From Candidatus Zhuqueibacterota bacterium (GTDB lineage: Bacteria > Zhuqueibacterota > Zhuqueibacteria > Thermofontimicrobiales > Thermofontimicrobiaceae), in contig JBMOPW010000034.1 in assembly GCA_049322915.1 (NCBI GenBank), forward strand, positions 256,001 through 320,000: a DNA stretch of 64,000 bases, given 5' to 3'. This document shows, piece by piece, positions 1-64,000 of the stretch. A program made the translations under genes and the position numbers. A model generated the notes under the pieces. That model was not told the origin of the DNA and did not search any database. It saw only the letters and a list, made by a program, of their open reading frames with translations. Every line of letters starts with the position of its first letter. Within the stretch, counting starts at the first letter, position 1.

Positions 1-292
1 AACCGATGGCGTCATTTCGGTCATTTCGGAATTTGACGTTGTCCATCAATCGGCGCTTGTGAAAATCGTCGATAACGGGGAAGGCATTCGCACGGATATT
101 CAGGAAAAAATATTCGATCCATTTTTTACAACACGAAGCGGCGGCACGGGATTGGGTCTTTCCATTTGCCAGAATATCATCCACGCGCACGGCGGAGCCA
201 TTCATGTGGAGAGCGAACCGGGCAATGGCGCGACATTTGCCATTTCCCTGCCGGTGAGAAATTTGTCAATGACAGAGGAGAATAATCCTTGA
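1..292 (+). CDS. Sensor histidine kinase, C-terminal HATPase_c part (5' truncated by window edge)
   Basis: Frame open from window start; DNGEGI (G1), FDPFFTT (F box), GGTGLGL (G2), GNGATF; overlaps next gene by 4 nt. Confidence 0.9.
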   Translation, partial: TDGVISVISEFDVVHQSALVKIVDNGEGIRTDIQEKIFDPFFTTRSGGTGLGLSICQNIIHAHGGAIHVESEPGNGATFAISLPVRNLSMTEENNP

Positions 293-1692
293 GTCGTATC
301 CTGATTGTTGATGATGAGCGCGATATGCGCTGGATTCTCGCCAACATTCTGAGGACGGAATATTATGAAATTTCCGAAGCAGAGAGCGGCGAGCAGGCGC
401 TGAACGTGATCAGAAAAGAACGCCCGGAATTGGTGCTGTTGGACAAAATGATTCCCGGCAAAATGGACGGCATTGAAGTGCTCAGGCAGGTGAAAAGCAT
501 CGATTCCTCCATTTGCGTCATCATGATCACCGCCATTGGCGATTCCAAATCCATTGTCAACGCCGTCAAAATGGGGGCATTCGATTACATCCTGAAGCCG
601 TTTGATGATGAGGAATTGCTGATCACCGTATCCCGCGCACTGGAGCAGCGTTCGCTCTCGCTGGAAGTGATAGAATTGCGCGCGCGTCTTGAGCACAGGG
701 AAACCCTGGAATCTGTTATGGGCAGCAGCGAGACGATTCGCTCCATTCACAAGCAGATTGAAAAGGTGGCCGGCACGGATTTCACCGTGCTGTTGCAGGG
801 CGAGAGCGGGACCGGCAAGGAAGTTGTGGCCAGGGCCATTCACCAATTGAGCCAGCGCCGCAACAAACCCTTTGTCGCCGTTGACTGCGGAGCCATTCCG
901 GACACCCTCGTCGAAAGCGAATTGTTCGGATATGAAAAAGGCGCGTTCACCGGGGCTGACGCCCGGAAAGAGGGACAATTCGAATTGGCTAATACCGGCA
1001 CAATCTTCCTGGATGAAATCGGCAATATCCCCTACCCGGTTCAGAAAAAAATGCTGCGGCTCATCCAGGAGCGAAAGGTGCAGCATCTCGGAGGCAAAAA
1101 ATTAATCGATGTGGATGTGCGCATCATTGCCGCCACCAATGAGAATCTCTCTGCCCAGATCGACAAAGGCGATTTTCGCAGCGATCTCTATTATCGGCTC
1201 AATGAATTTAAAATCACGCTGCCCAATCTGCGGGAACGAAAAGATGACATCCCATTTCTGGCGGATAAATTTCTCAAGGAGACGAGCGCGGAATTGAAAA
1301 AGGGAGTGAAGGGTTTTTCGAACGATGCGCTGAAGAAGCTCATGTCCTATCAGTGGAAAGGCAATATCCGCGAATTGAAAAACGTGATCCGGCGGGCTGT
1401 GTTACTCTGCGACGACCGCGTGGGCATCGAGCACCTCATTTTTGATCACCAGCAGGTACCTGCCTACCTCTGCTTCCAGGATTATATTGATCCGAAAAAT
1501 ATTCGTCCGTTGAAAGAAGTCAATCGGCAGATTCTGTCCATGGTTGAAAAGGAGGCCATCAGCAACGCGTTGCTTTTCACCAAAGGCAATAAGAATCGCG
1601 CGTCGCGCATACTGGACATTGACTATAAAACACTGCTAACAAAAATTAAAGCCTATGGAATTGATTACAGGGAATTGGCCCGTAAACAATGA
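289..1692 (+). CDS. NtrC-family sigma54-dependent response regulator (REC-AAA+-Fis HTH)
   Basis: LIVDDE...LLD...KPF receiver; GESGTGKE Walker [27 protein letters not shown]-terminal [20 protein letters not shown]. Confidence 0.95.
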
Positions 1693-1764
1693 CCTTTCTG
1701 TTATCGCACTTCCTTTGCCAACCGCCGGGATAGCCTATTTTCAGGACACGTAAAAATCTAAAAT

Positions 1765-1781
1765 CTGGTATTTGATTTGCA
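1765..1781 (+). promoter_or_regulatory. Putative sigma54 (-24/-12) promoter
   Basis: CTGGTATTTGATTTGCA: GG at 1767-68, exactly 10 nt, GC at 1779-80; lies between a bEBP gene and a small ORF. Confidence 0.55.
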
Positions 1782-1827
1782 TATCATTTCGCTAATTTGA
1801 TCACAATGGAATAGCGAGGTGTTTTCG

Positions 1828-2046
1828 ATGCAGACATCCCAAAAAAAGTTACATCTTCAGGACGATTTCTCAATCCTCAATCATCTTCCGGAATCATCCA
1901 CTGAATTGCTGGAAAAATTGCAGGCCATTTTGAACAACTCGGAGAGGTGGAAAGCGCGCATGGTCTTTGTGGACAGGCTATCCGGCGAGTATGGAATTAT
2001 GGTCAGCGGCACCAACCATCAACTGGATCTGTTCGATCAGAATTGA
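1828..2046 (+). CDS. Small hypothetical protein (72 aa) ending ...HQLDLFDQN
   Basis: GAGGTG SD at 1816-1821, ATG at 1828; fills the gap between convergent genes. Confidence 0.6.
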   Translation: MQTSQKKLHLQDDFSILNHLPESSTELLEKLQAILNNSERWKARMVFVDRLSGEYGIMVSGTNHQLDLFDQN

Positions 2047-2117
2047 ATGCGCTCCGGAAGAGACCTGCCGCCGACATGGTGGCCGGACTCACGCAGCGAG
2101 CAAAGCATTTAATAAAA

Positions 2118-2930
2118 TCAACGCCAGTAGCGGGGCTGCATGAATTCCGGGTTGAGGTCGCTGATGGCGCTCAGCGCGATGCGGATGGCGTTTTGCTCGG
2201 CGGTGACCCGCAGTTCCTGAACGACATCCTCGCTGGTGGTTCTGTCAGCGATGACGCCGCACACGCAGGCCGCTGCAAATCCGTAGACGCTGGCCATTTT
2301 GAACAGAGTGCCGGATTCCATTTCGTAATTGAGCACATTCAAATGCTGGTATTCGCGGGTGATGCCATCGAGCCAGCGCATCAGGTGCTTGTTGGGAGAC
2401 GAACGGAATCGCTCCTGGCCCTCGTAAAACGTGTCCACCGAGGCGGTCACGCCGATGTGCCAGTCAATGTCCATCCTGCGAGCGGCATCGACCAGGGCGA
2501 CCGTGAGAAACGGATTGGCCGAAGCCGGATATTCCCGCGGAGCAATATCGTTGGCTGCGCCTTGCCTGCACAATGCCGCGCGTGAAATGACCACGCTCCC
2601 CACCTTTACGTCGTCCTGGATGGAACCGCAGGTGCCGATGCGAATGATCTGGCGAATGCCGACATCGAACAATTCGTTGACGACAATGCTCAGAGACGGC
2701 GCGCCCATGCCACTCGTCGCCGAAAGAATGCGCTGGCCATTGGGCAGAGTGGAAATGTAGCTGTTCAAACCGCGCTTCTCCGAGAGAAGTTTTTCGAACC
2801 GCAGCGGCGCCGTTTCCGTGGCGATCCGTTTCGCGCGTTCAGGGTCGCCGCTCAATAGCGCCAACGTGGGCGGATCCCCGCCCAAATCCTCACGGCTGAA
2901 TCCGATATGATATTTTCGCTCGCTCGTCAT
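2118..2930 (-). CDS. udp: Nucleoside phosphorylase (uridine phosphorylase-like, PNP_UDP_1)
   Basis: GDPERA, SGMGAPS, IRIGTCGS, DTFYEGQER, NYEMES motifs. Confidence 0.88.
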   Translation of the reverse strand: MTSERKYHIGFSREDLGGDPPTLALLSGDPERAKRIATETAPLRFEKLLSEKRGLNSYISTLPNGQRILSATSGMGAPSLSIVVNELFDVGIRQIIRIGTCGSIQDDVKVGSVVISRAALCRQGAANDIAPREYPASANPFLTVALVDAARRMDIDWHIGVTASVDTFYEGQERFRSSPNKHLMRWLDGITREYQHLNVLNYEMESGTLFKMASVYGFAAACVCGVIADRTTSEDVVQELRVTAEQNAIRIALSAISDLNPEFMQPRYWR

Positions 2931-4183
2931 TCCTCATCCCTCTCTGCATCCAACACTGTAGCCTTCACCAGCTTCTCATAGTAATCGATGCACTGGCGCA
3001 CGTATTTCCGCTTCTGGGCGTACGCCTCGGGAAAGAAGCTGCGCTTGAATCCGTAAACAATGATATTTTTCAGCGTTTTGGGACGCAGGTTGAAGCTGCG
3101 CAGCGCCAACAGGATTTCGTTGGTGACGGTTGTTTTGCTGACCGTCCGATTATCGGTGCAAATGGTGGTGCTCAATTTGTGATCCACCATTTTTTGAAAC
3201 GAGTGATCCTCGATGCGCTTCAATAACGGATTCGTCTGAAGATTGGAGGTCAGGCAGACTTCGATGGTGACGCGCCTATCGGCGATGTACTGACAGAGGT
3301 CTTCGATGTATTTCTCGCGGTCTTCGATTTTGCGATCCTCGAATCGCGTGGCGTCGAACAGGTAATAGCCATGGCCGATTCGCTCCGCGTACAGTTCGGT
3401 GATCGCCTGAAAAATCGAGGGTGGGCCATAGGCCTCGCCGGCGTGAACTGTTTTGGCCAAAAAATGCTGGTGGGCAAATTGAAACGCCTGCTTGTGGTCT
3501 TTGGCCGGATTGCCATGCTCTGCGCCGGCCAAATCCAATCCCATCACCGGCACGCCCAGTCCATCGCGGATCTTCACAGCGCCGCGGGCTAACTCCAGCG
3601 AACACAGACCGGCGATGATTTTCCTATCGGAGTATTGCAGCGAGTTGATGAAGTTCGCATAGTACTCGGAATATTTTCCAAAAGACCGAAGCGCGCTCAC
3701 GATGATCGCATAGTGAAATGGCGGTTCTGCTCCACTCACAATTTCAGGCCGCTGATTGAATTCGCGCTGCGCCTGGACCAGCCCGTTGTTCACGCTGGAG
3801 ATGACCGTTTCCATATCCATCATTTTGTTGATGTGCAATTGCGGGGCAAAACGAACTTCGAAGTAGCGCACTCCTTCGGCCTGATTGTCCTGCGCCATTT
3901 CATAGGCAATCCGCTCCAGATATTCCGGCTTTTGCATCACTGCCGTGGAATAGCCGAACGTTTTCAGATATTCTTCCAGACTGCTGTAATTGTCCTTGAA
4001 TACCAGCTCATTCATGCCCTCCACCGTGTAGCTTGGCAGATTGATTTTTTCGCGCTCCGCAATATCGATCAGTGTTCCCATCCGGATCGATCCATCCAGA
4101 TGAACATGCAAATCGGTCTTCGGTATTTTGGCAATCAACGCAGTCAGGTTTTCATCATATAAATTCTTTTTCATACGTACCAC
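2927..4183 (-). CDS. add: Adenosine deaminase family protein
   Basis: PKTDLHVHLDGS, YFEVRFAP, TVHAGE, RIGHG, EVCLTSN, CTDN; ATGA-coupled to the phosphorylase; start may be ATG 4174. Confidence 0.9.
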   Translation of the reverse strand: MVRMKKNLYDENLTALIAKIPKTDLHVHLDGSIRMGTLIDIAEREKINLPSYTVEGMNELVFKDNYSSLEEYLKTFGYSTAVMQKPEYLERIAYEMAQDNQAEGVRYFEVRFAPQLHINKMMDMETVISSVNNGLVQAQREFNQRPEIVSGAEPPFHYAIIVSALRSFGKYSEYYANFINSLQYSDRKIIAGLCSLELARGAVKIRDGLGVPVMGLDLAGAEHGNPAKDHKQAFQFAHQHFLAKTVHAGEAYGPPSIFQAITELYAERIGHGYYLFDATRFEDRKIEDREKYIEDLCQYIADRRVTIEVCLTSNLQTNPLLKRIEDHSFQKMVDHKLSTTICTDNRTVSKTTVTNEILLALRSFNLRPKTLKNIIVYGFKRSFFPEAYAQKRKYVRQCIDYYEKLVKATVLDAERDEE

Positions 4184-4625
4184 TCAGTTTTAATTTCCTC
4201 TTGAGTATCGATTTCTTTGGTTCGTTCAAATTTTAATTTCTATTATAACCATATTTTACAGAATTAGTTTCATGGCATGTCCGGCCGTTCAAATTAAGCC
4301 TACTTTTTTGGGCGTCACTGAAGAAAAAACTGATTCATTGACCTGCCATCGAATAGTGACCACTCAGATTTATTCCTGAACAAATCACGGATAATTCCTT
4401 TGTTGAAATGAAATCGAAGCCAGCGGTTGGATTCGCGAATGCCGATGGACTTTGAGTTTAATGACTGAAATTGCACTCGATGAAGAATGATCGTCCGCAT
4501 AGGAATAAAAATATCAATTCATTAACGAATAAAAAATAATTTCAATATACGGATTTTCATTTGTTTTAATTTTCATTTTATACTACATTAACCGAAGAAT
4601 TATTCAACAGGGGAAGAGGCTGCAA

Positions 4626-7600
4626 ATGAAAACTATTCGAATATTTTTGTACATCATGGTCTTAGCTCAGACGCTGCTGGCATCTGAAAAAATTTCCGCC
4701 ATTCACAATCCGCTGATGACCCAGCCGGTCATCACATTGCCTGGCGGGACATTCGTCGTTCACTGCACGGCGGACGCTTCCGCGACCGACTGGGAGGTCA
4801 TCATTTCCACGCGATATTTTTCGCGAACCCTGCCGGTCACAGCCAGCTACGACAACGGAAGTGCTGTTTGGGCGCTCACCGTTTCCATCCCGGCAAATAC
4901 ACCGTTTGAATTGTATCACGTCCGCGTGCGCGCCAGCGGAGGCATCGACGACACATCGCCAAACAGCCTGCGTATCATCAGTGAATACAAACAATCGTAC
5001 TATTTCATCCACGTGCCGGATGCTCATTTGCCATCGTGCAGTTGGGTGGGTTATTATGACGATGAAAATACGGTGCCGGAATTCGAGCGAATTATCGGGG
5101 AATGCAACCTCATCAATCCTGAGTTCATTTTGCAGACCGGCGACCTTGTGGACAATGGGCAGGTGGAAACAGGATTTGACATCGCCGGCCAGTCCTTGCT
5201 GAAGTCAACCATCCCATTTTTCATCACCGGCGGGAATCATGATTTATGGTACGACGGCCACGCGAACTGGCACAGCTATTTTGGCTCATCGATGAACTTC
5301 AGCTTCAACTATGGCGAGCATTTTTTCTGCGGCATGGAGATGTACGACATCCCATCGGTGACCTTCACGGCGGCTCAAATGGACTGGCTGCAAGACAATC
5401 TCGCCGCGTCCAGGCTGCGCAGCGACAAGCTGCGCGTGCTGTTTTACCATTACGATGAATCGCACCAGATCGATGACGAGTTCGTCGATGAAAATGAAAT
5501 CGACCTGATCCTGTACGGACACACGCATATCAACGGGGTCAGCTATCTGGGCAGCCGCAATGCGCTGAATATCAACACCTCCTACACCATGAATGACAAT
5601 GGCGCTTATCGGCTGATTAAAATTCACGGCGACGAAGTCACCGAATATCCGCTGCTTCGCTACAAACAACTCAGCGTGCGCTACTCCCCCACCAACGACG
5701 GCACCAACTGGATTATCAATGCGCTGATCACGAACGACAGCCCGATCCAGTTCGAAAATGGGCTTGTGAAATTCATTGTGCCGGAGGATGCGGCTGGCTA
5801 CTCCGTGACCGGAGGCGCAGTGCAGCAAGTCGTCCCCATTGCGGAGAATAAATTGCTTTACTATGTCGAAGTGAACATCCAGGCCAACGCCGTTCACTCC
5901 GTGACCCTGCAGAGCCAGAGTCCGCCGGCAAACCATCCACCGCGAATTACCTCGTTCACGCCCCAATTGGAAATTACTGTCACAGGAGGCGTCAGCCTCA
6001 CACTTTCGCTCGCTGCAACCGATCCGGACGGCGATGCGTTGGCCTACACCTGGTTGCGAAATGACCAGCAGTTGGACATGGCCAATGCTTCGAACTATAT
6101 TTTTCAAAATGAAGATACCTATGAGGGCGTGGATTCCATCCGCGCTGTTGTGTACGATGGCAGTTACCGCGACCAGGTTCAATGGGTCATCACAACAGAT
6201 AAATTTTCAGGCGAGCCCCAGATCGTCTCGGACATCGGGAATTTCTTCGCCTTCAATGCGCCGGCCACCATTCGCTGGATCGAACCGACGCCCATCTCCG
6301 CCCGGTTAGAATTCGGCACAGCGCCGGGGGATTATTCGAAGGGTGCTATCCCGGAGACGAACGTTTCAGAAGTGACCTTCGTCCCGCAGGATTACGCCAT
6401 GGCCCTGGGTCGCTATTTCTGCCGCGTCACCGACGGCGCTTATTCCAGCCGTGAGTTTTTCATCATCGTGGAATCGCCGATTGCGCCACAAATGCTCTCC
6501 CCGTTGGGGAATGTTCAGTCGCTCTCACCTGTTTTCACGTGGGAGAAAGTCCCCGGCGTGCCCTATTACTGGATCATGGTTTCGGATCAGGAAGTCATTG
6601 TGGGCAAAAACTCGGAGACAGGCGAATTGATGGTGGAAGGCGCCAATCCCATCTGGGCGGTATTGTCTTCTGAAAATGAAATTCCCTACGGCATCCCGGA
6701 TCCGAGCCATAATTTCACCAGTTCGCCGCCGCCACTCATCGCCGGGGCGAATTACTGGTGGGTGGTGCTCAATGCCTACGGCAACGCGCCGGAATTCACT
6801 TCGCCGGTCATTGCCGGTGTTTCCGAATTCAAGCTGGATATTGCACCGCCGACGCTGGCTGCGCCGGCGCTGCTTTCCCCGGCGAACAATGCCACACTCA
6901 ACGGCGACATTGTCACCTTTGAATGGGCGAGCGTTCCGGGCGCTGTGAATTTTCATGTCTATCCGTTCAAGATCGAGCAAGAATCGGATATGGAGACATC
7001 GGTACCCATGTGGGAGAGCATCATCGCGACTTCGAATACCTATTTCGATTTTCCAGCGTACCAGCGATTTGTGAATGGAAATTACCGCTGGAAAATCGGA
7101 GCGGTCGACGCCAACGGACTGGAAGTGCACAGTGAGACCCGAGATTTCATTTATGACGCACCCCATGCGATCGTCTCCATCCACACACTGGACGATGCCG
7201 GCACGCCGGACAAAACCAGTGATGATTACCTGCTCCCGCGTACCAAGGTCGAATTTACCTCCATCGATGGCATTTTCACCGGCGTGCCGCTGTCGACCGA
7301 CTTTCACGGCAATCGGGAAAATGTCAATATCGCTCCGGGCACATACATTTTCACCGCGTCGAAAGATCTGTACGAGACGATCCTCGATACCGTCACCTGC
7401 GATGTGGATCAATCCTATTCCCTCTATTTTCGATTGAACCCGAGCCCATGCAGTCTCACCGGTCGCGTTGTGGATGACAACACGCTGCCCGTGCAAAATG
7501 CCAATGTCGAAGCCGTTCATTCTTTGCACACGGAAATTGTGAAACAGACAACCAGCGCCGCCAATGGCCATTTCTCCCTCAGCCTCAGCGGCGGCCCCTG

Positions 7601-10600
7601 GCAGATTTCATCGCAAAAAGAGGGCTACCGGCTTTCAGGCGCTGCCACGATTTCGCTCACGGCAGGACAATGTAGCACCCTGCCTCAAAATCTGGTGCTC
7701 ATCAAAAACACCAACATCGCGACCGGAACGGTTGTCAATTCTGAAAACCAGCCTGTCTTTGGCGCGACGGTCGCAGTGAAAAAGGATGAACAGGAGTTAT
7801 CCACATTGACCGATGCCAACGGGACTTTCGCGTTCAGTCTGGAATCCGGCGCATGGCGTCTCACTGTTTCCAAAGAAGGATTTGTCAGTCCGGCAGCAAC
7901 GGCATTCAGCGTTAGCGGCGGCATCCGCTATGACGTGAAACCCAATCCCATCCTGACGCCCAATGCAGCCATTCTCTCAGGGTACGTGTCCGACGGCACC
8001 GCCACCATCGATTCGGTTCTTGTGAAAGCCATTCCCACCACAGGGTCGGTCATCACGACCTGGTCGGATAATTTCGGCTATTTTGCGCTGAACGTGCCGC
8101 CCGGTACCTATTCATTTTTGCCGCAAAAGGATGGCTATTACGTTCAGTCCGAAAAACAAATCACGCTGGCAGCCGGCGAAACCGTCTCCGGCTTTGATTT
8201 GATTTTGAACAAAATCAATGCTGTCATTTCCGGCAAGACGACACTCAATGGGACCACGCCGCTGGAAGGAGTGAAAATATCCGTCGGCCAGTTGCAAACG
8301 CACTCATCGAGCAGTGGCACGTTTTCGCTGGAACTGACCCAGGGCAATTACACAATCGCTGCGAACAAGGATGGCTTTTTTTCATCGCAGGAACAAGCTG
8401 TCTCCGTTTTAAGCGACCAGCGACTCGACCAAATCAATTTCGTTTTAACGCCCAATGCCAGCGTCATCAAAGGCCGGGTGACAGCCGACGCTGGCCCGAT
8501 CTATGCCGCACGCGTCACGGCGAGCCGTTACAACGCCGTGTCAGTCTTCACGGACGAAAATGGGTATTTCACGTTGAACCTCGAGGCCGGCGTTTGGGAT
8601 CTGATTGTAGAGAAGGAAAATTTCCTCGATGCCGGAAACGACAGTATTCTCATCGGCGCCGGTCAGACCCTGACCGGGCTCAATTTTTCCATGCTCAAAA
8701 ACGAAACCCTCCTGCAAGGCGTTATTACCGCAGGCCCGGACAATGCGCCTTTGCGCGGCGCAGTCATCACCATTCAGGAAACGGGCGGCGAGACAGAGAC
8801 GAAAAATGATGGCCGGTTCAGTGTGGCGCTCGAACCGGGTCATTACACGATTACAGCCCGGAAAGATGGCTATAGTCCGATGGCGCAACACACCGGAGAT
8901 ATGCAGGCCGGCCAGAGCTATCAATACGATTTCAACCTGACGCCAGCCGATTGCCGGATTTCCGGCAACATTATCGATGAAACCGGCGCCGGCCTCCCGG
9001 ACGCGCTGATCTTTCTACCCGGCCAGGCGAATATTCAATGCCTCAGTAATTCCCGCGGCGAATTTTCGCTTCAGGTGATCGCCGGGGATTATACGTTCGA
9101 AGCCAGAAAATCTGGTTACATCCCAACCAGCGGGCCTGTCGCGTTGAACCTCGGTCCGGGAGAAAACCGATCCGATGTGAATTTCGCATTGCAAAGCCAT
9201 TTTGCCGGGCTAATGGGAATCGTCACCGACAGCCTGACAGGGAGTCCGCTGCTCAACGCGCTGGTCACCGCAACCGGCCCGGAAAATTCCATTGGCTCTA
9301 CCTATTCGCTCATCTCCGGCGCTTTTTCTTTCACCGATCAGAATCAACGGGTTTTTTTGCCGGAAGGCGTATATTCGCTCACAGTGTCAAAGCCGGGCTA
9401 TGCTTCCAAATTCATTCCGGCGGTTCAGCTTCAGGGGAGGGCAACAGTCACTCAGGATATTTCGCTCGTTTCATTCTCCAATTCGATCAGCGGCAAAGTG
9501 ACGAGTGAAGCGGCGGACATTTCCGGCGCTACCATCAACGCCATTCACTCGCAGAGCAGCGCTCAATTTTCTGTGCTCAGCAGCGACGACGGAGAATTTT
9601 CCATCAACTCACTGCCAGCCGGCGAATACTATCTCAACGCATTCAAGAACGGCTACACCTCGCTGCCGGACACGCTCATCCGGGCCGGCGCAGCCAATGT
9701 CCCACTCGAATTATTGCCCAATCTGGGACGCATTGCCGGGCACGTGCTGGATGAACAGACGAGCCAGCCTCTGGCCGGCGTCGCTTTTTATGCCTATGAT
9801 AATTCAGGTCATTTCGGGACGACCTCCTCCGGCAGCACGGGAAATTTTGTTCTGGAAAATCTGGCGACCCTGCACCCATACAGCCTGTCGGTCTCGAAAT
9901 ATGGCTATGAGACGATTGTGCTTGAATTGATTTCAGCCGACAGCTCTCCGGAATTGCATCTTTCATTGCAGAAAATTTCCGGCGCACTGTCCGGGATGGT
10001 TCGTAAAACCGATGGAGCGCCATTATCCGGCGTCCGAATGAAAATCGTAATGGCAGATAACACCGCCCGCTCAGATACAACTTCGGCCCAGGGAAATTAT
10101 ACATTTGACGGATTGCCGGTTGGCAGCTATTTCATCTATGCCGAAAAAGTGGGATTCAGCAGCGCGCCGCAATACCTGACTGCCACAATCAGCCGATGGG
10201 GGGAAATCCCGAATCTGGATTTTGTCATGGATGAGGCGATTGCCGCGACGATCTCCATTCGCGGCAGCCTGACCATCACCAACAACACGACTTCAAAATA
10301 CGCCATTGACGCGCTGACGGCAGACGGCCGGACTGCGGTGATCGCACCGGCCTGGAGCTTCTCTCCGACAGACGCTCTGGACAGCCTGTCATTGACTGGA
10401 GTTGTCGATCCGGTCAACTCTTACATCGGACCGGTCACGATTTCGGCAATAGATACCTACTCCAACGCCCGGGGCGGCCTGGACATTTCAGTCGTTTCTG
10501 CAATTGGCAGGAACTCGCCGGCCGTCACATTGCACTGCGCCGAGAATGTTCAAATCAGTGTGCCGGCCAATTGCATTGACTACGATGTCCAGATCGGCAT

Positions 10601-11192
10601 GAAGCTGCCCCATTTTTCAGATTCCCAGCGGCTGAGCCAACAGTACGAGATTGCCGGCGATGTCTATGAACTAACGCCAGGGACGATTGCTTTCAGCAAG
10701 CCGCTGACTCTCACCTTCCCGCTGCCTGGTAAGGGCGATTCATTCAGTCTCGGCAGATGGAATCGCAGCGACCTGTCCTGGGAAATAGTGCCCCAGGCTA
10801 CCCGGCAGGGCGAGACCATTACCGTTGCGACCAATCAGTTGGGACGTTTTGCTGTGCTCAGCGAATCCCGACCGTTGGCCATCGATAATATCCGGCTGCA
10901 ACCGAATCCGTTTTCTCCGCTGGTGAGTCCACTGACCATCGCGTTCGACCTGACATCGATGGAAACGGCGCATCCGTCCGTCACCATCTCAGTTTACAAC
11001 ATGAACGGAGACCTGGTACGGGACATTTTGACCAACGAAGCCATTGCAAAAGGCGCGGGTAAAATTATCACCTGGGATGGTAAAACCAATTCCGGCGACA
11101 TGGCCCTCAATGGACGCTATCTCCTTCATTTCAAGGCAAAGGATAGCTCCGGCAACCAGGAGGCTCTGAAGGCAGTGGTGCTCATCAAATAG
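4626..11192 (+). CDS. Giant secreted protein (2188 aa): calcineurin-like metallophosphoesterase + Ig-like domains + many carboxypeptidase-regulatory-like repeats + FlgD/T9SS-type C-terminal domain
   Basis: Signal peptide; DAH, GDLVD, GNHD, FYH, GHTH metal motifs; repeated (I/L)xGxV..P..A.V...T...G.F.L....G.Y...A.K.GY units; PNPFSP...VYNMNGDLVR...WDGK...NGRY...VVLIK tail; GGGGAAGAGG SD. Confidence 0.85.
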   Translation: MKTIRIFLYIMVLAQTLLASEKISAIHNPLMTQPVITLPGGTFVVHCTADASATDWEVIISTRYFSRTLPVTASYDNGSAVWALTVSIPANTPFELYHVRVRASGGIDDTSPNSLRIISEYKQSYYFIHVPDAHLPSCSWVGYYDDENTVPEFERIIGECNLINPEFILQTGDLVDNGQVETGFDIAGQSLLKSTIPFFITGGNHDLWYDGHANWHSYFGSSMNFSFNYGEHFFCGMEMYDIPSVTFTAAQMDWLQDNLAASRLRSDKLRVLFYHYDESHQIDDEFVDENEIDLILYGHTHINGVSYLGSRNALNINTSYTMNDNGAYRLIKIHGDEVTEYPLLRYKQLSVRYSPTNDGTNWIINALITNDSPIQFENGLVKFIVPEDAAGYSVTGGAVQQVVPIAENKLLYYVEVNIQANAVHSVTLQSQSPPANHPPRITSFTPQLEITVTGGVSLTLSLAATDPDGDALAYTWLRNDQQLDMANASNYIFQNEDTYEGVDSIRAVVYDGSYRDQVQWVITTDKFSGEPQIVSDIGNFFAFNAPATIRWIEPTPISARLEFGTAPGDYSKGAIPETNVSEVTFVPQDYAMALGRYFCRVTDGAYSSREFFIIVESPIAPQMLSPLGNVQSLSPVFTWEKVPGVPYYWIMVSDQEVIVGKNSETGELMVEGANPIWAVLSSENEIPYGIPDPSHNFTSSPPPLIAGANYWWVVLNAYGNAPEFTSPVIAGVSEFKLDIAPPTLAAPALLSPANNATLNGDIVTFEWASVPGAVNFHVYPFKIEQESDMETSVPMWESIIATSNTYFDFPAYQRFVNGNYRWKIGAVDANGLEVHSETRDFIYDAPHAIVSIHTLDDAGTPDKTSDDYLLPRTKVEFTSIDGIFTGVPLSTDFHGNRENVNIAPGTYIFTASKDLYETILDTVTCDVDQSYSLYFRLNPSPCSLTGRVVDDNTLPVQNANVEAVHSLHTEIVKQTTSAANGHFSLSLSGGPWQISSQKEGYRLSGAATISLTAGQCSTLPQNLVLIKNTNIATGTVVNSENQPVFGATVAVKKDEQELSTLTDANGTFAFSLESGAWRLTVSKEGFVSPAATAFSVSGGIRYDVKPNPILTPNAAILSGYVSDGTATIDSVLVKAIPTTGSVITTWSDNFGYFALNVPPGTYSFLPQKDGYYVQSEKQITLAAGETVSGFDLILNKINAVISGKTTLNGTTPLEGVKISVGQLQTHSSSSGTFSLELTQGNYTIAANKDGFFSSQEQAVSVLSDQRLDQINFVLTPNASVIKGRVTADAGPIYAARVTASRYNAVSVFTDENGYFTLNLEAGVWDLIVEKENFLDAGNDSILIGAGQTLTGLNFSMLKNETLLQGVITAGPDNAPLRGAVITIQETGGETETKNDGRFSVALEPGHYTITARKDGYSPMAQHTGDMQAGQSYQYDFNLTPADCRISGNIIDETGAGLPDALIFLPGQANIQCLSNSRGEFSLQVIAGDYTFEARKSGYIPTSGPVALNLGPGENRSDVNFALQSHFAGLMGIVTDSLTGSPLLNALVTATGPENSIGSTYSLISGAFSFTDQNQRVFLPEGVYSLTVSKPGYASKFIPAVQLQGRATVTQDISLVSFSNSISGKVTSEAADISGATINAIHSQSSAQFSVLSSDDGEFSINSLPAGEYYLNAFKNGYTSLPDTLIRAGAANVPLELLPNLGRIAGHVLDEQTSQPLAGVAFYAYDNSGHFGTTSSGSTGNFVLENLATLHPYSLSVSKYGYETIVLELISADSSPELHLSLQKISGALSGMVRKTDGAPLSGVRMKIVMADNTARSDTTSAQGNYTFDGLPVGSYFIYAEKVGFSSAPQYLTATISRWGEIPNLDFVMDEAIAATISIRGSLTITNNTTSKYAIDALTADGRTAVIAPAWSFSPTDALDSLSLTGVVDPVNSYIGPVTISAIDTYSNARGGLDISVVSAIGRNSPAVTLHCAENVQISVPANCIDYDVQIGMKLPHFSDSQRLSQQYEIAGDVYELTPGTIAFSKPLTLTFPLPGKGDSFSLGRWNRSDLSWEIVPQATRQGETITVATNQLGRFAVLSESRPLAIDNIRLQPNPFSPLVSPLTIAFDLTSMETAHPSVTISVYNMNGDLVRDILTNEAIAKGAGKIITWDGKTNSGDMALNGRYLLHFKAKDSSGNQEALKAVVLIK

Positions 11193-11245
11193 CTCTCCCG
11201 GTTACACTCACATTCAGTAACGTCCCCATCAGATACGCTTCAACA

Positions 11246-11289
11246 CGCGCGTTCCATGAATCTGGATTCAGGCCAGCATGGAATGCGCG
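11246..11289 (+). terminator. Long stem-loop after the giant gene (terminator or mRNA stabiliser)
   Basis: CGCGCGTTCCATG ... CATGGAATGCGCG 13-bp stem (one G-U) with inner CTGG/CCAG; weak U-tract. Confidence 0.4.
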
Positions 11290-11451
11290 CTCTTCATATT
11301 CCCTGTTTAATAAATTTTCACAGATGTTATCCATTTATAATTTTTTCGAAAATGCCGATTCAATGAATGTCAGCCTGACATGCGCGAAATGGACGGATCC
11401 GATTGAGAGTCTGCGTCTGCTTTTTAACAGTAAACTGGAGACGATGCTTCG

Positions 11452-12378
11452 ATGTTGAAACCTACTATTATCTTGATGTGCATTTTGTTGATTGCGCCCC
11501 TGAATGCGATCGCCGACATTCCAGCCGCATTTGTCGATATTGGCTACGGCGCCCGTCCCATGGGGATGGCCGGCGCATTTGTGGCGCTGGCCAATGACGC
11601 CAATTCTGTGCTCTGGAATCCGGCAGGCTTATCCCGCCTGAACAGCACCAACGCCACATTCATGTGGGCGAAACAATTCAATTTAATCCCCTACTATTTC
11701 TTCTCCTGCGGCCGGCCGATGACAAAGCGCATCGCGCTGGGCGGAGGATTCATTTCATCAGGGAATGACGCGCTGCGCGAGACCACCGGGTATGTCTCGT
11801 TCGCCTACAGATGGTCAAATTCATCCGGTTCCCTTCGGGAAAAAATGCGGTTTGGGCTGAATATCAAATTCAGACACTCCGTATTCGGGAAGAATGCCGA
11901 TGGCGGTGAAAACCAGATCAAAGGCGACGCATTCGGAATGGGACTGGATCTGGGTTGGCAATGGACCGTTACGCCGAAATTCGTCGCCGGCGCTCTGCTA
12001 CGCGATGTCATCAGCCCAGTCAATTATCAAAATACAACGCTTGGAACAAATTATCCGGAATCGGTTCCCCCGGCGCTCATCGTTGGCGGAGCAGTTTCCG
12101 CTTACAAAAATCTGCTGTTTTCGCTGGACTGGGAGAAGACACTCTCCAGCGATAACGTGGACAGGCTGCGCGCCGGATTGGAATATTCGCTGCTCAACAT
12201 TTTTGTGCTGCGCGCCGGCGTCAACCAGCCGGTCAGCGCCGATATCAATCGCAAATACGCCGTTGGCCTGGGATTGCTCTACTCGAAAAAAGGCCGATTG
12301 AATCTCTGTTTTGATTTTGCCTATGAATTCTTTTTCCTTGCTAATACACCGAAAATTTCGACAACCATCTGGTTTTGA
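11452..12378 (+). CDS. PorV/PorQ-like outer-membrane beta-barrel
   Basis: Signal peptide; GARPMGMAGAFVALANDANSVLWNPAGL motif; amphipathic strands; C-terminal F. Confidence 0.85.
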   Translation: MLKPTIILMCILLIAPLNAIADIPAAFVDIGYGARPMGMAGAFVALANDANSVLWNPAGLSRLNSTNATFMWAKQFNLIPYYFFSCGRPMTKRIALGGGFISSGNDALRETTGYVSFAYRWSNSSGSLREKMRFGLNIKFRHSVFGKNADGGENQIKGDAFGMGLDLGWQWTVTPKFVAGALLRDVISPVNYQNTTLGTNYPESVPPALIVGGAVSAYKNLLFSLDWEKTLSSDNVDRLRAGLEYSLLNIFVLRAGVNQPVSADINRKYAVGLGLLYSKKGRLNLCFDFAYEFFFLANTPKISTTIWF

Positions 12379-12403
12379 TTTGACCACTTAACTTTTTAAA
12401 ACT

Positions 12404-13879
12404 ATGAAACAACACTTATCGCTTTTCCTCGTTGTTGCCTTATGGCACAGTCTGGCGCTGGCGCAGATTGAAAAAGAAAATAGCCTGCGCTGGTTTCAGG
12501 GCGGAACCGTGACCGCCGATTTCTCCTTTCGCACGGATATGTTCAGTGGAATCGGCAGCAAGGCCTACATGGGCTGTGCTTCCATGAATAGCGACGCCAG
12601 CGCGATTTACTGGAACCCGGCGACTCTGGCCTTCAGAACGAATCGGCAGGTATTGGTCTCGTTCATGCCGCCGCTCAGCCTCTCCATTGCCAACTGGTAC
12701 GATATTGCCGGTCAGGTTCGGACATCTGTGGATAACGCCATTGCGGATTATCGGCTCAGCGAAACAGGAATTACTTATCCCACTGTCACTCCGGTGGTGC
12801 GCCATCGGGGTGGAATAAACACCGCTGTGATTGTGATGCCGCTGTCCCGCTGGCTCGCGCGGACTGTACTGGGACTGGGCTATAGCCGCGCGCTGGAATT
12901 ACAGATGAATCTCGTCGCCAATGGCATATCCTCCCTGCTGGAGACCCGGAAGAATATCGGCACGCAAACGATGGTCGTGAAATTCAGGAATTCCATCGAC
13001 GCAAATGTGGAATCGCGCGCTGCGATCAATCGTTTCAGCGTTGCAGCAGCTCATCAATGGACGCCAATCCTGGCGACAGGAATTACTCTCGACCGCTATT
13101 TTGGAGAGGTCCTGTTCAACGGCGATTTCAGAATCGATGGCATCATGGAAACCGCCGGGAGCGAATTCGCCTTCAACGATCCCTATGATCCGCACATCAA
13201 TTTCGAAGAGGGCGAGCAGAATAATTTAAATCAGTCGATCTATTGCTCTTTTAAGGGTAACGCCTGGGGCGTGAAACTTGGCGCGGATTACCATCTTCGC
13301 CCGAATCTGTCCTTTGCCGCGATGGTGGAAATTGCGCCGACGCTCACCCTGTCCGGAGTGATGGATGTCGACAATAACATCATTCCGGCGCTGAACAGCG
13401 ATGTCCTTTTGGGGAACAGCGAGGAAGAAATCATGGATCCCTCCAAACTGGATCTGGCAAAACTGACTCTGACCGTTCCCTACGAGAATCCGACCGATGA
13501 CAGGCTGATTTTGCGCTTCCCCTCTTCAGCGAATTTTGGTGTGACTTACCGCTGGGCGTGCATCACCGGCTCGCTCCAGGTGACAGGTTACTTCGGTGAA
13601 TTATCTTATGCGACTTTAGGAACGCGTCGCGGCGCTGATTTTAAATGGAGCCTGAGAAATGGACTGGATTTCAAATATGTCCAGATCGGACTGGGCGTTG
13701 TTGCGGTGGATGAAATCCGCGAAGGGACAGATGATGACGCCGGGGCAGTCGAGAATATCCTGATCCCGCAGTGTTCTTTGGGCACCGGATTTTCGTTAGG
13801 CCGTTTTGCGCGAACCGAGACCCAGGCGTTCATCGCACCGACGCCGGTCTTCAAGCAAGTGCTGTTGTTCAATTTTTAA
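12404..13879 (+). CDS. Outer-membrane beta-barrel, FadL/PorV-like with large insertions
   Basis: Signal peptide ending ALA; SDASAIYWNPATLA; alternating hydrophobic strands; ends LFNF. Confidence 0.6.
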   Translation: MKQHLSLFLVVALWHSLALAQIEKENSLRWFQGGTVTADFSFRTDMFSGIGSKAYMGCASMNSDASAIYWNPATLAFRTNRQVLVSFMPPLSLSIANWYDIAGQVRTSVDNAIADYRLSETGITYPTVTPVVRHRGGINTAVIVMPLSRWLARTVLGLGYSRALELQMNLVANGISSLLETRKNIGTQTMVVKFRNSIDANVESRAAINRFSVAAAHQWTPILATGITLDRYFGEVLFNGDFRIDGIMETAGSEFAFNDPYDPHINFEEGEQNNLNQSIYCSFKGNAWGVKLGADYHLRPNLSFAAMVEIAPTLTLSGVMDVDNNIIPALNSDVLLGNSEEEIMDPSKLDLAKLTLTVPYENPTDDRLILRFPSSANFGVTYRWACITGSLQVTGYFGELSYATLGTRRGADFKWSLRNGLDFKYVQIGLGVVAVDEIREGTDDDAGAVENILIPQCSLGTGFSLGRFARTETQAFIAPTPVFKQVLLFNF

Positions 13880-14225
13880 AATCTGTCGTAACTTCGTGGC
13901 TTGGTGATATCACGGCAAGAATACATGCCTGAATAGCAACAAAAATTCTTATTAACCCGGAACCGGGAACGTATAAACCTGGAACCTGAGCAGTTAAAAT
14001 CTGCATCAGATTTTTAATGCGACGTCGACAGCAAGTCAGACTGAGTCTGGAATCCGACTGACTGCCGAACGTAGGCCGCGAATTAGCCTGCGAATGTCCC
14101 AGGCGGAGAGCGCTGGCAATTTCCTTTCACACAGGTCTTCGCCGGTAAATATTTCTATGACACATCTGCTTAATCGTAATAAAATTCCCCGGGCGCACTG
14201 CTCCTGAATTTTTCATTTTACACTC

Positions 14226-14253
14226 TTGCATTTTTCAAATATTTTTTTATATT
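14226..14253 (+). promoter_or_regulatory. Putative sigma70 promoter for purE
   Basis: TTGCAT-16nt-TATATT, about 30 nt upstream of ATG 14283. Confidence 0.5.
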
Positions 14254-14282
14254 ATGGGATTAGAAAACTGAAAGGATCGCGG

Positions 14283-14768
14283 ATGAACATTAGCCAGGCA
14301 ATTCCAAAAGTTGCCGTTGTCATGGGCAGCGCCTCTGACAAACCAATAATGGATGAATGTACTCTCCATCTCAACTACTTTCGACTCGTAAGTGAAGAAT
14401 TCATTTTATCGGCGCATCGTACCCCGGATCAAACCGCTGAATTTGCAAAAACAGCTCGCGACCGGGGTTTTTGTGTTATTATCGCAGGAGCTGGTATGGC
14501 AGCGCATCTGCCGGGCGTGATTGCCGCCTACACCACGCTTCCGGTCATCGGTGTTCCCCTTTCTGGGTCTGCGCTCAATGGCATGGATGCGCTGCATTCC
14601 ATCGTACAAATGCCGGCAGGCGTGCCGGTCGCTACCGTCGCCATTGGAAGAGCCGGCGCCGTAAACGCGGCCGTCCTGGCGGCAGAGATCATTGGCCTCT
14701 TCAGCGAAAACGTCCGAAGCAAATTGGATGAATTCAAAAAATTGGGCTGCAAAATTCCCAAGCAATAG
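14283..14768 (+). CDS. purE: N5-CAIR mutase
   Basis: [48 protein letters not shown] supports ATG 14283. Confidence 0.96.
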
Positions 14769-14915
14769 CTACGGCCGGAAATAGAGACAATGCGCGCGAC
14801 TGCGGCGCTGTTATTTTTTCGATCACTGCGAGATAGCCTGCACCGTGTCCATGATTCAGCGGCGATAGGAATCGTTCAATGTCCGTTTCTGCGCAGCACC
14901 GAAAGGAGCCTGAAC

Positions 14916-16217
14916 ATGCGTCATTTTTTCAAGTTTGATGAATTTGGCACAAACTACCGAACGGAAATTCTGGCTGGCATCACGACCTTTGTCACCATGT
15001 CTTATATCATCATCGTGAACCCGGCCATTCTGGCCATCGCCGGAATTCCCAAAGGCCCGTCCATGGTGGCCACAATTTTAACCGCCTTTTTCGGGACTCT
15101 GTTCATCGGGCTCTATTCCAACCGGCCATTTGCCATCGCTCCCTACATGGGAGAAAACGCGTTCATCGCCTACACCGTTGTCAATGTGCTGGGCTATTCG
15201 TGGCAAACCGCCATCGGCGCGATTTTCATCGGCGGCGTTTTATTCACCATCATCACGCTGGCGCGAATCCGTTCCTGGCTGGTTGAAGCCATTCCAGAAA
15301 GTCTAAAATACAGCTTCGCGGTGGGCATTGGGCTTTTTTTGACATTCATCGGGCTGAATGAGACGGGCATTATCCGCGTCGGTGTCGCTGATGCGCCAGT
15401 GAAGATTGGCATGCTCTCCGAGCCGACCGTGTTGTTAGCGCTGTTCGGATTCATTTTGATCGGATTGTTATTGCTGAAACGGGTGCCCGGGGCCATCCTG
15501 ATCGGTATACTCGCTGTGAGCCTGATTTCGTATCTGTTAAAAATCGCATCACCGCCTGAAAAAATTATGAGCCTCCCGCCCAGTCTGGCGCCCACTTTTC
15601 TGAAGCTGGATATCGCCGGCGCGCTCACCTGGGGATTTTTCTCAGTCATCCTGACGGTGTTCGTCATGGATTTTGTCGATACTATGGGCACGCTCATCGG
15701 GGTGTCAGCCCGAGCCGGTCTGCTGGATAAAAATGGCAATCTGCCGAATATTGAAAAACCCATGCTGGCCGATGCTTTATCCACCGTCCTGGGCGCATTA
15801 CTGGGCACTACGACGAGCGGCGTGTACATCGAATCCGCAGCCGGGATTGAAGAAGGCGGTCGCACCGGTTTCACCTCGGTGGTGACGGCGATTCTGTTTT
15901 TACTGGCATTGTTCTTTGCTCCATTTTTAACGGCAATTCAACCGTTTGCCTACGGGCCTGCCCTGTTCATCGTCGGCATTTTCATGCTGGAGCCGATAAA
16001 AAAAATCGACTTCACAAATTACAGCGAACTCATCCCGGCGTTCTGCACCATCGTTCTGATGAGCTTCACGTTCAACATCGGCATTGGCATGACAGCAGGA
16101 TTTGTGCTCTATCCCCTGTTCAAGATTTTCAACGGCCAGTGGCGACGCGTGCATCCCGGCCTGTGGATATTGGCAATACTTTCGCTGTTATTTTATATCT
16201 TTTATCCCTATCAATAA
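14916..16217 (+). CDS. NCS2-family (AzgA/PbuG-type) purine permease
   Basis: TEILAGITTF, APYMGENAF, DFVDTMGT, YIESAAGIEEGGRTG; many TM segments; AAAGGAG SD. Confidence 0.92.
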   Translation: MRHFFKFDEFGTNYRTEILAGITTFVTMSYIIIVNPAILAIAGIPKGPSMVATILTAFFGTLFIGLYSNRPFAIAPYMGENAFIAYTVVNVLGYSWQTAIGAIFIGGVLFTIITLARIRSWLVEAIPESLKYSFAVGIGLFLTFIGLNETGIIRVGVADAPVKIGMLSEPTVLLALFGFILIGLLLLKRVPGAILIGILAVSLISYLLKIASPPEKIMSLPPSLAPTFLKLDIAGALTWGFFSVILTVFVMDFVDTMGTLIGVSARAGLLDKNGNLPNIEKPMLADALSTVLGALLGTTTSGVYIESAAGIEEGGRTGFTSVVTAILFLLALFFAPFLTAIQPFAYGPALFIVGIFMLEPIKKIDFTNYSELIPAFCTIVLMSFTFNIGIGMTAGFVLYPLFKIFNGQWRRVHPGLWILAILSLLFYIFYPYQ

Positions 16218-16343
16218 TCCTGATTACTTCGTTTCAGGAGATAGCGGACATCACATGAATGCTGTGAGCCACATGATCATGTCCGGATAGAAAAAACTGA
16301 TCGGGTGTGCAATCGTCGATACCTGTCATTTCCGGGGAACTGA

Positions 16344-17267
16344 ATGAAAATCGGAGTCATTGGTACTTTCATTAACGACCAAATTATTCATACGGACAAA
16401 ACTGAGACGCGAAGCTTCGGCGGCATCTACTACGCCCTGACCATTCTGACCAATCTGTTCTCCGGTGAGGATGAAATCTTCCCGGTTTGCTGGCTCGGTG
16501 ATGATATTTTCGATGACATCCGGACTATTTTTTCTGCCAATGGCAATTTTAATTTCGTGGGAACCCGCCGATACATGGGAAAGAACTCAGCCGTGAAACT
16601 CATTTACCACGATGCTGAATCCCGCGATGAAATTTTGACCAACGTTCTGCCGCATGTCGATCTGGCGCATACCCGCTCTGTTGAAGCGGTGGACGTCTGG
16701 CTGGTCAATTTTATCACCGGCTTTGAAATGCGCCTCGACGATTTTCGCCAGTTCTGCGCCCGGAAATCCAGTCCCATTTTCATGGACTTTCACAGCCTTT
16801 CGCTGGAACGGGATGAGACCGGGCTGCGCATTTTGCGCAAACCGCCGGAGTGGCGGAAATGGATCGCTGATATCGATGTCCTTCAGATGAACGAAAAAGA
16901 GGCGTCTGTTCTGAACGATGGCGCCACCCTGTCCGACGAGAGATTGATTCGCTTCGGCGCTGATGTACTTGAAACAACACATATTCATATTTTTAATATC
17001 ACGCTTGGCTCCCGGGGTTCTGTGCTGGTTTACAAGCAAGACTCGACGATACACCATCATGTTTTTCCGGCGGCGAATCTCGGGAATGCGATCGATGCCA
17101 CAGGATGTGGAGATGCGTTCATGGCTGGTTTTTTATATCGCTATTTCCAAAACCAGGATCCGGTCAACGCAGCGAAATTCGCAAATTCCATTGCAGGATT
17201 GAATAGCACCGTGTCAGGCCCCATTGGATCAGACCACATCAAACGATTACTTCAAACAGGAATTTAG
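16344..17267 (+). CDS. PfkB/ribokinase-family kinase
   Basis: SFGG, QMNEKEA, ITLGSRG, DATGCGDAF anion-hole motif. Confidence 0.88.
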   Translation: MKIGVIGTFINDQIIHTDKTETRSFGGIYYALTILTNLFSGEDEIFPVCWLGDDIFDDIRTIFSANGNFNFVGTRRYMGKNSAVKLIYHDAESRDEILTNVLPHVDLAHTRSVEAVDVWLVNFITGFEMRLDDFRQFCARKSSPIFMDFHSLSLERDETGLRILRKPPEWRKWIADIDVLQMNEKEASVLNDGATLSDERLIRFGADVLETTHIHIFNITLGSRGSVLVYKQDSTIHHHVFPAANLGNAIDATGCGDAFMAGFLYRYFQNQDPVNAAKFANSIAGLNSTVSGPIGSDHIKRLLQTGI

Positions 17268-17284
17268 CCACTCAAGGAAACGTT

Positions 17285-18196
17285 ATGGAAAAACTATTAA
17301 TCACCGGCGTAAACGGGTTGTTGGGACAGAAATTATTAATGCAAGCGGCATCCAAATATTCCATTGTCGGGATTGATCTGCACGATCAGCCCTTCAACAA
17401 GAAAATTCATTTCGACTATCTCAAACTCGATCTGACCGACCGAAAAGCTGTCAAAGATGCCATATTGAGCATCTATCCCCATTACCTGGTCAACACGGCA
17501 GCCATGACCAATGTGGATGCCTGCGAGAACGAGAAGGAGAAATGCTGGAAAATCAATGTCGAAGCCGTGAACAATATCGTGTATGCGGCGCGGAAAATAG
17601 GAACGAAAATCGTGCATCTGTCGACTGATTATATCTTCGACGGGAAAAAAGGCCCGTACGACGAAACAGCCACGCCTTCACCGCTCGGTTATTACGGCAA
17701 ATCAAAGCTGGCCAGCGAAAATGTATTGGCCGCATCCGAACTGGATTATGCCATTGTGCGAACGATGGTCTTGTACGGCGACGCAGAAGCCATTCGTCCC
17801 AATTTTGTCACATGGCTTGTGGCGACATTGAAACAGGGAAAATCCGTCACCATTGTGAACGATCAGTTTGGCAATCCCACCCTGGCCGATGATCTTGCCG
17901 CCGCCATTATCCGCATTATTCAGTTGCAGAAATGGGATCTGTATCATGTCTGCGGCAGTGAACTCATCGATCGTTATCAGTTCGCTCTGAAAATTGCTGA
18001 CATCTACAAATTGAACAAAAGCCTCATTCATCAGACCACCACGCCGGAACTGAATCAGGCGGCGCTGCGTCCGTTGAAGTCGGGGTTCATCGTGGACAAG
18101 GCCCAAAACGATCTGCAAATTCATTTATCCAATGTGGAAGACGGGCTGCGCAAGATGCGCAAGCAGTCGAAGAAACTCATCTTTTTCAAATCATGA
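17285..18196 (+). CDS. rfbD: dTDP-4-dehydrorhamnose reductase
   Basis: GVNGLLG, AAMTNVDACE, STDYIFDG, YGKSK, DQFGNPT. Confidence 0.9.
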   Translation: MEKLLITGVNGLLGQKLLMQAASKYSIVGIDLHDQPFNKKIHFDYLKLDLTDRKAVKDAILSIYPHYLVNTAAMTNVDACENEKEKCWKINVEAVNNIVYAARKIGTKIVHLSTDYIFDGKKGPYDETATPSPLGYYGKSKLASENVLAASELDYAIVRTMVLYGDAEAIRPNFVTWLVATLKQGKSVTIVNDQFGNPTLADDLAAAIIRIIQLQKWDLYHVCGSELIDRYQFALKIADIYKLNKSLIHQTTTPELNQAALRPLKSGFIVDKAQNDLQIHLSNVEDGLRKMRKQSKKLIFFKS

Positions 18197-18241
18197 AGAA
18201 AATTAATCCCCCCTTTCTGAAGATAAAGGATCAATCCAGGT

Positions 18242-18958
18242 ATGAACTCGATTGTTGTTATTCCAACCTACAATGAAGCTGATAATATTGAAAAGCTGAT
18301 CGACAAAATTCTGTTTCAGGGCTTGAGAAATCTGGACATACTGGTCGTGGACGATAACTCCCCGGATGGCACAGCGGGAATCGTCGAAAAGCTCGCAACC
18401 TTAGAGAATAACATCTACTTGCTGAAACGAAGCCACAAAGCCGGCCTGGGCACGGCGTACGTGGCCGGATTCAAATACGCGATCGATAAAAAGTATGACT
18501 ACATCTTCGAAATGGATGCGGACTTCTCCCATGATCCGGACGAAATCCCCCATTTTCTCGAAGCGATCAAGACCTGCGATGTTGTCATTGGCTCCCGGTA
18601 CAAGACCGGTGTGAACGTGATCAACTGGCCGCTGATGCGGCTGGTGCTGAGCGTCGGGGCGAACAAGTACACGCAGATCATCACCGGGCTGCCGGTGAAT
18701 GACTGCACCGGCGGTTACAAATGCTTCCGGCGCGAAGTGCTGGAAGCCATCGACCTCAATAAAGTCGTCTCCGACGGTTATTCCTTCCAGATTGAGGTGA
18801 ATTTCAAGGCATGGAAAAAGGGATTCAAAATTTGTGAGATACCGATCATCTTCACCGACCGCGAAGTGGGGCGTTCGAAAATGTCCAAACGGATCATCCG
18901 CGAAGCCATCTGGATTGTCTGGAAACTGAAATTGGCCAGCATATTCGGTCGTCTCTGA
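18242..18958 (+). CDS. GT2 polyprenol-monophosphomannose synthase (Ppm1/DPM1-like)
   Basis: IPTYNE, VDDNSPDGT, GLGTAY, EMDADFSH, GYSFQIE, SKMS. Confidence 0.92.
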   Translation: MNSIVVIPTYNEADNIEKLIDKILFQGLRNLDILVVDDNSPDGTAGIVEKLATLENNIYLLKRSHKAGLGTAYVAGFKYAIDKKYDYIFEMDADFSHDPDEIPHFLEAIKTCDVVIGSRYKTGVNVINWPLMRLVLSVGANKYTQIITGLPVNDCTGGYKCFRREVLEAIDLNKVVSDGYSFQIEVNFKAWKKGFKICEIPIIFTDREVGRSKMSKRIIREAIWIVWKLKLASIFGRL

Positions 18959-19075
18959 TTTTACGCACCCGCTTTTTCGCCCCGGTCTGTGTGAAAAAAT
19001 CAGCATCAACTTGATCGCGTTGGATCTTCATCCTCCGCAGGCAATGGTTGGAACGCATGTCCCCGAATCGGCGTA

Positions 19076-19099
19076 CGTTCGGGATGAATATCCCGAACG
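19076..19099. repeat. Perfect inverted repeat (REP-like hairpin)
   Basis: CGTTCGGGAT-GAAT-ATCCCGAACG, 10-bp perfect stem. Confidence 0.6.
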
Positions 19100-19198
19100 A
19101 TCGGATCAGCAATGCTCAGAATGCCAGGATGACCTATTTCTTCCTTTCGACTTTTTAGACTGTAAATATATCGAATTACCATATATGCAAATTTCCGC

Positions 19199-19227
19199 TT
19201 GACAATGTCGGGATTAACATGTATATT
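19199..19227 (+). promoter_or_regulatory. Sigma70 promoter upstream of cstA
   Basis: TTGACA-17nt-TATATT. Confidence 0.65.
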
Positions 19228-19509
19228 GGGTTCAACTTAACTCAATTCCTCAGTTGCCGGTAATAGCTATTATTCCGGACTGTGAATTATGAAAAGGACA
19301 GCCGATAAATCGCATCACTCGCGACTTCTCCGGCACAAGCGTTTCATCTGTTTCGCCAGGGGCGCTGCATCCAAAACGAAGTTAGTCGTGTGAATTTTCT
19401 GTCCACGATGTTAAGCAAATTGACGTGTCATTTCGATTGTGATAGTTCATCATCCGGCTAAATCTCCAATGTGAAATCAGGTTTAACTTCTCTCCCGGGA
19501 ATCATTAGT

Positions 19510-21441
19510 ATGAAAACGTTCATGAAAATACTCTGGGTCGCTGTAAGTCTGCTCGCTGCTATTTCCATTGGCGTCGTTGTCGGCTGGCTCAATCCGTCGG
19601 AGAAAGTAAATGCGCTCTGGATTGTCACTGCCGCAGCGTGTTTCTACGCAATTTCCTATCGGTTCTATGCGGCATTCATCGCCGCGAAAGTCCTGACCAT
19701 TGATTCGGGCCGGAAAACGCCGGCCATCAGTCATCCCGATGGCATCGACTATGACCCAACCAACCGCTGGGTGCTGTTCGGCCATCATTTTGCGGCCATC
19801 GCCGGCGCCGGACCTCTGATTGGCCCCATGCTGGCTGCGCAGTTCGGCTACGTTCCGGGGTTTTTGTGGATTCTCATCGGCGCCGCTGTCGCCGGCGCGG
19901 TGCACGACATGGTGATCCTGACAGCCTCCATTCGTCGGGACGGCCACTCCCTGGCTCAAATTGCCAAAGATGAAATCGGCCCGGTCGGTGGCTTCGCCGC
20001 CTCAATCGCGATTCTGTTCATTCTCATCGTGGCGCTGGCAAGTCTTGGCCTGGCGGTCGTCAATGCGCTGCGCGAAAATTCATGGGGGACATTCACCATT
20101 GCGCTGACAATTCCCATCGCTATTTTGATGGGGTTCTATCTCCGTTTCATTCGCCCCGGAAAAGTGGGCGAAGTGAGCGTCATCGGCGTCATCCTGCTTC
20201 TGCTGGCCGTCTATTTCGGAGGGAAAATACCGCAATCGTCTATCGGCCACTGGCTGGTGTTGTCCCATCATAAACTCGTCTGGGCGCTGATGATTTACGG
20301 ATTTCTGGCTTCGGTTCTGCCGGTCTGGCTGCTGCTGTGCCCTCGCGATTATCTTTCGACGTACATGAAAATCGGCACGATCGCCCTGCTCGGTCTGGGC
20401 GTTGTGTTCATGGCGCCGGTGCTGCAGATGCCGGCCGTCACCCAATTTGCGAGCGGGAACGGGCCGATTATTCCCGGCAAGCTGTTCCCGTTTTTATTCA
20501 TCACCATCGCCTGCGGGGCAATTTCCGGCTTTCACGCGCTGATCGCTTCCGGCACCACGCCGAAGATGATCATGTCCGAAAATCATATCCGACACATCGG
20601 TTACGGCGCAATGATCACCGAGGGATTCGTTTCCATGATGGCGCTGATTGCCGCTTGCATCCTGATCCCCGGCGATTATTTTGCAATTAATACCACACTG
20701 TCTGTCGATGCCATCGCCGCGCTGGGATTCCCGGTGGAAAAGATCAACGAACTTTCTGCGATGGTCGGTCTGGATGTCAAAGGAAGGCCAGGCGGCGCTG
20801 TTTCGCTGGCGGTAGGCATGACCACCATCCTGTCGCACCTCCCCGGCATGAAGGACCTGATGCCCTACTGGTTCACGTTCGCCCTGATGTTCGAAGCGCT
20901 GTTCATCCTGACCACAGTCGATGCCGGGACGCGCGTGGCGCGGTTTTTAATACAGGAATTCGGCGGCTATGTCTATAAACCGTTGGGACGCCAGCGCTGG
21001 GTGCCGGGCATTATTGTTGCCAGCGCGCTCGTGGTACTGGCCTGGGGTTATCTGATTCATTCGGGGACTGTCTCCCGCATTTGGCCGATGTTCGGCGTAT
21101 CCAATCAACTGCTGGCGGCCATTGCGCTCGGCGTGGGTACCACACTCATCATCAAAGCTGGAAAAGCGCGCTATGTCTGGGTGACGCTGGTTCCCATGGC
21201 ATTCATGTTCTCCACCACGTTGACGGCCTCATGGCAATTATACCATTCGTTCCGCGACCAGGCTGCAAGAGCTGCCACGTCCGCAGAAGCATTCAACCTG
21301 AATCTCGACGCGGTGCTCATGGCCATTATGGCGGTGCTGGCGCTCATCGCTCTGGGGGACATGCTCTACAAATGGTACGGCTATCTGTCCGGGTCACGAT
21401 CAATTACGTCAAGTGAGATACTCGAATCTTCGGAGAAATAA
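19510..21441 (+). CDS. cstA: Carbon starvation protein A family transporter (CstA/BtsT-like, pyruvate/peptide)
   Basis: DGIDYDPT..WVLFGHHFAAIAGAGPLIGP, PRDYLS, CGAISGFH, FEALFILTTVDAGTR, WPMFGVSNQLL. Confidence 0.93.
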   Translation: MKTFMKILWVAVSLLAAISIGVVVGWLNPSEKVNALWIVTAAACFYAISYRFYAAFIAAKVLTIDSGRKTPAISHPDGIDYDPTNRWVLFGHHFAAIAGAGPLIGPMLAAQFGYVPGFLWILIGAAVAGAVHDMVILTASIRRDGHSLAQIAKDEIGPVGGFAASIAILFILIVALASLGLAVVNALRENSWGTFTIALTIPIAILMGFYLRFIRPGKVGEVSVIGVILLLLAVYFGGKIPQSSIGHWLVLSHHKLVWALMIYGFLASVLPVWLLLCPRDYLSTYMKIGTIALLGLGVVFMAPVLQMPAVTQFASGNGPIIPGKLFPFLFITIACGAISGFHALIASGTTPKMIMSENHIRHIGYGAMITEGFVSMMALIAACILIPGDYFAINTTLSVDAIAALGFPVEKINELSAMVGLDVKGRPGGAVSLAVGMTTILSHLPGMKDLMPYWFTFALMFEALFILTTVDAGTRVARFLIQEFGGYVYKPLGRQRWVPGIIVASALVVLAWGYLIHSGTVSRIWPMFGVSNQLLAAIALGVGTTLIIKAGKARYVWVTLVPMAFMFSTTLTASWQLYHSFRDQAARAATSAEAFNLNLDAVLMAIMAVLALIALGDMLYKWYGYLSGSRSITSSEILESSEK

Positions 21442-21751
21442 CAAAGGGATTGTTTCGATTGCAATCGGTTGGGGGTCAATCCATTTTGGAATTGTTATAT
21501 TTTTTGTACAGCGATGGTGTGTCGCTGCATTAACAAACGAGCCTTGCTTCTTTCCTGAATTCAACAACGTTACCACCGTGAGGCTGTGGTTCGACTGGTT
21601 CGTCACATGCCCCACGCCGGGACAGTGTTTTGGACAAATTTCTCTGGCAGCATACGTTCAACCGCGCCACCTGGCGACGATTGGGCATTCATCAGCGCCC
21701 AATGCTAAAAAGTGATTGAGGGTAGTTCTCAAATCAATGAACAACCAAGCT

Positions 21752-24271
21752 ATGACGAAAACGGCTTTCTTGCCATTGTTCTTTTTCTTCATTCTGAGCA
21801 TTTCATGTGCAACGAGCCCATTCCAGACGCACGACGCGCATGGCGTGATCACAGCGGATTCGTCCGGCATCTATTCCTCCCAACTCTCATTCACGCCGGA
21901 GCGATTATTTCCAAAGACGAACTGGAGCGGCAATTGGCTTTGGTTGAATAGAAAACAGTTCCCGAAATTTCAGAATACCCGGTCGGAATGGATTCACGAA
22001 AATCTGCCGCCGAATCGATGCACCGCCCTGTTTCGAAAAAAATTCGATTTGGATAAAATTCCGTCACGTGCGATACTCTGCGTTACCGGCGATGTATCGT
22101 TTCGAATCTATCTCAACGGACAGTTCATCTGTCAGGGGCCGCCCAATATTGGCAGCGATTATGAGGATCACGCCCCTCCGCAGCACTGGTTCTTTACCAT
22201 ACACGATGTGAAAAAGCACCTGCGCGTCGGGAATAATGTCATTGCTGCGGAAGTCTATTCCTTCGATTTAGCCCTGTCGGAAACCACGTCCGGCAAAGGA
22301 AGATTCCTGTGCGATCTGGACTTCGGCTTGAACCAGACAATTGTCTCGACAGATACCACCTGGAAATGCCAGCGAGATTCCTGCCTCTCCGTGAAAGAAG
22401 GCGGACTGGTTTACAACGCCACGCGGGAAATTCAGGGTTGGCGCGACATTCACTTCGACGATGGACTGTGGCCCAATGCCTCCATTCAGGATACCGTAGA
22501 AAGCGGTTATCTGGTCATGAGTCAAATTCCCATTCCCACTCGCTATCCTCGCGAAGCCAACAACATCAGGCGCTCACTCACCAGCATCGACAGCGCCAGG
22601 ACTTCCTGGTCATTGGCCGATTGCATTTTATTCAATGAAAGCTTCACTCTCGACTTTGAAAGAAATATGTCGGCCTATTATTCCCTGTCCCTGTCTGCGC
22701 ACGAGGGCGATACAGTTAAAATTTTCCCGCGGGAAAAATCCTCGGTAAACAGGCCACTTGTCTATATCTGCAAAGAAGGCGCGAACTCTTTTACAACGCC
22801 GCAATTGAATGTTTTCAGGTATTTGACTGTGGACGTTACCTCCCGGCGCGGCATGAAAATCGATTCTATAGCCGCATTGTTTTCCACGTACCCGGTGAGC
22901 TACCGGGGCAGTTTCGCCTGTTCCGACACTTTCTACACAAAGCTTTGGGACGTTGCTCGCTGGACCACCCAACTCTGCATGAATAGTCTTCATTTCGACT
23001 CACCCAGGCATCAAGAACCTCTCGCCTGCACGGGCGATTATCTCATCGAATCGCAATCAAATTTCTACGCCTTTGGCGATCCCTGGTTGGCGCGACAGGA
23101 TTTGATAAAGACAGCGCGAATACTGCAGAAAAACAATTATGACATGTTCCACACCAGTTATTCCCTGTTGTGGGTTCAGATGTTATACAATTATTTTCAA
23201 TTCACCGGCGATTCTCTGCTCGTGATGGAACTCCTTCCGCATGTCAATGCATTGAATGAGCGGTTCGCCTCATATTTGGACGAGGATTTTCTGGTCAGTC
23301 AGGCACCGGATTACATGTTCATGGACTGGATCAAAATCAATGGTTACAATGCGCACCATCCGCCCGCAGTGATTGGCATGGGCTATATGACAGCCTTTTA
23401 TTATCGATCATTGGTCATCGCGGCCGCGTTCAATGCGATCGTTCACAACAACAGCGCCAGTAAAGAAAATCTTAGGCTCGCCGAAAAAATAAAGGATGGC
23501 TTTAACAAAAAATTATGGGATGACGCGAAGGGGATATACCGTGATGGTGTGGCATTCATAAGTCAGCAATCACCGCATTTTTGGTTGCCCGAAGACGCGG
23601 ACATCGTAACGTACAGTCCGCACGTCAATTCGCTCGCCGTCCTTTACGACATGGCATCCCCGGATAAACAAGCTTCTATCATGGACTATGTTTTGAAGCA
23701 AAAGGAGATAGACTTACAGCCTTACTTTTTGTCTTTTATACTTTCCGCACTGGCGCATATCAAAAAGTTCGACACAGATGGTTTGTCCTGCCTTGATAGA
23801 TGGAAAAATGGTCTCGATTGGGAAACGCATACGCTGAAAGAAAACTGGCAGGACAAAACGGAATTTGGTTACATCGGTGATTATAGCCATGCCTGGGGAG
23901 GGTCGCCATTGTATTTCATGTCCGGAGAAATGCTGGGTATTTCACCGGAAAAACCCGGGTTTCGGACGATACGGTTCGTTCCGTATGTGAGCGATCGGAT
24001 AACGTGGGCGAAAGGCGTTGTCCCGGTGGATGAAGATGCGGACGTCTCTGTTTCATGGGAGAGAAACGGAGATTTGGAATATGTCTACTCTATCGAAATC
24101 CCTTCAAATTATCATGCTGTATTATATCAACCGAAACGGTTAAATAAGTACGAGCTTCAAACAGATCAAAAACTGCACGGAACGGATAGATCGTCCGTCA
24201 TCCTTTCTGCCGGCAAGCACGTCGTTGTTTTTAAAAAAGCTGGAGAATTAAATCCGCGTTCGAGCGACTGA
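21752..24271 (+). CDS. GH78 alpha-L-rhamnosidase-like glycoside hydrolase, predicted lipoprotein
   Basis: LSIS-C lipobox; LFRKKF...YLNG N-domain; GSFACSD..YTKLW, DSPRHQEPLACTGD, TLKENW, SHAWGGSP, LGISP...GF; start could be 21737. Confidence 0.78.
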   Translation: MTKTAFLPLFFFFILSISCATSPFQTHDAHGVITADSSGIYSSQLSFTPERLFPKTNWSGNWLWLNRKQFPKFQNTRSEWIHENLPPNRCTALFRKKFDLDKIPSRAILCVTGDVSFRIYLNGQFICQGPPNIGSDYEDHAPPQHWFFTIHDVKKHLRVGNNVIAAEVYSFDLALSETTSGKGRFLCDLDFGLNQTIVSTDTTWKCQRDSCLSVKEGGLVYNATREIQGWRDIHFDDGLWPNASIQDTVESGYLVMSQIPIPTRYPREANNIRRSLTSIDSARTSWSLADCILFNESFTLDFERNMSAYYSLSLSAHEGDTVKIFPREKSSVNRPLVYICKEGANSFTTPQLNVFRYLTVDVTSRRGMKIDSIAALFSTYPVSYRGSFACSDTFYTKLWDVARWTTQLCMNSLHFDSPRHQEPLACTGDYLIESQSNFYAFGDPWLARQDLIKTARILQKNNYDMFHTSYSLLWVQMLYNYFQFTGDSLLVMELLPHVNALNERFASYLDEDFLVSQAPDYMFMDWIKINGYNAHHPPAVIGMGYMTAFYYRSLVIAAAFNAIVHNNSASKENLRLAEKIKDGFNKKLWDDAKGIYRDGVAFISQQSPHFWLPEDADIVTYSPHVNSLAVLYDMASPDKQASIMDYVLKQKEIDLQPYFLSFILSALAHIKKFDTDGLSCLDRWKNGLDWETHTLKENWQDKTEFGYIGDYSHAWGGSPLYFMSGEMLGISPEKPGFRTIRFVPYVSDRITWAKGVVPVDEDADVSVSWERNGDLEYVYSIEIPSNYHAVLYQPKRLNKYELQTDQKLHGTDRSSVILSAGKHVVVFKKAGELNPRSSD

Positions 24272-24341
24272 GGAAACCTAACAGGACTCACGCCGTACAC
24301 AGAAGTCGTTTGAAATGAAGCCAATTGAATGAGGTGTTTAT

Positions 24342-24569
24342 ATGATACCGATTTATAAAGCATTAGGAGTCACGTTGTTATCCATGGTCGTGCTGGCGAT
24401 TATTCGACTTTTCGAATTCAACACGACACTGTTCTCCTTTCAATTATTGCTCCTGATTTCCATTTTAGTTGCCACAATCATCGTTGCAATTTATGTCACA
24501 TACTCCATAACTGTCATGTTAACAGTGAACAAAACAGGAAAAAGGAAATGGCGAAAAGTAAACAGATAA
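24342..24569 (+). CDS. Small two-TM membrane protein
   Basis: GAGGTG SD; two hydrophobic helices and a basic tail. Confidence 0.5.
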   Translation: MIPIYKALGVTLLSMVVLAIIRLFEFNTTLFSFQLLLLISILVATIIVAIYVTYSITVMLTVNKTGKRKWRKVNR

Positions 24570-25336
24570 GGTATAATAAAAACTTCCTTTCTGCTTTAGC
24601 TGTCGTCTTACTTATTTCTTTCTTTGTGATCTTCTTCTTGATCTCCCGCATTAAAGTCATCCCGGAAAATGACTCCGCCATCATTGGTAATTTCATCGAG
24701 TGGTTCGGCGTGTTATATGGCGTGCTTCTAGCCTTGGTTGTTGTTGAAGTTTGGCAGCGGCATTCCCTTGTCAACAACGAAATCGATAGAGAAGCGGATG
24801 CGCTCGTCCTTCTCCTCAAGACAACCCGGTATTTGCAGGACAAAAAGAAAGTGCTCGCCATTGCCAAACTGATTTACGATTACTCGAGAATCATGCTCCG
24901 CGCCAAACACCCGAGGCAATATTCCAATCCGAAAGTGAACAGTAAACTGGATGAAATTCATCGGGAGATAGGAAGCGTCTTGCAGGATGACAGGATACCG
25001 CTGCCTTTCTCGCTGGAAATGATGCGGTACATCAACGACGCTATCGACATCCGCGGCGACTGGATGTCGCTTGTTCGGGAGCGTATGCCAAAGGGTATCT
25101 GGGTGCTGTTGTTGTTCACCTCTGTCTGGTGGGTATTGGGTTTTTTCGGATTGAATATTGAAAATTTCACTATTGCATTTACGCTCTGCAGTGTCGCGAC
25201 GTTCACGGTTTCAGCCATTATTTTCATCGTCAATGATCTGGATGATCCCATCAGCGGCTTATGGAAGACCCGATTTGAGTCATTTGACATTTTAAGAAAA
25301 GAAGCCAAAAATTTACTTGAGCAGAGAAATCAATAA
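24548..25336 (+). CDS. Bestrophin-like / DUF4239-type membrane protein
   Basis: FGVLYGVLLALVVVEVW...EA..L and LDDPISG motifs; 4 TM segments. Confidence 0.65.
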   Translation: MAKSKQIRYNKNFLSALAVVLLISFFVIFFLISRIKVIPENDSAIIGNFIEWFGVLYGVLLALVVVEVWQRHSLVNNEIDREADALVLLLKTTRYLQDKKKVLAIAKLIYDYSRIMLRAKHPRQYSNPKVNSKLDEIHREIGSVLQDDRIPLPFSLEMMRYINDAIDIRGDWMSLVRERMPKGIWVLLLFTSVWWVLGFFGLNIENFTIAFTLCSVATFTVSAIIFIVNDLDDPISGLWKTRFESFDILRKEAKNLLEQRNQ

Positions 25337-25475
25337 TCACTCATCTCACAGTTCGACTTCAGAAGGCATCTCCCCCGCCTCGTTTCGGGATGAACCTCCC
25401 CTGTTTAAGTATGCATTTCCAGTCAGTTTGCCACTGACTCGCTGTTTGTTTTTAAAAGTAAAACCATCAGATTCA

Positions 25476-26588
25476 TCAATCGGGTAATATATCAATTTTC
25501 GGCAACAGCGTTTTCATCATGTCCAACACCATGTCGACAGTCACCGAATGACAGTCGCGATCACTGGTGCGAACGACGCGGAATCGCTCTCCCAACGGCT
25601 TCCACAACGATGGCTCGGTTGGACCAAAAATAGCGACGAGCGGCGTCCCAACGGCTGCGGCAACATGCATGACGCCGGTATCATTGCACAGGAATATTTC
25701 CATCTGCTGTACGATTGCTGCAAACTGTCGCAGGGCAAGCCCATCGCACACAATGGGTTTAAAATTCACCTGCGATAAAAGCATCTGTCCCAGTTCCACT
25801 TCCTTCGGTCCCCAGAACAGGACGGGCATGTAGCTCGCCTGAAACCAGTAGCCGGCCACCTCAGCAAATTTTTCCACCTGCCAGCGATTTTCAATTTTGC
25901 CAGCGCCGGGATGAATACCGATTGGCTGCAGTCCCGCAGTGAGTCCGTTGTCGCGCAGGAATTGAACGGCCCAATTCCGTTCCTCCTCAGTGATAGTCAT
26001 GACTTCCGAGCGATCCCGCGTATCGATTCCCAGGTATCTCACGATGTCCAGATTCCGCTCTGTCTGGTGTTTTTCAACCGCATCATAGGGCGCAAGAAAG
26101 GAATAGAAAAAATTTCGCTGGCAGCCGGGGAATATCCGATGCGCAGACCCCAGCACGAATTTTGAGCGGGAAAGATGGGACAGAATATCGGAAGAGAGCG
26201 AATGGGAAACAGTATTCAGCACCACGGCCAGTTCGTACCGGCGCCGCAGCTTTTTCCAGAACTCCCTGAGCCAGCCCAAAGAATAATTATAGCCCGATTC
26301 CGGCAGATAGATGACGTCGTTGATATACTCATTGTGAAGCGCGGCTTCCCGGGTATAGCCGCGCACCAGAACGGTAATATGGCTTTGCGGGAAATGCTCG
26401 CGCAATGCGCGCAGCACCGGCGTGGCCAATAGGAAATCGCCCAATTGATCATGCTGGCGAATGACGAGAATGCGGTCAATCGCCGACAGGTTCACTGCCA
26501 CTGAGCTCAGCACTTTCCTGCCCAGAATTTTTTCGAGCAGCCGCATGGTTCGGTTTCGAAAAGAAGTCGAGAATTTTTTCCAGCTCAT
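25476..26588 (-). CDS. GT9 glycosyltransferase (heptosyltransferase-like)
   Basis: ILVIR.DQLGDFLL.TP, IHPGAG...RW, NDTGVMHVAAAVGTP.VAIFGPT. Confidence 0.92.
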   Translation of the reverse strand: MSWKKFSTSFRNRTMRLLEKILGRKVLSSVAVNLSAIDRILVIRQHDQLGDFLLATPVLRALREHFPQSHITVLVRGYTREAALHNEYINDVIYLPESGYNYSLGWLREFWKKLRRRYELAVVLNTVSHSLSSDILSHLSRSKFVLGSAHRIFPGCQRNFFYSFLAPYDAVEKHQTERNLDIVRYLGIDTRDRSEVMTITEEERNWAVQFLRDNGLTAGLQPIGIHPGAGKIENRWQVEKFAEVAGYWFQASYMPVLFWGPKEVELGQMLLSQVNFKPIVCDGLALRQFAAIVQQMEIFLCNDTGVMHVAAAVGTPLVAIFGPTEPSLWKPLGERFRVVRTSDRDCHSVTVDMVLDMMKTLLPKIDILPD

Positions 26589-26602
26589 GAACGCTCCACG
26601 TG

Positions 26603-27676
26603 CTAAGGCGGCGTTATTCCGGCCAGCCGATGAATTTTTTGAACGACAGCTACAGGATCGTGGTGGCGCAGCACCCAGTCCCTCCCGGTTCGCCCTTTCT
26701 CCAGCCGATAGGTTTTGTCCTGAATGAGTCGAATCAATTGCTCTGATAAATTATCGCTGTCAATGATGATGAACGGATGATCCGGGTATTCGGCGGCGAA
26801 TCCTTCGGCCAAACAGGAACAGGTGGGAATGCCCATGGCCAGCGATTCCAGCGAATTGATGCCATAGCCCAGATCGCCAATCTGGTCGATAAAAATATGG
26901 CAGCCGGATTTCAACTCCAGCGCGGTTTGATACGGCAGGTTTTCGATGAGGAGCAGCCTCACAGGATGCGTCTTTTCAAGTTTTCGAACCCGGTCGATGA
27001 TGACATCGCTGCCTTTGGCGGCGCGATTTGTCGGCGCATGCCCGATGATCAGCACCTCATCATCCTTATTTAGCGATACAGTAAATTTTTTTGCATCAAA
27101 CGGAAAGCAGACATGGCGCAGATTGGGGTGCAGCGGCAGATGGTCGAATTCCACCGTGACGTTCACGTCGGCGATGGCGTCAATCTGAGGAATGACGCCG
27201 CGCGATCGCAAATCGCTGCCGGTGTAGCAGCAGATGATTTTCTTGCCAGCCTCATGCAACTGTTGGATATCGCGGCCATCCCGATAAAAGCCGATACCGC
27301 CATCCAGTTGAATGACATCGTAGTCATCCGGCTGATATACATCAAAAGCAGCCTTGATTTCCCGCTGCCAGATTTTTTCGCGGAATTGAATGAGCCGGCG
27401 CTCGAACCGGCCCGGTCGCCAGACCGGCGGAATTTCGCTGAGGCGCGGTTTGATGTTGGTAATCTCCGTCCGCGACTTGCCCAGCGTCCATCGTTTGAAC
27501 GTCGCAAAGCCACGAAAATTCAGCAGAGGCAGGTTCAGGCAAATATCTTCCGGGTAACCGCGGGGATTTTTTGCAAAGGTTATCAATCGGCTCTGGTGTC
27601 CCATTTGCCGCTCCGCAGTCACGAATGTCAGTGGGACACCAGCCACATTGAACGGGGCGATGTGCAAAATTTTCAT
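26603..27676 (-). CDS. GT-B fold glycosyltransferase (GT4-like)
   Basis: MKILHI, GSDLR, HAPTNRAAKG, IFIDQ..YGINSLESLAMGIP. Confidence 0.78.
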   Translation of the reverse strand: MKILHIAPFNVAGVPLTFVTAERQMGHQSRLITFAKNPRGYPEDICLNLPLLNFRGFATFKRWTLGKSRTEITNIKPRLSEIPPVWRPGRFERRLIQFREKIWQREIKAAFDVYQPDDYDVIQLDGGIGFYRDGRDIQQLHEAGKKIICCYTGSDLRSRGVIPQIDAIADVNVTVEFDHLPLHPNLRHVCFPFDAKKFTVSLNKDDEVLIIGHAPTNRAAKGSDVIIDRVRKLEKTHPVRLLLIENLPYQTALELKSGCHIFIDQIGDLGYGINSLESLAMGIPTCSCLAEGFAAEYPDHPFIIIDSDNLSEQLIRLIQDKTYRLEKGRTGRDWVLRHHDPVAVVQKIHRLAGITPP

Positions 27677-27768
27677 TCTGATTAACGGACTACTTCGTTG
27701 AAAAAACCTGTTGGTGGTTACTTCTCTCCCATTCCCGATACGACGTCAGAATCACTTTCAACAATTCG

Positions 27769-28740
27769 CTAATTGAGGTATTTGAGAAACGTATCCCGGA
27801 AAATGCCCTGGGCACCGAAGCTCTCTTTGAACCGTCCCAGGCCCCAATTCGGATCCATGTCCACAGTGAAAATACCAAAGTCGAGATAGCCGAAGCGGTT
27901 CTGAATCGCCCATTTGATGATCTCGTAGAACAGGCAGTTCACGCCGCGATACTGCTGGTAATCCTCGTTATGACTGATGTAAAACGCCAGCACCACCCGG
28001 TTGTTGCAGGTGAACATCACCACGCCGGCGACCATGTGTTCTTCGGCGAACGCAGCGAATAGCCGAATTCGATCCGGATAGATATTCTTCAATAACAGCA
28101 ACTCATCCAGCGTGTGGGTGGGCTGAACATTATGCCGCATTTTCAGGTTGCGTTTCAGTATGTGATAGAACGATTCGTAGTCCTCGCTCTCACGAACCGT
28201 CACGCCCAGCTTTACCGCGCGGCGCACAGCGCGTCTGGATTCCGACGAAAACGTTTGCAGGACCTCGTTCTCGCCAAAGGTCAGAGGGATCACGCTGGAA
28301 ATTTCGCGCTTGCGGTAGCCGAAGCCATTCTTCACCAGGGCAAAGTCGATGTAATTGCTGGGCCGCTGCGAATAAATGATGGGCGGTGGCGTCAGTTCCA
28401 CTCCCTGAAACTGGTTGTTCTTCGCGTACTCCAGTAGACTCTCCACCAGACGGAATGCGTCCATAATGCTCAAATTAAATTTGGTCACCAGCCCGCCGTA
28501 GGAAGAACCGCGATGCGAGGTGAGAATACGGCGATGGTGTTCGAACCGAACGGTCGCCGGAAAGACCGCAACGACGCGGTCTTCCTTTCGGAACACGAGC
28601 GAAAAGTCCTCAAAGCGCCCTTCAGGGTGATAGTTCAAAAATCTCCGCGTCTGAAAGATGGTCCCGTTGTTGGATTTCCAGACAAAGTCATCCCAATTCT
28701 CAGCAAGTGATTTGTCGAATGGTTGTATTTCGATTTTCAT
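27769..28740 (-). CDS. GNAT/FemAB-like acyl- or aminoacyl-transferase
   Basis: WDDFV..SNNGTIF, SYGG, RRAVRRA.K.G, YLDFG...GL.RFKESFG. Confidence 0.82.
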   Translation of the reverse strand: MKIEIQPFDKSLAENWDDFVWKSNNGTIFQTRRFLNYHPEGRFEDFSLVFRKEDRVVAVFPATVRFEHHRRILTSHRGSSYGGLVTKFNLSIMDAFRLVESLLEYAKNNQFQGVELTPPPIIYSQRPSNYIDFALVKNGFGYRKREISSVIPLTFGENEVLQTFSSESRRAVRRAVKLGVTVRESEDYESFYHILKRNLKMRHNVQPTHTLDELLLLKNIYPDRIRLFAAFAEEHMVAGVVMFTCNNRVVLAFYISHNEDYQQYRGVNCLFYEIIKWAIQNRFGYLDFGIFTVDMDPNWGLGRFKESFGAQGIFRDTFLKYLN

Positions 28741-28744
28741 TTTC

Positions 28745-29665
28745 TTACCTGGCCATTAATTTAACCATAATCGCTTTTTGAGCGTGCAGCCTGTTTTCGG
28801 CCTCATCAAAGACGATGGAATTTTTGCTCTCAATGACGCTATCGGTGATTTCCTGTCCGCGATGCGCCGGCAGACAATGCATCACGTAGGTGTCTTTTCG
28901 CGCCGCCTGCATCAGTTCGTCGTTCACCTGATAACCGGCAAACGCCTTGTTCTTTTCCTCAGCCTGCGTCTCCTGGCCCATGCTCGCCCAGACATCCGTG
29001 TAAATGACGTCAGTGTCCTTCACTGCTTTTTTCGGATCGCGATAAATGGTGACCTCGCTGATGCCGGCATTCCTGGCATTGGCCACGACATTGGGATCCG
29101 GGTCGAATCCTTCGGGCACAGCCAGCGCCAGGGTCATTGGATAGCGCGACGCGAAATTCAACCAGGAGTGCGCGAGATTGTTGCCATCGCCCACAAAAGT
29201 CACTTTCAAATTGTCCAGCGTTTTTCTGTGTTCGAGAATCGTCATCACATCGGCCATCACCTGACACGGATGGTTGAAATCGCTCAGCCCATTGATGACC
29301 GGCACGGAAGAAAATTTGGCCAATTCGACCACATCATTGTGCCCAAACACCCGGGCCATAATTCCGTCATTGTACCGGGCCAGCACGCGGGCAACATCTT
29401 TCACGGCTTCGCGAGTGCCCAGACCAATATCATTCGGCGAAAGATACAGCGCATGGCCTCCCAACTGAAACATGCCCACTTCGAATGAAATTCTCGTTCT
29501 GGCTGATGGCTTTTGAAAAATCATGGCCAGCGTTTGTCCTTTCAACAGATGATGGGTTTCACCCCGTTTTTGCTTTGCCTTCAATTCAATGGCAAGGTCA
29601 AATAACTCTGTAATTTCCTCTTTTGTCAAATCGGCAATGGATAGAAAATCTTTTTTCACGAACAA
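28745..29665 (-). CDS. argF: Ornithine carbamoyltransferase
   Basis: FQKPSARTR, HPCQ, DVWASMG, HCLPAHRG, EAENRLH. Confidence 0.95.
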   Translation of the reverse strand: MFVKKDFLSIADLTKEEITELFDLAIELKAKQKRGETHHLLKGQTLAMIFQKPSARTRISFEVGMFQLGGHALYLSPNDIGLGTREAVKDVARVLARYNDGIMARVFGHNDVVELAKFSSVPVINGLSDFNHPCQVMADVMTILEHRKTLDNLKVTFVGDGNNLAHSWLNFASRYPMTLALAVPEGFDPDPNVVANARNAGISEVTIYRDPKKAVKDTDVIYTDVWASMGQETQAEEKNKAFAGYQVNDELMQAARKDTYVMHCLPAHRGQEITDSVIESKNSIVFDEAENRLHAQKAIMVKLMAR

Positions 29666-29767
29666 CCTCCTGAAACATGAATGTATAAATGAATTTGAGT
29701 ACGATTAGTCACAAATTTATGATCGACCTGTGATTGCTGCAATGGGCGCGCTCCCATCATTGACAAT

Positions 29768-29798
29768 CAGCCGCCAGCGAAACCTTCACTGGCGGCTG
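29768..29798 (-). terminator. GC-rich hairpin between hslU and argF
   Basis: CAGCCGCCAG-11nt-CTGGCGGCTG perfect 10-bp stem; weak U-tract. Confidence 0.45.
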
Positions 29799-29833
29799 TC
29801 ATTATAAAACCGAGCGACTTTTTGCAAACGGAA

Positions 29834-31204
29834 TTACAGAATGTAGCGACTCAGGTCATCGTCCTCGACGATATCCTTGAGCGTGTCCTTGACCATTGTT
29901 TGCGTGATCTTCACTTCTTCGATTTTTGTATCCGGCACTTCGAATAAAAAGTCTTCCAGCAACGTGGTCAGAATCGTGTGCAGCCTTCTCGCTCCGATGT
30001 TTTCGGCTTTCTCGTTCACTTCGCTGGCAATGCGCGCGATTTCCCAGATGGCGTCCTTTGTAAATTTCACTTTGACGCCTTCAGTGCCCAGTAAAGCTGT
30101 GTATTGTTTGATGAGTGCATTTTCAGGCTCGGTCAAAATCCGTACAAAATCCTCGGTGGTGAGACTGTTCAATTCCACGCGTATGGGGAATCGTCCCTGA
30201 AGCTCCGGGATCAAATCCGATGGTTTCGATACATGAAATGCGCCGGATGCGATGAACAGGATGTGGTCTGTTTTCACCATGCCATACTTGGTGATCACGC
30301 TGGAGCCTTCGACAATGGGAAGAAGATCGCGCTGCACGCCTTCGCGGGAAACATCAGGGCCATGTCCGGAATTTTCTCCGGCGATTTTATCGATCTCGTC
30401 CAAAAACACAATGCCCGAATTGGTCACACGTTGAATCGCCTCGCGGATCACATCTTCCATGTCAATGAGCTTCTGCGTCTCTTCCTGAATGAGGTATTTT
30501 CGCGCATCAGGGATGGACATTTTCCGTCGTTTCATTTTTCGCGGGAAAATGGGTCCCAGCAAATCCTGAATATTCATACCCATCTCCTCGACGCCCATGG
30601 GCGAAATGACCTGCATCATGGGCGATGTTTCTGACGGTACATCCAGTTCCACAGTGCGATAATCCAGTTTCCCTTCACGGAGCTGACTTCTCAGTTTTTC
30701 TCTCGTGCGCTGTCTTTGCTGCTGCTTCTGGGCAATTTCTTCGCTGGAATTTTTCAGTTCATCTTCACCGTTCCGCGGTGGCGGCAGCAGCAAATCAATC
30801 AATCGCTCCTCGGCCAGCTCCGTTGCTTTTTGCTGCACCAGAACCGTCATCTCATTCCGCACCATGGATACGCCCAGATCGACCAGTTCCCGAATGATCG
30901 ATTCCACGTCGCGCCCCACATACCCGACTTCGGTGAATTTCGACGCTTCGACTTTCAGGAATGGCGCGTTGGAGAGCCGCGCCAAACGACGGGCGATTTC
31001 CGTCTTGCCGACGCCGGTCGGGCCGATTAAAATAATATTATTGGGCATGATTTCTTCGCGGAGGGACTCATCCACTTGTTGCCTGCGCCAGCGATTTCGC
31101 AAGGCAATGGCCACCGACTTCTTAGCCTTGTCCTGGCCAATGATATATTTATCCAATTCCCGAACGATCTGTTTTGGGGTTAATTCATTAGAATTATTTC
31201 TCAT
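29834..31204 (-). CDS. hslU: HslUV protease ATPase subunit
   Basis: [51 protein letters not shown] supports ATG at 31204. Confidence 0.97.
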
Positions 31205-31282
31205 AATGCTCCTTAATAACAACGTCCCATCCTGATAATCAAGTTCACAACTCCTATCCAGTAGCAGCGTCAAAAGCAAGCT

Positions 31283-31840
31283 CTACAATGTCTCAACCAT
31301 GATTTTATCATTCGTGTAAATACAAATGGATGCGGCAATTTTCATGGATTCTTCAGCAATCTGGGCAGCTCCGAGTTTGGTATGTTTGATCATTGCCCGG
31401 GCAGCTGCAAGCGCGTAGGCACCGCCAGATCCCAACACGAGAATATTATCGTCAGGTTCAATCACATCGCCGGTGCCGGAGATCATGAAGCTATTGTTCA
31501 TATCAATCACGGCCAGTTGCGCCTCCAGCCGCCGAAGGTATCTATCCGTGCGCCAGTCTTTGGCCAGTTCCACTGCCGAGCGCGAAAGATTGCCATTGTA
31601 TTGAGTTAATTTCGCTTCGAATTTTTCGAACAGGGTCAGCGCGTCAGCGACCGCCCCGGCAAAGCCCACCAGCACCGAATCATTGTACATCTTCCTGATT
31701 TTGCGCGCGCTGTTTTTCATCACGGTATGCCCAAACGTGACCTGTCCATCGCCAGCCATGGCCACTCCGCCATTATGTCGAATTCCAATTATTGTCGTCG
31801 ATCGAACCATTCTTCTCATCCTCACATTGTTATTTTGCAT
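31283..31840 (-). CDS. hslV: HslUV protease peptidase subunit
   Basis: STTI..., [32 protein letters not shown]. Confidence 0.97.
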
Positions 31841-31879
31841 AAATCTATTTTCTTCAGTTCAAATTTCTCTGGCCGTCTG

Positions 31880-33331
31880 TCAAATTTTTCGCCGCAGTCG
31901 CGAGACCGGTATATTCATCTGTTCCCGATATTTCGCTACAGTTCTCCGCGCGATGTTGAAACCGTCCTTCTTCAATATCTCCACAATCTTCAGATCATTC
32001 ATAGGCCTTCGAGAGTCTTCTTTCAAGATGATGTCGCGAATTTTGTTTTTCACCTCTTTGTTGGACACGTCTTCCCCATCGTCCCGCTTGATCTTTTCGC
32101 TGAAAAAATGTTTCAATTCAAATACGCCGTAATCGGTCTGCACGTATTTCCCATTCGTAACGCGGCTGACCGTTGAAATGTCCATTCCAATATCTTCCGC
32201 AATATCTTTCAAAATCATCGGCCTGATAAATGTGGGTCCATTCTCGAAAAACTCGCGCTGCTTTTGAATGATGGTTTCGACAACGCGGGTGATGGTGACG
32301 CGCCGCTGGTGGATGGAATTGATCAACCACCGCGCGGATTCCAATCGATTTTTAATATACTCTTTGGTTTTCTTCGGGGTCTTCTTCTTGTCCAGCAGCA
32401 ACTTCCGGTAGCTGTTGTTGATGCGGAGATGCGGGATATTCCAGTCGTTCAACACGACATTGAAATCGTCGCCATCCTTTTCCACAATCACATCCGGCGT
32501 GATACTGTTATCATAAATATTTAAATAGCCTTCCCCCGGCTTGGGATTCAAGTGGGTGATAATGGTGAGCACCTCTTTGAAGTCATCGATGCTGACGCCC
32601 ATCTTTTTGGCAATTTTCTCGAACCGTTTATTTTTGAAATCTTCAAAATGATCTTCGATGACAGAAATGGCCAGCGGATGCGGCGACGGCAACTCCTGGA
32701 GTTGAATGAGCAGGCACTCCTGCAAATCCCTGGCCCCAATGCCAACCGGCTCGAACCGCTGGATAACGTTGAGCACCTTTTCCACTTCCTCAATCGGGAC
32801 GTCCAGATTGGTCGCGATCACTTCCAGCGCGCAGGTGAGGTAACCCACTTCATTGATATTCCAGATGATGTATTCGCCAATCACAACTTCCTTCTCGGAA
32901 AAATCGGTCATGTGAAGCTGAACGAGCAGGTGTTCGGGCAGCGTTGTTTGATTGACTTCGGGTCGTTCGAATGTCTCCGCACTATCATCTTTCGGCGCAC
33001 GGATTTCATAATGATTTTCATCATTGAGAATGGTGTCCCAGTCGATTTCATCTTCATTCTCCTCTTTGAAAGATTCCTCCTCGGCCTCTCCATTTTCACT
33101 GTCTTGCTCCCCTTTGTCCTCCGCTTCCTCCAGCTTCATCTCCTCTTCCGTTTCCTGTTCCAACTCCTGCTCCATTTCAAAGTCTTCTTCAAGAAGCGGA
33201 TTCTGTTCCAATTCTAATTTGATTTTTTGCTCAAGGCTTAGAATTGGAAGCTGAAGCAATGTCGACAAAAGAACCTGTTGGGGCGATTGTTTCATGTAAA
33301 GCCCCATGCGCTGAGAAAGGTTGACGTTCAT
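31880..33331 (-). CDS. rpoN: RNA polymerase sigma-54 factor
   Basis: Q/L-rich region I, acidic region II, STVSRV, RpoN box ARRTVAKYRE. Confidence 0.97.
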   Translation of the reverse strand: MNVNLSQRMGLYMKQSPQQVLLSTLLQLPILSLEQKIKLELEQNPLLEEDFEMEQELEQETEEEMKLEEAEDKGEQDSENGEAEEESFKEENEDEIDWDTILNDENHYEIRAPKDDSAETFERPEVNQTTLPEHLLVQLHMTDFSEKEVVIGEYIIWNINEVGYLTCALEVIATNLDVPIEEVEKVLNVIQRFEPVGIGARDLQECLLIQLQELPSPHPLAISVIEDHFEDFKNKRFEKIAKKMGVSIDDFKEVLTIITHLNPKPGEGYLNIYDNSITPDVIVEKDGDDFNVVLNDWNIPHLRINNSYRKLLLDKKKTPKKTKEYIKNRLESARWLINSIHQRRVTITRVVETIIQKQREFFENGPTFIRPMILKDIAEDIGMDISTVSRVTNGKYVQTDYGVFELKHFFSEKIKRDDGEDVSNKEVKNKIRDIILKEDSRRPMNDLKIVEILKKDGFNIARRTVAKYREQMNIPVSRLRRKI

Positions 33332-33413
33332 TGTAACCCGTTCCTATTTTAATCACAGAAAATTAAAGGGTTTCGCACAACTATTTAAATTTTTTCCTCG
33401 CACCCCGGGCAAA

Positions 33414-34145
33414 TCACCGACCCAGTCGGAAATTCTCGCCGAGATACAATCTGCGTGTTTCTGTATCCTCCGCCAAAAACTCAGAACTGCCTGATTTTAA
33501 CACCACCCCCTCGTACAGCAAATACGCGCGATGGGTGATAGACAGAGTTTCGTGCACATTATGGTCTGTGATGAGAATGCCAATACCTCTGTCCACCAGT
33601 CCCCGGACGATATTTTGAATGTCTTCCACAGCAATCGGATCGATCCCGGCAAACGGCTCATCCAGCAAGACGAAGCTGGGATTGGTCGCCAGCGCGCGCG
33701 TAATTTCAACGCGGCGCCGCTCTCCGCCGGATAACGTGTAGGCCTTGTTCCTGGCCAGATGCGAAATGTCCAGATCGGCCAACAGGCGCTTCAGACGTTC
33801 TTTTCGCTCTGTCCGGCTCAGGGACATCGTTTCCAGAATGGCCAGCACATTTTCTTCGACCGTCAATTTCCTGAAGATCGACGCTTCCTGGGCAAGATAG
33901 CCAATGCCCATGCGCGCGCGCCGGTACATGGGCAGATTGGTAATTTCCTGCCCATCCAGGAAAATGCTGCCGCGGTCCGGACGAATCATGCCGGTGATCA
34001 TATAAAAGCTCGTCGTTTTTCCAGCGCCATTTGGCCCTAACAGCCCGACGATTTCCCCCTGGTTCACTTCAAGACAAACATCATTGACAACGGTTCGTTT
34101 ATTATAAATTTTTACAAGTTTTTCGGCGCGTAATTTCTGTCCCAT
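33414..34145 (-). CDS. lptB: LPS export ABC ATPase
   Basis: [48 protein letters not shown]. Confidence 0.96.
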
Positions 34146-34149
34146 GTAT

Positions 34150-35265
34150 TTAAAAATCCTCTCCTGGCGGCACTTTTCCGACCGGGTAAAAGATGCCGGA
34201 CGATAGCTGGGGATTGCTTTCGATGATGATTTTGATGATCTCCCGGTCGCGGAAAAACATGGTGATTTTATCCCCGATTATTTTGTTCAATCCTTTTTCA
34301 TCGTTATCCTCGAACACGTGATAATAACTGGTCGCCTGCTTTTCCACGATCGCCTGCTGAAGCTGCTCATCTTCGAAAAACATAGTGATCACCTGACCGG
34401 TGAGCTTGTTCAACTGTCGGGCAGATTTTTGTTGCGTCGTGTCGACCACTGACGTGACCATGGCGCGGTTCTTCACGATGGCCTTCACCAGCGCCCTGTC
34501 TTTGATAAAAAGATGAATCAAATCGCCGCTCAAAAAATCGCCGCCCTGAGTGACTGTCGGATTTTTATCCAGTAAGATTTCATTCGTCCTGCGATAATAT
34601 TCCGCCTTGCCGCAGGTGGAAACAGCCTTCTTGTGGGTGATGGTCACGCTGTCCGAGACCACCGCCTTTTCCCCCCTTTCGAACATCTCCATGATCGAGC
34701 TGGTGATGCGAAATTCTTCCGCACCGGTGCTGTCTTTCTTAATCAGTATCGGCTCGCCGGTCACTTTTGCATAGTCCCGGACATTATCTATTTCTGCACG
34801 CTGCCCATAAATGGTGAAATTGTTCTTGAAATCAGTCATCACCACCTGGCTGTCGGCCATCACCTGATCTTCATTTTTGAAATAGGTGATGCGCGCCGCC
34901 GTCACCTGATTGGTGGAATCCTTGAGCTGGACGCGCCCCACAGCGCGATACATCTTCGTTGCGATGAAATAATAGACTATGTCGGCCAGCATCTCTTTGG
35001 ATGCGTCGTAAATCCGCACATCCCGTTCGATGATCACTTCATCGGTATCGACCCACCATTTCACCCGCTGGCAATACATTTCCGCGCTGCCCTGGCGCAG
35101 ATGCACGTTGCCGACCAATTCCCGCAGCAACCCGCCCTGCGCGTTTTTTTGCCGCAAGCTGTCGTAACTGACCAGCTCCAGTTTCTCCGCGCTATTGGCC
35201 TGTGCAACCGCCAGCGCCGGTGAAAACAATATAAGCAATGCGATGGTTAAAATCCAGTATTTCAT
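34150..35265 (-). CDS. lptA: LptA/OstA-like periplasmic beta-jellyroll protein (long form)
   Basis: Signal peptide; repeated beta-taco motifs ([16 protein letters not shown]); sits between lptC and lptB. Confidence 0.75.
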
Positions 35266-35279
35266 TTCACGGCGTATGT

Positions 35280-35930
35280 TTATTTTTTAGACTGCGAAGG
35301 ACTCGCTGTGGAATCCGCGACCAGACTATCCGGCGAATGCTTCTTGTTCTTCAGTTCAATTTCCAGGTCCAGACCGCGACTCAGTCGGCCGCGCCCTTCG
35401 GTGATGACCCAGTTCTCGAGATTTTGATCCGACTCGAAACCGGTGCCATTGATGGTATCGTTTTCGGCGGTGGTGATGGTGACAAATTCATCGGAGACAA
35501 TTTTCGCCAACCGATTGTCCCACCAGATGCGCTCGGTTGTCAGTGTGATTCCGGTGTCGGACACGACATAGACATTGCCGAACGCTTCGATATTGTTGGT
35601 CGCTTCATCCAGCCGGCCTTTTTCGGACGTCAGTTTGGATGTGTGTGCGCCTTTTTCATTGAAAAAATCAACGACTACGTTCTGATCAAATTCCACGATC
35701 TTCTTCTTTTCGAACCGCTGCATGTGGCCGTAATGAATCACCGCAGTCACCACACCATTCTGCGTCGATGTGACTGTGGAATTCCAGCCTTCCTGATCCG
35801 GAAAAATGAGCTCTTCGAAATTGGCGACCGCGCCCGTATCGCGGCTGTCGCACCGGACCAAAATACCAATGCACAGGATGACTGTCAGTATCAAATGGCT
35901 CAAATAAACGTGTGGACTGTTTCGTTTCAT
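35280..35930 (-). CDS. lptC: LPS export protein LptC
   Basis: VDFF...TSKLTSE.G, GNV.V.S..G..L.TE...W, G.GFESD; hydrophobic N-terminus ending LVRC; synteny. Confidence 0.85.
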   Translation of the reverse strand: MKRNSPHVYLSHLILTVILCIGILVRCDSRDTGAVANFEELIFPDQEGWNSTVTSTQNGVVTAVIHYGHMQRFEKKKIVEFDQNVVVDFFNEKGAHTSKLTSEKGRLDEATNNIEAFGNVYVVSDTGITLTTERIWWDNRLAKIVSDEFVTITTAENDTINGTGFESDQNLENWVITEGRGRLSRGLDLEIELKNKKHSPDSLVADSTASPSQSKK

Positions 35931-36008
35931 ATCCCGACTGATATTAAAAATATTTTTTTTTGAAACGTGCCTGTTTGAAATCAGGGTCGTCCCATGCACG
36001 GAGTGGGC

Positions 36009-36926
36009 TTATTCCTCTGGCGGCCGCGTTTTCCAGCGTTCGTGCATCCAGACCCATTGCGTGGGATGTTCCCGAATGAACTGCTCCAACGCATCGGAAC
36101 AACGCTGGGTATTTAGTATCCGATCTTGTTCCATATTGCCACTGATTTCCAGCGCTATCTCGTCGCGTATTTCGATGACGTGCTGTCCTTTTTCATTGAC
36201 ATGCACGGCCATCGGCACAATGACGGCTTTGGTCTTCATCGCCAACATCACAGGGCCGACCGGCGTGTAGGCTTTTCGTCCCATGAAATCCACAAAAACG
36301 CCATCCACCCGCGTTGTATCCTGATCGATGAGAAGTCCCACAATTTCATTGCGGCGCAGCGCCCGGAGTATCTCGCGCGTGGCAGCGCCCCGTTCAATAT
36401 AGTTCAATCCGGAATTTTGTCGATTGCCCACCACCAGCGCATCCAGCCGCGGGTCATAAATGGTCGCGCCGACCACATTCACCCGATAGCCTTTCATGGC
36501 TAGAAATGCGCCCATGAGTTCCCAGTTGCCGATGTGACCGGTCAGCGCAATGACGCCTCTGCCCTTTTTCAGCGCCGCGTCTAAAATGTGCAGGCCGTTG
36601 GCTTTGGTGATGAGGTCGATATTGCCGCTGTTGTATCGAGCTAACCGAAACGCATCAGCCATATTGCGGCCCAGATTCGCGAAGACATCGCGCGCCATCT
36701 GTTTAATTTCCAAAGGCGTTTTCACGACGCCGTACACCTGGGTCAAATGGCGAATGGTTTTATTGCGTTCGCTGCGAACGAGATAATAGCCCAGCCGCGC
36801 CATGTTTTCCAGGAATTTCATGGCCGTCGACCGCTGGACATTGTTGATCCACATCAGCCCGCTTTTCACAACGACATAGATCAGCCAGTTTTTTATCCGT
36901 TTCCGAATGCGCTTCTTTTTGCTCAC
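36009..36926 (-). CDS. Lipid A acyltransferase (LpxL/HtrB family)
   Basis: GHIGNWE, LIDQD, VDFMG, PTQWVWMHERWK. Confidence 0.9.
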   Translation of the reverse strand: MSKKKRIRKRIKNWLIYVVVKSGLMWINNVQRSTAMKFLENMARLGYYLVRSERNKTIRHLTQVYGVVKTPLEIKQMARDVFANLGRNMADAFRLARYNSGNIDLITKANGLHILDAALKKGRGVIALTGHIGNWELMGAFLAMKGYRVNVVGATIYDPRLDALVVGNRQNSGLNYIERGAATREILRALRRNEIVGLLIDQDTTRVDGVFVDFMGRKAYTPVGPVMLAMKTKAVIVPMAVHVNEKGQHVIEIRDEIALEISGNMEQDRILNTQRCSDALEQFIREHPTQWVWMHERWKTRPPEE

Positions 36927-37912
36927 AAAATCCCCGCCTCCAGAACATCGTGAATGTGCACAATGCCCACCGGCACATTGTCGTCGTTCACAATGATCAC
37001 CTGCATGATGCTATAATCTGTCATCAGTTTCAGGGCGTCGGCTGCCATTGTTCCCATTTTCACCGTTTTCGGATTTTCGCCCATCACTTCTCTGGCAGTC
37101 AGTTTCCAGACATCCGTCTTTTTCTCCACCAATCGCCGGATATCGCCGTCGGTGATGATGCCCAATAACCGATCATTCTCGTCCACCACGCACGCGGAAC
37201 CGAACCGTTTGTCCGTAATTTCAAAGATCACTTTATCGAGGGACAGATTCTCCGTGACTTTGGGAATCCGCTCGCCGGTGAACATAATCTCATCGATGAG
37301 CATGGTCAGTTTTTTGCCGAGGCTGCCGCCGGGATGAAGCATGGCGAAATCCTGGGCATTGAAATCGCGCCGCTCCAGCAGGGCCACTGCCAGCGCATCG
37401 CCCATCACCAGCGCCGCTGTAGTGCTGGAGGTTGGCGCCAGATTGAACGGGCAGGCCTCTTCGACGACACTGGCGTCCAGAATGATGTCGCTGCGCTCGG
37501 CAATGCGGGAACGCCTGTTGCCGGTGATGGTGATGATGGGGACGCCAATTCGCTTCAGGACAGGGACAATTTGAAAGAGCTCGCTCGTATCGCCGCTCTT
37601 GGAAATGCAAATCACAATGTCGTCTTTGTGGACAATTCCCAGATCACCGTGCAATCCCTCTGCCGGATGCAAAAAAATGGCGGACGTGCCGGTGCTTGTG
37701 AACGTGGCAGCGATTTTCCGGCCGATAATACCGGACTTACCCATGCCCGAAATGACCACGCGCCCCTTGCAGCGCGAGATGAGATCCACAGCCAGGGCAA
37801 AATTGACATCGATTTTCGTCTCGAGTTCACGAATGGCCAGAGCCTCTTTCGAAATAACCTCTTTACCGGTTTGAATAATCTTTTGAAATTCTTCCTGCAT
37901 GCTGTCTGTCAT
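36923..37912 (-). CDS. kdsD: Arabinose-5-phosphate isomerase (SIS + 2 CBS)
   Basis: GMGKSG, HPAEGLHGDLG, EACP.NLAPTSST, HPGGSLG, CBS pair. Confidence 0.95.
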   Translation of the reverse strand: MTDSMQEEFQKIIQTGKEVISKEALAIRELETKIDVNFALAVDLISRCKGRVVISGMGKSGIIGRKIAATFTSTGTSAIFLHPAEGLHGDLGIVHKDDIVICISKSGDTSELFQIVPVLKRIGVPIITITGNRRSRIAERSDIILDASVVEEACPFNLAPTSSTTAALVMGDALAVALLERRDFNAQDFAMLHPGGSLGKKLTMLIDEIMFTGERIPKVTENLSLDKVIFEITDKRFGSACVVDENDRLLGIITDGDIRRLVEKKTDVWKLTAREVMGENPKTVKMGTMAADALKLMTDYSIMQVIIVNDDNVPVGIVHIHDVLEAGIL

Positions 37913-38006
37913 TTTCTAAACCTGCTCCGTAAGTCCCGGGGAATAGCCCTCGTCGTACCTGGCCATTTTTCAGTTCATTTCATGGAGTCAATTAAAACGT
38001 GTCTCG

Positions 38007-38681
38007 CTATCGGGGTAGCGCCTTTTTGGGAACAGGCACGGTTCCTTCGATGAAGACCGCCACGGAATCGACTCCAAAATTGCCTTCATTCTCTGCATCA
38101 TACGCCATGGCTTTGAGGACCTTCCCGCCTGCCAGTCCCGTGACCTCCCACTGGGTGAATTCGAATGGCTTTTGCGTGTCCGAGAACAACAGCGTCGCTC
38201 CATCCATAAAAAAGTCGACGCGGGAGATCGGCCAATCAAACACCACCTCGGCTTTGATGGCGCGAAAACCAAGCCCGGGAATAATTTCGTTCTCCACCGG
38301 CTGAGTGATGGTCACAATCGGCGATTCATTGCCGCGCACATTGACATAAATTTCTCCTGTGACCTTGCCGCCGTTCTCGTCTTGGACTTTCACTTCAAGC
38401 CTGAATCGGTCGGAATAATCAGGCGCAATCCATTTCACCTCTTCTCCTGTGGCTGAAATGAACTGCCCTTTCGAATTGCTGGTCCAGTGAAACGATAGTT
38501 TATCCTCATCAGGATCCTCAGCCTCCACGCGAAGCGTGGTTGTATCCAATGTCCCGATCTGAACAGGGTCCGCGGCGATGCTGTTGATGATGGGATTTTT
38601 ATTGGCCAGTTTTTCCACCACGCCGCAATACATCAACCCGGCAAAAGAAGCGAAGAATAAAATCAAACCTATTTTTTTCAC
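38007..38681 (-). CDS. Lipoprotein with two Ig-like domains
   Basis: LMY-C lipobox-like; NKNPII..A.DPDED.L.F.W and P.VTITQP...VDFF.DG...PFEF.W Ig motifs. Confidence 0.7.
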   Translation of the reverse strand: MKKIGLILFFASFAGLMYCGVVEKLANKNPIINSIAADPVQIGTLDTTTLRVEAEDPDEDKLSFHWTSNSKGQFISATGEEVKWIAPDYSDRFRLEVKVQDENGGKVTGEIYVNVRGNESPIVTITQPVENEIIPGLGFRAIKAEVVFDWPISRVDFFMDGATLLFSDTQKPFEFTQWEVTGLAGGKVLKAMAYDAENEGNFGVDSVAVFIEGTVPVPKKALPR

Positions 38682-38696
38682 ACGTGCCTTCCCTGC

Positions 38697-39467
38697 TTAA
38701 AATTGTGCCACCTGGTAAATTTCTCGCCCGGAACTGTTTTGATCCTGCAGGAATACAACGACTTTCATGCGCTCCATCGTGTCGTTCGCTGACATGGCTG
38801 CGGAGAAGCTGAAATTTTTCACCTGACCGGAATCGAAACGACTGATGATCTGTCGCGGGAGAATTTTTTTCACCAGGAACCGCTGTCCCGACGTCCCGCG
38901 ATTTTCATAAACGACCGCATTCACCGAAAGATCGCTCTTGTCGGAATTGCCCAGCCGGGCAATGGTGACGTCCAGATTGATGACATTGCCCGCTATTTTC
39001 TTCTCGGCCTCAATGAGGAAATAGCCGGTATCGCCCAAAAGTTGATCCACTGCGGCGGCGTAGCGATTGTAGATATTCTCCTCGGATGCGCCCTGAACGC
39101 GCAGGCCAGTCCCATTGAAAAAAGCATCCGGAATTCCCCGTTCATTGGTTGAGGGAATGTATTCGTGATAACGCTGGTTCGTCTCGTTCAATGAGAGCGG
39201 GTCGTTCCAGCCGGACTTTGTCACGTGATATTCCAGCGTGATTATTTTCCCTTCATTTTCTTCGCGCAGACTAATTTCCTCCATCGCCTCCACGGCATAT
39301 TCGCAGTAGTCATAGCCGGTGCTGTCATTGACGAACATTTCCACCAGAATTGCCCGTTCGGTAAAGCTCTGCGGATTCAGGGGATCGAGCAGGTTGTCCC
39401 GCTCCAGATCTGCGCATGAAACAACGTACACCAGTGGCAAGAGCATCAAAAAAAATAGCTGTTTCAC
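38697..39467 (-). CDS. Omp28-like lipoprotein (thioredoxin-like + Ig domain)
   Basis: VVS-C lipobox; ILVEMF, LEYH, GIPDAFFNG, AVVYE, VVVFLQD...EIYQ. Confidence 0.72.
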   Translation of the reverse strand: MKQLFFLMLLPLVYVVSCADLERDNLLDPLNPQSFTERAILVEMFVNDSTGYDYCEYAVEAMEEISLREENEGKIITLEYHVTKSGWNDPLSLNETNQRYHEYIPSTNERGIPDAFFNGTGLRVQGASEENIYNRYAAAVDQLLGDTGYFLIEAEKKIAGNVINLDVTIARLGNSDKSDLSVNAVVYENRGTSGQRFLVKKILPRQIISRFDSGQVKNFSFSAAMSANDTMERMKVVVFLQDQNSSGREIYQVAQF

Positions 39468-39476
39468 TTTTCCTCC

Positions 39477-40352
39477 CTAAAAATTTAGTCTCAGCGAAAC
39501 AAGACACCTGTCTCCGGTCGCTGCAAATCCCAGCGCAAGCTTTTGATCGAAGTTCGCGCCCGAAAGGAGCGCATACACTGTATTCTGCCGGCTTCGGTCG
39601 TTCTGCCAGAGGATGAATGTCGTTAGCGCGGCGCTGCCGGACAGAGCCAACAGCACATTTCTGGCCTTGTGATATGAATTGGCCTGGTTATAATAATCAT
39701 CGAACTGTCCGATGGCGCTGGCGTCGTGATACATGTCGTAATTATCCAGATAGCGTGCATGCAGCACAATCGTCGCGGCGGAGAGCACGGCCGTTGTTGC
39801 CAGCGCCCATTCCGGGAAATAGCGATGGATTTTCTGGCTCTCGCAATGACTGCCCTGGCCGGTGAGGTCGAAAATCAAATTATTGGCCAGCAGTTGCACC
39901 ATGGTCTCGACGCTCTCCTCGTTCCTCCCGTTGACCTTCTCCCCCATAATCTGGCCGCTGGTCACTTTGATCAAATGGGCATCGATGCGGAGACGGCCAT
40001 CCGATTCATTGATCTCGCCGGTGATGATGTATTTGGCGCCTGCCAGCCGTCCCACTTCCTGCGCCGTGGCGTTTTCAATGACGCCGGTCTGCCCCAGCGC
40101 CTGTTCGCGCAGTATGCTTTCAATTTTGCTCCGCTCAACGACTATCACTTCCTGATACTGGGACAGCTCGGTTTTCAGCATCTCAGGCACGGATTTTTCC
40201 AGACGATCATGTCGCATCGCAGACGTGTTATTTTTAAAATCCACAACGGCAACAGTGATTTGATCGTCTGCTTTGAGCGCTGTTGAAACAAGAACCAGGA
40301 TAAGAACAATGCCGAACATCCCGGCGATGTACTGTCGCATGCGAATTAGCAT
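39477..40352 (-). CDS. CsgG/TolB_N-like exported protein with C-terminal helical hairpin and terminal beta-strands
   Basis: Signal peptide; VAVVDF.N, VVER..I..IL.EQ.L..TG, VG.L.GA.YI..G; ends LVSLRLNF. Confidence 0.75.
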   Translation of the reverse strand: MLIRMRQYIAGMFGIVLILVLVSTALKADDQITVAVVDFKNNTSAMRHDRLEKSVPEMLKTELSQYQEVIVVERSKIESILREQALGQTGVIENATAQEVGRLAGAKYIITGEINESDGRLRIDAHLIKVTSGQIMGEKVNGRNEESVETMVQLLANNLIFDLTGQGSHCESQKIHRYFPEWALATTAVLSAATIVLHARYLDNYDMYHDASAIGQFDDYYNQANSYHKARNVLLALSGSAALTTFILWQNDRSRQNTVYALLSGANFDQKLALGFAATGDRCLVSLRLNF

Positions 40353-40373
40353 GGAGCCTTTCCTCTCCTCCGA

Positions 40374-40899
40374 TTAAATCGTATACGGTTGAATCACATC
40401 GTCCCAAAGCCCCTGACTTTTTAAAATCATTTCAACAACTTCCCGAACTGCGCCCTGGCCGCCGTGGCGAGTCGTCACGTATGCAGCAATTTGTTTCACT
40501 TCTTCACACGCATCAGCAACGGCCACGCCGACGCCGGCTTTTTTTATCAACGACCAGTCAGGCAAATCATCGCCCACATAACAGACCGCGTCGTCCGACG
40601 CCTGCAATTCCTCAAGAATTGTCTGATACGCGACCGACTTGTCTTTTGCGCCCTGATGCACGATTTCAATTCCCAATTCGGCGGCGCGCTGCGTCACCGC
40701 CTCCGAAGAACGCGACGTGATAATTCCGACATGGATGCCAGCCGCGCTGGCTAATCGAATGGCCAGCCCATCGTGAATGTTGAACACCTTCAACTCGGCG
40801 CCGCCGGAACCCAATATCACGCTGCCATCGGTCAGAACGCCGTCCACATCCAGCAGGAGCACTCTGACTTTTTGCAAGCGGACGGCCAATTGTGCGGCG

Positions 40900-40910
<11 letters not shown>
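40374..40910 (-). CDS. kdsC: KDO8P phosphatase
   Basis: DVDGVLTDG, FNIHDG, YVGDDLPD, GGQGAVRE. Confidence 0.94.
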
Positions 40911-44137
<3,227 letters not shown>

Positions 44138-44149
44138 GTGTACGTTGAA

Positions 44150-44440
44150 TCATTTATTGATTACCCTGGGCACGGAAAAAAAACCATCTCGCGACGCCGG
44201 GGCATTTTGCAGGGCATGGTCCTGGGACAATGAGGCCGTTACCACATCTTCTCTGAACACATTTTTTATATCTAACACATGAGATGTCGGAGCTATCTGT
44301 TCCACATTCAATTCGTGCAACTGTTCAATATAGGTAGTTATCACCTGTAACTGACCTGCCAACTTCACTTTCTCATTTTCAGTGAAGTCAAGCCTGGCTA
44401 ATTTTGCCAATTTTTCTATCTCGTTCGGAGTAATATTCAT
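44150..44440 (-). CDS. gatC: Asp/Glu-tRNA amidotransferase subunit C
   Basis: LAKLARL, NVFRED, NAP..DGFF.VPRVI. Confidence 0.93.
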   Translation of the reverse strand: MNITPNEIEKLAKLARLDFTENEKVKLAGQLQVITTYIEQLHELNVEQIAPTSHVLDIKNVFREDVVTASLSQDHALQNAPASRDGFFSVPRVINK

Positions 44441-44524
44441 ATAACCAGGTCAGAATTTCGATTGAATCAGGTTGATATATGAAAATAATTTTCTTACAGT
44501 AACATCGTTTTTTTTCTACGCCCT

Positions 44525-44553
44525 AATATAAAATATTTAATTGATTTTGTCAA
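44525..44553 (-). promoter_or_regulatory. Sigma70 promoter of the gatC-kds-lpt operon
   Basis: Reverse strand TTGACA-17nt-TATATT. Confidence 0.65.
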
Positions 44554-44615
44554 GCATAAACTTATATTAAATGGCATAGTTTTTGTACTAAATACAAAAT
44601 TGAAAAATCATTGAT

Positions 44616-45368
44616 TCACTTTTCAATGATGACTTCAATGGTACTGCCCTCTTCCCAACCATCCAATTCCCTGGCCAGTGATTCTACATTGTTCTGCAGG
44701 ATTTTCTGAACAAACGGCACGATGGAAATCCGCCTCCCGCCGATTTTCAGAATCACCCGCGATGTGTCAACGGTGCAATCCGCGCGCGACTTCCGGCCCT
44801 GGATAATCGCCTCGACCAGCTTCGGGCAGGTCAGTCCGCAGAGCGTGCAGCAGGCGTCATCCACGTAAGGCAGCATCGGGAACACTTTCCCGGCCACCAA
44901 CTCCCACAATTTCTGCGCCTGGTCTGCTTCCATGGGATTGAACACGGTGAGTCCCCGATACTCCTGGCGTTTGGTCCCCACAATCCCGGAGAAGGCGAAA
45001 GTCCGATTGTCGAAAAACGCATCCAGATCCGCCTCAGTAGCGCCACAAACGATTTTGGGCAGTGGAAAATCATCGAAGCCCTCCACCACGAGCCAGTCCG
45101 CATCGATTTTTTGGACGATCTCCATGAAATCCATTCGTTGATCGTAGAGGAAATCGGTCTCCTTTTCGCCGCGAGCGACCACAGGATTGGCGCCAGCAGC
45201 TTTGTGGATGAAGGAATTTTTATTCGGCTGATCGATCTGAAAACCTTCGAAATGGATCTGTTTAATGGAGGCGACTCGCTGCCCGCCTACCTTGATTCGG
45301 TGAATGAGTTCCTTGACCGTTGTCGTTTTTCCGGTATTGTGATACCCGCATACCTGGAATGCAAACAT
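44616..45368 (-). CDS. mobB: Molybdopterin-guanine dinucleotide biosynthesis protein B with C-terminal Fe-S-type domain
   Basis: GYHNTGKTT P-loop, VASIK, LVVEGF...PKI; CxxCxxxC...C cluster; VPFVQ.IL tail; GGAG SD before ATG 45368. Confidence 0.82.
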   Translation of the reverse strand: MFAFQVCGYHNTGKTTTVKELIHRIKVGGQRVASIKQIHFEGFQIDQPNKNSFIHKAAGANPVVARGEKETDFLYDQRMDFMEIVQKIDADWLVVEGFDDFPLPKIVCGATEADLDAFFDNRTFAFSGIVGTKRQEYRGLTVFNPMEADQAQKLWELVAGKVFPMLPYVDDACCTLCGLTCPKLVEAIIQGRKSRADCTVDTSRVILKIGGRRISIVPFVQKILQNNVESLARELDGWEEGSTIEVIIEK

Positions 45369-45514
45369 GGCGTTTCTCCGTTTAAATTTTCGCTGCATGG
45401 GCGCCGGGGATCATTCTGCCCAAATCAATTCGCGGAAAAGACCTTCCTGCGAGCGCATTCTCCCGGTCACCCGCTTATTTTCAGTGCATAGTCTATGTTT
45501 TTCGTTCATTCCAA

Positions 45515-46264
45515 TCATCGATGGAAAAGGTCGTAAATCCCCCAGCCATTGACGCACGCGAGCAACACCAGCACAAGCACATCCGGTGAGGCGATGGAAA
45601 AAGCGCGATCGATTCGGACTCTTCCCTGAACGCCATAGCCGCGCAGTTCCAGCGCCAGAGCCGAGTATGCGACAAAATGCATCCCGCGAAACAGCAGCGG
45701 GATGAGCAGCATTTTCAGCATCAAATATTTGTTTTTCAGACTCAGATTCCGGAGCTGAATTCCCCGGAATCGAATTGACCACAGCCCTTTTTTCGCCTCC
45801 TCAAAAATGAACGGAATGAATTTCAGCGTGGTCAGAATGATCAGGCTCATCTGGATCGGCATGCGGATTTTAGTCAGGAAATGAAAGAAGTCAAATAAAG
45901 GAATCTGGCCAAAGATGAACGCCAGCATGAAAATGATCATGAAACGAATCCACAGCAGAATGGCTTCATTCAGTCCGTTAGAAAAAATGAGCGGAAATCC
46001 GTGGAAAGCGAACAGGATGGTCCCCTGCCTCCGAAAGACAATCTGGACAATTGAGATGACGCACAGCATCAGACCGATCTGGGAGAAGCGTCGCAGGAAC
46101 ACTCTGAACTCGTCGGGCGCAAGCACAGCGATCCAGCCGATCAATAGCAGCAGCCAGACCAGCGGCATGCGAAAGTCGGTGGCGTACACGCCCCAGAAGG
46201 TCGCTGACACGCCGGCACAGAGGATGGTTAAAAAATGCAATTTCATATTTTGGAAGAGCATCAA
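45515..46264 (-). CDS. ECF transporter T component
   Basis: TM helices; LKFIP, IRFRG and LELRGY (the two conserved Arg motifs of EcfT). Confidence 0.88.
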   Translation of the reverse strand: MMLFQNMKLHFLTILCAGVSATFWGVYATDFRMPLVWLLLLIGWIAVLAPDEFRVFLRRFSQIGLMLCVISIVQIVFRRQGTILFAFHGFPLIFSNGLNEAILLWIRFMIIFMLAFIFGQIPLFDFFHFLTKIRMPIQMSLIILTTLKFIPFIFEEAKKGLWSIRFRGIQLRNLSLKNKYLMLKMLLIPLLFRGMHFVAYSALALELRGYGVQGRVRIDRAFSIASPDVLVLVLLACVNGWGIYDLFHR

Positions 46265-46389
46265 TGAAATTATAAAACACTCGACTGTGATTTTTTAATT
46301 GCTGAACGTACCGGCGCCGATCACAGACTGGAAATCGCTTCGGCCCAACACTCCCGAGCACGGTCACTGTCAGTTCAACGCGCTGTGAA

Positions 46390-47040
46390 TCATTCGCTTC
46401 CCAGGGCAGCGCCATTGCCCGGGGCAAGCGGCCAGGCATCCACCTTTTTCCAGATGCCGCTTGCACTCAGTGGCTGGCGCCACTCCGTACTATCCGGCAT
46501 GAAACCCAACACGCACGTCGGAGCTTTTTCGGATTGGCCATTTGCTTCCAACAGGAACTCGACCACCTGAGCGATCCGATGTTGCGAAAGATTCGCTGGC
46601 AGGTAGCCGATAATGAAAAACTCCGGCTGTTTCACCCATTGCGTCAGCAGCCAGAGCAATTTCGTTTCTCCTTCGGAGAGGAAGAAAGGATTCTGTTGCG
46701 CCAGCGACGCCATATCAAATCGCTGCAACAGAACGAGAGCATCCGGCAGAAATCCGGAAGCGGACGTTGCATAATTGTCCCTGGCAGCGATTGCATCGGC
46801 TATTTCCAGTTCGACCGTTTCGTTCAGAAACGTACCGACCGATGCATTGGGCGCCCAACCGATTCTCCGCCCGATTGCCGGCAATTCCTGAGCCTCGCGA
46901 CCCCATAATTTCTGTTTTCGGCCCTGCTGAAAGGGTTGCACCAACTGGCCGGCCAGATAGCGATTGATCTCTTCGGTATCTCGCAGAGCTACCAGATAGT
47001 GAAACGGGCGCGGGAAATGATGTCGTAGCCATTCAATCAT
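46390..47040 (-). CDS. Degenerate ECF ATPase-like protein (signature kept, Walker A/B lost)
   Basis: FLNETVELEI and NPFFLSEGETK resemble EcfA helical domain/signature; no GxxGxGKT; Walker B reads FFIIGY. Confidence 0.6.
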   Translation of the reverse strand: MIEWLRHHFPRPFHYLVALRDTEEINRYLAGQLVQPFQQGRKQKLWGREAQELPAIGRRIGWAPNASVGTFLNETVELEIADAIAARDNYATSASGFLPDALVLLQRFDMASLAQQNPFFLSEGETKLLWLLTQWVKQPEFFIIGYLPANLSQHRIAQVVEFLLEANGQSEKAPTCVLGFMPDSTEWRQPLSASGIWKKVDAWPLAPGNGAALGSE

Positions 47041-47704
47041 AGCGAGCCGTCAATTGTCCCTGGGTGAGAATCCATTTGGCGATGCGCTCATCCGTCGTCT
47101 GGTGATCGATGAAAATGACCGATTTCTGGCGCTCCATGAGCAGCGCAAAGAAATCCTGCCATTGGCCCATTTCAATTGCGGAGAAACCATTCATGACTTC
47201 ATCGAACAAAAACAGCGTGGCATTCTGCAGAAAGTAGATGAACGTCAACGCCAGCACCTTATCGGAAAAATCCATCTGACGGTACGGTCGATTCAGGCAT
47301 TCCCTGAAACGAGGGAAAATGCCGATGAATTCCTCACGCCGAACGTCAAAATCGCTCTGCTCGGTTTTTAGCAGCGACGTCGTGAATATCATTTCATCCT
47401 TCAAATTTTCCATCATCAGGAAAAAATCGATATTTTTACCCGGGACAAAACCGACCGCAGGGAACAGAGCGTTCGGCGCTGTCTGGAAAACCGCTGAATT
47501 GTCGAAGTAGATTTCACCCTGCAAAATACGACCTCGTTCGAAATGGGGAATCATTCCGACGATCAATTTGAGCAGGGTCGTTTTACCTGAGCCATTATCT
47601 CCGACTAACTGGACGATCTCTGCGCGATCCATTTTGCAGGATACGTTCTGAAAAAGCGGCTCATTCCGCCAGCCGAATGTTAGATTGTTTATGGACAGCA
47701 GCAT
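47033..47704 (-). CDS. ECF/ABC ATPase (Walker A/B kept, signature degenerate)
   Basis: GDNGSGKTT, G.IP.F..G...GEI, LFLFDE, IDH; signature position reads MDFSDK. Confidence 0.8.
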   Translation of the reverse strand: MLLSINNLTFGWRNEPLFQNVSCKMDRAEIVQLVGDNGSGKTTLLKLIVGMIPHFERGRILQGEIYFDNSAVFQTAPNALFPAVGFVPGKNIDFFLMMENLKDEMIFTTSLLKTEQSDFDVRREEFIGIFPRFRECLNRPYRQMDFSDKVLALTFIYFLQNATLFLFDEVMNGFSAIEMGQWQDFFALLMERQKSVIFIDHQTTDERIAKWILTQGQLTARYD

Positions 47705-47714
47705 GGCACTTCAT

Positions 47715-48269
47715 TCACTGGATGGTTTCCGGTTTTTGAAACGCCGGGAAAGCTTTCATCAAACCGCTGTAAAGCGCCCAGCTCAGATACCCGGCCACGC
47801 CGCCGAATAGAAACGACGGAATTAAACTGAGGATCAATGGAATTTTAGGCAGATGCATGATCATGAAGCCAACCAGCAATGCGCCGCTCACATTGCCCAG
47901 GGCCGTCGGGAAAAATAGCAGCCAATGACTTCGGAACGACCGGATCAATAAAAACCCGAGATCGATGAAAACTCCGGGTACAGTGTAAGTCAGCAATGTG
48001 AGAATGCCGTGCGAGCCATACAGGCCGGTGACCATTACGGCGATGCCTTGAATCAGTCCGACGAAGGTCGCAGCGCCAACGCGCTTTACCACCAGCAACG
48101 CCAGCATGGGCCAAATCATATAAATCGCACCGGCAATAGAACCGGATGGGATGAACAGCGCTGACCCAATCAGTTTCGCCAGGGGACCAACAATCGGCTT
48201 CAGGGCAATGCCGCATGCAGCCATGAGCGCGATGAAAACCGCATCCAGAGTAGATATTTTTTTCAGCAT
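47715..48269 (-). CDS. ECF transporter S (substrate-binding) component
   Basis: 184 aa, about 6 TM; ST.D..FIA, V.R.GAAT..G..QG; first gene of an S-A-A'-T cluster. Confidence 0.82.
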   Translation of the reverse strand: MLKKISTLDAVFIALMAACGIALKPIVGPLAKLIGSALFIPSGSIAGAIYMIWPMLALLVVKRVGAATFVGLIQGIAVMVTGLYGSHGILTLLTYTVPGVFIDLGFLLIRSFRSHWLLFFPTALGNVSGALLVGFMIMHLPKIPLILSLIPSFLFGGVAGYLSWALYSGLMKAFPAFQKPETIQ

Positions 48270-48615
48270 ACGATCCTGTTTTTAGCCCGCATTATTCATT
48301 GTATTTTTAAAGGAAGCGGGATAACCTGAATGGTGCATAAATTTAAAATTCGAATATAAAACTGAGTTTGATTTTGCATATACATTCACACATTATGAAA
48401 ACATAATGTTAAGCTGGGCTATTGGAGAATTCAAGAATAATTCAGGTTAGTGTGAATGAAAAAATCGATATTGTCCGAGCCAGTGTCACTGGTTTTTGAA
48501 AGGACTATTTCCCGCAGTCAGCGACGCCCAATCCAACCCATTTGATTTCAACGTCCCAAAATCATCGATGGGGACTGTTCGTTTTCTTTCATCATCATCG
48601 GCAACAGCGGCTCTT

Positions 48616-48649
48616 AAAAAAATGGGTAACCATATATCAGTTACCCATT
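48616..48649 (-). terminator. Rho-independent terminator of selC
   Basis: AATGGGTAAC-9nt-GTTACCCATT perfect stem followed by a U run on the minus strand, 3 nt after the tRNA CCA. Confidence 0.8.
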
Positions 48650-48652
48650 CAA

Positions 48653-48751
48653 TGGCGGGAATGTGTGGGAATCGAACCCACCTGTCCCGACTCTGGTCGG
48701 GGCACTACAGATTTGAAGTCTGCGGGGCCCACCAGGTACCCTTCCACTCCC
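48653..48751 (-). tRNA. selC: tRNA-Sec (anticodon UCA)
   Basis: 99 nt GGGAGTGG...GCAGA-CTTCAAA-TCTGT, long variable arm CCCGAC-CAGA-GTCGGG, T arm GTGGG-TTCGATT-CCCAC, discriminator G + CCA; TGGT D-loop. Confidence 0.95.
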
Positions 48752-48844
48752 AAATAATCTTTGGCTGGCGGATGATAACCAGCGAAAATCACTCATTTAT
48801 TTCTATTGTTATTATTAGCTTGAAGCGTTTCGAAAATGCGATGT

Positions 48845-48873
48845 AAAATACAAATTTTAATCATCAGAGTCAA
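48845..48873 (-). promoter_or_regulatory. Putative sigma70 promoter of selC
   Basis: Reverse strand TTGACT-17nt-TATTTT about 95 nt upstream of the tRNA. Confidence 0.5.
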
Positions 48874-49265
48874 GCCAATTTTTTTCTAAATTTGAGAATG
48901 CTACTCAGATGACAAAGTAATCCCATTTTCTGAAAACAATAGCTTTTTCTTCCAACACGAATGAGAGTGAACCCCGTACTTCTTCTCTTATTGTATCTTT
49001 CGGCAGACGGATATTATTTTGAATCAGTCTCTATTTCACAGATAAAGTGAACGGATGATCATGGAGGTTGAGGTACTCACGGACATTTTTTAGAGCGGGA
49101 TAATCGAAAATTTGAAATGGGTTGACGTGATATATCTGAACATTTCACGCCAACTCTTTTTCAAATACTGTGTTACAGGTGACATCCTATTTGGGGGGAC
49201 GCTGTCATTTTCATGTTCCATCTCGCTTCAAAATCAAGTATGTATCCGTGCGAACCTTTTAGAGG

Positions 49266-50267
49266 TTATTTCGGGGTTTGTCGCTCGAATATTTTTCTGG
49301 TTACCTCGCCAAGGAGCGGTTCTTGTTTTAACCAGCGCTCCATATCCGCTACGACAGAGGCGCCGAGATCACTGCGCCAGTATTTTGAGAAACTGCCAAT
49401 ATGAGGTGTGCAAATTACGTTTGGGAGATTTAATAAGGGATGACTCACGGGAAGCGGTTCTTCCTGATAGACATCCAGCGCCGCATAGATTCGTCCGGTT
49501 TTCAGAATTTCAATGAGCGCCGTTTCATCGATAATCGGACCACGGGCGGTATTAATGAGCAAAGCGCCATCCTGCAACGAAGTCAATTCCCTTTTTCCAA
49601 TCATTCCTCGTGATTGTGAGGTCAGCGTGTTATGCAGCGAGATAATTTGGCTTCGACGTAACAGCTCATCCAACGAACAAATTTCAGCGCCCATTTCCCG
49701 GGCCTGCTCATGGTTGACATGATGCGAATGAAGCAGAATATGCGCGTGAAAGAACTTGAGAAACGGAATTAGCATGCGCGATATTTCGCCGTAGCCAATC
49801 AGTCCAACAGTCTGCCGCTCCAGCCCCATCACCAGATCCCTTTCATTGTTCACCCAGCTCCCACCTTTCAATTGGTGGATGAACTGCGGAATCTGCCAGG
49901 CTGCGCACAACATAAGCGCCAGACAGAATTCGGTGGTCGAGCGGGCTAATGAATTATTGGCGTTTACAATGGTGATGTTTCTGTCGAAAGCGAGGGGATC
50001 AATAAATGGTACGATCGTGCCGGCGGTGTGCCCAATGAATTTGAGTTTTGATGCTTGCTCCAACACTTTTCTGGTTAATTTGGGAGAGCGCCAGCCCGAA
50101 ATAACTGCATCGAAATCCCCGATGATTTTTTCCAGAGGCTCGCCGCAATAGCTTTCCCCTTCAGGAACCCAGGTTACTTCTGAAAGTCCATTGAGTTTGG
50201 CGATGGTGGCTTCACTAAAAATAATCTTTTTCAGATCAGGATGGCATACGGTAACCAATGTTTTCAT
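49266..50267 (-). CDS. D-isomer-specific 2-hydroxyacid dehydrogenase
   Basis: VGLIGYGEI, INTARG, ALDVY..EP, TPHIG. Confidence 0.9.
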   Translation of the reverse strand: MKTLVTVCHPDLKKIIFSEATIAKLNGLSEVTWVPEGESYCGEPLEKIIGDFDAVISGWRSPKLTRKVLEQASKLKFIGHTAGTIVPFIDPLAFDRNITIVNANNSLARSTTEFCLALMLCAAWQIPQFIHQLKGGSWVNNERDLVMGLERQTVGLIGYGEISRMLIPFLKFFHAHILLHSHHVNHEQAREMGAEICSLDELLRRSQIISLHNTLTSQSRGMIGKRELTSLQDGALLINTARGPIIDETALIEILKTGRIYAALDVYQEEPLPVSHPLLNLPNVICTPHIGSFSKYWRSDLGASVVADMERWLKQEPLLGEVTRKIFERQTPK

Positions 50268-50289
50268 TAAATTTTACCTCTCCTGTGAT

Positions 50290-51162
50290 TTATTCGATGG
50301 GTGGATTCTGACTTATTCTTGAGGCGATTTTCTTCATATAGTTGGCATAGCTGGGAAGAATGATTTCTGCTTCGGCGCCTTTGAATTGTAGCTCGGGACG
50401 CCACTTGCTTTCCCATTCCAGCGAGAAGAATCCTTCATAATGATCGTTTAACAATAGTTTAATTATTTCTTCATTTGGAATAATTCCTTCTCCCAGCCGG
50501 GTATATTCCCAGCGATGTAATTCTTGATCGGCGAAGGGTCTGCCGTCTTTGATGTGAACGTGCCGGCAATGGGAACCAAGCCATTCCAGCGTCTCTTCGG
50601 GCGCTTCCTGATCTTCCAGTGGATGCATCACATCCCAGATGGCGCCGCAATTTTTTCTATCAACATCTTTGAATAACTGATGCAGCGCCTGGCCCGTGCC
50701 GTATTCATTGTGGGTTTCCACCCAGATTTCAATATCAAAATTTTGGGCGAGCTGGCAGGCTTGCTGGATGAATTCAACGATTCGGTCGTGATCAATCCGT
50801 TCTTTTTGGTCGCTGTGTCGGTTGATAAAATTTCCCAAAAATATCCGGACTCCGCAGGCCTTCAGATCTGCCGCAAGCCCGATATTCGCAAGCAGCAGTT
50901 TCATTTTCTGTACTCGATCTTCGCTGTCATTTCCCAGAATGCAAACACTGCTGCCGATATTGGTGATCCGAATGCCGTTTTGTTCAAACAGTTTTCGGAT
51001 TCGATCTCGCGCCTGGCTGGTTAGCATGACTGACGCCCAGCTCTCATCTGATTCACGGAGCTCGATCCCTGCAAAGCCATATTTGCGACAATATTCGATC
51101 ATCTCTTCAGGCGGCCAGCCAGCGCAGGGTAAAGTGCTGTAAGCAATTTTTAACATGTTCAA
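50290..51162 (-). CDS. Sugar phosphate isomerase/epimerase (xylose-isomerase-like TIM barrel, AP_endonuc_2)
   Basis: GF.GIELR, VETH, WDVMH, HVHIKD, LEWE. Confidence 0.85.
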   Translation of the reverse strand: MNMLKIAYSTLPCAGWPPEEMIEYCRKYGFAGIELRESDESWASVMLTSQARDRIRKLFEQNGIRITNIGSSVCILGNDSEDRVQKMKLLLANIGLAADLKACGVRIFLGNFINRHSDQKERIDHDRIVEFIQQACQLAQNFDIEIWVETHNEYGTGQALHQLFKDVDRKNCGAIWDVMHPLEDQEAPEETLEWLGSHCRHVHIKDGRPFADQELHRWEYTRLGEGIIPNEEIIKLLLNDHYEGFFSLEWESKWRPELQFKGAEAEIILPSYANYMKKIASRISQNPPIE

Positions 51163-52838
51163 TTTCCCCGATTTTTCTGGCTCATAAAATAAAAAGCAAC
51201 TCCAAAGCTGATGGTGACGCCGATGTAGATGAGCAGCGAACCATGATCCGCCCTGGGAATGAAAAAAATCAGAATTAAACTGACCAATCCGATCAGCAGG
51301 GTGGTTCGACTCAAAAATCGAAAGACGGTCTGCGTGATACTTTCTGTTTCTCCGACCTCATGCGCCAGGTCAATCGGCGTATCAAGTTTTTGATAAAATA
51401 TATTCCGCGGTTGAACGTATTTTGAGTTTTTTTCTTTCAACATAATACAGGCATAGTAAACCAAAATTCCCATGGGGATGATGAGAAAAACCCTGGCGAC
51501 AAAATTCCACTGAAAAACAAAACTGGTCAATATTCCCAGAATCAATGAAACTGAAAACGAGACAATCGCGGAGAAGTGGGGGGCTTTTCGTTCGATCAAA
51601 CCCAACAAAGCCGGCGGCCCATACGCCAGAGAAATAATCGTATTGAACGTCAACATCGTGACAAAAACACTTTCACCGCTGCTGGCCATGACAATTGCAA
51701 TGGTCGGGACAAGGAGACCCACGGCCAGGGTGGTTAATCTCCCCAGCAGCAGGATGCTGCGATCACGGTTAATTTTGAACAGCGTTTGAAAAATATCTTT
51801 TGAAAGAATGGCCGAATGCATGTTATAAAAGCTGGAAAGACTCGACATGCTGGCGCTGAAAATCGCTGCGAGCATAATCCCGATCAGTCCGTTGGGAAGC
51901 AGGGTCAAACTGGCCAGGGCGTAGGCACCCTCTTCGGGGTTGGGTAAATTCGGAAAAATTTCGGCAATATTGGGATAGAGAATCCGCATCGCCATCGGTG
52001 GGATGAACCACAGAAATGTACCGAAGAAAAACATGAGGCTGGTGAACAGGGCAACTTTTTTGGCAGAACGCTCGCTATCAACACTGAAATAGCGCTGGGC
52101 ATTGACCGATGTGTTGTAGGCGAAAAAATTGACCAATCCAAAACATAGAATATAGGTGAACATCGATTTTTCCGAGTGACCCAAAGTGAGCAGTTGCGCT
52201 GGCAATGATGAAAAAAAAGCGCTAATTCCGCCGACTTTAGCCAGCGCCATGAAAAACATGACGATGGTGAATGGGACTAAAATGATACCCTGGATAAAAT
52301 CCGTGATCATTACCGCCCACAATCCGCCTAAAAAGCAGTAAGCTAAAATAATCAACCCTGCAATCACAATCGTCCAGAATAGCGGAAAGCCAGAGATGGA
52401 TGATAGAAAAACACCCAGACCAAACAGAACGCTGCCAGCCATGAAAAGCTGAAACAAAATACTGCTCCAGGAAAAAATCTGTCGGGTTGGCTCATTGTAT
52501 CTTTGGTTAAGATATTCCATCACCGAAGACACCCGGGTACGGCGCCAGGGTGCGGCAAATACCAGATAGCCAATGAAAAACGAAATTGCCGTACCGAGGT
52601 ACATGAGGATGGCAGTGATCCCTTCTTTGTACGCAATGCCGGCCGCGCCGGTAAAAGTCCAGGCGCTAAAGCCACTCATGAACGAGCTGAGTCCGGCCAC
52701 CAACCAGGGAATTTTATTGCCGCCTATAAAAAAATCTGACTCACCTTTGTTAAATCGCATGAAATAAAAACCGACCCCAAGGGTGAGCAGTAGATATAGA
52801 ACAAGAATCACATAGTCGATGAATAGAATTGATTTCAA
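51159..52838 (-). CDS. Sodium:solute symporter (SSS)
   Basis: FFIGG..IPW, FSAWTF.G.AG, GGLWAV..TD..Q, QRY, GL.G..LAA.F.A.MSS. Confidence 0.92.
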   Translation of the reverse strand: MKSILFIDYVILVLYLLLTLGVGFYFMRFNKGESDFFIGGNKIPWLVAGLSSFMSGFSAWTFTGAAGIAYKEGITAILMYLGTAISFFIGYLVFAAPWRRTRVSSVMEYLNQRYNEPTRQIFSWSSILFQLFMAGSVLFGLGVFLSSISGFPLFWTIVIAGLIILAYCFLGGLWAVMITDFIQGIILVPFTIVMFFMALAKVGGISAFFSSLPAQLLTLGHSEKSMFTYILCFGLVNFFAYNTSVNAQRYFSVDSERSAKKVALFTSLMFFFGTFLWFIPPMAMRILYPNIAEIFPNLPNPEEGAYALASLTLLPNGLIGIMLAAIFSASMSSLSSFYNMHSAILSKDIFQTLFKINRDRSILLLGRLTTLAVGLLVPTIAIVMASSGESVFVTMLTFNTIISLAYGPPALLGLIERKAPHFSAIVSFSVSLILGILTSFVFQWNFVARVFLIIPMGILVYYACIMLKEKNSKYVQPRNIFYQKLDTPIDLAHEVGETESITQTVFRFLSRTTLLIGLVSLILIFFIPRADHGSLLIYIGVTISFGVAFYFMSQKNRGN

Positions 52839-52879
52839 AATTTTCTCCCAACTTTGCCAGCCTGAAAAAATAGTAAAAG

Positions 52880-54175
52880 TTAAGGCAAAACAAATGTCAA
52901 GGTATGCCCATCTTTACCGAGATCGAAACCTTGGGTGATGTTCGTTTTTTTAAATTTGATTTGAATTTCGTAGCTGCCGAGAAATCCCCGTGTTCCAAAC
53001 TGACCCTGCTCATCGGTTATTCCCTGGTTATTTGTCCACCATTTATTGAAAACTAAATCTTTATACACCAACCCATTTGGCTTCATTGACCAGTCTTTGC
53101 GGAATAATGCCCGTGGCGGTTTCCAATGGGCGCCTTCCCAGAAGCCCCACATATTAATGCACTCAACAGCCGGATGGCTGAATACCGTGACATAAAAATC
53201 ATGCAGGTATTGCGCCTGTTGTTGTTCGTTGATTCCCTCATGATCGAACTCAGTGATGCGCAGCGGCAAGCCAAATTTGGCCAGGCGATCAATGCGCTGG
53301 AAAACCGTATCAGCCTGAAAAACAGTATCGCGTTCCATGTGCCCCTGAATGCCAACCGCGGTGATTGGAGCGTTGTGATCCAAAAGATATTGAATGTTCT
53401 TTTCCAACGGATCGATATTTTTTCCCGTGAGCAGAAGATTATTTTCATTCAGAACCAAAACCTGTTCAGCTAACTCCTGGCGAGCTACCTGGAACCAGTC
53501 CAGCATAATTTCATTGCCGAAAATATCCATGATTTCATGATGTTCGGCAGGCTCATTGATGACATCCCATTCGTCAATATAGTCTCTCGTGGCGCGGGTG
53601 ATTTCGTGAATATGGTCGAGAATTATCTGCGGCAGACCTTCGGGATGGTGTCTGTAAGGTTTGAGATACATCGGCATATAACGCCAGCTTGGCCAGACAA
53701 GGTTCGTCGCCCTTACATAAATATTTTGTGCTTTTAACCAGCGTAGCACCGCCAGCGTCCGCTCCCGATCAAACGGATTTCCAGGAACGATATACTCTTC
53801 GGTTTTAAAGCGGGTCTGATCCCACTCCCCATTCCAGGGCCCCCACTTGAGTTCCGAGGCGAGAACGCCAGCATTGAAATGCTCCAAAAATAGCTGCTTA
53901 TACGTTTCATTGGTAAAAGCGCCATACAACAATCCTGATTTCAACTCCGAACCAAACAGGAAGGCATGTTTTTTCATGCTGATTTGGACTTCGGCCCCGC
54001 TTACTGGCTTGCCGTGACTATCTTTCACTACAATAGTTATGGCTGCCTTCCGATGTTTTTCAATCCTTTTTTCTGCCTCCTGGAAAATTCCCAATTTCTG
54101 GGCGTGCAAAGGAATTGCGTATATCACCACCAATGAAAAAAAAAGAAATCTGTATATTTTAGCTTGCATTATCAC
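52880..54175 (-). CDS. GH10-family glycoside hydrolase, no C-terminal sorting domain
   Basis: Signal peptide; WDVINE acid/base, GIQGH, RITEFD nucleophile, MWGFW. Confidence 0.88.
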   Translation of the reverse strand: MIMQAKIYRFLFFSLVVIYAIPLHAQKLGIFQEAEKRIEKHRKAAITIVVKDSHGKPVSGAEVQISMKKHAFLFGSELKSGLLYGAFTNETYKQLFLEHFNAGVLASELKWGPWNGEWDQTRFKTEEYIVPGNPFDRERTLAVLRWLKAQNIYVRATNLVWPSWRYMPMYLKPYRHHPEGLPQIILDHIHEITRATRDYIDEWDVINEPAEHHEIMDIFGNEIMLDWFQVARQELAEQVLVLNENNLLLTGKNIDPLEKNIQYLLDHNAPITAVGIQGHMERDTVFQADTVFQRIDRLAKFGLPLRITEFDHEGINEQQQAQYLHDFYVTVFSHPAVECINMWGFWEGAHWKPPRALFRKDWSMKPNGLVYKDLVFNKWWTNNQGITDEQGQFGTRGFLGSYEIQIKFKKTNITQGFDLGKDGHTLTFVLP

Positions 54176-54289
54176 AATCCATCGAAGTTAGATACGATTG
54201 AAGATTCAGATTCACGAACACAATTGCTTTGAATGATTTCTGAGCTGATGCCTGTGGCAGTCGGTGTCTGAAATCACGATCCGCCTGCC

Positions 54290-55906
54290 TTATTTCAGGA
54301 GCGTCATTTTATTAATCTTTTGAAAAAATTCTGATTCCAATTTACAGAGATACAATCCACTAGCGACATTGTTTCCCGATTCATCCGCACCATCCCAGTT
54401 GGAAATATATCGACCGGCAGACAGCGATCTATTTACCAGGCATCTGACCGTTTTACCCAGTAGATTATAAATCGAAAGATTAACAAAGCCATCCCTGGGC
54501 AGGACATAAACAATTGCGGTCGTCGCGTTAAATGGATTGGGATAATTTTGCTGAAGCATAAACTCACCCCAATGATTGCTGTCGGTAGCCCTGATGGATG
54601 TGCTGAACTCAGGCTTTAACTGGAAAATCACTTCGTTACTGTTTTTTTCCAGATCAAAGGTTTTACTAAAAGTCGAATCGTGGTGAATGACTTTGATCTC
54701 GTAGCTGCCTAAAAATCCACGTCCCTGAAATTTACCCTGGCTGTCGGTATTACCCTGAAAATTCGACCACCACCTATTGAAAACCAGGTCTTTGTACGCC
54801 AAACCGTTCGGTTTGATCGACCAATCCTTGCGATAAAGCGCTCGTTGTGGTCGCCAATGCGAACCCTCCCAGAAACCCCACATTTGAATGCCGCTCACTC
54901 CCGGATGGCTAAACACTGTGATAAAAAAATCATGCAGATATTGAGCCTGTTGCTGTTCGTTGATGCCCTCATGATCGAATTCAGTAATTCTGATATCAAG
55001 ACCAAATTTGGAGAAACGGCTAATCCGATAGAAAATTATGGCAGGATCCAACTGGCTGTCTTTTTCCATATGCCCCTGAATGCCGATTCCGTCCAGTGGA
55101 GCGTTATGGTCCAACAAATATTGGATTTCCTGCTCGACTTTGATCAAGTTCTCTGCGGTGAGCAGAATGCCATTTTCATTGATGAACAGTTTGCAGTCGG
55201 GCAGTTCTTCCCGAGCGGTTTCAAACCAATCCACCATGATCGAATCGCCGAAAATGTCCATGACATCATGGCAGGTGGCTGGCTCATTGACGACATCCCA
55301 TTCATAAACGTAATCTTTGGTGGCAGATGTAACATCCCTGATGCGATTGATGATAACCTCTGGTAATCCAGCCGAATTGGTGTGATAAGGCTCCAGGAAA
55401 AGCGGCATATAATTCCACTTGGGCCAGATGAGACCATGCGCTCGAAAAAAAAGGTCATTCTCTTTAAACCATGCCAAAGCACCCATGGTCCTTTCTCGGT
55501 CGAATGGATTCCCGGGAATCAAATATTCCGAAGTTTTAAAACGGCTCTGATCCCATTCGCCTTCCCAGGGACCCCATTTCAGATCACTGGAAAACGTGCC
55601 CGAATTGAATAGTTCTAAAAAAGTCGCTCTGTATTGTTCGATGGCATACGGACCAAATACCAGCCCCGCTTTCACTTCGGATCCAAATAAAAAAGCGTGC
55701 TTTTTCATATTGACTTCGATAGCAGCGTTGGAAATTATGTTGCCAGCTTCATCCGTGACAATAATGGTGAAATCCCCTTTTCGATATTGTTCGATACGCT
55801 TGTCCGCTTCTTCATAACTGCCCCACGTTTGAGCACGCGCCATGGTTGACAGCAGTAACAATCCAGCTAAAACGATCATCAGATAAGTAAACAATTTTTT
55901 TATCAT
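54290..55906 (-). CDS. GH10-family glycoside hydrolase with T9SS/FlgD-type C-terminal domain
   Basis: Signal peptide; WDVVNE, GIQGH, RITEFD; QNYPNPFN..T.I.Y...IYNLLG..V..L...WDG.D..G..VASG.Y...KMTLLK. Confidence 0.9.
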   Translation of the reverse strand: MIKKLFTYLMIVLAGLLLLSTMARAQTWGSYEEADKRIEQYRKGDFTIIVTDEAGNIISNAAIEVNMKKHAFLFGSEVKAGLVFGPYAIEQYRATFLELFNSGTFSSDLKWGPWEGEWDQSRFKTSEYLIPGNPFDRERTMGALAWFKENDLFFRAHGLIWPKWNYMPLFLEPYHTNSAGLPEVIINRIRDVTSATKDYVYEWDVVNEPATCHDVMDIFGDSIMVDWFETAREELPDCKLFINENGILLTAENLIKVEQEIQYLLDHNAPLDGIGIQGHMEKDSQLDPAIIFYRISRFSKFGLDIRITEFDHEGINEQQQAQYLHDFFITVFSHPGVSGIQMWGFWEGSHWRPQRALYRKDWSIKPNGLAYKDLVFNRWWSNFQGNTDSQGKFQGRGFLGSYEIKVIHHDSTFSKTFDLEKNSNEVIFQLKPEFSTSIRATDSNHWGEFMLQQNYPNPFNATTAIVYVLPRDGFVNLSIYNLLGKTVRCLVNRSLSAGRYISNWDGADESGNNVASGLYLCKLESEFFQKINKMTLLK

Positions 55907-55997
55907 TAAAATTCCCTTATGGTTAACGACAATACAAAATCAGGTGCAGATATTTCTGCACTGTCATTGCCTGATGAATACAATCGCAACATCCCTG

Positions 55998-57017
55998 CTA
56001 AAAGCCGATACTCAAGGTGAACATTTGCGCTTCAATCAGCTCGTTAAAATTCTGATAGCCATAATCGATTTGCAGTTCGGTTCCAATGAGTGCATAGTGG
56101 AAGCCGACGCCGACCGAAAGCCCGGTATTAATTTCTTCATTGAAGAGCGAATTATATCCTGCTCTCAGCGCAAACATTTTATTGAATACATACTCCAATC
56201 CCAAATTCAGGCTCTCATTGCTGTTGTTGGGATGCAGCGCATCCATCGATAACAGGAGATTGCTTTTTCCTATTCCTTTCAAAACATCCATCGATATTCC
56301 GATTCTGAACATGATTGGGAGATCATACGCTTCGGTCTTCAACAGGGCATTGGTATTTTCACTGGTCCCACTGTAACGGTCATCAATCCGGGTCTGAATC
56401 AACAAATCTTTGCCATCCATGCGCATTTTACCGCCGTAGTTGGAAATGCTCATTCCCAATTGCAGCCCATTGAATTGCGTGGTAAAAAGTGTGCCCACAT
56501 CAAAGGCAATGGCAGAAGCGCTGCTGTTATATATTCTCTCGTTGATGTATTTAAAGCTGCCGCCAATGGAAAATCGATCCGTTAAATCCCGGGCATAGCT
56601 CAGTCCCATCACGTAACTTCCCGCATCGAAAAATTCACCATTGCCATCAGGGAAATCGACGGTGGTACGTTCCATTCGATCCATAATGATAAATTTCGCC
56701 TGGGCGCCGATAGTGCCAAATCCAGCAATGGGAACCGTGACCCCGACAAAGTTGATATCAATATCCGCGATCCATTTCGTGTGACAGAAAAGCGCACTGT
56801 TATCTTTAATCCTGGCAATCCCCGCCGGATTCCAGTACATGGCAGAGGCGTCATTGGCAATGGAGACAAAAGATCCCCCCATCGCAACAGCACGGGAACC
56901 GACATCGATATTGAGATAATTGGCAACCGTGGTTCCTGTCTTCGTGAGTGAGCTTTGACCAAACAGATCGAAGCAGAGGAACAACAGCCCATTTATGATT
57001 AACCCTATTTTTCGCAT
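55998..57017 (-). CDS. PorV/PorQ-like outer-membrane beta-barrel
   Basis: GSRAVAMGGSFVSIANDASAMYWNPAG; strands; ends IGF. Confidence 0.88.
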   Translation of the reverse strand: MRKIGLIINGLLFLCFDLFGQSSLTKTGTTVANYLNIDVGSRAVAMGGSFVSIANDASAMYWNPAGIARIKDNSALFCHTKWIADIDINFVGVTVPIAGFGTIGAQAKFIIMDRMERTTVDFPDGNGEFFDAGSYVMGLSYARDLTDRFSIGGSFKYINERIYNSSASAIAFDVGTLFTTQFNGLQLGMSISNYGGKMRMDGKDLLIQTRIDDRYSGTSENTNALLKTEAYDLPIMFRIGISMDVLKGIGKSNLLLSMDALHPNNSNESLNLGLEYVFNKMFALRAGYNSLFNEEINTGLSVGVGFHYALIGTELQIDYGYQNFNELIEAQMFTLSIGF

Positions 57018-57053
57018 TTCAATTCTCCTTAAAATTAACGCAGACAGAACCCG

Positions 57054-60000
57054 CTACTTGATTACCGCAAACTTTCCAGTCCGTTGTCCCACTTCATCGG
57101 CGTCGATGTAATAAATGAAGATCCCGAATCCGATTTCCATATTATCTTTGGTGAGCATATTCCAGATTTCGGCGCCATCATCAAGCTCGTTATCATGCTC
57201 GATGGTGTTTATCAACTGGCCCCGAATATCGAATATTTTTATCGTACATTTTCGGGGCAGGTGGGTGAAATGCAACTCTCGCGGTCCTCGGCCTCTGGCA
57301 TACGGATTGGCGGGCTCAAAGGAATTGGCAACAATGTAGGGATTGGGAACTACTCGAATCTTATCAAGTTGCCGGGCTGCCAGGAGCTTGTCCTCCTGCG
57401 CCGCGGTGGTCATAAATTCGAGAATATCATTCGATAGAAATGGCTTGATGGTATGAATAATGAGCGTATCGCCAGTCTGGGGATTCCGCTTCAACGAGTC
57501 GAAGGTCGCCATTTCAACAGCATGGCAGAGCGTATAGTTATTCAATGAATCAGATTGGAGAAGATAGATTTGATCCCGACGGGTCAATTTTGTATAGGAA
57601 GTAAATAATCCTTTCAAACTATCTGCGGCATAGTCCAATTCTCGAAAGGCAAAAAGAACATCTTCACCCGTAAACCAATCCACCACTTTAAAATTGACCT
57701 CGATGGATTCGGCCCTGACAGGCGTGTACTTCACTGATTTCCCAATCCCGCGCTCGCCAAAAATAATTTTCACATCGATTGGCAAGAGTTTTGTCTTGAA
57801 AGAAGGCATCGGTACCAGGGTGAAGTCGTAAATGTCAGGCGCGCTCCAGCGGCTCCTGGCTGCATCGAGCGCCAGTTCGGCGGGGTTGTCAAATACCAAT
57901 TGAAAACCATCGACAATGGGAATTTCTGCTGCAAGACTGAATTGATCCAGCAAAATTTTTGGCTCATTTGAATCGGTAATGTCGGTCAGGGTGAATGATT
58001 TTGTGGCCAATTCCGTAAGCACGGTATCATTAAACGTGACCTGATAGGTATGATCATCTTTAATAAAATTCGGATCAATCATCTCCAAATTTACGGTTCC
58101 GCTGGCATGTCCGGCAATGTGCTGCAAATCGCCGCTGCTGGCGGGGACATAACCTGCCGCAGGCGCTCTGGGAACCACGGCCACGACATTCTCTGAAATA
58201 TTGATTATTTCGCCCGTCTGTCCCAGTGTCAATTGACGGCTGCATTCGGTCGGTGGCACCAATAAGGAATCATTGCCCCGATCATAAGAAACCACGGCAT
58301 AAAAGTATGTAATTCCATTCTTCACCGTGGTATCGACCCAGGTGTGCTGCAAACCGCTGTCATCGCCCAGGTTGTATTGAACGCCATCAATGGCACCCAT
58401 CGACAAACCTTTAATTCCATTTTTAAGATCAAAAATTACCAATGGCTGCTGGCCAATGACCGAACCATAGGCATTGGTCACCTGCTTCATATCTTTCCAT
58501 TGGTCATCGGTGGATCGATAAATACGATAGCCCTCAAAATCTTTGCCGTTGATCGGATCAAAAGAATCTTCCGCCTTTGAATCCCAATAGAGCACCACCT
58601 TTTTGTCGCCTACCACAGCCGTCACTTCGGGCGTGATGGGCGCCTTGAAGAAATGATAATCTTCTTTAAAGGCTTTCTCCGAATGGTCTTTATTTCGAAC
58701 AATTGCGGCTTCGTCTTCGCCAAAAATCAGCGCGCCTGAAAAGCGTTCGATATCATCCGGGCGCATGGGAAAATAGCCCGAGCCCATAAATGGCGTGTTC
58801 GATTCCACCCAGATGACATTCTGGGGGGCATAGACCGTTCCTGGCGCAGTTAATTTCCAGATGCCTTCGTCATTGTAAAGCGGCGTGCGGTCCCACGGCG
58901 TATCCATGTAAAAAGCCGTCATGCCGATCAGATCGCTCTCATCAATGTCGGTCTTATCGATATTGGGTTCGCCAGGCAGACCCGTATCCACACCGTTGAG
59001 ATAGCCTGAAGTGGGCATTCCATCCCCTTCGCCAAAATCCGGGTTGAGTTTGTTTTGAGCGCCATCCAGGCCAATGTCATCGGTCTGTGAATTCCAATCG
59101 CCGTCTTCATCGATATTATTGTCGCGGCGCTCATCGATCATCCGGTTATCCAGCCCCGCGCCGGAGAAATAGTCCACTGCCCGTCTTCCGACGTAAATAT
59201 ATTTCGATAAAGTTAGTCCGGTAGTATCCGTCAACGCCCCATTGTTTTCATCAATGATGCCGTTCAAATTGTTGTCAATGTTATCGAAGGGTATTTCTTC
59301 CAATATCTTTCCCGGCCAGGCAATTGCTTTTTGGTTGTCCTGAAACAATATTTTAATCGTATCATTGGGCATAGTGGTTCGGCTGCGCTGGAAGGTGAGA
59401 TAATCCGTGATAATAATTTCATCGCCAGCCTGTACCGCTTTTTGAACAAACATGGATTCATCGATGATGATACCACTGCCGATGAAGCCATCGCCATCAT
59501 TATCGATACCATCTTTGGAATTGCCAGGCGTTTCAAACAGGGTGTAGCCGCACCAACCTGTCGTAAAATTGGTGGCGCCTTTCCCATCCTGATCATAGAA
59601 ATACAAAAATCGTTCATCTTTTTCAAACAGACCGACATCATCCGTCCACTCAGAGCCATGATTCTTAGCGGCAGCGCCAATTGTGAATCCCGGCACCTGA
59701 ATAAAATTGACTTTATTGTGATTGTAAGTGCCGATATTTTTCACATCGTAAACAACGAACATCACGTCTTTCACCAGGGGGTTATTCCACTGCAGGCTGC
59801 GCACCTGAATCCGCATCCCCAGACCCCGACGGCTTAAATCCATTGCATCCGGATAAAATTCAAATTCCCGGTTGTGATAGTCATCCACCACAAAGTAACT
59901 CTCCTGATCGGCATTGGCAAATTCCCGCCCTTTGGCGAACAGGCTATTCCACGTGCCGGGCCAGCCCGGATCGACTGGATCCGCTTCTTTATCAGGCCAG

Positions 60001-60491
60001 CTTTTGGGCCAGGACCAGGGCAGGTGACTCATGGCGACGGAATTTTCTGCCACTCCTTCAGTGGCAGTCGCATTGTAATTAGCAAATCCAGGCAGTGGCG
60101 TCAGTGTCCACCATTCGCTGCGATTCAACGGATTGGTATCACCCGAGCTGCCATGAGTGCCTGTGGTGTTGGTGCCATGGGATTCGGAGATGATGGTCTG
60201 ACGATTTCCATTCACATCGAATACTTCCGCGCCGACTAACAGGACGATTTTTGAGAAATAATAATGACCACTGCCTTTGGGCCATTCCCCGTGGATTTCA
60301 TTGGTCTCTTCGGCACCGAGACGGCCGAACATTCCGTAATTAAAAAAATGCGTTTGAATGTTATTGCCATTGTGCAAGCCTCGCAGCACGTAGGCCTGGT
60401 CGCCGTGTAAATCATCAATGCCACCGTAGCCATGTTGTGAAGCCGTTATCAGGAAAACACATATTAAAAGATTCATCGCAAATAGTTTCAT
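57054..60491 (-). CDS. Large secreted protein with Dx[DN]xDG-type Ca motifs, Fn3-like domain and T9SS-like C-terminal domain
   Basis: AAGGAG SD before ATG 60491; signal peptide; DGIDNDGDG, DNIDNNLNG, DEDGDW; FEGYRIYRS...YFYAVVSYD; IRVVPNPY...F.HLP..CTI.IF...G.L...GKFAVIK. Confidence 0.8.
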   Translation of the reverse strand: MKLFAMNLLICVFLITASQHGYGGIDDLHGDQAYVLRGLHNGNNIQTHFFNYGMFGRLGAEETNEIHGEWPKGSGHYYFSKIVLLVGAEVFDVNGNRQTIISESHGTNTTGTHGSSGDTNPLNRSEWWTLTPLPGFANYNATATEGVAENSVAMSHLPWSWPKSWPDKEADPVDPGWPGTWNSLFAKGREFANADQESYFVVDDYHNREFEFYPDAMDLSRRGLGMRIQVRSLQWNNPLVKDVMFVVYDVKNIGTYNHNKVNFIQVPGFTIGAAAKNHGSEWTDDVGLFEKDERFLYFYDQDGKGATNFTTGWCGYTLFETPGNSKDGIDNDGDGFIGSGIIIDESMFVQKAVQAGDEIIITDYLTFQRSRTTMPNDTIKILFQDNQKAIAWPGKILEEIPFDNIDNNLNGIIDENNGALTDTTGLTLSKYIYVGRRAVDYFSGAGLDNRMIDERRDNNIDEDGDWNSQTDDIGLDGAQNKLNPDFGEGDGMPTSGYLNGVDTGLPGEPNIDKTDIDESDLIGMTAFYMDTPWDRTPLYNDEGIWKLTAPGTVYAPQNVIWVESNTPFMGSGYFPMRPDDIERFSGALIFGEDEAAIVRNKDHSEKAFKEDYHFFKAPITPEVTAVVGDKKVVLYWDSKAEDSFDPINGKDFEGYRIYRSTDDQWKDMKQVTNAYGSVIGQQPLVIFDLKNGIKGLSMGAIDGVQYNLGDDSGLQHTWVDTTVKNGITYFYAVVSYDRGNDSLLVPPTECSRQLTLGQTGEIINISENVVAVVPRAPAAGYVPASSGDLQHIAGHASGTVNLEMIDPNFIKDDHTYQVTFNDTVLTELATKSFTLTDITDSNEPKILLDQFSLAAEIPIVDGFQLVFDNPAELALDAARSRWSAPDIYDFTLVPMPSFKTKLLPIDVKIIFGERGIGKSVKYTPVRAESIEVNFKVVDWFTGEDVLFAFRELDYAADSLKGLFTSYTKLTRRDQIYLLQSDSLNNYTLCHAVEMATFDSLKRNPQTGDTLIIHTIKPFLSNDILEFMTTAAQEDKLLAARQLDKIRVVPNPYIVANSFEPANPYARGRGPRELHFTHLPRKCTIKIFDIRGQLINTIEHDNELDDGAEIWNMLTKDNMEIGFGIFIYYIDADEVGQRTGKFAVIK

Positions 60492-60634
60492 TGTGAGCTC
60501 CTTGAAATTGAAAAAAATTAAATTCACCACTTAACCCTACTACGTCATTTGGCAAGTTCTGCACAATATATTGTATGTTATGTTGTCAGAAAATACGCTA
60601 TATTGTTCTAATAATTCTAAGTGATGTTGTAGGG

Positions 60635-63610
60635 TTAAAATTCCAGCGAATAGCCCAATTGGATCTGTCGTGGCGGTTGATACCAGCCTGGATTCTTCCA
60701 CAACTCTTCTATCGTGCCAATTCTACCTGAGTTATAGGGATAAAACTCCGGTCTTAAAAATGTTGAATAATCAGGGGATCCTGTATCGGCGTAAACATTG
60801 ATCGCGCCTTTCTGGTCGAAAAGATTGTAGATTCTAAAATAGAAAACATGTTTTAGTTTTGAATTGGTTCGACCAAATGTTTTACTAAGGAAAAAATCAA
60901 CATTCGTGATCGTCGGTCGGCGGGCGATGTTGTAATCCCAGCCGGCGTATTGACTGCCGCCGGTGGCTTCCGATTTGGCAATCGTCGGCGTATAAGGCAA
61001 GCCTGTTTCATATCTTCCGATCAAGGAAATGAGCCACCCGCTGAAATCCATTCGCACCGTCCCGCGCAACTGATGCTGTTGATCCCAATCCAGCGGGACT
61101 AACTTCTTGGTGGGTTCTTCATTCATGGTGATGGCGTTGAAGGCGTCGCTCGGGTCAGAATAGGTGCCTTCCACCACGCCAAAGGCATAATAGAGATTGG
61201 CTGAAAAATGTTGCGCATATTTCTTCTCCAGCGAGACCGTGATGCCGCGTGAGTTGGCATAATCCAGGTTCTGGTACATGGTGTACAACGCCCCGGAATA
61301 GGTCCGCATCGGCGAAATAAAACCGATCTGGTCGCGGATGTCTCGATAGTAAAGGGTCACATCCAATCCGACCGAGCTTCCCAGTTGCTGCTGCAAACCG
61401 ATTTCATAGGAAACCGTGGATTTGGCATCCAGGTCAGCGTTGCCAAAAATATCTGGCTCAGTGCCGCCGGATACTTTAAAATCAGGTCGGGCATACAAAT
61501 AGCTGAATCGTGGCATCTGGAAAAAGTGGCCGTAAGAGACATGGATAATTCCCTGATCCGAAATCGGGTAGGCAATGCCAATTCGGGGACTCACCTGCAT
61601 TTTCAGATCGACCGCTTGGTGCATGAACGCGCGTCGTTCCTCTGGCGTGTATTCCTCAAATTGACGCTCGTATTCTTCCAGACGGGATTGAATATTTTTT
61701 ATCTCATCGGGTGGCTCGATCCAATTTTTGTATTTCCATTCCTTGCGATAGGGACGATAAATATCAGGATCGCGATTATCGATAGGCTTCACATGATTCG
61801 CGTCAAAATAATCGAACCGCATTCCGATGTTCAAAATAATGTCTTTGTATTCCAGCTTGTCCTGGATGTAGGCGGAAAAAGCCTTTGGCTGGCGAGTGTA
61901 TTCATTGAACGAGGGGCTGGCGACGTCGGGCAAAACTGGCTTGAAAGCGCCGAATTCATCTTTGCTTTTGGTGACCACAAAATTTTTATTAAAATCATCA
62001 TACAGTTTCAATTCAAGACCGACTTTGAGCAGATGCTGTTTGGTGACCTGGCTGGTGATGTCAAATTTGCCCATCCAGTATGAAGAATGGCTGGCGTAAT
62101 GACTTCGATTCTGATTGAATCGGTTGAAACTTTGTCCGGGAACAGCCCCCATCATCGAGTCGGGATCAATATACCCTTTCGGCTGACCTGGATCAATAAT
62201 CCAGAACAGTCGGGTCGTGTCTGCATTTTTCAATGAAAAAAACAGGTCAGGATTTGAATCGGGATCAAAGGGATCCATGATCAGGCTGCCATCATCGCTA
62301 TCAATAAATCGTGCCAGATAATTGGGCGTTTTAAATGGATCTTTATAAAGATAACTTTCACTTTCCGAATAATCGTAGAGGAATTTTAGATCATAAAATG
62401 TAGTGGGACTGAGCATGTGCGTCAGGGCTAACAGATGCGAGTTGCCATGGCTGTAATTCTGAAGCCCGCCATCCGGAACGTACATGTTGCTTCTGCCCCC
62501 CGCGCTTCGCGGCTGGTCCGATGCATCGAAAAAAAGACTATACTTGACTTTGAAACCTGGATTCACTGACCAGGCGAGATTCATCAATCCGGTATATCGG
62601 GTGGACGGATTCAGCGCGACCAACGAGCTATCACCCGGGAGTCCTTCGGGAGTAAACCAGCGACGGCCATATTCCGAGCCAGTTAGATCCTGAAATCGGC
62701 CATGGGCAAAAAAGGTCACTTTGTTTTTCAGAAATGGAACAGGCCCGCTGAGTGCCGCCTCCAGATTGTATTCGGGATTGATGTGCTCGGCAACGGGATT
62801 TTCAGTCGCTCCGGTTCTGTTCGTTGTTCCGGTTCCGGGCGCCTGAACATCGTTGGTATTTTTGAGGACTGTGTATAAATCGTTGAATGACACGTAATCT
62901 CCGAGGTAAGCGGAAAGCCGGCCATGATAATTTATTTCTCCGCTTTTGGTGATGATATTCACGATGCCTGAATTTGCATTGCCATATTCAGCATTGAAAG
63001 CGCCGGTGACCACCTGGATTTCTTTAATTGCGTGGCTTTCGACAGCGACGCCCCGACCGGTTACAGGAACGCCATCGACCCAGGTTGCCACTTCGTCGCC
63101 CCTGCCGCCTCGAATGTGGCTCTCGCCACCCGTGCTAACCACTGCCGGTTGTAACAGCATAATGGCGCCAACCGACTGGACCGGCAGGTTGCTGATTTCC
63201 TCAGAATCCATTGTTTCTAATGAAGCGGTCATGTCTTTTTGAATCAGCGGGCGTTGCGCTTCCACGACTACCACATCGCCCTCAATCACCGTTGCTTCAA
63301 GGCTAATATCGATCGTGGTTGTAAAATCGACATTTACCCGGACAAGCTCGCGGCGGTGAGTTTTATACCCCATCATGGTTGCCACAACGGTGTAGCTGCC
63401 GGGAGGAATATTCAAAATTGCGTAATTCCCGTTCATGTCAGTCGCGGCGCCGATGAGTGTCCCTTCAATAACGACATTCGCACCGGGCAGGGGACTCTGA
63501 TTTTCCGCATCTTTTACGACGCCGGCAATCTTGCCGGTCGTGCCGGCAAAAGCATGAGGACTGAAACAGAGCAAAAGAAATATAAAAATAAAGCTCGCTC
63601 GTAATTTCAT
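60635..63610 (-). CDS. TonB-dependent receptor with N-terminal carboxypeptidase-regulatory-like domain
   Basis: GKIAGVV.D...PLPGANV, HIRGGR..E...VDGVP plug, G.FNAEYG...SG.VNIITK, SPRIG, YNLFD, PRQIQLGYSLEF. Confidence 0.93.
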   Translation of the reverse strand: MKLRASFIFIFLLLCFSPHAFAGTTGKIAGVVKDAENQSPLPGANVVIEGTLIGAATDMNGNYAILNIPPGSYTVVATMMGYKTHRRELVRVNVDFTTTIDISLEATVIEGDVVVVEAQRPLIQKDMTASLETMDSEEISNLPVQSVGAIMLLQPAVVSTGGESHIRGGRGDEVATWVDGVPVTGRGVAVESHAIKEIQVVTGAFNAEYGNANSGIVNIITKSGEINYHGRLSAYLGDYVSFNDLYTVLKNTNDVQAPGTGTTNRTGATENPVAEHINPEYNLEAALSGPVPFLKNKVTFFAHGRFQDLTGSEYGRRWFTPEGLPGDSSLVALNPSTRYTGLMNLAWSVNPGFKVKYSLFFDASDQPRSAGGRSNMYVPDGGLQNYSHGNSHLLALTHMLSPTTFYDLKFLYDYSESESYLYKDPFKTPNYLARFIDSDDGSLIMDPFDPDSNPDLFFSLKNADTTRLFWIIDPGQPKGYIDPDSMMGAVPGQSFNRFNQNRSHYASHSSYWMGKFDITSQVTKQHLLKVGLELKLYDDFNKNFVVTKSKDEFGAFKPVLPDVASPSFNEYTRQPKAFSAYIQDKLEYKDIILNIGMRFDYFDANHVKPIDNRDPDIYRPYRKEWKYKNWIEPPDEIKNIQSRLEEYERQFEEYTPEERRAFMHQAVDLKMQVSPRIGIAYPISDQGIIHVSYGHFFQMPRFSYLYARPDFKVSGGTEPDIFGNADLDAKSTVSYEIGLQQQLGSSVGLDVTLYYRDIRDQIGFISPMRTYSGALYTMYQNLDYANSRGITVSLEKKYAQHFSANLYYAFGVVEGTYSDPSDAFNAITMNEEPTKKLVPLDWDQQHQLRGTVRMDFSGWLISLIGRYETGLPYTPTIAKSEATGGSQYAGWDYNIARRPTITNVDFFLSKTFGRTNSKLKHVFYFRIYNLFDQKGAINVYADTGSPDYSTFLRPEFYPYNSGRIGTIEELWKNPGWYQPPRQIQLGYSLEF

Positions 63611-64000
63611 TTTGGGACTCCTGTTCTTTTAGAATATGATTGCATTGCGTTATCATGGCTATGTTTAAAATCTAACCGCGCATTATCCGTCAACAACGGG
63701 AAAGCGGGCGTTGGAATTATATAAGGTAAATTTGGTCGAGTAACAAACATCGGCGCGGATGTGAGTTTAATTTTATTCAACGCCGCCATATTTATTTTTA
63801 TTTTTGAATCATAGACCTGCTTTAGACTATCAAGATAATCATCAAAATAGGTGTGGCTTCCGCTGAGTCGGTTCGGGTCAAAATCTTTGCGCTGTGAAAT
63901 TTGTTTGATAAATTTATCCCGATGGTAAACCGCGACCAACGCGTCCTGCCATTTTCGAACATGCCGTCGCACTTGATCGGTTTTATCAATAGATTTTTTG
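63607..64000 (-). CDS. C-terminal part of an uncharacterised protein (5' truncated), possibly foldase/PPIase-like
   Basis: Frame open to the window edge; stop overlaps the receptor start (ATGA); YLDSLK..Y...IKIN tail resembles PrsA/SurA-type C-termini. Confidence 0.5.
   Translation of the reverse strand, partial: KKSIDKTDQVRRHVRKWQDALVAVYHRDKFIKQISQRKDFDPNRLSGSHTYFDDYLDSLKQVYDSKIKINMAALNKIKLTSAPMFVTRPNLPYIIPTPAFPLLTDNARLDFKHSHDNAMQSYSKRTGVPK

Follow-up and report, generated by a model that had tools for sequence, protein, structure and literature searches.

The five co-directional minus-strand genes that follow the tRNA-Sec gene in the 64,000-nt stretch of DNA analysed here (hereafter referred to as the window) probably encode the inner-membrane and cytoplasmic core of a multi-locus system for the salvage of the tungsten or molybdenum pyranopterin cofactor, or of its pterin moiety. 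These genes encode an S component (PF09819), an ATPase (A), a protein in the A' position, a T component (CbiQ) and a MobB/FeS protein. If this reading is correct, a bacterium without the genes for cofactor biosynthesis imports the cofactor ready-made. Bacterial uptake of a ready-made tungsten or molybdenum pterin cofactor is not known to us, and we found no published description of such a transport system in the literature. A preliminary description had proposed the salvage of pterin cofactor, precursor or metal for Mo/W-selenoenzymes, and this proposal is supported by the biosynthetic gap, riboswitches, domain fusions and neighbouring genes; its metal-only variant remains a rival and is considered below.

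Organization of the gene cluster

The features of the cluster and of its upstream region are:

48653..48751 (−), tRNA-Sec gene (selC), detected by ARAGORN; Rfam RF01852 at 63 bits
48616..48646 (−), hairpin resembling a terminator, downstream of selC, read from the sequence (7-bp stem, 9-nt loop, A then T7)
48270..48615 (−), region upstream of the ECF cluster containing its leader and promoter, in which Rfam recognizes no riboswitch
47715..48269 (−), S component, the membrane subunit that binds the substrate, 184 aa, matching PF09819 at 45.1 bits (cut-off 25.2)
47033..47704 (−), ATPase A, 223 aa, PF00005 at 43.7 bits, with the match limited to residues 19-90
46390..47040 (−), A'-position protein, 216 aa, with an ORF that shares 8 nt with A
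45515..46264 (−), T component of the EcfT/CbiQ family, 249 aa, PF02361 at 62.8 bits
44616..45398 (−), MobB/FeS protein, 260 aa, PF03205 at 78.8 bits

All parts of the S-A-A'-T cluster, and the Cys-bearing mobB, thus lie downstream of tRNA-Sec on the minus strand, as previously described. The absence of a vitamin riboswitch from the leader was likewise confirmed: neither gathering scores nor E values of up to 10 revealed any Rfam family but tRNA-Sec above chance in leader and cluster. The consensus scan detected promoter-like sites within the cluster; for terminators, its loop limit of 8 nt leaves out the hairpin at 48616..48646. Because selC has this hairpin and T-run of its own, it is an upstream neighbour lying outside the ECF operon; it is separately terminated and is no functional part of the transporter. 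The selC adjacency recurs in four of 17 related loci, all with an S component 57-76% identical to the query, and therefore looks like inherited synteny, leaving the functional meaning formerly attached to it unsupported.

Components of the ECF module

The S component has 108 close homologues (47-100% identity) and is here the founding member of a small subfamily, with only 287 cluster representatives (E≤1e-3) among 1.84 billion. No solved structure matched its profile by sequence, and the Pfam result (PF09819) indicates that it resembles neither CbiM nor NikM. ATPase A retains Walker A, Walker B (D-E) and the H-loop, but the LSGGQ signature is gone (motif alignment of 19 homologues). The A'-position protein, which matched no Pfam or NCBIfam family, has the reverse pattern in the alignment: an LSEGE signature-like motif is retained, and Walker A, Walker B and the H-loop are absent. 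The A' label given previously holds for the position of this ORF, but its kinship to ATPases is unprovable by sequence: BLASTP against ATPase A gave an E value of 1.8, and hhalign against canonical second ATPases gave a probability of 4.5%, with only the signature-to-Walker-B stretch aligned, in register. It is presumably a degenerate partner of A, leaving one composite ATP site. The T component also matched TIGR02454 (28.7 bits, under the cut-off).

The closest known counterparts are group-I ECF transporters for thiamine or HMP, YkoEDC/ThiUVW, the YkoE subunit of which we take to be a PF09819 member. A small polytopic PF09819 S component is combined here, as in those systems, with dedicated CbiQ-family T and ATPase genes in the same cluster. 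Unlike them, the present system has a degenerate ATP site, an S profile finding no solved S component, no TPP riboswitch but relatives with Moco/Tuco riboswitches, and an additional TonB receptor, secreted pterin-fold protein, phosphodiesterase and MobB/FeS. CbiMNQO and NikMNQO, which import Co and Ni, share with it a dedicated module with a CbiQ-type T component and a CbiO-like ATPase; however, CbiM/NikM and CbiN are lacking here, the predicted cargo is organic, and the context is related to pterins rather than to B12 or Ni.

The MobB/FeS protein

MobB/FeS is the only MobB of its genome (profile search). Its N-terminal P-loop MobB domain (residues 14-155 matched the PDB MobB chains 4oyh and 1np6) is followed by a C-terminal domain with four Cys (CxxCGxxC...C), invariant in all 15 aligned orthologues; PF04060 ('FeS') is matched weakly (E 0.014). 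Among NCBIfam families, the MobB/FeS family NF011064 scores best (118.9 bits, under its cut-off of 418). The protein thus resembles the MobB of E. coli and B. subtilis and the PRK14494 'MobB/FeS domain' in its P-loop domain and its Cys-rich C-terminus, the latter as in NF011064, but it scores under every curated NCBIfam cut-off, and its gene closes a transporter operon instead of accompanying mobA or moeA.

In the window, a gap of 116 nt precedes mobB, which, like the promoter-like sites inside the cluster and the lack of a riboswitch in it, speaks against the reading; in 12 of 19 loci, the distance between T and MobB is -38 to +36 nt. MobB/FeS lies immediately downstream of T in seven of the 11 own-phylum-type loci containing T and, in a distant metagenome branch, after T in 10 of the 24 loci with at least 5.5 kb of downstream sequence. 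We infer that mobB is co-transcribed with the ECF genes in the window, and its product presumably receives the imported cofactor in the cytoplasm or acts there as its chaperone.

Biosynthetic gap and phyletic distribution

The genome containing the window (6.25 Mb, 96.3% complete) had no match for MoaC, the MoaA C-domain, MoaE or PF00994 (MogA-type). It nevertheless encodes enzymes of the kind that use the cofactor: three AOR genes and four PF00384 matches, one of which, FdhA(Sec), has an in-frame TGA, matches TIGR01553 at 1151 bits and is flanked by MobA, FdhD and FdhE, and two of which are Psr-like enzymes whose genes share a 755-kb contig with the window. One MoeA/Glp-like gene and an XdhC gene adjoining an NTP_transf_3 gene were also found. 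There was no clear ModA (the best PF13531 match is a sulfate-binding protein with CysT), and a TupA-like query found no match. The ModABC, TupABC and WtpABC transporters resemble the proposed system in supplying Mo/W enzymes and in their control by a shared riboswitch class, but they carry metal only, via a periplasmic SBP and a type-I ABC core.

The same gap was found in the 35 other genomes with the S component, confirming the expectation that carriers lack the early pathway: neither MoaC nor MoaE was present in any of the 35, and MoeA_N was present in only three, whereas AOR was present in 30 and PF01568 in 13. S and MoaC were anticorrelated: MoaC was found in 0/19 S-carriers of the own phylum versus 59/148 non-carriers (the 59 including the unpublished genomes G193 and G197), and in 2/109 S-carriers versus 10/42 non-carriers in a Cloacimonadota sample, all these genomes being metagenome bins and the relatives not independent samples. 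S and MoaC are both present in the Cloacimonadota genomes G264 and G302. Three same-family genomes, G156 (97% complete), G157 (93%) and G155 (73%), lack S, MobB/FeS and the SUOX-like protein described below; MoaC is likewise absent from them, although AOR and PF01568 enzymes are present. As they share the gap without having the system, the system is not the only route, or the gap has another explanation.

Riboswitches and the TonB-dependent receptor

The preliminary description had considered linkage of S homologues to TPP or B12 riboswitches as an argument against its proposal. The opposite was observed: the Moco/Tuco riboswitch RF01055 lies upstream of the S operon, on the S strand, in 15 of the 44 related loci scanned, and no TPP riboswitch was found in these 44 loci or in the window. 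All six RF01055 alignments examined lack stem P3; P3-less RNAs were tied to tungsten-cofactor genes by Regulski 2008 (PMC2408646). RF01055 precedes all five same- or near-phylum loci with the order lipoprotein, TonB-dependent receptor (TBDR), S, SUOX-like, A, A', T; in L030, MobB/FeS follows T.

Such a riboswitch is also present in the own genome, at a site unlinked to the window cluster: a P3-less RF01055 (L064:2866-2985) lies ahead of the orthologous lipoprotein-TBDR pair (contig C35), which has the MobA-FdhD-FdhE-FdhA(Sec) operon some 3 kb away. The nearest NCBIfam family of this receptor is BtuB (TIGR01779 at 158 bits, under the cut-off of 599.7), and its 264-aa lipoprotein matched the PruR fold (TMt 0.56, E 0.007). 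The arrangement recalls B12 uptake (riboswitch, BtuB, binding protein, ABC), in which a complex cofactor not made by the cell also enters through a riboswitch-controlled receptor, passes to a binding protein and crosses the inner membrane through an ATP-driven importer, but the riboswitch and the binding-protein fold are different here, and an ECF module replaces the type-II ABC core.

Secreted pterin-fold proteins and domain fusions

In 44 of 59 distinct metagenome loci, SUOX-like (PF00174-like) proteins are encoded at most 6 kb from S. Among 15 long S representatives scanned, four were S + Oxidored_molyb fusions, one was a MobA-like + S + Oxidored_molyb fusion and three were S + Phosphodiest fusions, with an additional transmembrane helix ahead of the fused domain. 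In 19 loci, the gene after S encodes a signal-peptide protein homologous to the fused Oxidored_molyb domain. With the MobB/FeS genes following T, and MobA and XdhC also linked to S loci, these neighbourhoods bear out the Mo/W links anticipated in the preliminary description. The distant metagenome branch has the order riboswitch, Oxidored_molyb proteins, S, phosphodiesterase, Oxidored_molyb, A, A', T, MobB/FeS and kinase-fold protein.

The own genome encodes one such secreted SUOX-like protein (E 1.5e-30, contig C14), adjoining an alkaline-phosphatase-superfamily phosphodiesterase. Its AF2 model (pLDDT 75.7) gave seven Foldseek matches at E≤0.001, including sulfite dehydrogenase, a nitrate-reductase Mo fragment, sulfite oxidase and one PruR, with three further PruR chains at E 0.002-0.005. 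The predicted fold is thus the truncated SUOX fold of PruR (PDB 7kom, 7rkb, 7kos, 7kp2; TMt 0.55-0.65, 15-17% identity) and, as in PruR, the partner proteins are exported and the fused or secreted domains have no conserved Cys column in sequence alignments. PruR, as described in PMC11194511, exerts control over a c-di-GMP enzyme, and its ligands are small non-Moco pterins, the cleft being too short for Moco. The domain here instead accompanies a transporter as a linked or fused partner, often in tandem copies, together with a phosphodiesterase. The PruR-like match therefore argues for 'a pterin' rather than specifically for the whole cofactor.

Proposed path

The sequence analysis itself shows the gene content, the biosynthetic gap, the riboswitches in relatives and at the own receptor locus, the fusions, the predicted folds and the anticorrelation with MoaC; what we infer is which way transport runs, in which chemical form the compound is carried and what MobB/FeS does. 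In the proposed path, the compound, which may be the whole cofactor, metal-free molybdopterin or a smaller pterin, would cross the outer membrane through the BtuB-like TonB-dependent receptor with its lipoprotein, and would be captured in the periplasm by the secreted SUOX/PruR-type protein, the neighbouring phosphodiesterase possibly trimming dinucleotide forms. The S component would then bind it, and the T/A/A' module, with a single competent ATP site, would drive it across the inner membrane. MobB/FeS might receive the labile cofactor and pass it to MobA, the MoeA-like protein, XdhC/MocA and apo-enzymes. A parallel is the dietary uptake of ready-made Moco from other organisms by Caenorhabditis elegans, which is eukaryotic and for which no transporter is known; a 2021 review (PMC9026282) describes it as the only known exception to de novo synthesis.

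Alternative explanations

The ECF module could import only metal, as tungstate, molybdate or a chelate, with MobB/FeS acting in metal delivery. The Moco riboswitch class also occurs upstream of molybdate and tungstate transporters, according to PMC2408646, and in one locus (L109) RF01055 precedes a PBP_like_2 ABC system adjoining the S operon; the lack of a clear ModA or TupA match and the MoeA-like gene of the own genome fit as well. We nonetheless consider this explanation unlikely, as it leaves the source of the pterin unexplained in carriers without MoaC and MoaE, 32 of the 35 carriers lack MoeA_N and therefore could not insert the metal, pterin-fold proteins and phosphodiesterases are needless for an oxyanion, and S is not CbiM/NikM-like. 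The cargo could instead be a non-Moco pterin (neopterin, monapterin or a folate-branch compound) or, as for YkoE-type PF09819 proteins, thiamine or HMP. This is a distinctly unlikely alternative: although S matches PF09819, thiamine pyrophosphokinase is encoded downstream in one of 14 annotated loci (L038), and the small-protein structural matches of the secreted protein are PruR, a binder of neopterin and monapterin (PMC11194511), the riboswitch present senses Moco/Tuco rather than TPP, the linked genes are MobB, MobA and XdhC, and the anticorrelation concerns MoaC.

Alternatively, the module could be an exporter or maturation device that moves Moco/Wco outward, loading Sec-exported SUOX-fold surface proteins. 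ECF-type flavin export for extracytosolic flavoproteins in Listeria would provide a parallel. In many operons, several Oxidored_molyb-like proteins are predicted to be extracytoplasmic, having signal peptides or membrane anchors, and some operons also include genes for ApbE, FMN_bind and Fer4_5 proteins, which are characteristic of redox systems outside the cytosol. Export is very unlikely, however: window-branch carriers, without MoaC and MoaE, would have nothing to export, a TonB-dependent receptor, an importer, lies within the riboswitch-controlled operon in five loci, and the cytoplasmic MobA fusion fits processing after import. The SUOX-like sequence alignments, without a conserved Cys column, also appear to argue against loading; PruR itself lacks the Mo-ligand Cys (PMC11194511). 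Chance juxtaposition of an ECF transporter of unrelated function with mobB and selC is highly improbable. The window cluster has no regulatory element, and close relatives have the identical order of selC, gatC, kdsB, pyrG and kdsA around the cluster, the synteny being inherited; but fusions, riboswitches and phyletic pattern agree in direction, and the metagenome operons of the distant branch have MobB/FeS orthologues (E ~1e-58) after T, with flanks quite unlike those of the window.

The ECF cluster and its surroundings

The gene cluster of the preliminary description was confirmed as five co-directional minus-strand genes following tRNA-Sec (selC), organized as follows.

48751..48653, minus strand: tRNA-Sec
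48646..48616, minus strand: hairpin and T-run following tRNA-Sec (read from the sequence)
346 nt between this hairpin and S, minus strand: leader
48269..47715, minus strand: S, the substrate-binding ECF subunit (PF09819, 45.1 bits; cut-off 25.2)
47704..47033, minus strand: A, ATPase-position protein (PF00005, 43.7 bits, residues 19-90 only)
47040..46390, minus strand: ORF in the A' position, overlapping A by 8 nt, no family match
46264..45515, minus strand: T, the membrane subunit (CbiQ PF02361, 62.8 bits; cut-off 25)
45398..44616, minus strand: MobB/FeS (PF03205, 78.8 bits; cut-off 26.6)

Several features of a group I ECF transporter were recovered: S is a small integral-membrane component (PF09819) with several transmembrane segments in its hydropathy profile, T belongs to the EcfT/CbiQ family (PF02361), and S, A, A' and T are clustered and co-directional. 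The S-A-A'-T gene order was common to nine KSB1-type and 11 Cloacimonadota loci. A sequence search with the S profile against solved structures gave no match at E≤1.

Consensus scanning detected no terminator inside the cluster, and the highest-scoring promoter-like site (11/12) lay immediately upstream of gatC, which is found downstream of MobB/FeS together with kdsB, pyrG and kdsA. T and MobB/FeS are separated by 116 nt in the window; in 12 of 19 loci, this distance lies between −38 and +36 nt. The only Rfam match over the cluster, both at gathering scores and up to an E-value of 10, was tRNA-Sec itself. A functional link to selC was rejected, because tRNA-Sec precedes S in only four of 17 related loci, all with an S 57-76% identical to the query, and because selC has a terminator-like hairpin of its own.

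MobB/FeS has a P-loop MobB domain, also matching PDB MobB chains at an E-value of 2e-10, and scored slightly below the cut-off for TIGR00176 (74.9 bits; cut-off 76.2). Its top NCBIfam match was NF011064 (PRK14494), aligned over residues 13-259 of 260, with a score (118.9 bits) below the cut-off of 418 for this full-length family. Four cysteine residues are invariant in all 15 orthologues, and the window protein is the sole MobB of its genome.

The ATPase pair

The A protein matches PF00005 only in part (residues 19-90), the LSGGQ signature being missing. The A'-position protein occupies the A' place in all nine KSB1-type loci having both ATPase-position genes, but could not be established as a demonstrable ATPase (hhalign probability 4.5%; BLASTP against A, E 1.8). 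In an alignment of the nine KSB1-type pairs, including that of the window, A retained Walker A, the D-E of Walker B and the H-loop and had lost LSGGQ, and the A'-position protein lacked Walker A, Walker B and the H-loop and had retained LSEGE. The complementary losses can be read in the window at 46390-47704. They suggest that the KSB1-type pair would be left with one composite ATP site. Cloacimonadota A/A' pairs had canonical motifs in the corresponding alignment.

Cofactor users and the early pathway in the host genome

The genome carrying the window at C34:256001-320000 (hereafter G000; 6.25 Mb, 45 contigs, 96.3% complete) encodes six or more pterin-dependent enzymes along with the late steps of maturation, and the early pathway is absent. 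The whole genome gave no match to PF01967 (MoaC), PF06463 (MoaA C-terminal domain), PF02391 (MoaE) or PF00994 (MogA/MoaB/MoeA-type domain), each of which was positive in 11-13 of 14 control genomes; the MoaA, MoaC, MoaE and MogA/MoaB set for de novo biosynthesis of the molybdenum cofactor (Moco) was not found in it. A formate dehydrogenase-N alpha subunit with one in-frame TGA (TIGR01553, 1151 bits) lies in the order MobA, FdhD, FdhE, alpha subunit, then Fe-S and NrfD subunits. Two Psr/Phs-like molybdopterin oxidoreductases with Fe-S and NrfD partners are encoded on the 755-kb contig of the window, and the genome also contains an ActB/Qrc-like protein, three AOR-family genes and an XdhC gene adjoining an NTP_transf_3 gene. 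The top match to PF13531 (ModA) was a sulfate-binding protein.

A MoeA/Glp-like gene (L016:9430-10641, contig C7) fell under every curated cut-off. This sole MoeA relative scored best with Glp, a divisome protein (NF045515, 201 bits; cut-off 475), and only its N-terminal domain was recognized by Pfam, making a metal-insertase role uncertain. The gene set upstream of MobA-FdhD-FdhE-FdhA(Sec), at L015:5024-8293 (contig C35), encodes a multihaem cytochrome c3, an NrfD-like membrane protein and a 4Fe-4S protein with a Tat signal. The interval from the FDH operon to the riboswitch on this contig (see below) contains thioredoxin-like and porin-like genes.

Phyletic pattern

The phyletic counts, in which every genome is a bin and kin are not independent, placed MoaC and MoaE in none of the 35 other genomes carrying an S homologue, MoeA_N in 3/35, PF01568 in 13/35 and AOR in 30/35. 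Of the 167 genomes of the same phylum, 19 have S and 59 have MoaC, and none has both (57/165 for MoaC without the unpublished G193 and G197). In the 151 Cloacimonadota genomes sampled, S was found in 109 and MoaC in 12, both occurring together in two (G264 and G302); thus, MoaC was found in 2/109 S carriers, versus 10/42 genomes without S.

Within the order of G000 (21 genomes), S was present in 15, MobB/FeS in 13 and a secreted protein with a predicted SUOX-like fold (see below) in 11. Two genomes, G160 and G162, lack S and keep the secreted protein; MobB/FeS is truncated by a contig end in G162, so that assembly gaps are likely there. Three others (G155, 73% complete; G156, 97%; and G157, 93%) have AOR and PF01568 enzymes and lack S, MobB/FeS, the secreted protein and MoaC, which counts against the import of a pterin cofactor by the ECF system.

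Related loci and unlinked partners

Scanning with a pattern built from 42 aligned S homologues yielded 36 loci, in bins of KSB1-like, Calditrichota-like, Zixibacteria-like and Cloacimonadota affiliation. The S homologues 56-67% identical to the query were labelled "candidate division KSB1" by their sources. MobB/FeS came immediately after T in seven of these loci (L020, L021, L022, L023, L026, L030 and L034), was missing from this place in four own-phylum-type loci having T (L024, L029, L031 and L035) and followed T in none of the Cloacimonadota loci. The order in L027-L031 was NTPase_1, riboswitch, 270-aa protein, TonB-dependent receptor and S; where the contig continues (L029-L031), S is followed by a 340-410-aa secreted protein, A, A' and T, with MobB/FeS next in L030. 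Cloacimonadota loci had the order deaminase, S, 308-aa secreted protein, A, A', T.

The accessory genes are present in G000, unlinked to the cluster. The formate dehydrogenase operon is followed, after about 3 kb, by orthologues of the lipoprotein (E 3e-67) and of the receptor (E 1e-158), located at C35:97274-100015. The secreted-protein homologue (C14:338829-339866, E 1.5e-30) precedes a gene for a 582-aa protein that matches Phosphodiest weakly and is orthologous to the phosphodiesterase-like genes of L027 and L031. Adjacent to the lipoprotein-receptor pair, on the opposite (minus) strand, L064:6344-9930 (C35:100343-103929) encodes a NikR-like regulator, a 623-aa TonB-dependent receptor, a 168-aa S component from a different ECF family (PF12822) and a methyltransferase, a second pairing of a receptor of the outer membrane with an S component.

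An AF2 model of the G000 secreted protein (16-row alignment, pLDDT 75.7) was matched by Foldseek to sulfite dehydrogenase (2blf, E 9e-5), the pterin-binding protein PruR (7kom, E 1e-4, TMt 0.65; also 7rkb, with neopterin, 7kos and 7kp2) and YedY (1xdy). This protein has a secretion signal and a predicted SUOX-like fold, and its family contains an invariant D-x-Y and a Trp, with no conserved Cys that could serve as the SUOX Mo ligand. In PruR, the pterin is described as held by a Tyr on one side and a Trp on the other, the residue two positions ahead of the Tyr being an Asn and the Mo-ligand Cys being absent (PMC11194511); the D-x-Y and Trp of the secreted family may correspond to these pterin-site residues. 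For the lipoprotein (AF2 model, pLDDT 76.7), the top PDB match was 7kom (E 0.007, TMt 0.56), a modelled likeness to PruR that is suggestive but weak; a structure-atlas look-up gave Oxidored_molyb clusters at lead level only (0.81; TM below 0.5).

Riboswitches

The Moco/Tuco riboswitch RF01055 was found upstream of the S operon, on the same strand, in 15 of the 44 S loci scanned (5/10, 2/9, 3/9, 3/11 and 2/5 in successive batches), with tandem copies in L092 and L093; in L109, it precedes a neighbouring ABC system rather than the S operon. None was found in the window, in the four Cloacimonadota loci scanned or in the five KSB1-type/Caldithrix loci scanned that are arranged like the window (L020, L022, L024, L026 and L034). 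In G000, a copy at L064:2866-2985 (C35:96865-96984; 73.1 bits) lies ahead of the lipoprotein-receptor pair. Stem P3 was missing in all six RF01055 alignments examined, and P3-less RNAs are associated with tungsten-cofactor genes by Regulski et al. 2008 (PMC2408646). An unannotated 422-aa ORF adjoining a Cloacimonadota S operon is preceded by a cobalamin riboswitch (L047:6599-6787, minus strand, 83.8 bits).

Fusions and the distant metagenome branch

The S family is small: an exhaustive profile search at E≤1e-3 picked out only 287 cluster representatives from 1.84 billion. Among the 15 long representatives scanned, four were fusions of S with Oxidored_molyb (PF00174), one combined a MobA-like NTP_transf_3 domain, S and Oxidored_molyb, and three joined S to a type-I phosphodiesterase/nucleotide pyrophosphatase; a second family was undetected in the remaining seven, the C-termini of four of which align with the same Oxidored_molyb-like domain. 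There is no name on record for these fusion proteins. In every fusion, one more hydrophobic helix separates S from the domain joined to it. S components have cytoplasmic termini, and signal peptides are found on the unfused homologues; together with the extra helix, this would make the MobA domain cytoplasmic and the pterin-fold and phosphodiesterase domains extracytoplasmic.

A metagenome scan detected 477 relatives, from which 80 loci with 59 distinct S sequences were retained. An Oxidored_molyb-like neighbour lay within 6 kb of S in 44/59 and a phosphodiesterase near S in 27/59. MobB/FeS, matching the window protein at E 1e-20 to 1e-59, was present in 12/59, corresponding to 10 of the 24 loci with at least 5.5 kb of downstream sequence. 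The L102 operon, typical of this branch and echoing the overall design, consists of a riboswitch, Oxidored_molyb (372 aa), DUF364, Oxidored_molyb (189 aa), FecCD, an ABC ATPase, Peripla_BP_2 and a 249-aa protein, followed by S, Phosphodiest (506 aa), Oxidored_molyb (177 aa), A, A', T, MobB/FeS (249 aa) and a Bud32/RIO-like kinase-fold protein. Other loci have XdhC with NTPase_1 (L065) or a TupA-like ABC system (L109) in the S context. When the kinase-fold protein, the 249-aa protein, DUF364, TupA-like and XdhC queries were run against G000 with phmmer, XdhC alone was matched.

Interpretation

Import of the pyranopterin cofactor, or of its pterin moiety, is the simplest account of these data. 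An importer of metal alone leaves the pterin gap unexplained and is at odds with the pterin fold, the phosphodiesterases and the absence of MoeA from 32 of the 35 carriers. The reverse direction, export of the cofactor, is contradicted by the missing biosynthesis genes and the TonB receptor. The riboswitch class and the links to MobA, MobB and XdhC contradict another pterin or thiamine as the cargo. The reading as a YkoEDC-type thiamine/HMP transporter was, moreover, rejected on the grounds that the TPP riboswitch (RF00059) was absent from the window and from the 44 loci scanned, and that a TPK gene occurred in only one of 14 annotated loci.

For pterin-cofactor import, the general absence of MoeA favours a metal-loaded form; trimmed forms may also be handled, given the PruR-like short cleft and the phosphodiesterase, phosphatase and kinase-fold genes. 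We consider it plausible, though somewhat short of probable, that whole anaerobic lineages (much of Cloacimonadota, several families of the KSB1-like phylum of G000 and Firmicutes-like organisms of digester and sediment metagenomes) are natural pyranopterin-cofactor auxotrophs, importing intact metal-loaded tungsto- or molybdopterin from their neighbours by a dedicated pathway. The intact cofactor would pass through the TonB receptor, the PruR-fold binding protein, the phosphodiesterase and a putatively single-site ECF transporter, and MobB/FeS would act as its cytoplasmic receiving chaperone.

To our knowledge, textbooks and reviews hold Moco to be too labile for uptake and to be made in every cell that uses it. 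The relevant passage of a 2021 review (PMC9026282) gives C. elegans as the only known exception, and the available portion of a 2013 survey of riboswitch regulons (PMC3766115) has no Moco-uptake category. A full-text literature search, supplements aside, retrieved no description of an ECF or other transporter for Moco or molybdopterin. Three points are new: the biosynthetic genes are lacking across the carriers, the system of a diderm is split over three loci and includes a TonB receptor, and the ATPase pair is predicted to have a single site. If the import reading is correct, this would be the first known cofactor-level Moco transporter of any organism, and Moco and its tungsten counterpart (Wco) would join the list of cross-fed compounds as a traded "vitamin" of microbial communities. 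Bacterial uptake would explain the presence of AOR and formate dehydrogenase in abundant syntrophs and fermenters without moaA, moaC and moaDE, and would alter the scoring of Mo/W enzymes in metabolic models of pathway-less genomes. It would also widen ECF transporters to a new substrate class and reveal a naturally single-site ECF ATPase pair, and the transporter and binding protein would offer a handle for delivering or stabilizing the cofactor, a long-standing practical problem.

Several further associations were observed in the metagenome loci. A Bud32/RIO/APH-like kinase-fold protein of about 248 aa, which may re-phosphorylate a dephosphorylated pterin, starts no more than 7 nt after MobB/FeS in eight loci, including L102:13753-14499. 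T is fused to a purple acid phosphatase (640 aa, L065:10340-12262) and to an ATPase (687 aa, L077:199-2262). ApbE flavin transferase, FMN_bind and Fer4_5 (NapH-like) genes lie beside S in L092, L098, L115 and L133; in L092, the position of ApbE between the tandem Moco riboswitch and S may hint at an extracytoplasmic redox step. Finally, L102:2907-3656 and L102:7209-7958 encode a DUF364/DUF4213 ("heavy-metal chelation") protein and the 249-aa protein, which weakly resembles TiaS/methanogenesis marker 11, and riboswitch-controlled operons of the L102 type also include a FecCD/Peripla_BP_2 type-II ABC importer, giving two importers per operon.

Follow-up and report, generated by a model that had tools for sequence, protein, structure and literature searches.

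A SusD-less xylan-utilisation operon with a conserved outer-membrane module in which a T9SS-exported surface protein probably serves TonB-dependent import

The window, that is the whole stretch of 64,000 nucleotides that was analysed, holds the distal eight genes and a fraction of the ninth of an 11-gene, approximately 19-kb xylan-utilisation operon on the minus strand (Table 1). The co-directional order starts with a SurA/PrsA-like lipoprotein, a TonB-dependent transporter (TBDT), a 1145-aa surface protein (referred to here as BIG), and a PorV/PorQ-family barrel, and continues with a GH10 xylanase carrying a T9SS C-terminal domain (CTD), a second GH10 xylanase, a sodium:solute symporter (SSS), an isomerase-like TIM barrel, and a dehydrogenase. 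The latter gene is followed by approximately 0.5 kb without a long ORF and then by a tRNA-Sec gene. Three further co-directional genes are present upstream, and the locus starts beyond the window; the genes found there include one for a CBM9+CTD protein and one for a triple-repeat CBM-like+CTD protein. The host belongs to the FCB (Fibrobacterota-Chlorobiota-Bacteroidota) superphylum, and its proteins have their nearest named relatives in KSB1 MAGs. SusD was absent from both the locus and the genome (no match with PF07980 or PF14322; genome completeness 96.3%). The sequence-only reading of this region as a co-directional, SusD-less, PUL-like series is borne out, all genes being on the minus strand and having the expected contents. 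The same reading had considered that a SusD or binding gene might lie beyond the window; two CBM-type CTD binding genes do, but none is SusD. The T9SS genes of the genome comprise sprA, a true porV, and two copies of porU, the housekeeping PorV being encoded at C44:52873-53883 (258 bits, cut-off 250).

Table 1. Operon genes and BIG domains located in the window
Feature	Position	Strand	Supporting match
SurA/PrsA-like probable lipoprotein, 3' part of 521-aa ORF	63607..64000	-	fold match
TonB-dependent transporter (TBDT), 991 aa	60635..63610	-	CarbopepD_reg_2 4.6e-21, Plug 6.1e-8, OMP_b-brl_3, OMP_b-brl_4
BIG, 1145 aa, Sec signal, T9SS CTD	57054..60491	-	unannotated family
BIG residues about 30-765, galactose-mutarotase-like beta-supersandwich	58197..60404	-	VIA-align fold search
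BIG residues about 1035-1145, divergent type-A T9SS CTD	57057..57389	-	own-genome CTD profile and fold
PorV/PorQ-family (FadL-like) outer-membrane barrel, 339 aa	55998..57017	-	NF033709 205.7 bits (cut-off 90)
GH10 xylanase, 538 aa, Sec signal and T9SS type-A CTD	54290..55906	-	PF00331 8.8e-35
GH10 xylanase, 431 aa, Sec signal, without CTD	52880..54175	-	PF00331 5.9e-30
Sodium:solute symporter (SSS), 559 aa	51159..52838	-	PF00474 4.9e-42; TIGR00813 7.4e-50
Xylose-isomerase-like TIM barrel (sugar isomerase or epimerase), 290 aa	50290..51162	-	PF01261 2.9e-32
D-isomer-specific 2-hydroxyacid dehydrogenase, 333 aa, last operon gene	49266..50267	-	PF02826 9e-51

The two GH10 genes are tandem paralogues (E 1e-181). 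The 538-aa enzyme contains the motifs WDVVNEP and ITEFD as well as a CTD at about 54293-54544 (Por_Secre_tail, FlgD_ig, and TIGR04183 matches) and is predicted to be located at the cell surface or extracellularly. The 431-aa enzyme, in which the motifs were also seen and of which the top PDB match is a xylanase (7d88, 1e-44), is predicted to be periplasmic. This is in line with the earlier proposal that one hydrolase works outside the cell and one in the periplasm, as both have Sec signals and a single one has a CTD. The SSS symporter is predicted to import the product across the inner membrane. For the 290-aa TIM barrel, NCBIfam gave weak epimerase matches only.

The gene at the window edge, first noted as a partial ORF, is indeed present and co-directional, but turned out to code for a SurA/PrsA-like lipoprotein and not for SusD. 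In full (L001:607-2172) it extends to the window-equivalent position 65172, and its stop overlaps the start of the TBDT gene by 4 nt. This copy gave no Pfam match; relatives in its family contain two parvulin PPIase domains. The AF2 model (pLDDT 79.6, pTM 0.79) had SurA (9hga_F, E 3e-5) and PrsA foldases as best Foldseek matches, with no SusD among the matches listed. In the TBDT, a carboxypeptidase-regulatory-like domain at the N-terminus is combined with a plug and a beta-barrel. The protein does not belong to the SusC/RagA family (TIGR04056, 71.9 bits versus a cut-off of 368), and its matches with PDB sequences span only the plug regions of YncD, PqqU, and FepA.

BIG, which probably starts with the ATG at 60491 (a GTG at 60530 being open too), had no match in Pfam or NCBIfam. 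At least 1052 homologues were found, all annotated as hypothetical, and the family counts 3632 representatives at E<=1e-3. In the AF2 model (pLDDT 84.7, pTM 0.76), the supersandwich region is interrupted by DxDxDG-rich loops and also has an FN3-like part. A wide VIA-align search related it to the N-terminal domains of GH94, GH15, GH65, and GH116 enzymes (Z 16-20; rmsd 3.0-3.8 A over 240-285 aligned residues) and to aldose-1-epimerases (Z 12-14), the fold being found in domains of GH and PL enzymes as well. The supersandwich is modelled as being of a carbohydrate-binding type; the fold also occurs in non-carbohydrate proteins, such as the periplasmic domain of YidC (Z 12-13). The motif SWP..WPDK..DPGWPG is strongly conserved, and residues 331-570 are kept in orthologues but variable or gapped in paralogues. 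Library HMMs for CTDs (Pfam and TIGRFAM) did not match the C-terminus of BIG. A profile built from 177 CTDs of the host genome did, and it matched the extreme C-terminus in 22 out of 22 BIG paralogues. This divergent CTD has a conserved insertion after VVPNPY, and its best fold match is the CTD of PorZ (5m11_A 684-776, Z 11.9, rmsd 2.1 A, 90 residues aligned, 23% identity).

The barrel downstream of BIG had been read as PorV. Its family assignment holds, and the family profile matches F. johnsoniae PorV (6h3i_F, 1.1e-29), but the protein is a PorV paralogue and not the housekeeping PorV, which is encoded elsewhere. It scores below the cut-offs of both the PorQ (101.3 bits, cut-off 220) and the PorV (74.3 bits, cut-off 250) equivalog models. 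Modelling of the BIG CTD with this adjacent barrel supports their binding, with ipSAE values of 0.88, 0.88, and 0.90 versus 0.00 for the best control, a score that concerns the cognate pair only and is silent on preference over the housekeeping PorV or ordinary CTDs. Of 157 solved complexes, 116 attained this mark, against 2 of 215 mismatched pairs; contacts agreed for at least 91% between runs, and the partner pLDDT was at least 77. As PorV-cargo complexes have already been solved (6h3i and the 8gl series), the score may reflect likeness to these. The anchoring of BIG by a PorV-type barrel, as proposed before, is favoured by the model. For PorZ, an uncleaved CTD binds PorQ, and cognate PorV-like barrels have been proposed to shield CTDs from cleavage (PMC10202324). 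Retention of BIG at the surface is supported by the complex model and the fold likeness to the PorZ CTD.

The TBDT-BIG-barrel triad occurs in 18 copies in the host genome. Furthermore, 80 BIG loci from other genomes were compared. A TBDT gene was located at most 1.5 kb upstream of BIG in all 63 loci with room for it, and the barrel gene immediately followed BIG in 59 of 61, the remaining two having it between the TBDT and BIG genes. With room on both sides, the full triad was present in 48 out of 48 loci (from KSB1, Calditrichota, Ignavibacteria, Marinimicrobia, Stahlbacteria, and Rhodothermales), 46 of them in canonical order. This arrangement is far from chance, given its 18 recurrences in the genome and its presence in every testable relative locus. 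In 20 of 60 loci, a SurA-like gene immediately preceded the TBDT gene, and 31 of 80 loci had one at any position. In addition, the TBDT, BIG, and barrel families co-diversify (Mantel r 0.77-0.87, not reached in any of 2000 permutations). BIG was found in 147 of the 151 genomes of the phylum and SusD, alongside BIG, in 57 of them, indicating that the module does not strictly replace SusD. A SurA-like chaperone, a TBDT, BIG, and a PorV-like barrel form a conserved four-gene outer-membrane module that is common in Bacteroidota relatives. Literature searches returned no description of it, and it is apparently undescribed so far.

The conservation of the triad had been suggested together with an association with CAZyme genes. 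The former was confirmed; the latter was found across phyla, where 15 of 24 loci had a GH or CBM gene within the nearest flanking genes (at most four), but less so in the host genome, where 7 of 19 triad-bearing regions had a GH or CBM match (both being raw counts) and some copies adjoin peptidase genes (M20, S51, and tricorn-like S41) or uninformative genes. Other host copies adjoin genes for GH13+CBM20, GH16+CBM9, GH94 with a glucoamylase-like protein, GH38, and GHL10. CTD protein genes flank 19 of the 24 cross-phylum loci, near which LacI regulator and SSS transporter genes are frequent, and CBM20+CTD genes directly follow the barrel gene in many relatives. The module is generic, with paralogues in starch, beta-glucan, mannoside, and probably peptide loci, and is not glycan-specific everywhere.

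We favour, as the probable explanation, a SusD-less xylan operon in which BIG, exported by the T9SS and held by its barrel, serves import through the TBDT, as one instance of a generic module. In such a system, the T9SS would export the CBM9-CTD protein, the triple-repeat CBM-like CTD protein, the GH10-CTD xylanase, and BIG, as suggested by their CTDs and by the presence of SprA, PorV, and PorU. BIG would stay on the surface because its CTD would remain bound to the cognate barrel, as that of PorZ on PorQ. The surface CBM proteins and the GH10-CTD xylanase would bind and cut xylan, and BIG, next to the TBDT, might hand over oligosaccharides in a SusD-like or SGBP-like role, akin to the receptor lid suggested earlier. 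The TBDT would import these oligosaccharides, the CTD-less GH10 xylanase would trim them once in the periplasm, and uptake of the products would fall to the SSS symporter, while the SurA-like lipoprotein may help the module to fold or assemble.

Alternatively, but rather unlikely, the TBDT may act without a lid, with BIG being a co-regulated, independent adhesin, spacer, or enzyme that the barrel merely anchors. TonB-dependent glycan transporters of Proteobacteria work without a lid, the transporter falls outside the SusC family, and the contact between BIG and the TBDT is conjectural. Moreover, the upstream CBM-CTD proteins could account for all glycan capture, and in many relatives CBM20+CTD proteins are encoded directly after the barrel. 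However, the linkage of TBDT, BIG, and barrel was kept in every testable locus of several phyla while the CBM and GH neighbours changed, and the three families co-diversify. Such invariant linkage is a trait of SusC/SusD pairs and counts against a transporter without a lid.

It is improbable that the module is instead an export or assembly device for BIG or other surface proteins, composed of an Oar-like TBDT, a PorV-like barrel, and a PPIase-type chaperone and echoing the SprA-PorV-PPI translocon. In its favour, SprA co-purifies with PorV and a PPIase, and a gene for a PPIase-like chaperone accompanies the module. Also, the TBDT Oar of Myxococcus is reported to be needed for PopC secretion (PMC6434023) and PorV-type barrels are shuttle components of the T9SS (PMC10202324). 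Yet, the genome already has SprA, PorV, and PorU, BIG bears a T9SS CTD, and the TBDT has kept its plug domain; the approximately 18 paralogous modules reside in substrate-specific loci that also code for LacI regulators, symporters of the inner membrane, and enzymes of the periplasm, which fits import. Finally, a catalytic BIG, which would found a family of glycoside hydrolases, lyases, or mutarotase-like proteins and process the glycan at the transporter mouth, is very improbable, for although its fold is shared with aldose-1-epimerases and GH/PL enzyme domains and its motif is strongly conserved, the likeness to GH94, GH15, and GH65 is limited to non-catalytic N-terminal domains, the AF2 model has no (alpha/alpha)6 or TIM catalytic domain, and the family recurs in loci whose substrates differ chemically.

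Among known systems, SusD-less TBDT carbohydrate loci of Proteobacteria, such as the Xanthomonas CUT loci, combine a TBDT gene with genes for GHs, a regulator, and an inner-membrane transporter but, unlike the module, are not known to have an obligate surface partner, a T9SS, or a PorV-like barrel. As in the SusC/SusD loci of Bacteroidota (Sus PULs), a TBDT that starts with a carboxypeptidase-regulatory-like domain is here always paired with a surface-protein gene. The neighbouring genes code for GHs suited to the substrate, binding proteins, a regulator, and a transporter of the inner membrane, and each genome has many paralogous loci. Unlike in Sus PULs, SusD is lacking, the TBDT scores below the SusC/RagA cut-off, a 1145-aa CTD protein exported by the T9SS takes the place of a TPR-like lipoprotein as partner, the unit includes a PorV/PorQ-family barrel and, in many cases, a SurA-like lipoprotein, and the accessory binding proteins bear CTDs instead of lipid anchors. 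Similarly, the adjoining genes for BIG and its barrel, together with the complex model, resemble the cognate T9SS pairs PorZ-PorQ, PorU-PorV, and SprB-SprF (PMC10202324), in particular PorZ-PorQ, since the BIG CTD is structurally nearest to that of PorZ and the barrel scores higher with the PorQ than with the PorV model. In contrast to these pairs, this one sits within a TBDT operon and occurs in some 18 copies per genome; BIG lacks the beta-propellers of PorZ and its CTD retention is model-based, and module barrels score below both equivalog cut-offs. The Bacteroidota BAM, as described in PMC12578637, offers a precedent, in that the FadL-like 14-strand BamG packs on the larger barrel BamA and holds a surface lipoprotein (BamH) via loops, with PPIase subunits present. 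However, BAM folds outer-membrane proteins and its surface partners are lipoproteins instead of CTD proteins, the likeness being that of the FadL-like fold. Lastly, the 'sus operon' of Melioribacter roseus (Mros0758-0763; PMC3534657) matches, going by its published description, the order and context of the TBDT-BIG-barrel-CBM20/48+CTD loci of MAGs labelled Melioribacter (L031), and the sole SusD-family match in a Melioribacter MAG lies elsewhere, in a CAZyme-free place. If the genes are the same, that paper, as far as its description goes, named them by analogy and left the module undescribed. PUL prediction as in PULDB, which defines a Bacteroidota PUL by the susCD tandem (PMC5753385), is blind to such loci, and the module may fill the role of SusC/SusD in Bacteroidota relatives.

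The minus strand carried every long ORF between 49266 and 64000 (see table), and the ORF calls and Pfam/NCBIfam families agreed with the sequence-only reading in contents, order, and strand, so that its gene list was right. Intergenic spacing among these genes ranged from -4 to 143 nt. The window spans C34:256001-320000, and upstream DNA was taken from C34:319001-338000 (L001) of the 755-kb contig C34, where three further co-directional genes preceded the gene for the TonB-dependent transporter (TBDT); hence, the operon consists of 11 genes, with binding genes beyond the window. The possibility that a SusD or binding gene lay just beyond the window, which had been named as counting against a SusD-less locus, proved to apply in part: binding genes were present, coding for a CBM9 protein and a CBM-like protein, both with a type IX secretion system (T9SS) C-terminal domain (CTD), but a SusD was rejected, the remaining upstream gene coding for a SurA/PrsA-like lipoprotein. 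At the operon end, scans for sigma-70 sites and terminators gave results not above those of shuffles (4 sites versus 3.0 expected and 1 versus 0.8, respectively). Divergently oriented from the operon start is a second glycan locus. On the other side, a tRNA-Sec gene lies just 3' of the last operon gene, which implies that the host organism uses selenocysteine, together with an unrelated transporter cluster.

Features of the operon, its surroundings, and other loci mentioned in the text (window positions unless a contig or fetched locus is indicated)
Feature	Coordinates	Strand	Remarks
CBM9+CTD protein (355 aa)		-	First operon gene; upstream of the 586-aa gene
586-aa protein		-	Three ~150-aa repeats, weak Sialidase-like CBM match, CTD; upstream of the 521-aa gene
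SurA/PrsA-like lipoprotein (521 aa)	L001:607-2172	-	Completes the partial ORF; signal peptide, then Cys; stop overlaps TBDT start by 4 nt
5'-open ORF	63607-64000	-	3' part of the 521-aa protein
TBDT (991 aa)	60635-63610	-	CarbopepD_reg_2, Plug, beta-barrel families (Pfam/NCBIfam)
BIG, secreted protein (1145/1158 aa)	57054-60491 (60530 with GTG start)	-	No Pfam/NCBIfam family match
Barrel, PorV/PorQ-family protein (339 aa)	55998-57017	-	NF033709
GH10 + T9SS CTD	54290-55906	-	Pfam/NCBIfam
GH10	52880-54175	-	Pfam/NCBIfam
SSS symporter	51159-52838	-	Pfam/NCBIfam
Xylose-isomerase-like TIM barrel	50290-51162	-	Pfam/NCBIfam
D-2-hydroxyacid dehydrogenase	49266-50267	-	Pfam/NCBIfam; last operon gene
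tRNA-Sec gene	48657-48751	-	Rfam RF01852, 63 bits, E 5.9e-11
ECF/cobalt-type transporter cluster	44616-48269	-	ABC_cobalt, ABC_tran, CbiQ, and a MobB-like gene
Divergent glycan locus	L001:5672-18126 (C34:324672-337126)	+	GH89 (NAGLU), URO-D-like, esterase, RhaT-like permease, 1252-aa PcRGLX-like (rhamnogalacturonan-lyase-like), then TRAP DctP
TBDT-barrel pair (L016)	C7:51682-55714	+	TBDT directly before a PorV-like barrel, no BIG between
Tandem BIG paralogues (L019/L020)	C26:170124-188206	+	Four paralogues (1000-1044 aa), then a TBDT; no adjacent PorV-like barrel
PorQ-like barrel and CTD protein	C16:107403-111581		Top PorQ-like barrel adjoins a CTD protein (1020 aa) encoded on the other strand
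SusC-like/SusD-family pair	L103:6530-10745	+	994 aa and 404 aa; SusD_RagB 4.4e-7

The enzymatic part of the operon points to a xylan-type substrate. Both GH10 proteins belong to this family (PF00331, 120.9 and 105.0 bits; cut-off 22.1), carry Sec signal peptides, and contain the motifs WDVxNEP and ITEFD; the GH10 signature comprises the acid/base glutamate in WDVxNEP and the nucleophile glutamate in ITExD. They are tandem paralogues (phmmer E 1e-181), with the xylanase 7d88 as nearest solved structure (1e-44). The second GH10 would act in the periplasm and the SSS symporter would be responsible for uptake.

The transporter possessed a plug (6.1e-8, 33.6 bits; cut-off 23.9) and a large beta-barrel (OMP_b-brl_3/4 matches), as expected for a TBDT. 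It matched the SusC/RagA model TIGR04056 with 71.9 bits over residues 27-254 only (cut-off 368.25), and no SusC-like chains occurred among its PDB sequence hits. No susD gene (PF07980, PF14322) was found in the locus, which is therefore not a polysaccharide utilisation locus (PUL) of the SusC/SusD type, and the same two models (SusD_RagB, SusD-like_3) gave 0 matches in the whole genome (96.3% complete). In the phylum of the window, SusD_RagB occurred in 57 of 151 sampled genomes, mostly with 1-6 matches each, and was absent from this genus; BIG, the unannotated secreted protein of the locus, occurred in 147 of these 151 genomes and in 102 of the 105 high-quality ones. G094 and G150, both unpublished, are counted here; when they are left out, the tallies amount to 55/149 for SusD_RagB and 145/149 for BIG. 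Five genomes of other groups that bear the TBDT-BIG-barrel triad had 0-1 weak SusD matches each. The sole SusC-like/SusD-family pair of a Melioribacter-labelled MAG sits among housekeeping genes, without CAZymes.

The triad was repeated within this genome. A phmmer search of all 19,069 ORFs with the proteins of the locus, followed by an adjacency check, retrieved 14 full-length TBDT-BIG-barrel triads and two with a shorter BIG. At another two TBDT-X-barrel loci (C2 and C20), the gene in the middle coded for a CTD-bearing member of the BIG family (profile E 7.5e-78 and 6.9e-38), resulting in 18 complete triads, and one more was broken across contig ends. Pairwise identities of the three families over 16 triads were correlated (Mantel r of 0.82, 0.87, and 0.77; 0/2000 permutations as high). 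Judged from these identities, the correlation shows duplication and divergence of the three genes as a unit, that is, co-divergence and not contact. Two atypical arrangements were encountered as well, namely a TBDT-barrel pair on C7, representing either a reduced module or one with BIG in trans, and four tandem BIG paralogues before a TBDT on C26.

A scan of species-representative genomes yielded 587 relatives of BIG, the best 80 loci of which were searched with HMMs from the paralogues of this genome; this sample is biased, as it consists of the loci most similar to the present BIG. Their records were labelled KSB1, Calditrichota, Ignavibacteria/Melioribacter/Ignavibacterium, Kryptonium, Neomarinimicrobiota, Stahlbacteria, and Rhodothermales/Rhodothermus, besides some 'Cytophagia' or 'Bacteroidota' MAGs. 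Among these best 80, a TBDT gene was located on the same strand within 1.5 kb upstream of BIG in all 63 loci with room, and the barrel gene directly downstream in 59 of the 61 with room. The two exceptions (L075 and L084) displayed the order TBDT-barrel-BIG, as did L101; these three are Ignavibacteriales, Neomarinimicrobiota, and M. roseus-labelled MAGs, with a SurA-like gene after BIG in L075 and L084. A SurA-like gene stood directly upstream of the TBDT gene in 20 of 60 loci and anywhere in the locus in 31 of the best 80. The count of triads in related genomes that had been called for earlier thus came out in favour of conservation, all three genes being present in 48 of the 48 cross-phylum loci with room on both sides, and chance adjacency was rejected on these counts.

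Pfam searches on 168 flank genes, taken together with those on the present locus, revealed a GH or CBM match in 7 of the 19 triad regions of this genome. A first region is the present locus, with GH10 and CBM9. A second contained GH13 and a DUF4961+CBM20+CTD protein, a third GH16+malectin+CTD and CBM9+CTD proteins plus an SSS gene, and a fourth GH94, two glucoamylase-like genes, a CBM9+CTD protein, and LacI. The others harboured GH38 and DUF4185, GHL10+CTD, and GH57, respectively. In addition, BNR-repeat CTD proteins occurred in two more regions, and the remaining ones contained peptidases (M20, S51, tricorn-like S41), GWxTD or TPR proteins, or no informative genes. Similarly, 88 flank genes were analysed at the 24 loci of the best 80 that offered 3.5 kb or more on each side. 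Of these cross-phylum loci, 15 had a GH or CBM gene (mostly GH13 and CBM20+CTD, but also GH66 and GH29/GH43) and 19 a CTD protein, in many cases immediately behind the barrel; recurrent flank genes included LacI-type regulators and SSS symporters. Proximity of the triad to CAZymes, as anticipated from the sequence, is frequent at these loci but not general.

At least 1052 homologues of BIG were found among 7999 scored candidates, all annotated as 'hypothetical', none with a precomputed Pfam domain, and the named sources being mostly KSB1 and Calditrichaeota MAGs. Against 1.84 billion representatives, phmmer with BIG returned 3632 matches at E<=1e-3, 1714 at <=1e-10, and 544 at <=1e-30. The 30 nearest ESM Atlas clusters had no Pfam family in common, and PGAP names for the triad genes were 'hypothetical protein', 'PorV/PorQ family protein', and 'T9SS type A sorting domain-containing protein'. 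With whole-model Foldseek, the AF2 model of BIG (57-row alignment; pLDDT 84.7, pTM 0.76) matched nothing more than generic FN3/Ig arrays and, at low TM-score, PorZ. A VIA wide search, the only one to make it visible, revealed that residues ~30-765 resemble the N-terminal beta-supersandwich (galactose-mutarotase-like) of GH94, GH15, GH65, and GH116 enzymes (Z 16-20, rmsd 3.0-3.8 A, 240-285 residues), followed by aldose epimerases and the YidC periplasmic domain (Z 12-14). A rival explanation, that BIG is itself catalytic, is to be weighed against the reading favoured here, in which the supersandwich would bind glycan. A DxDxDG-rich region (331-570) was kept in orthologues and gapped or variable in paralogues, whereas the FN3-like part and the CTD were kept in both. 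As to the C-terminus, no match to the PF18962/TIGR04183 library models was obtained at E<=0.01. A profile of the 177 CTDs of this genome matched the last 67 residues of BIG (E 1e-6 in a 22-sequence search) and reached the extreme C-terminus in 22 of 22 paralogues. In the model, residues 1035-1145 resemble the PorZ CTD (5m11_A 684-776; Z 11.9, rmsd 2.1 A, 90 residues, 23% identity). Profile and model support a divergent CTD in BIG, with a conserved insertion after VVPNPY.

Concerning T9SS machinery, this genome encodes SprA, two PorU sortases, about 180 CTD proteins, and one true PorV over the equivalog cut-off (C44; NF033710, 258.3 bits, cut-off 250). The locus barrel scored 205.7 bits against the PorV/PorQ family model NF033709 (residues 29-339 on model positions 1-326; cut-off 90), versus 74.3 bits against NF033710 and 101.3 bits against the PorQ equivalog NF033711 (cut-off 220). 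On these model scores it is a paralogue of the housekeeping PorV; the designation PorV, given to it at first, holds at family level and not for the housekeeping protein itself. The top PorQ candidate (C16:110673; 170.5 bits) fell below the 220 cut-off; together with the adjoining CTD protein it possibly constitutes the PorQ/PorZ pair of the housekeeping T9SS.

Anchoring of the secreted protein by a PorV-type barrel, as first proposed from gene order, was supported by a complex model of barrel residues 24-339 (71-row alignment) with BIG residues 1030-1145. The ipSAE values were 0.88, 0.88, and 0.90 (best control 0.00), a mark that 116 of the 157 solved complexes reached, as against 2 of the 215 mismatched pairs; contact agreement between runs was at least 91% and partner pLDDT at least 77. 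The model thus supports binding of the BIG CTD to the adjacent barrel, but this pass may reflect likeness to the solved complexes of F. johnsoniae PorV (6h3i, 8gl series), a homologue of the barrel family. According to the available text of PMC10202324, PorZ keeps its CTD to bind PorQ, and cognate PorV-like barrels are suggested to shield CTDs from cleavage; by analogy, BIG and its barrel would fit this principle of a CTD retained on a cognate barrel. BIG would accordingly remain at the cell surface. Alternatively, the TBDT may work without a lid and BIG may be an independent adhesin.

The 521-aa lipoprotein had neither a Pfam match for this copy nor a phmmer match among PDB sequences. Its AF2 model (pLDDT 79.6, pTM 0.79) resembled the SurA and PrsA foldases (9hga_F, E 3e-5, others weaker; TM-scores low). 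The family consensus contains two parvulin domains and paralogues match Rotamase at 1e-27 to 1e-32; as the locus copy lacks a Pfam match, its PPIase domain may be degenerate. This protein would act as a chaperone. In the part of PMC12578637 available, the Bacteroidota BAM is described as having a FadL-like barrel, BamG, that packs on BamA and holds a surface lipoprotein, next to PPIase subunits, which is an architectural precedent for an assembly of TBDT, barrel, and surface protein. A further rival explanation considers the module, i.e. the SurA-like lipoprotein plus the triad, as an export or assembly device.

Overall, conservation of the module, presence of a T9SS and absence of SusD in this genome, and a PUL-like context were shown or supported, and the module is best read as a widespread, testable TBDT-based utilisation locus joined with T9SS cognate-barrel anchoring. 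A more specific proposal, tentative and rather doubtful at present, is that SurA-like protein, TBDT, BIG, and PorQ-like barrel form a distinct FCB-wide outer membrane 'utilisome', in which T9SS-exported BIG, its uncleaved CTD held in a dedicated PorQ-like barrel packed on the TBDT, serves as a substrate-capturing lid like the lipoprotein SusD; BIG would then hand glycan over to the TBDT.

A full-text literature search outside subscription journals found no published description of a TBDT/CTD-protein/PorV-like module, which is no proof of its absence. As for TBDTs, the available text of the Caldithrix genome paper names BtuB- and thiamine-type ones only. In the 2013 M. roseus genome paper (PMC3534657), Mros0761-0759 bear the names 'SusC, SusD and SusE' and have a CBM48 enzyme and a GH13 as neighbours; gene order and context agree with those of the triad in MAG loci labelled Melioribacter. 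The contig of the M. roseus-labelled MAG measures only 7.4 kb.

PUL prediction outside Bacteroidota rests on the susC/susD tandem, as stated in the available text of PMC5753385. If the proposal is true, such prediction would have missed most of the loci by which KSB1, Calditrichota, Ignavibacteriota, Marinimicrobia, and relatives take up glycans (and peptides), and a T9SS with a cognate barrel would be an alternative, perhaps older, way to put a transporter partner on the surface. The module joins TonB-dependent import and type IX secretion, fields usually kept apart, and a function is proposed for a large unannotated family (3632 representatives at 50% identity, no Pfam/NCBIfam model). Carrier loci include MAGs labelled Melioribacter, Ignavibacterium, Caldithrix, and Rhodothermus, genera with cultured members in which the idea is testable. 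In several phyla that are abundant in sediments, soils, and oceans and for the most part uncultured, nutrient-uptake loci would gain a second marker in this module.
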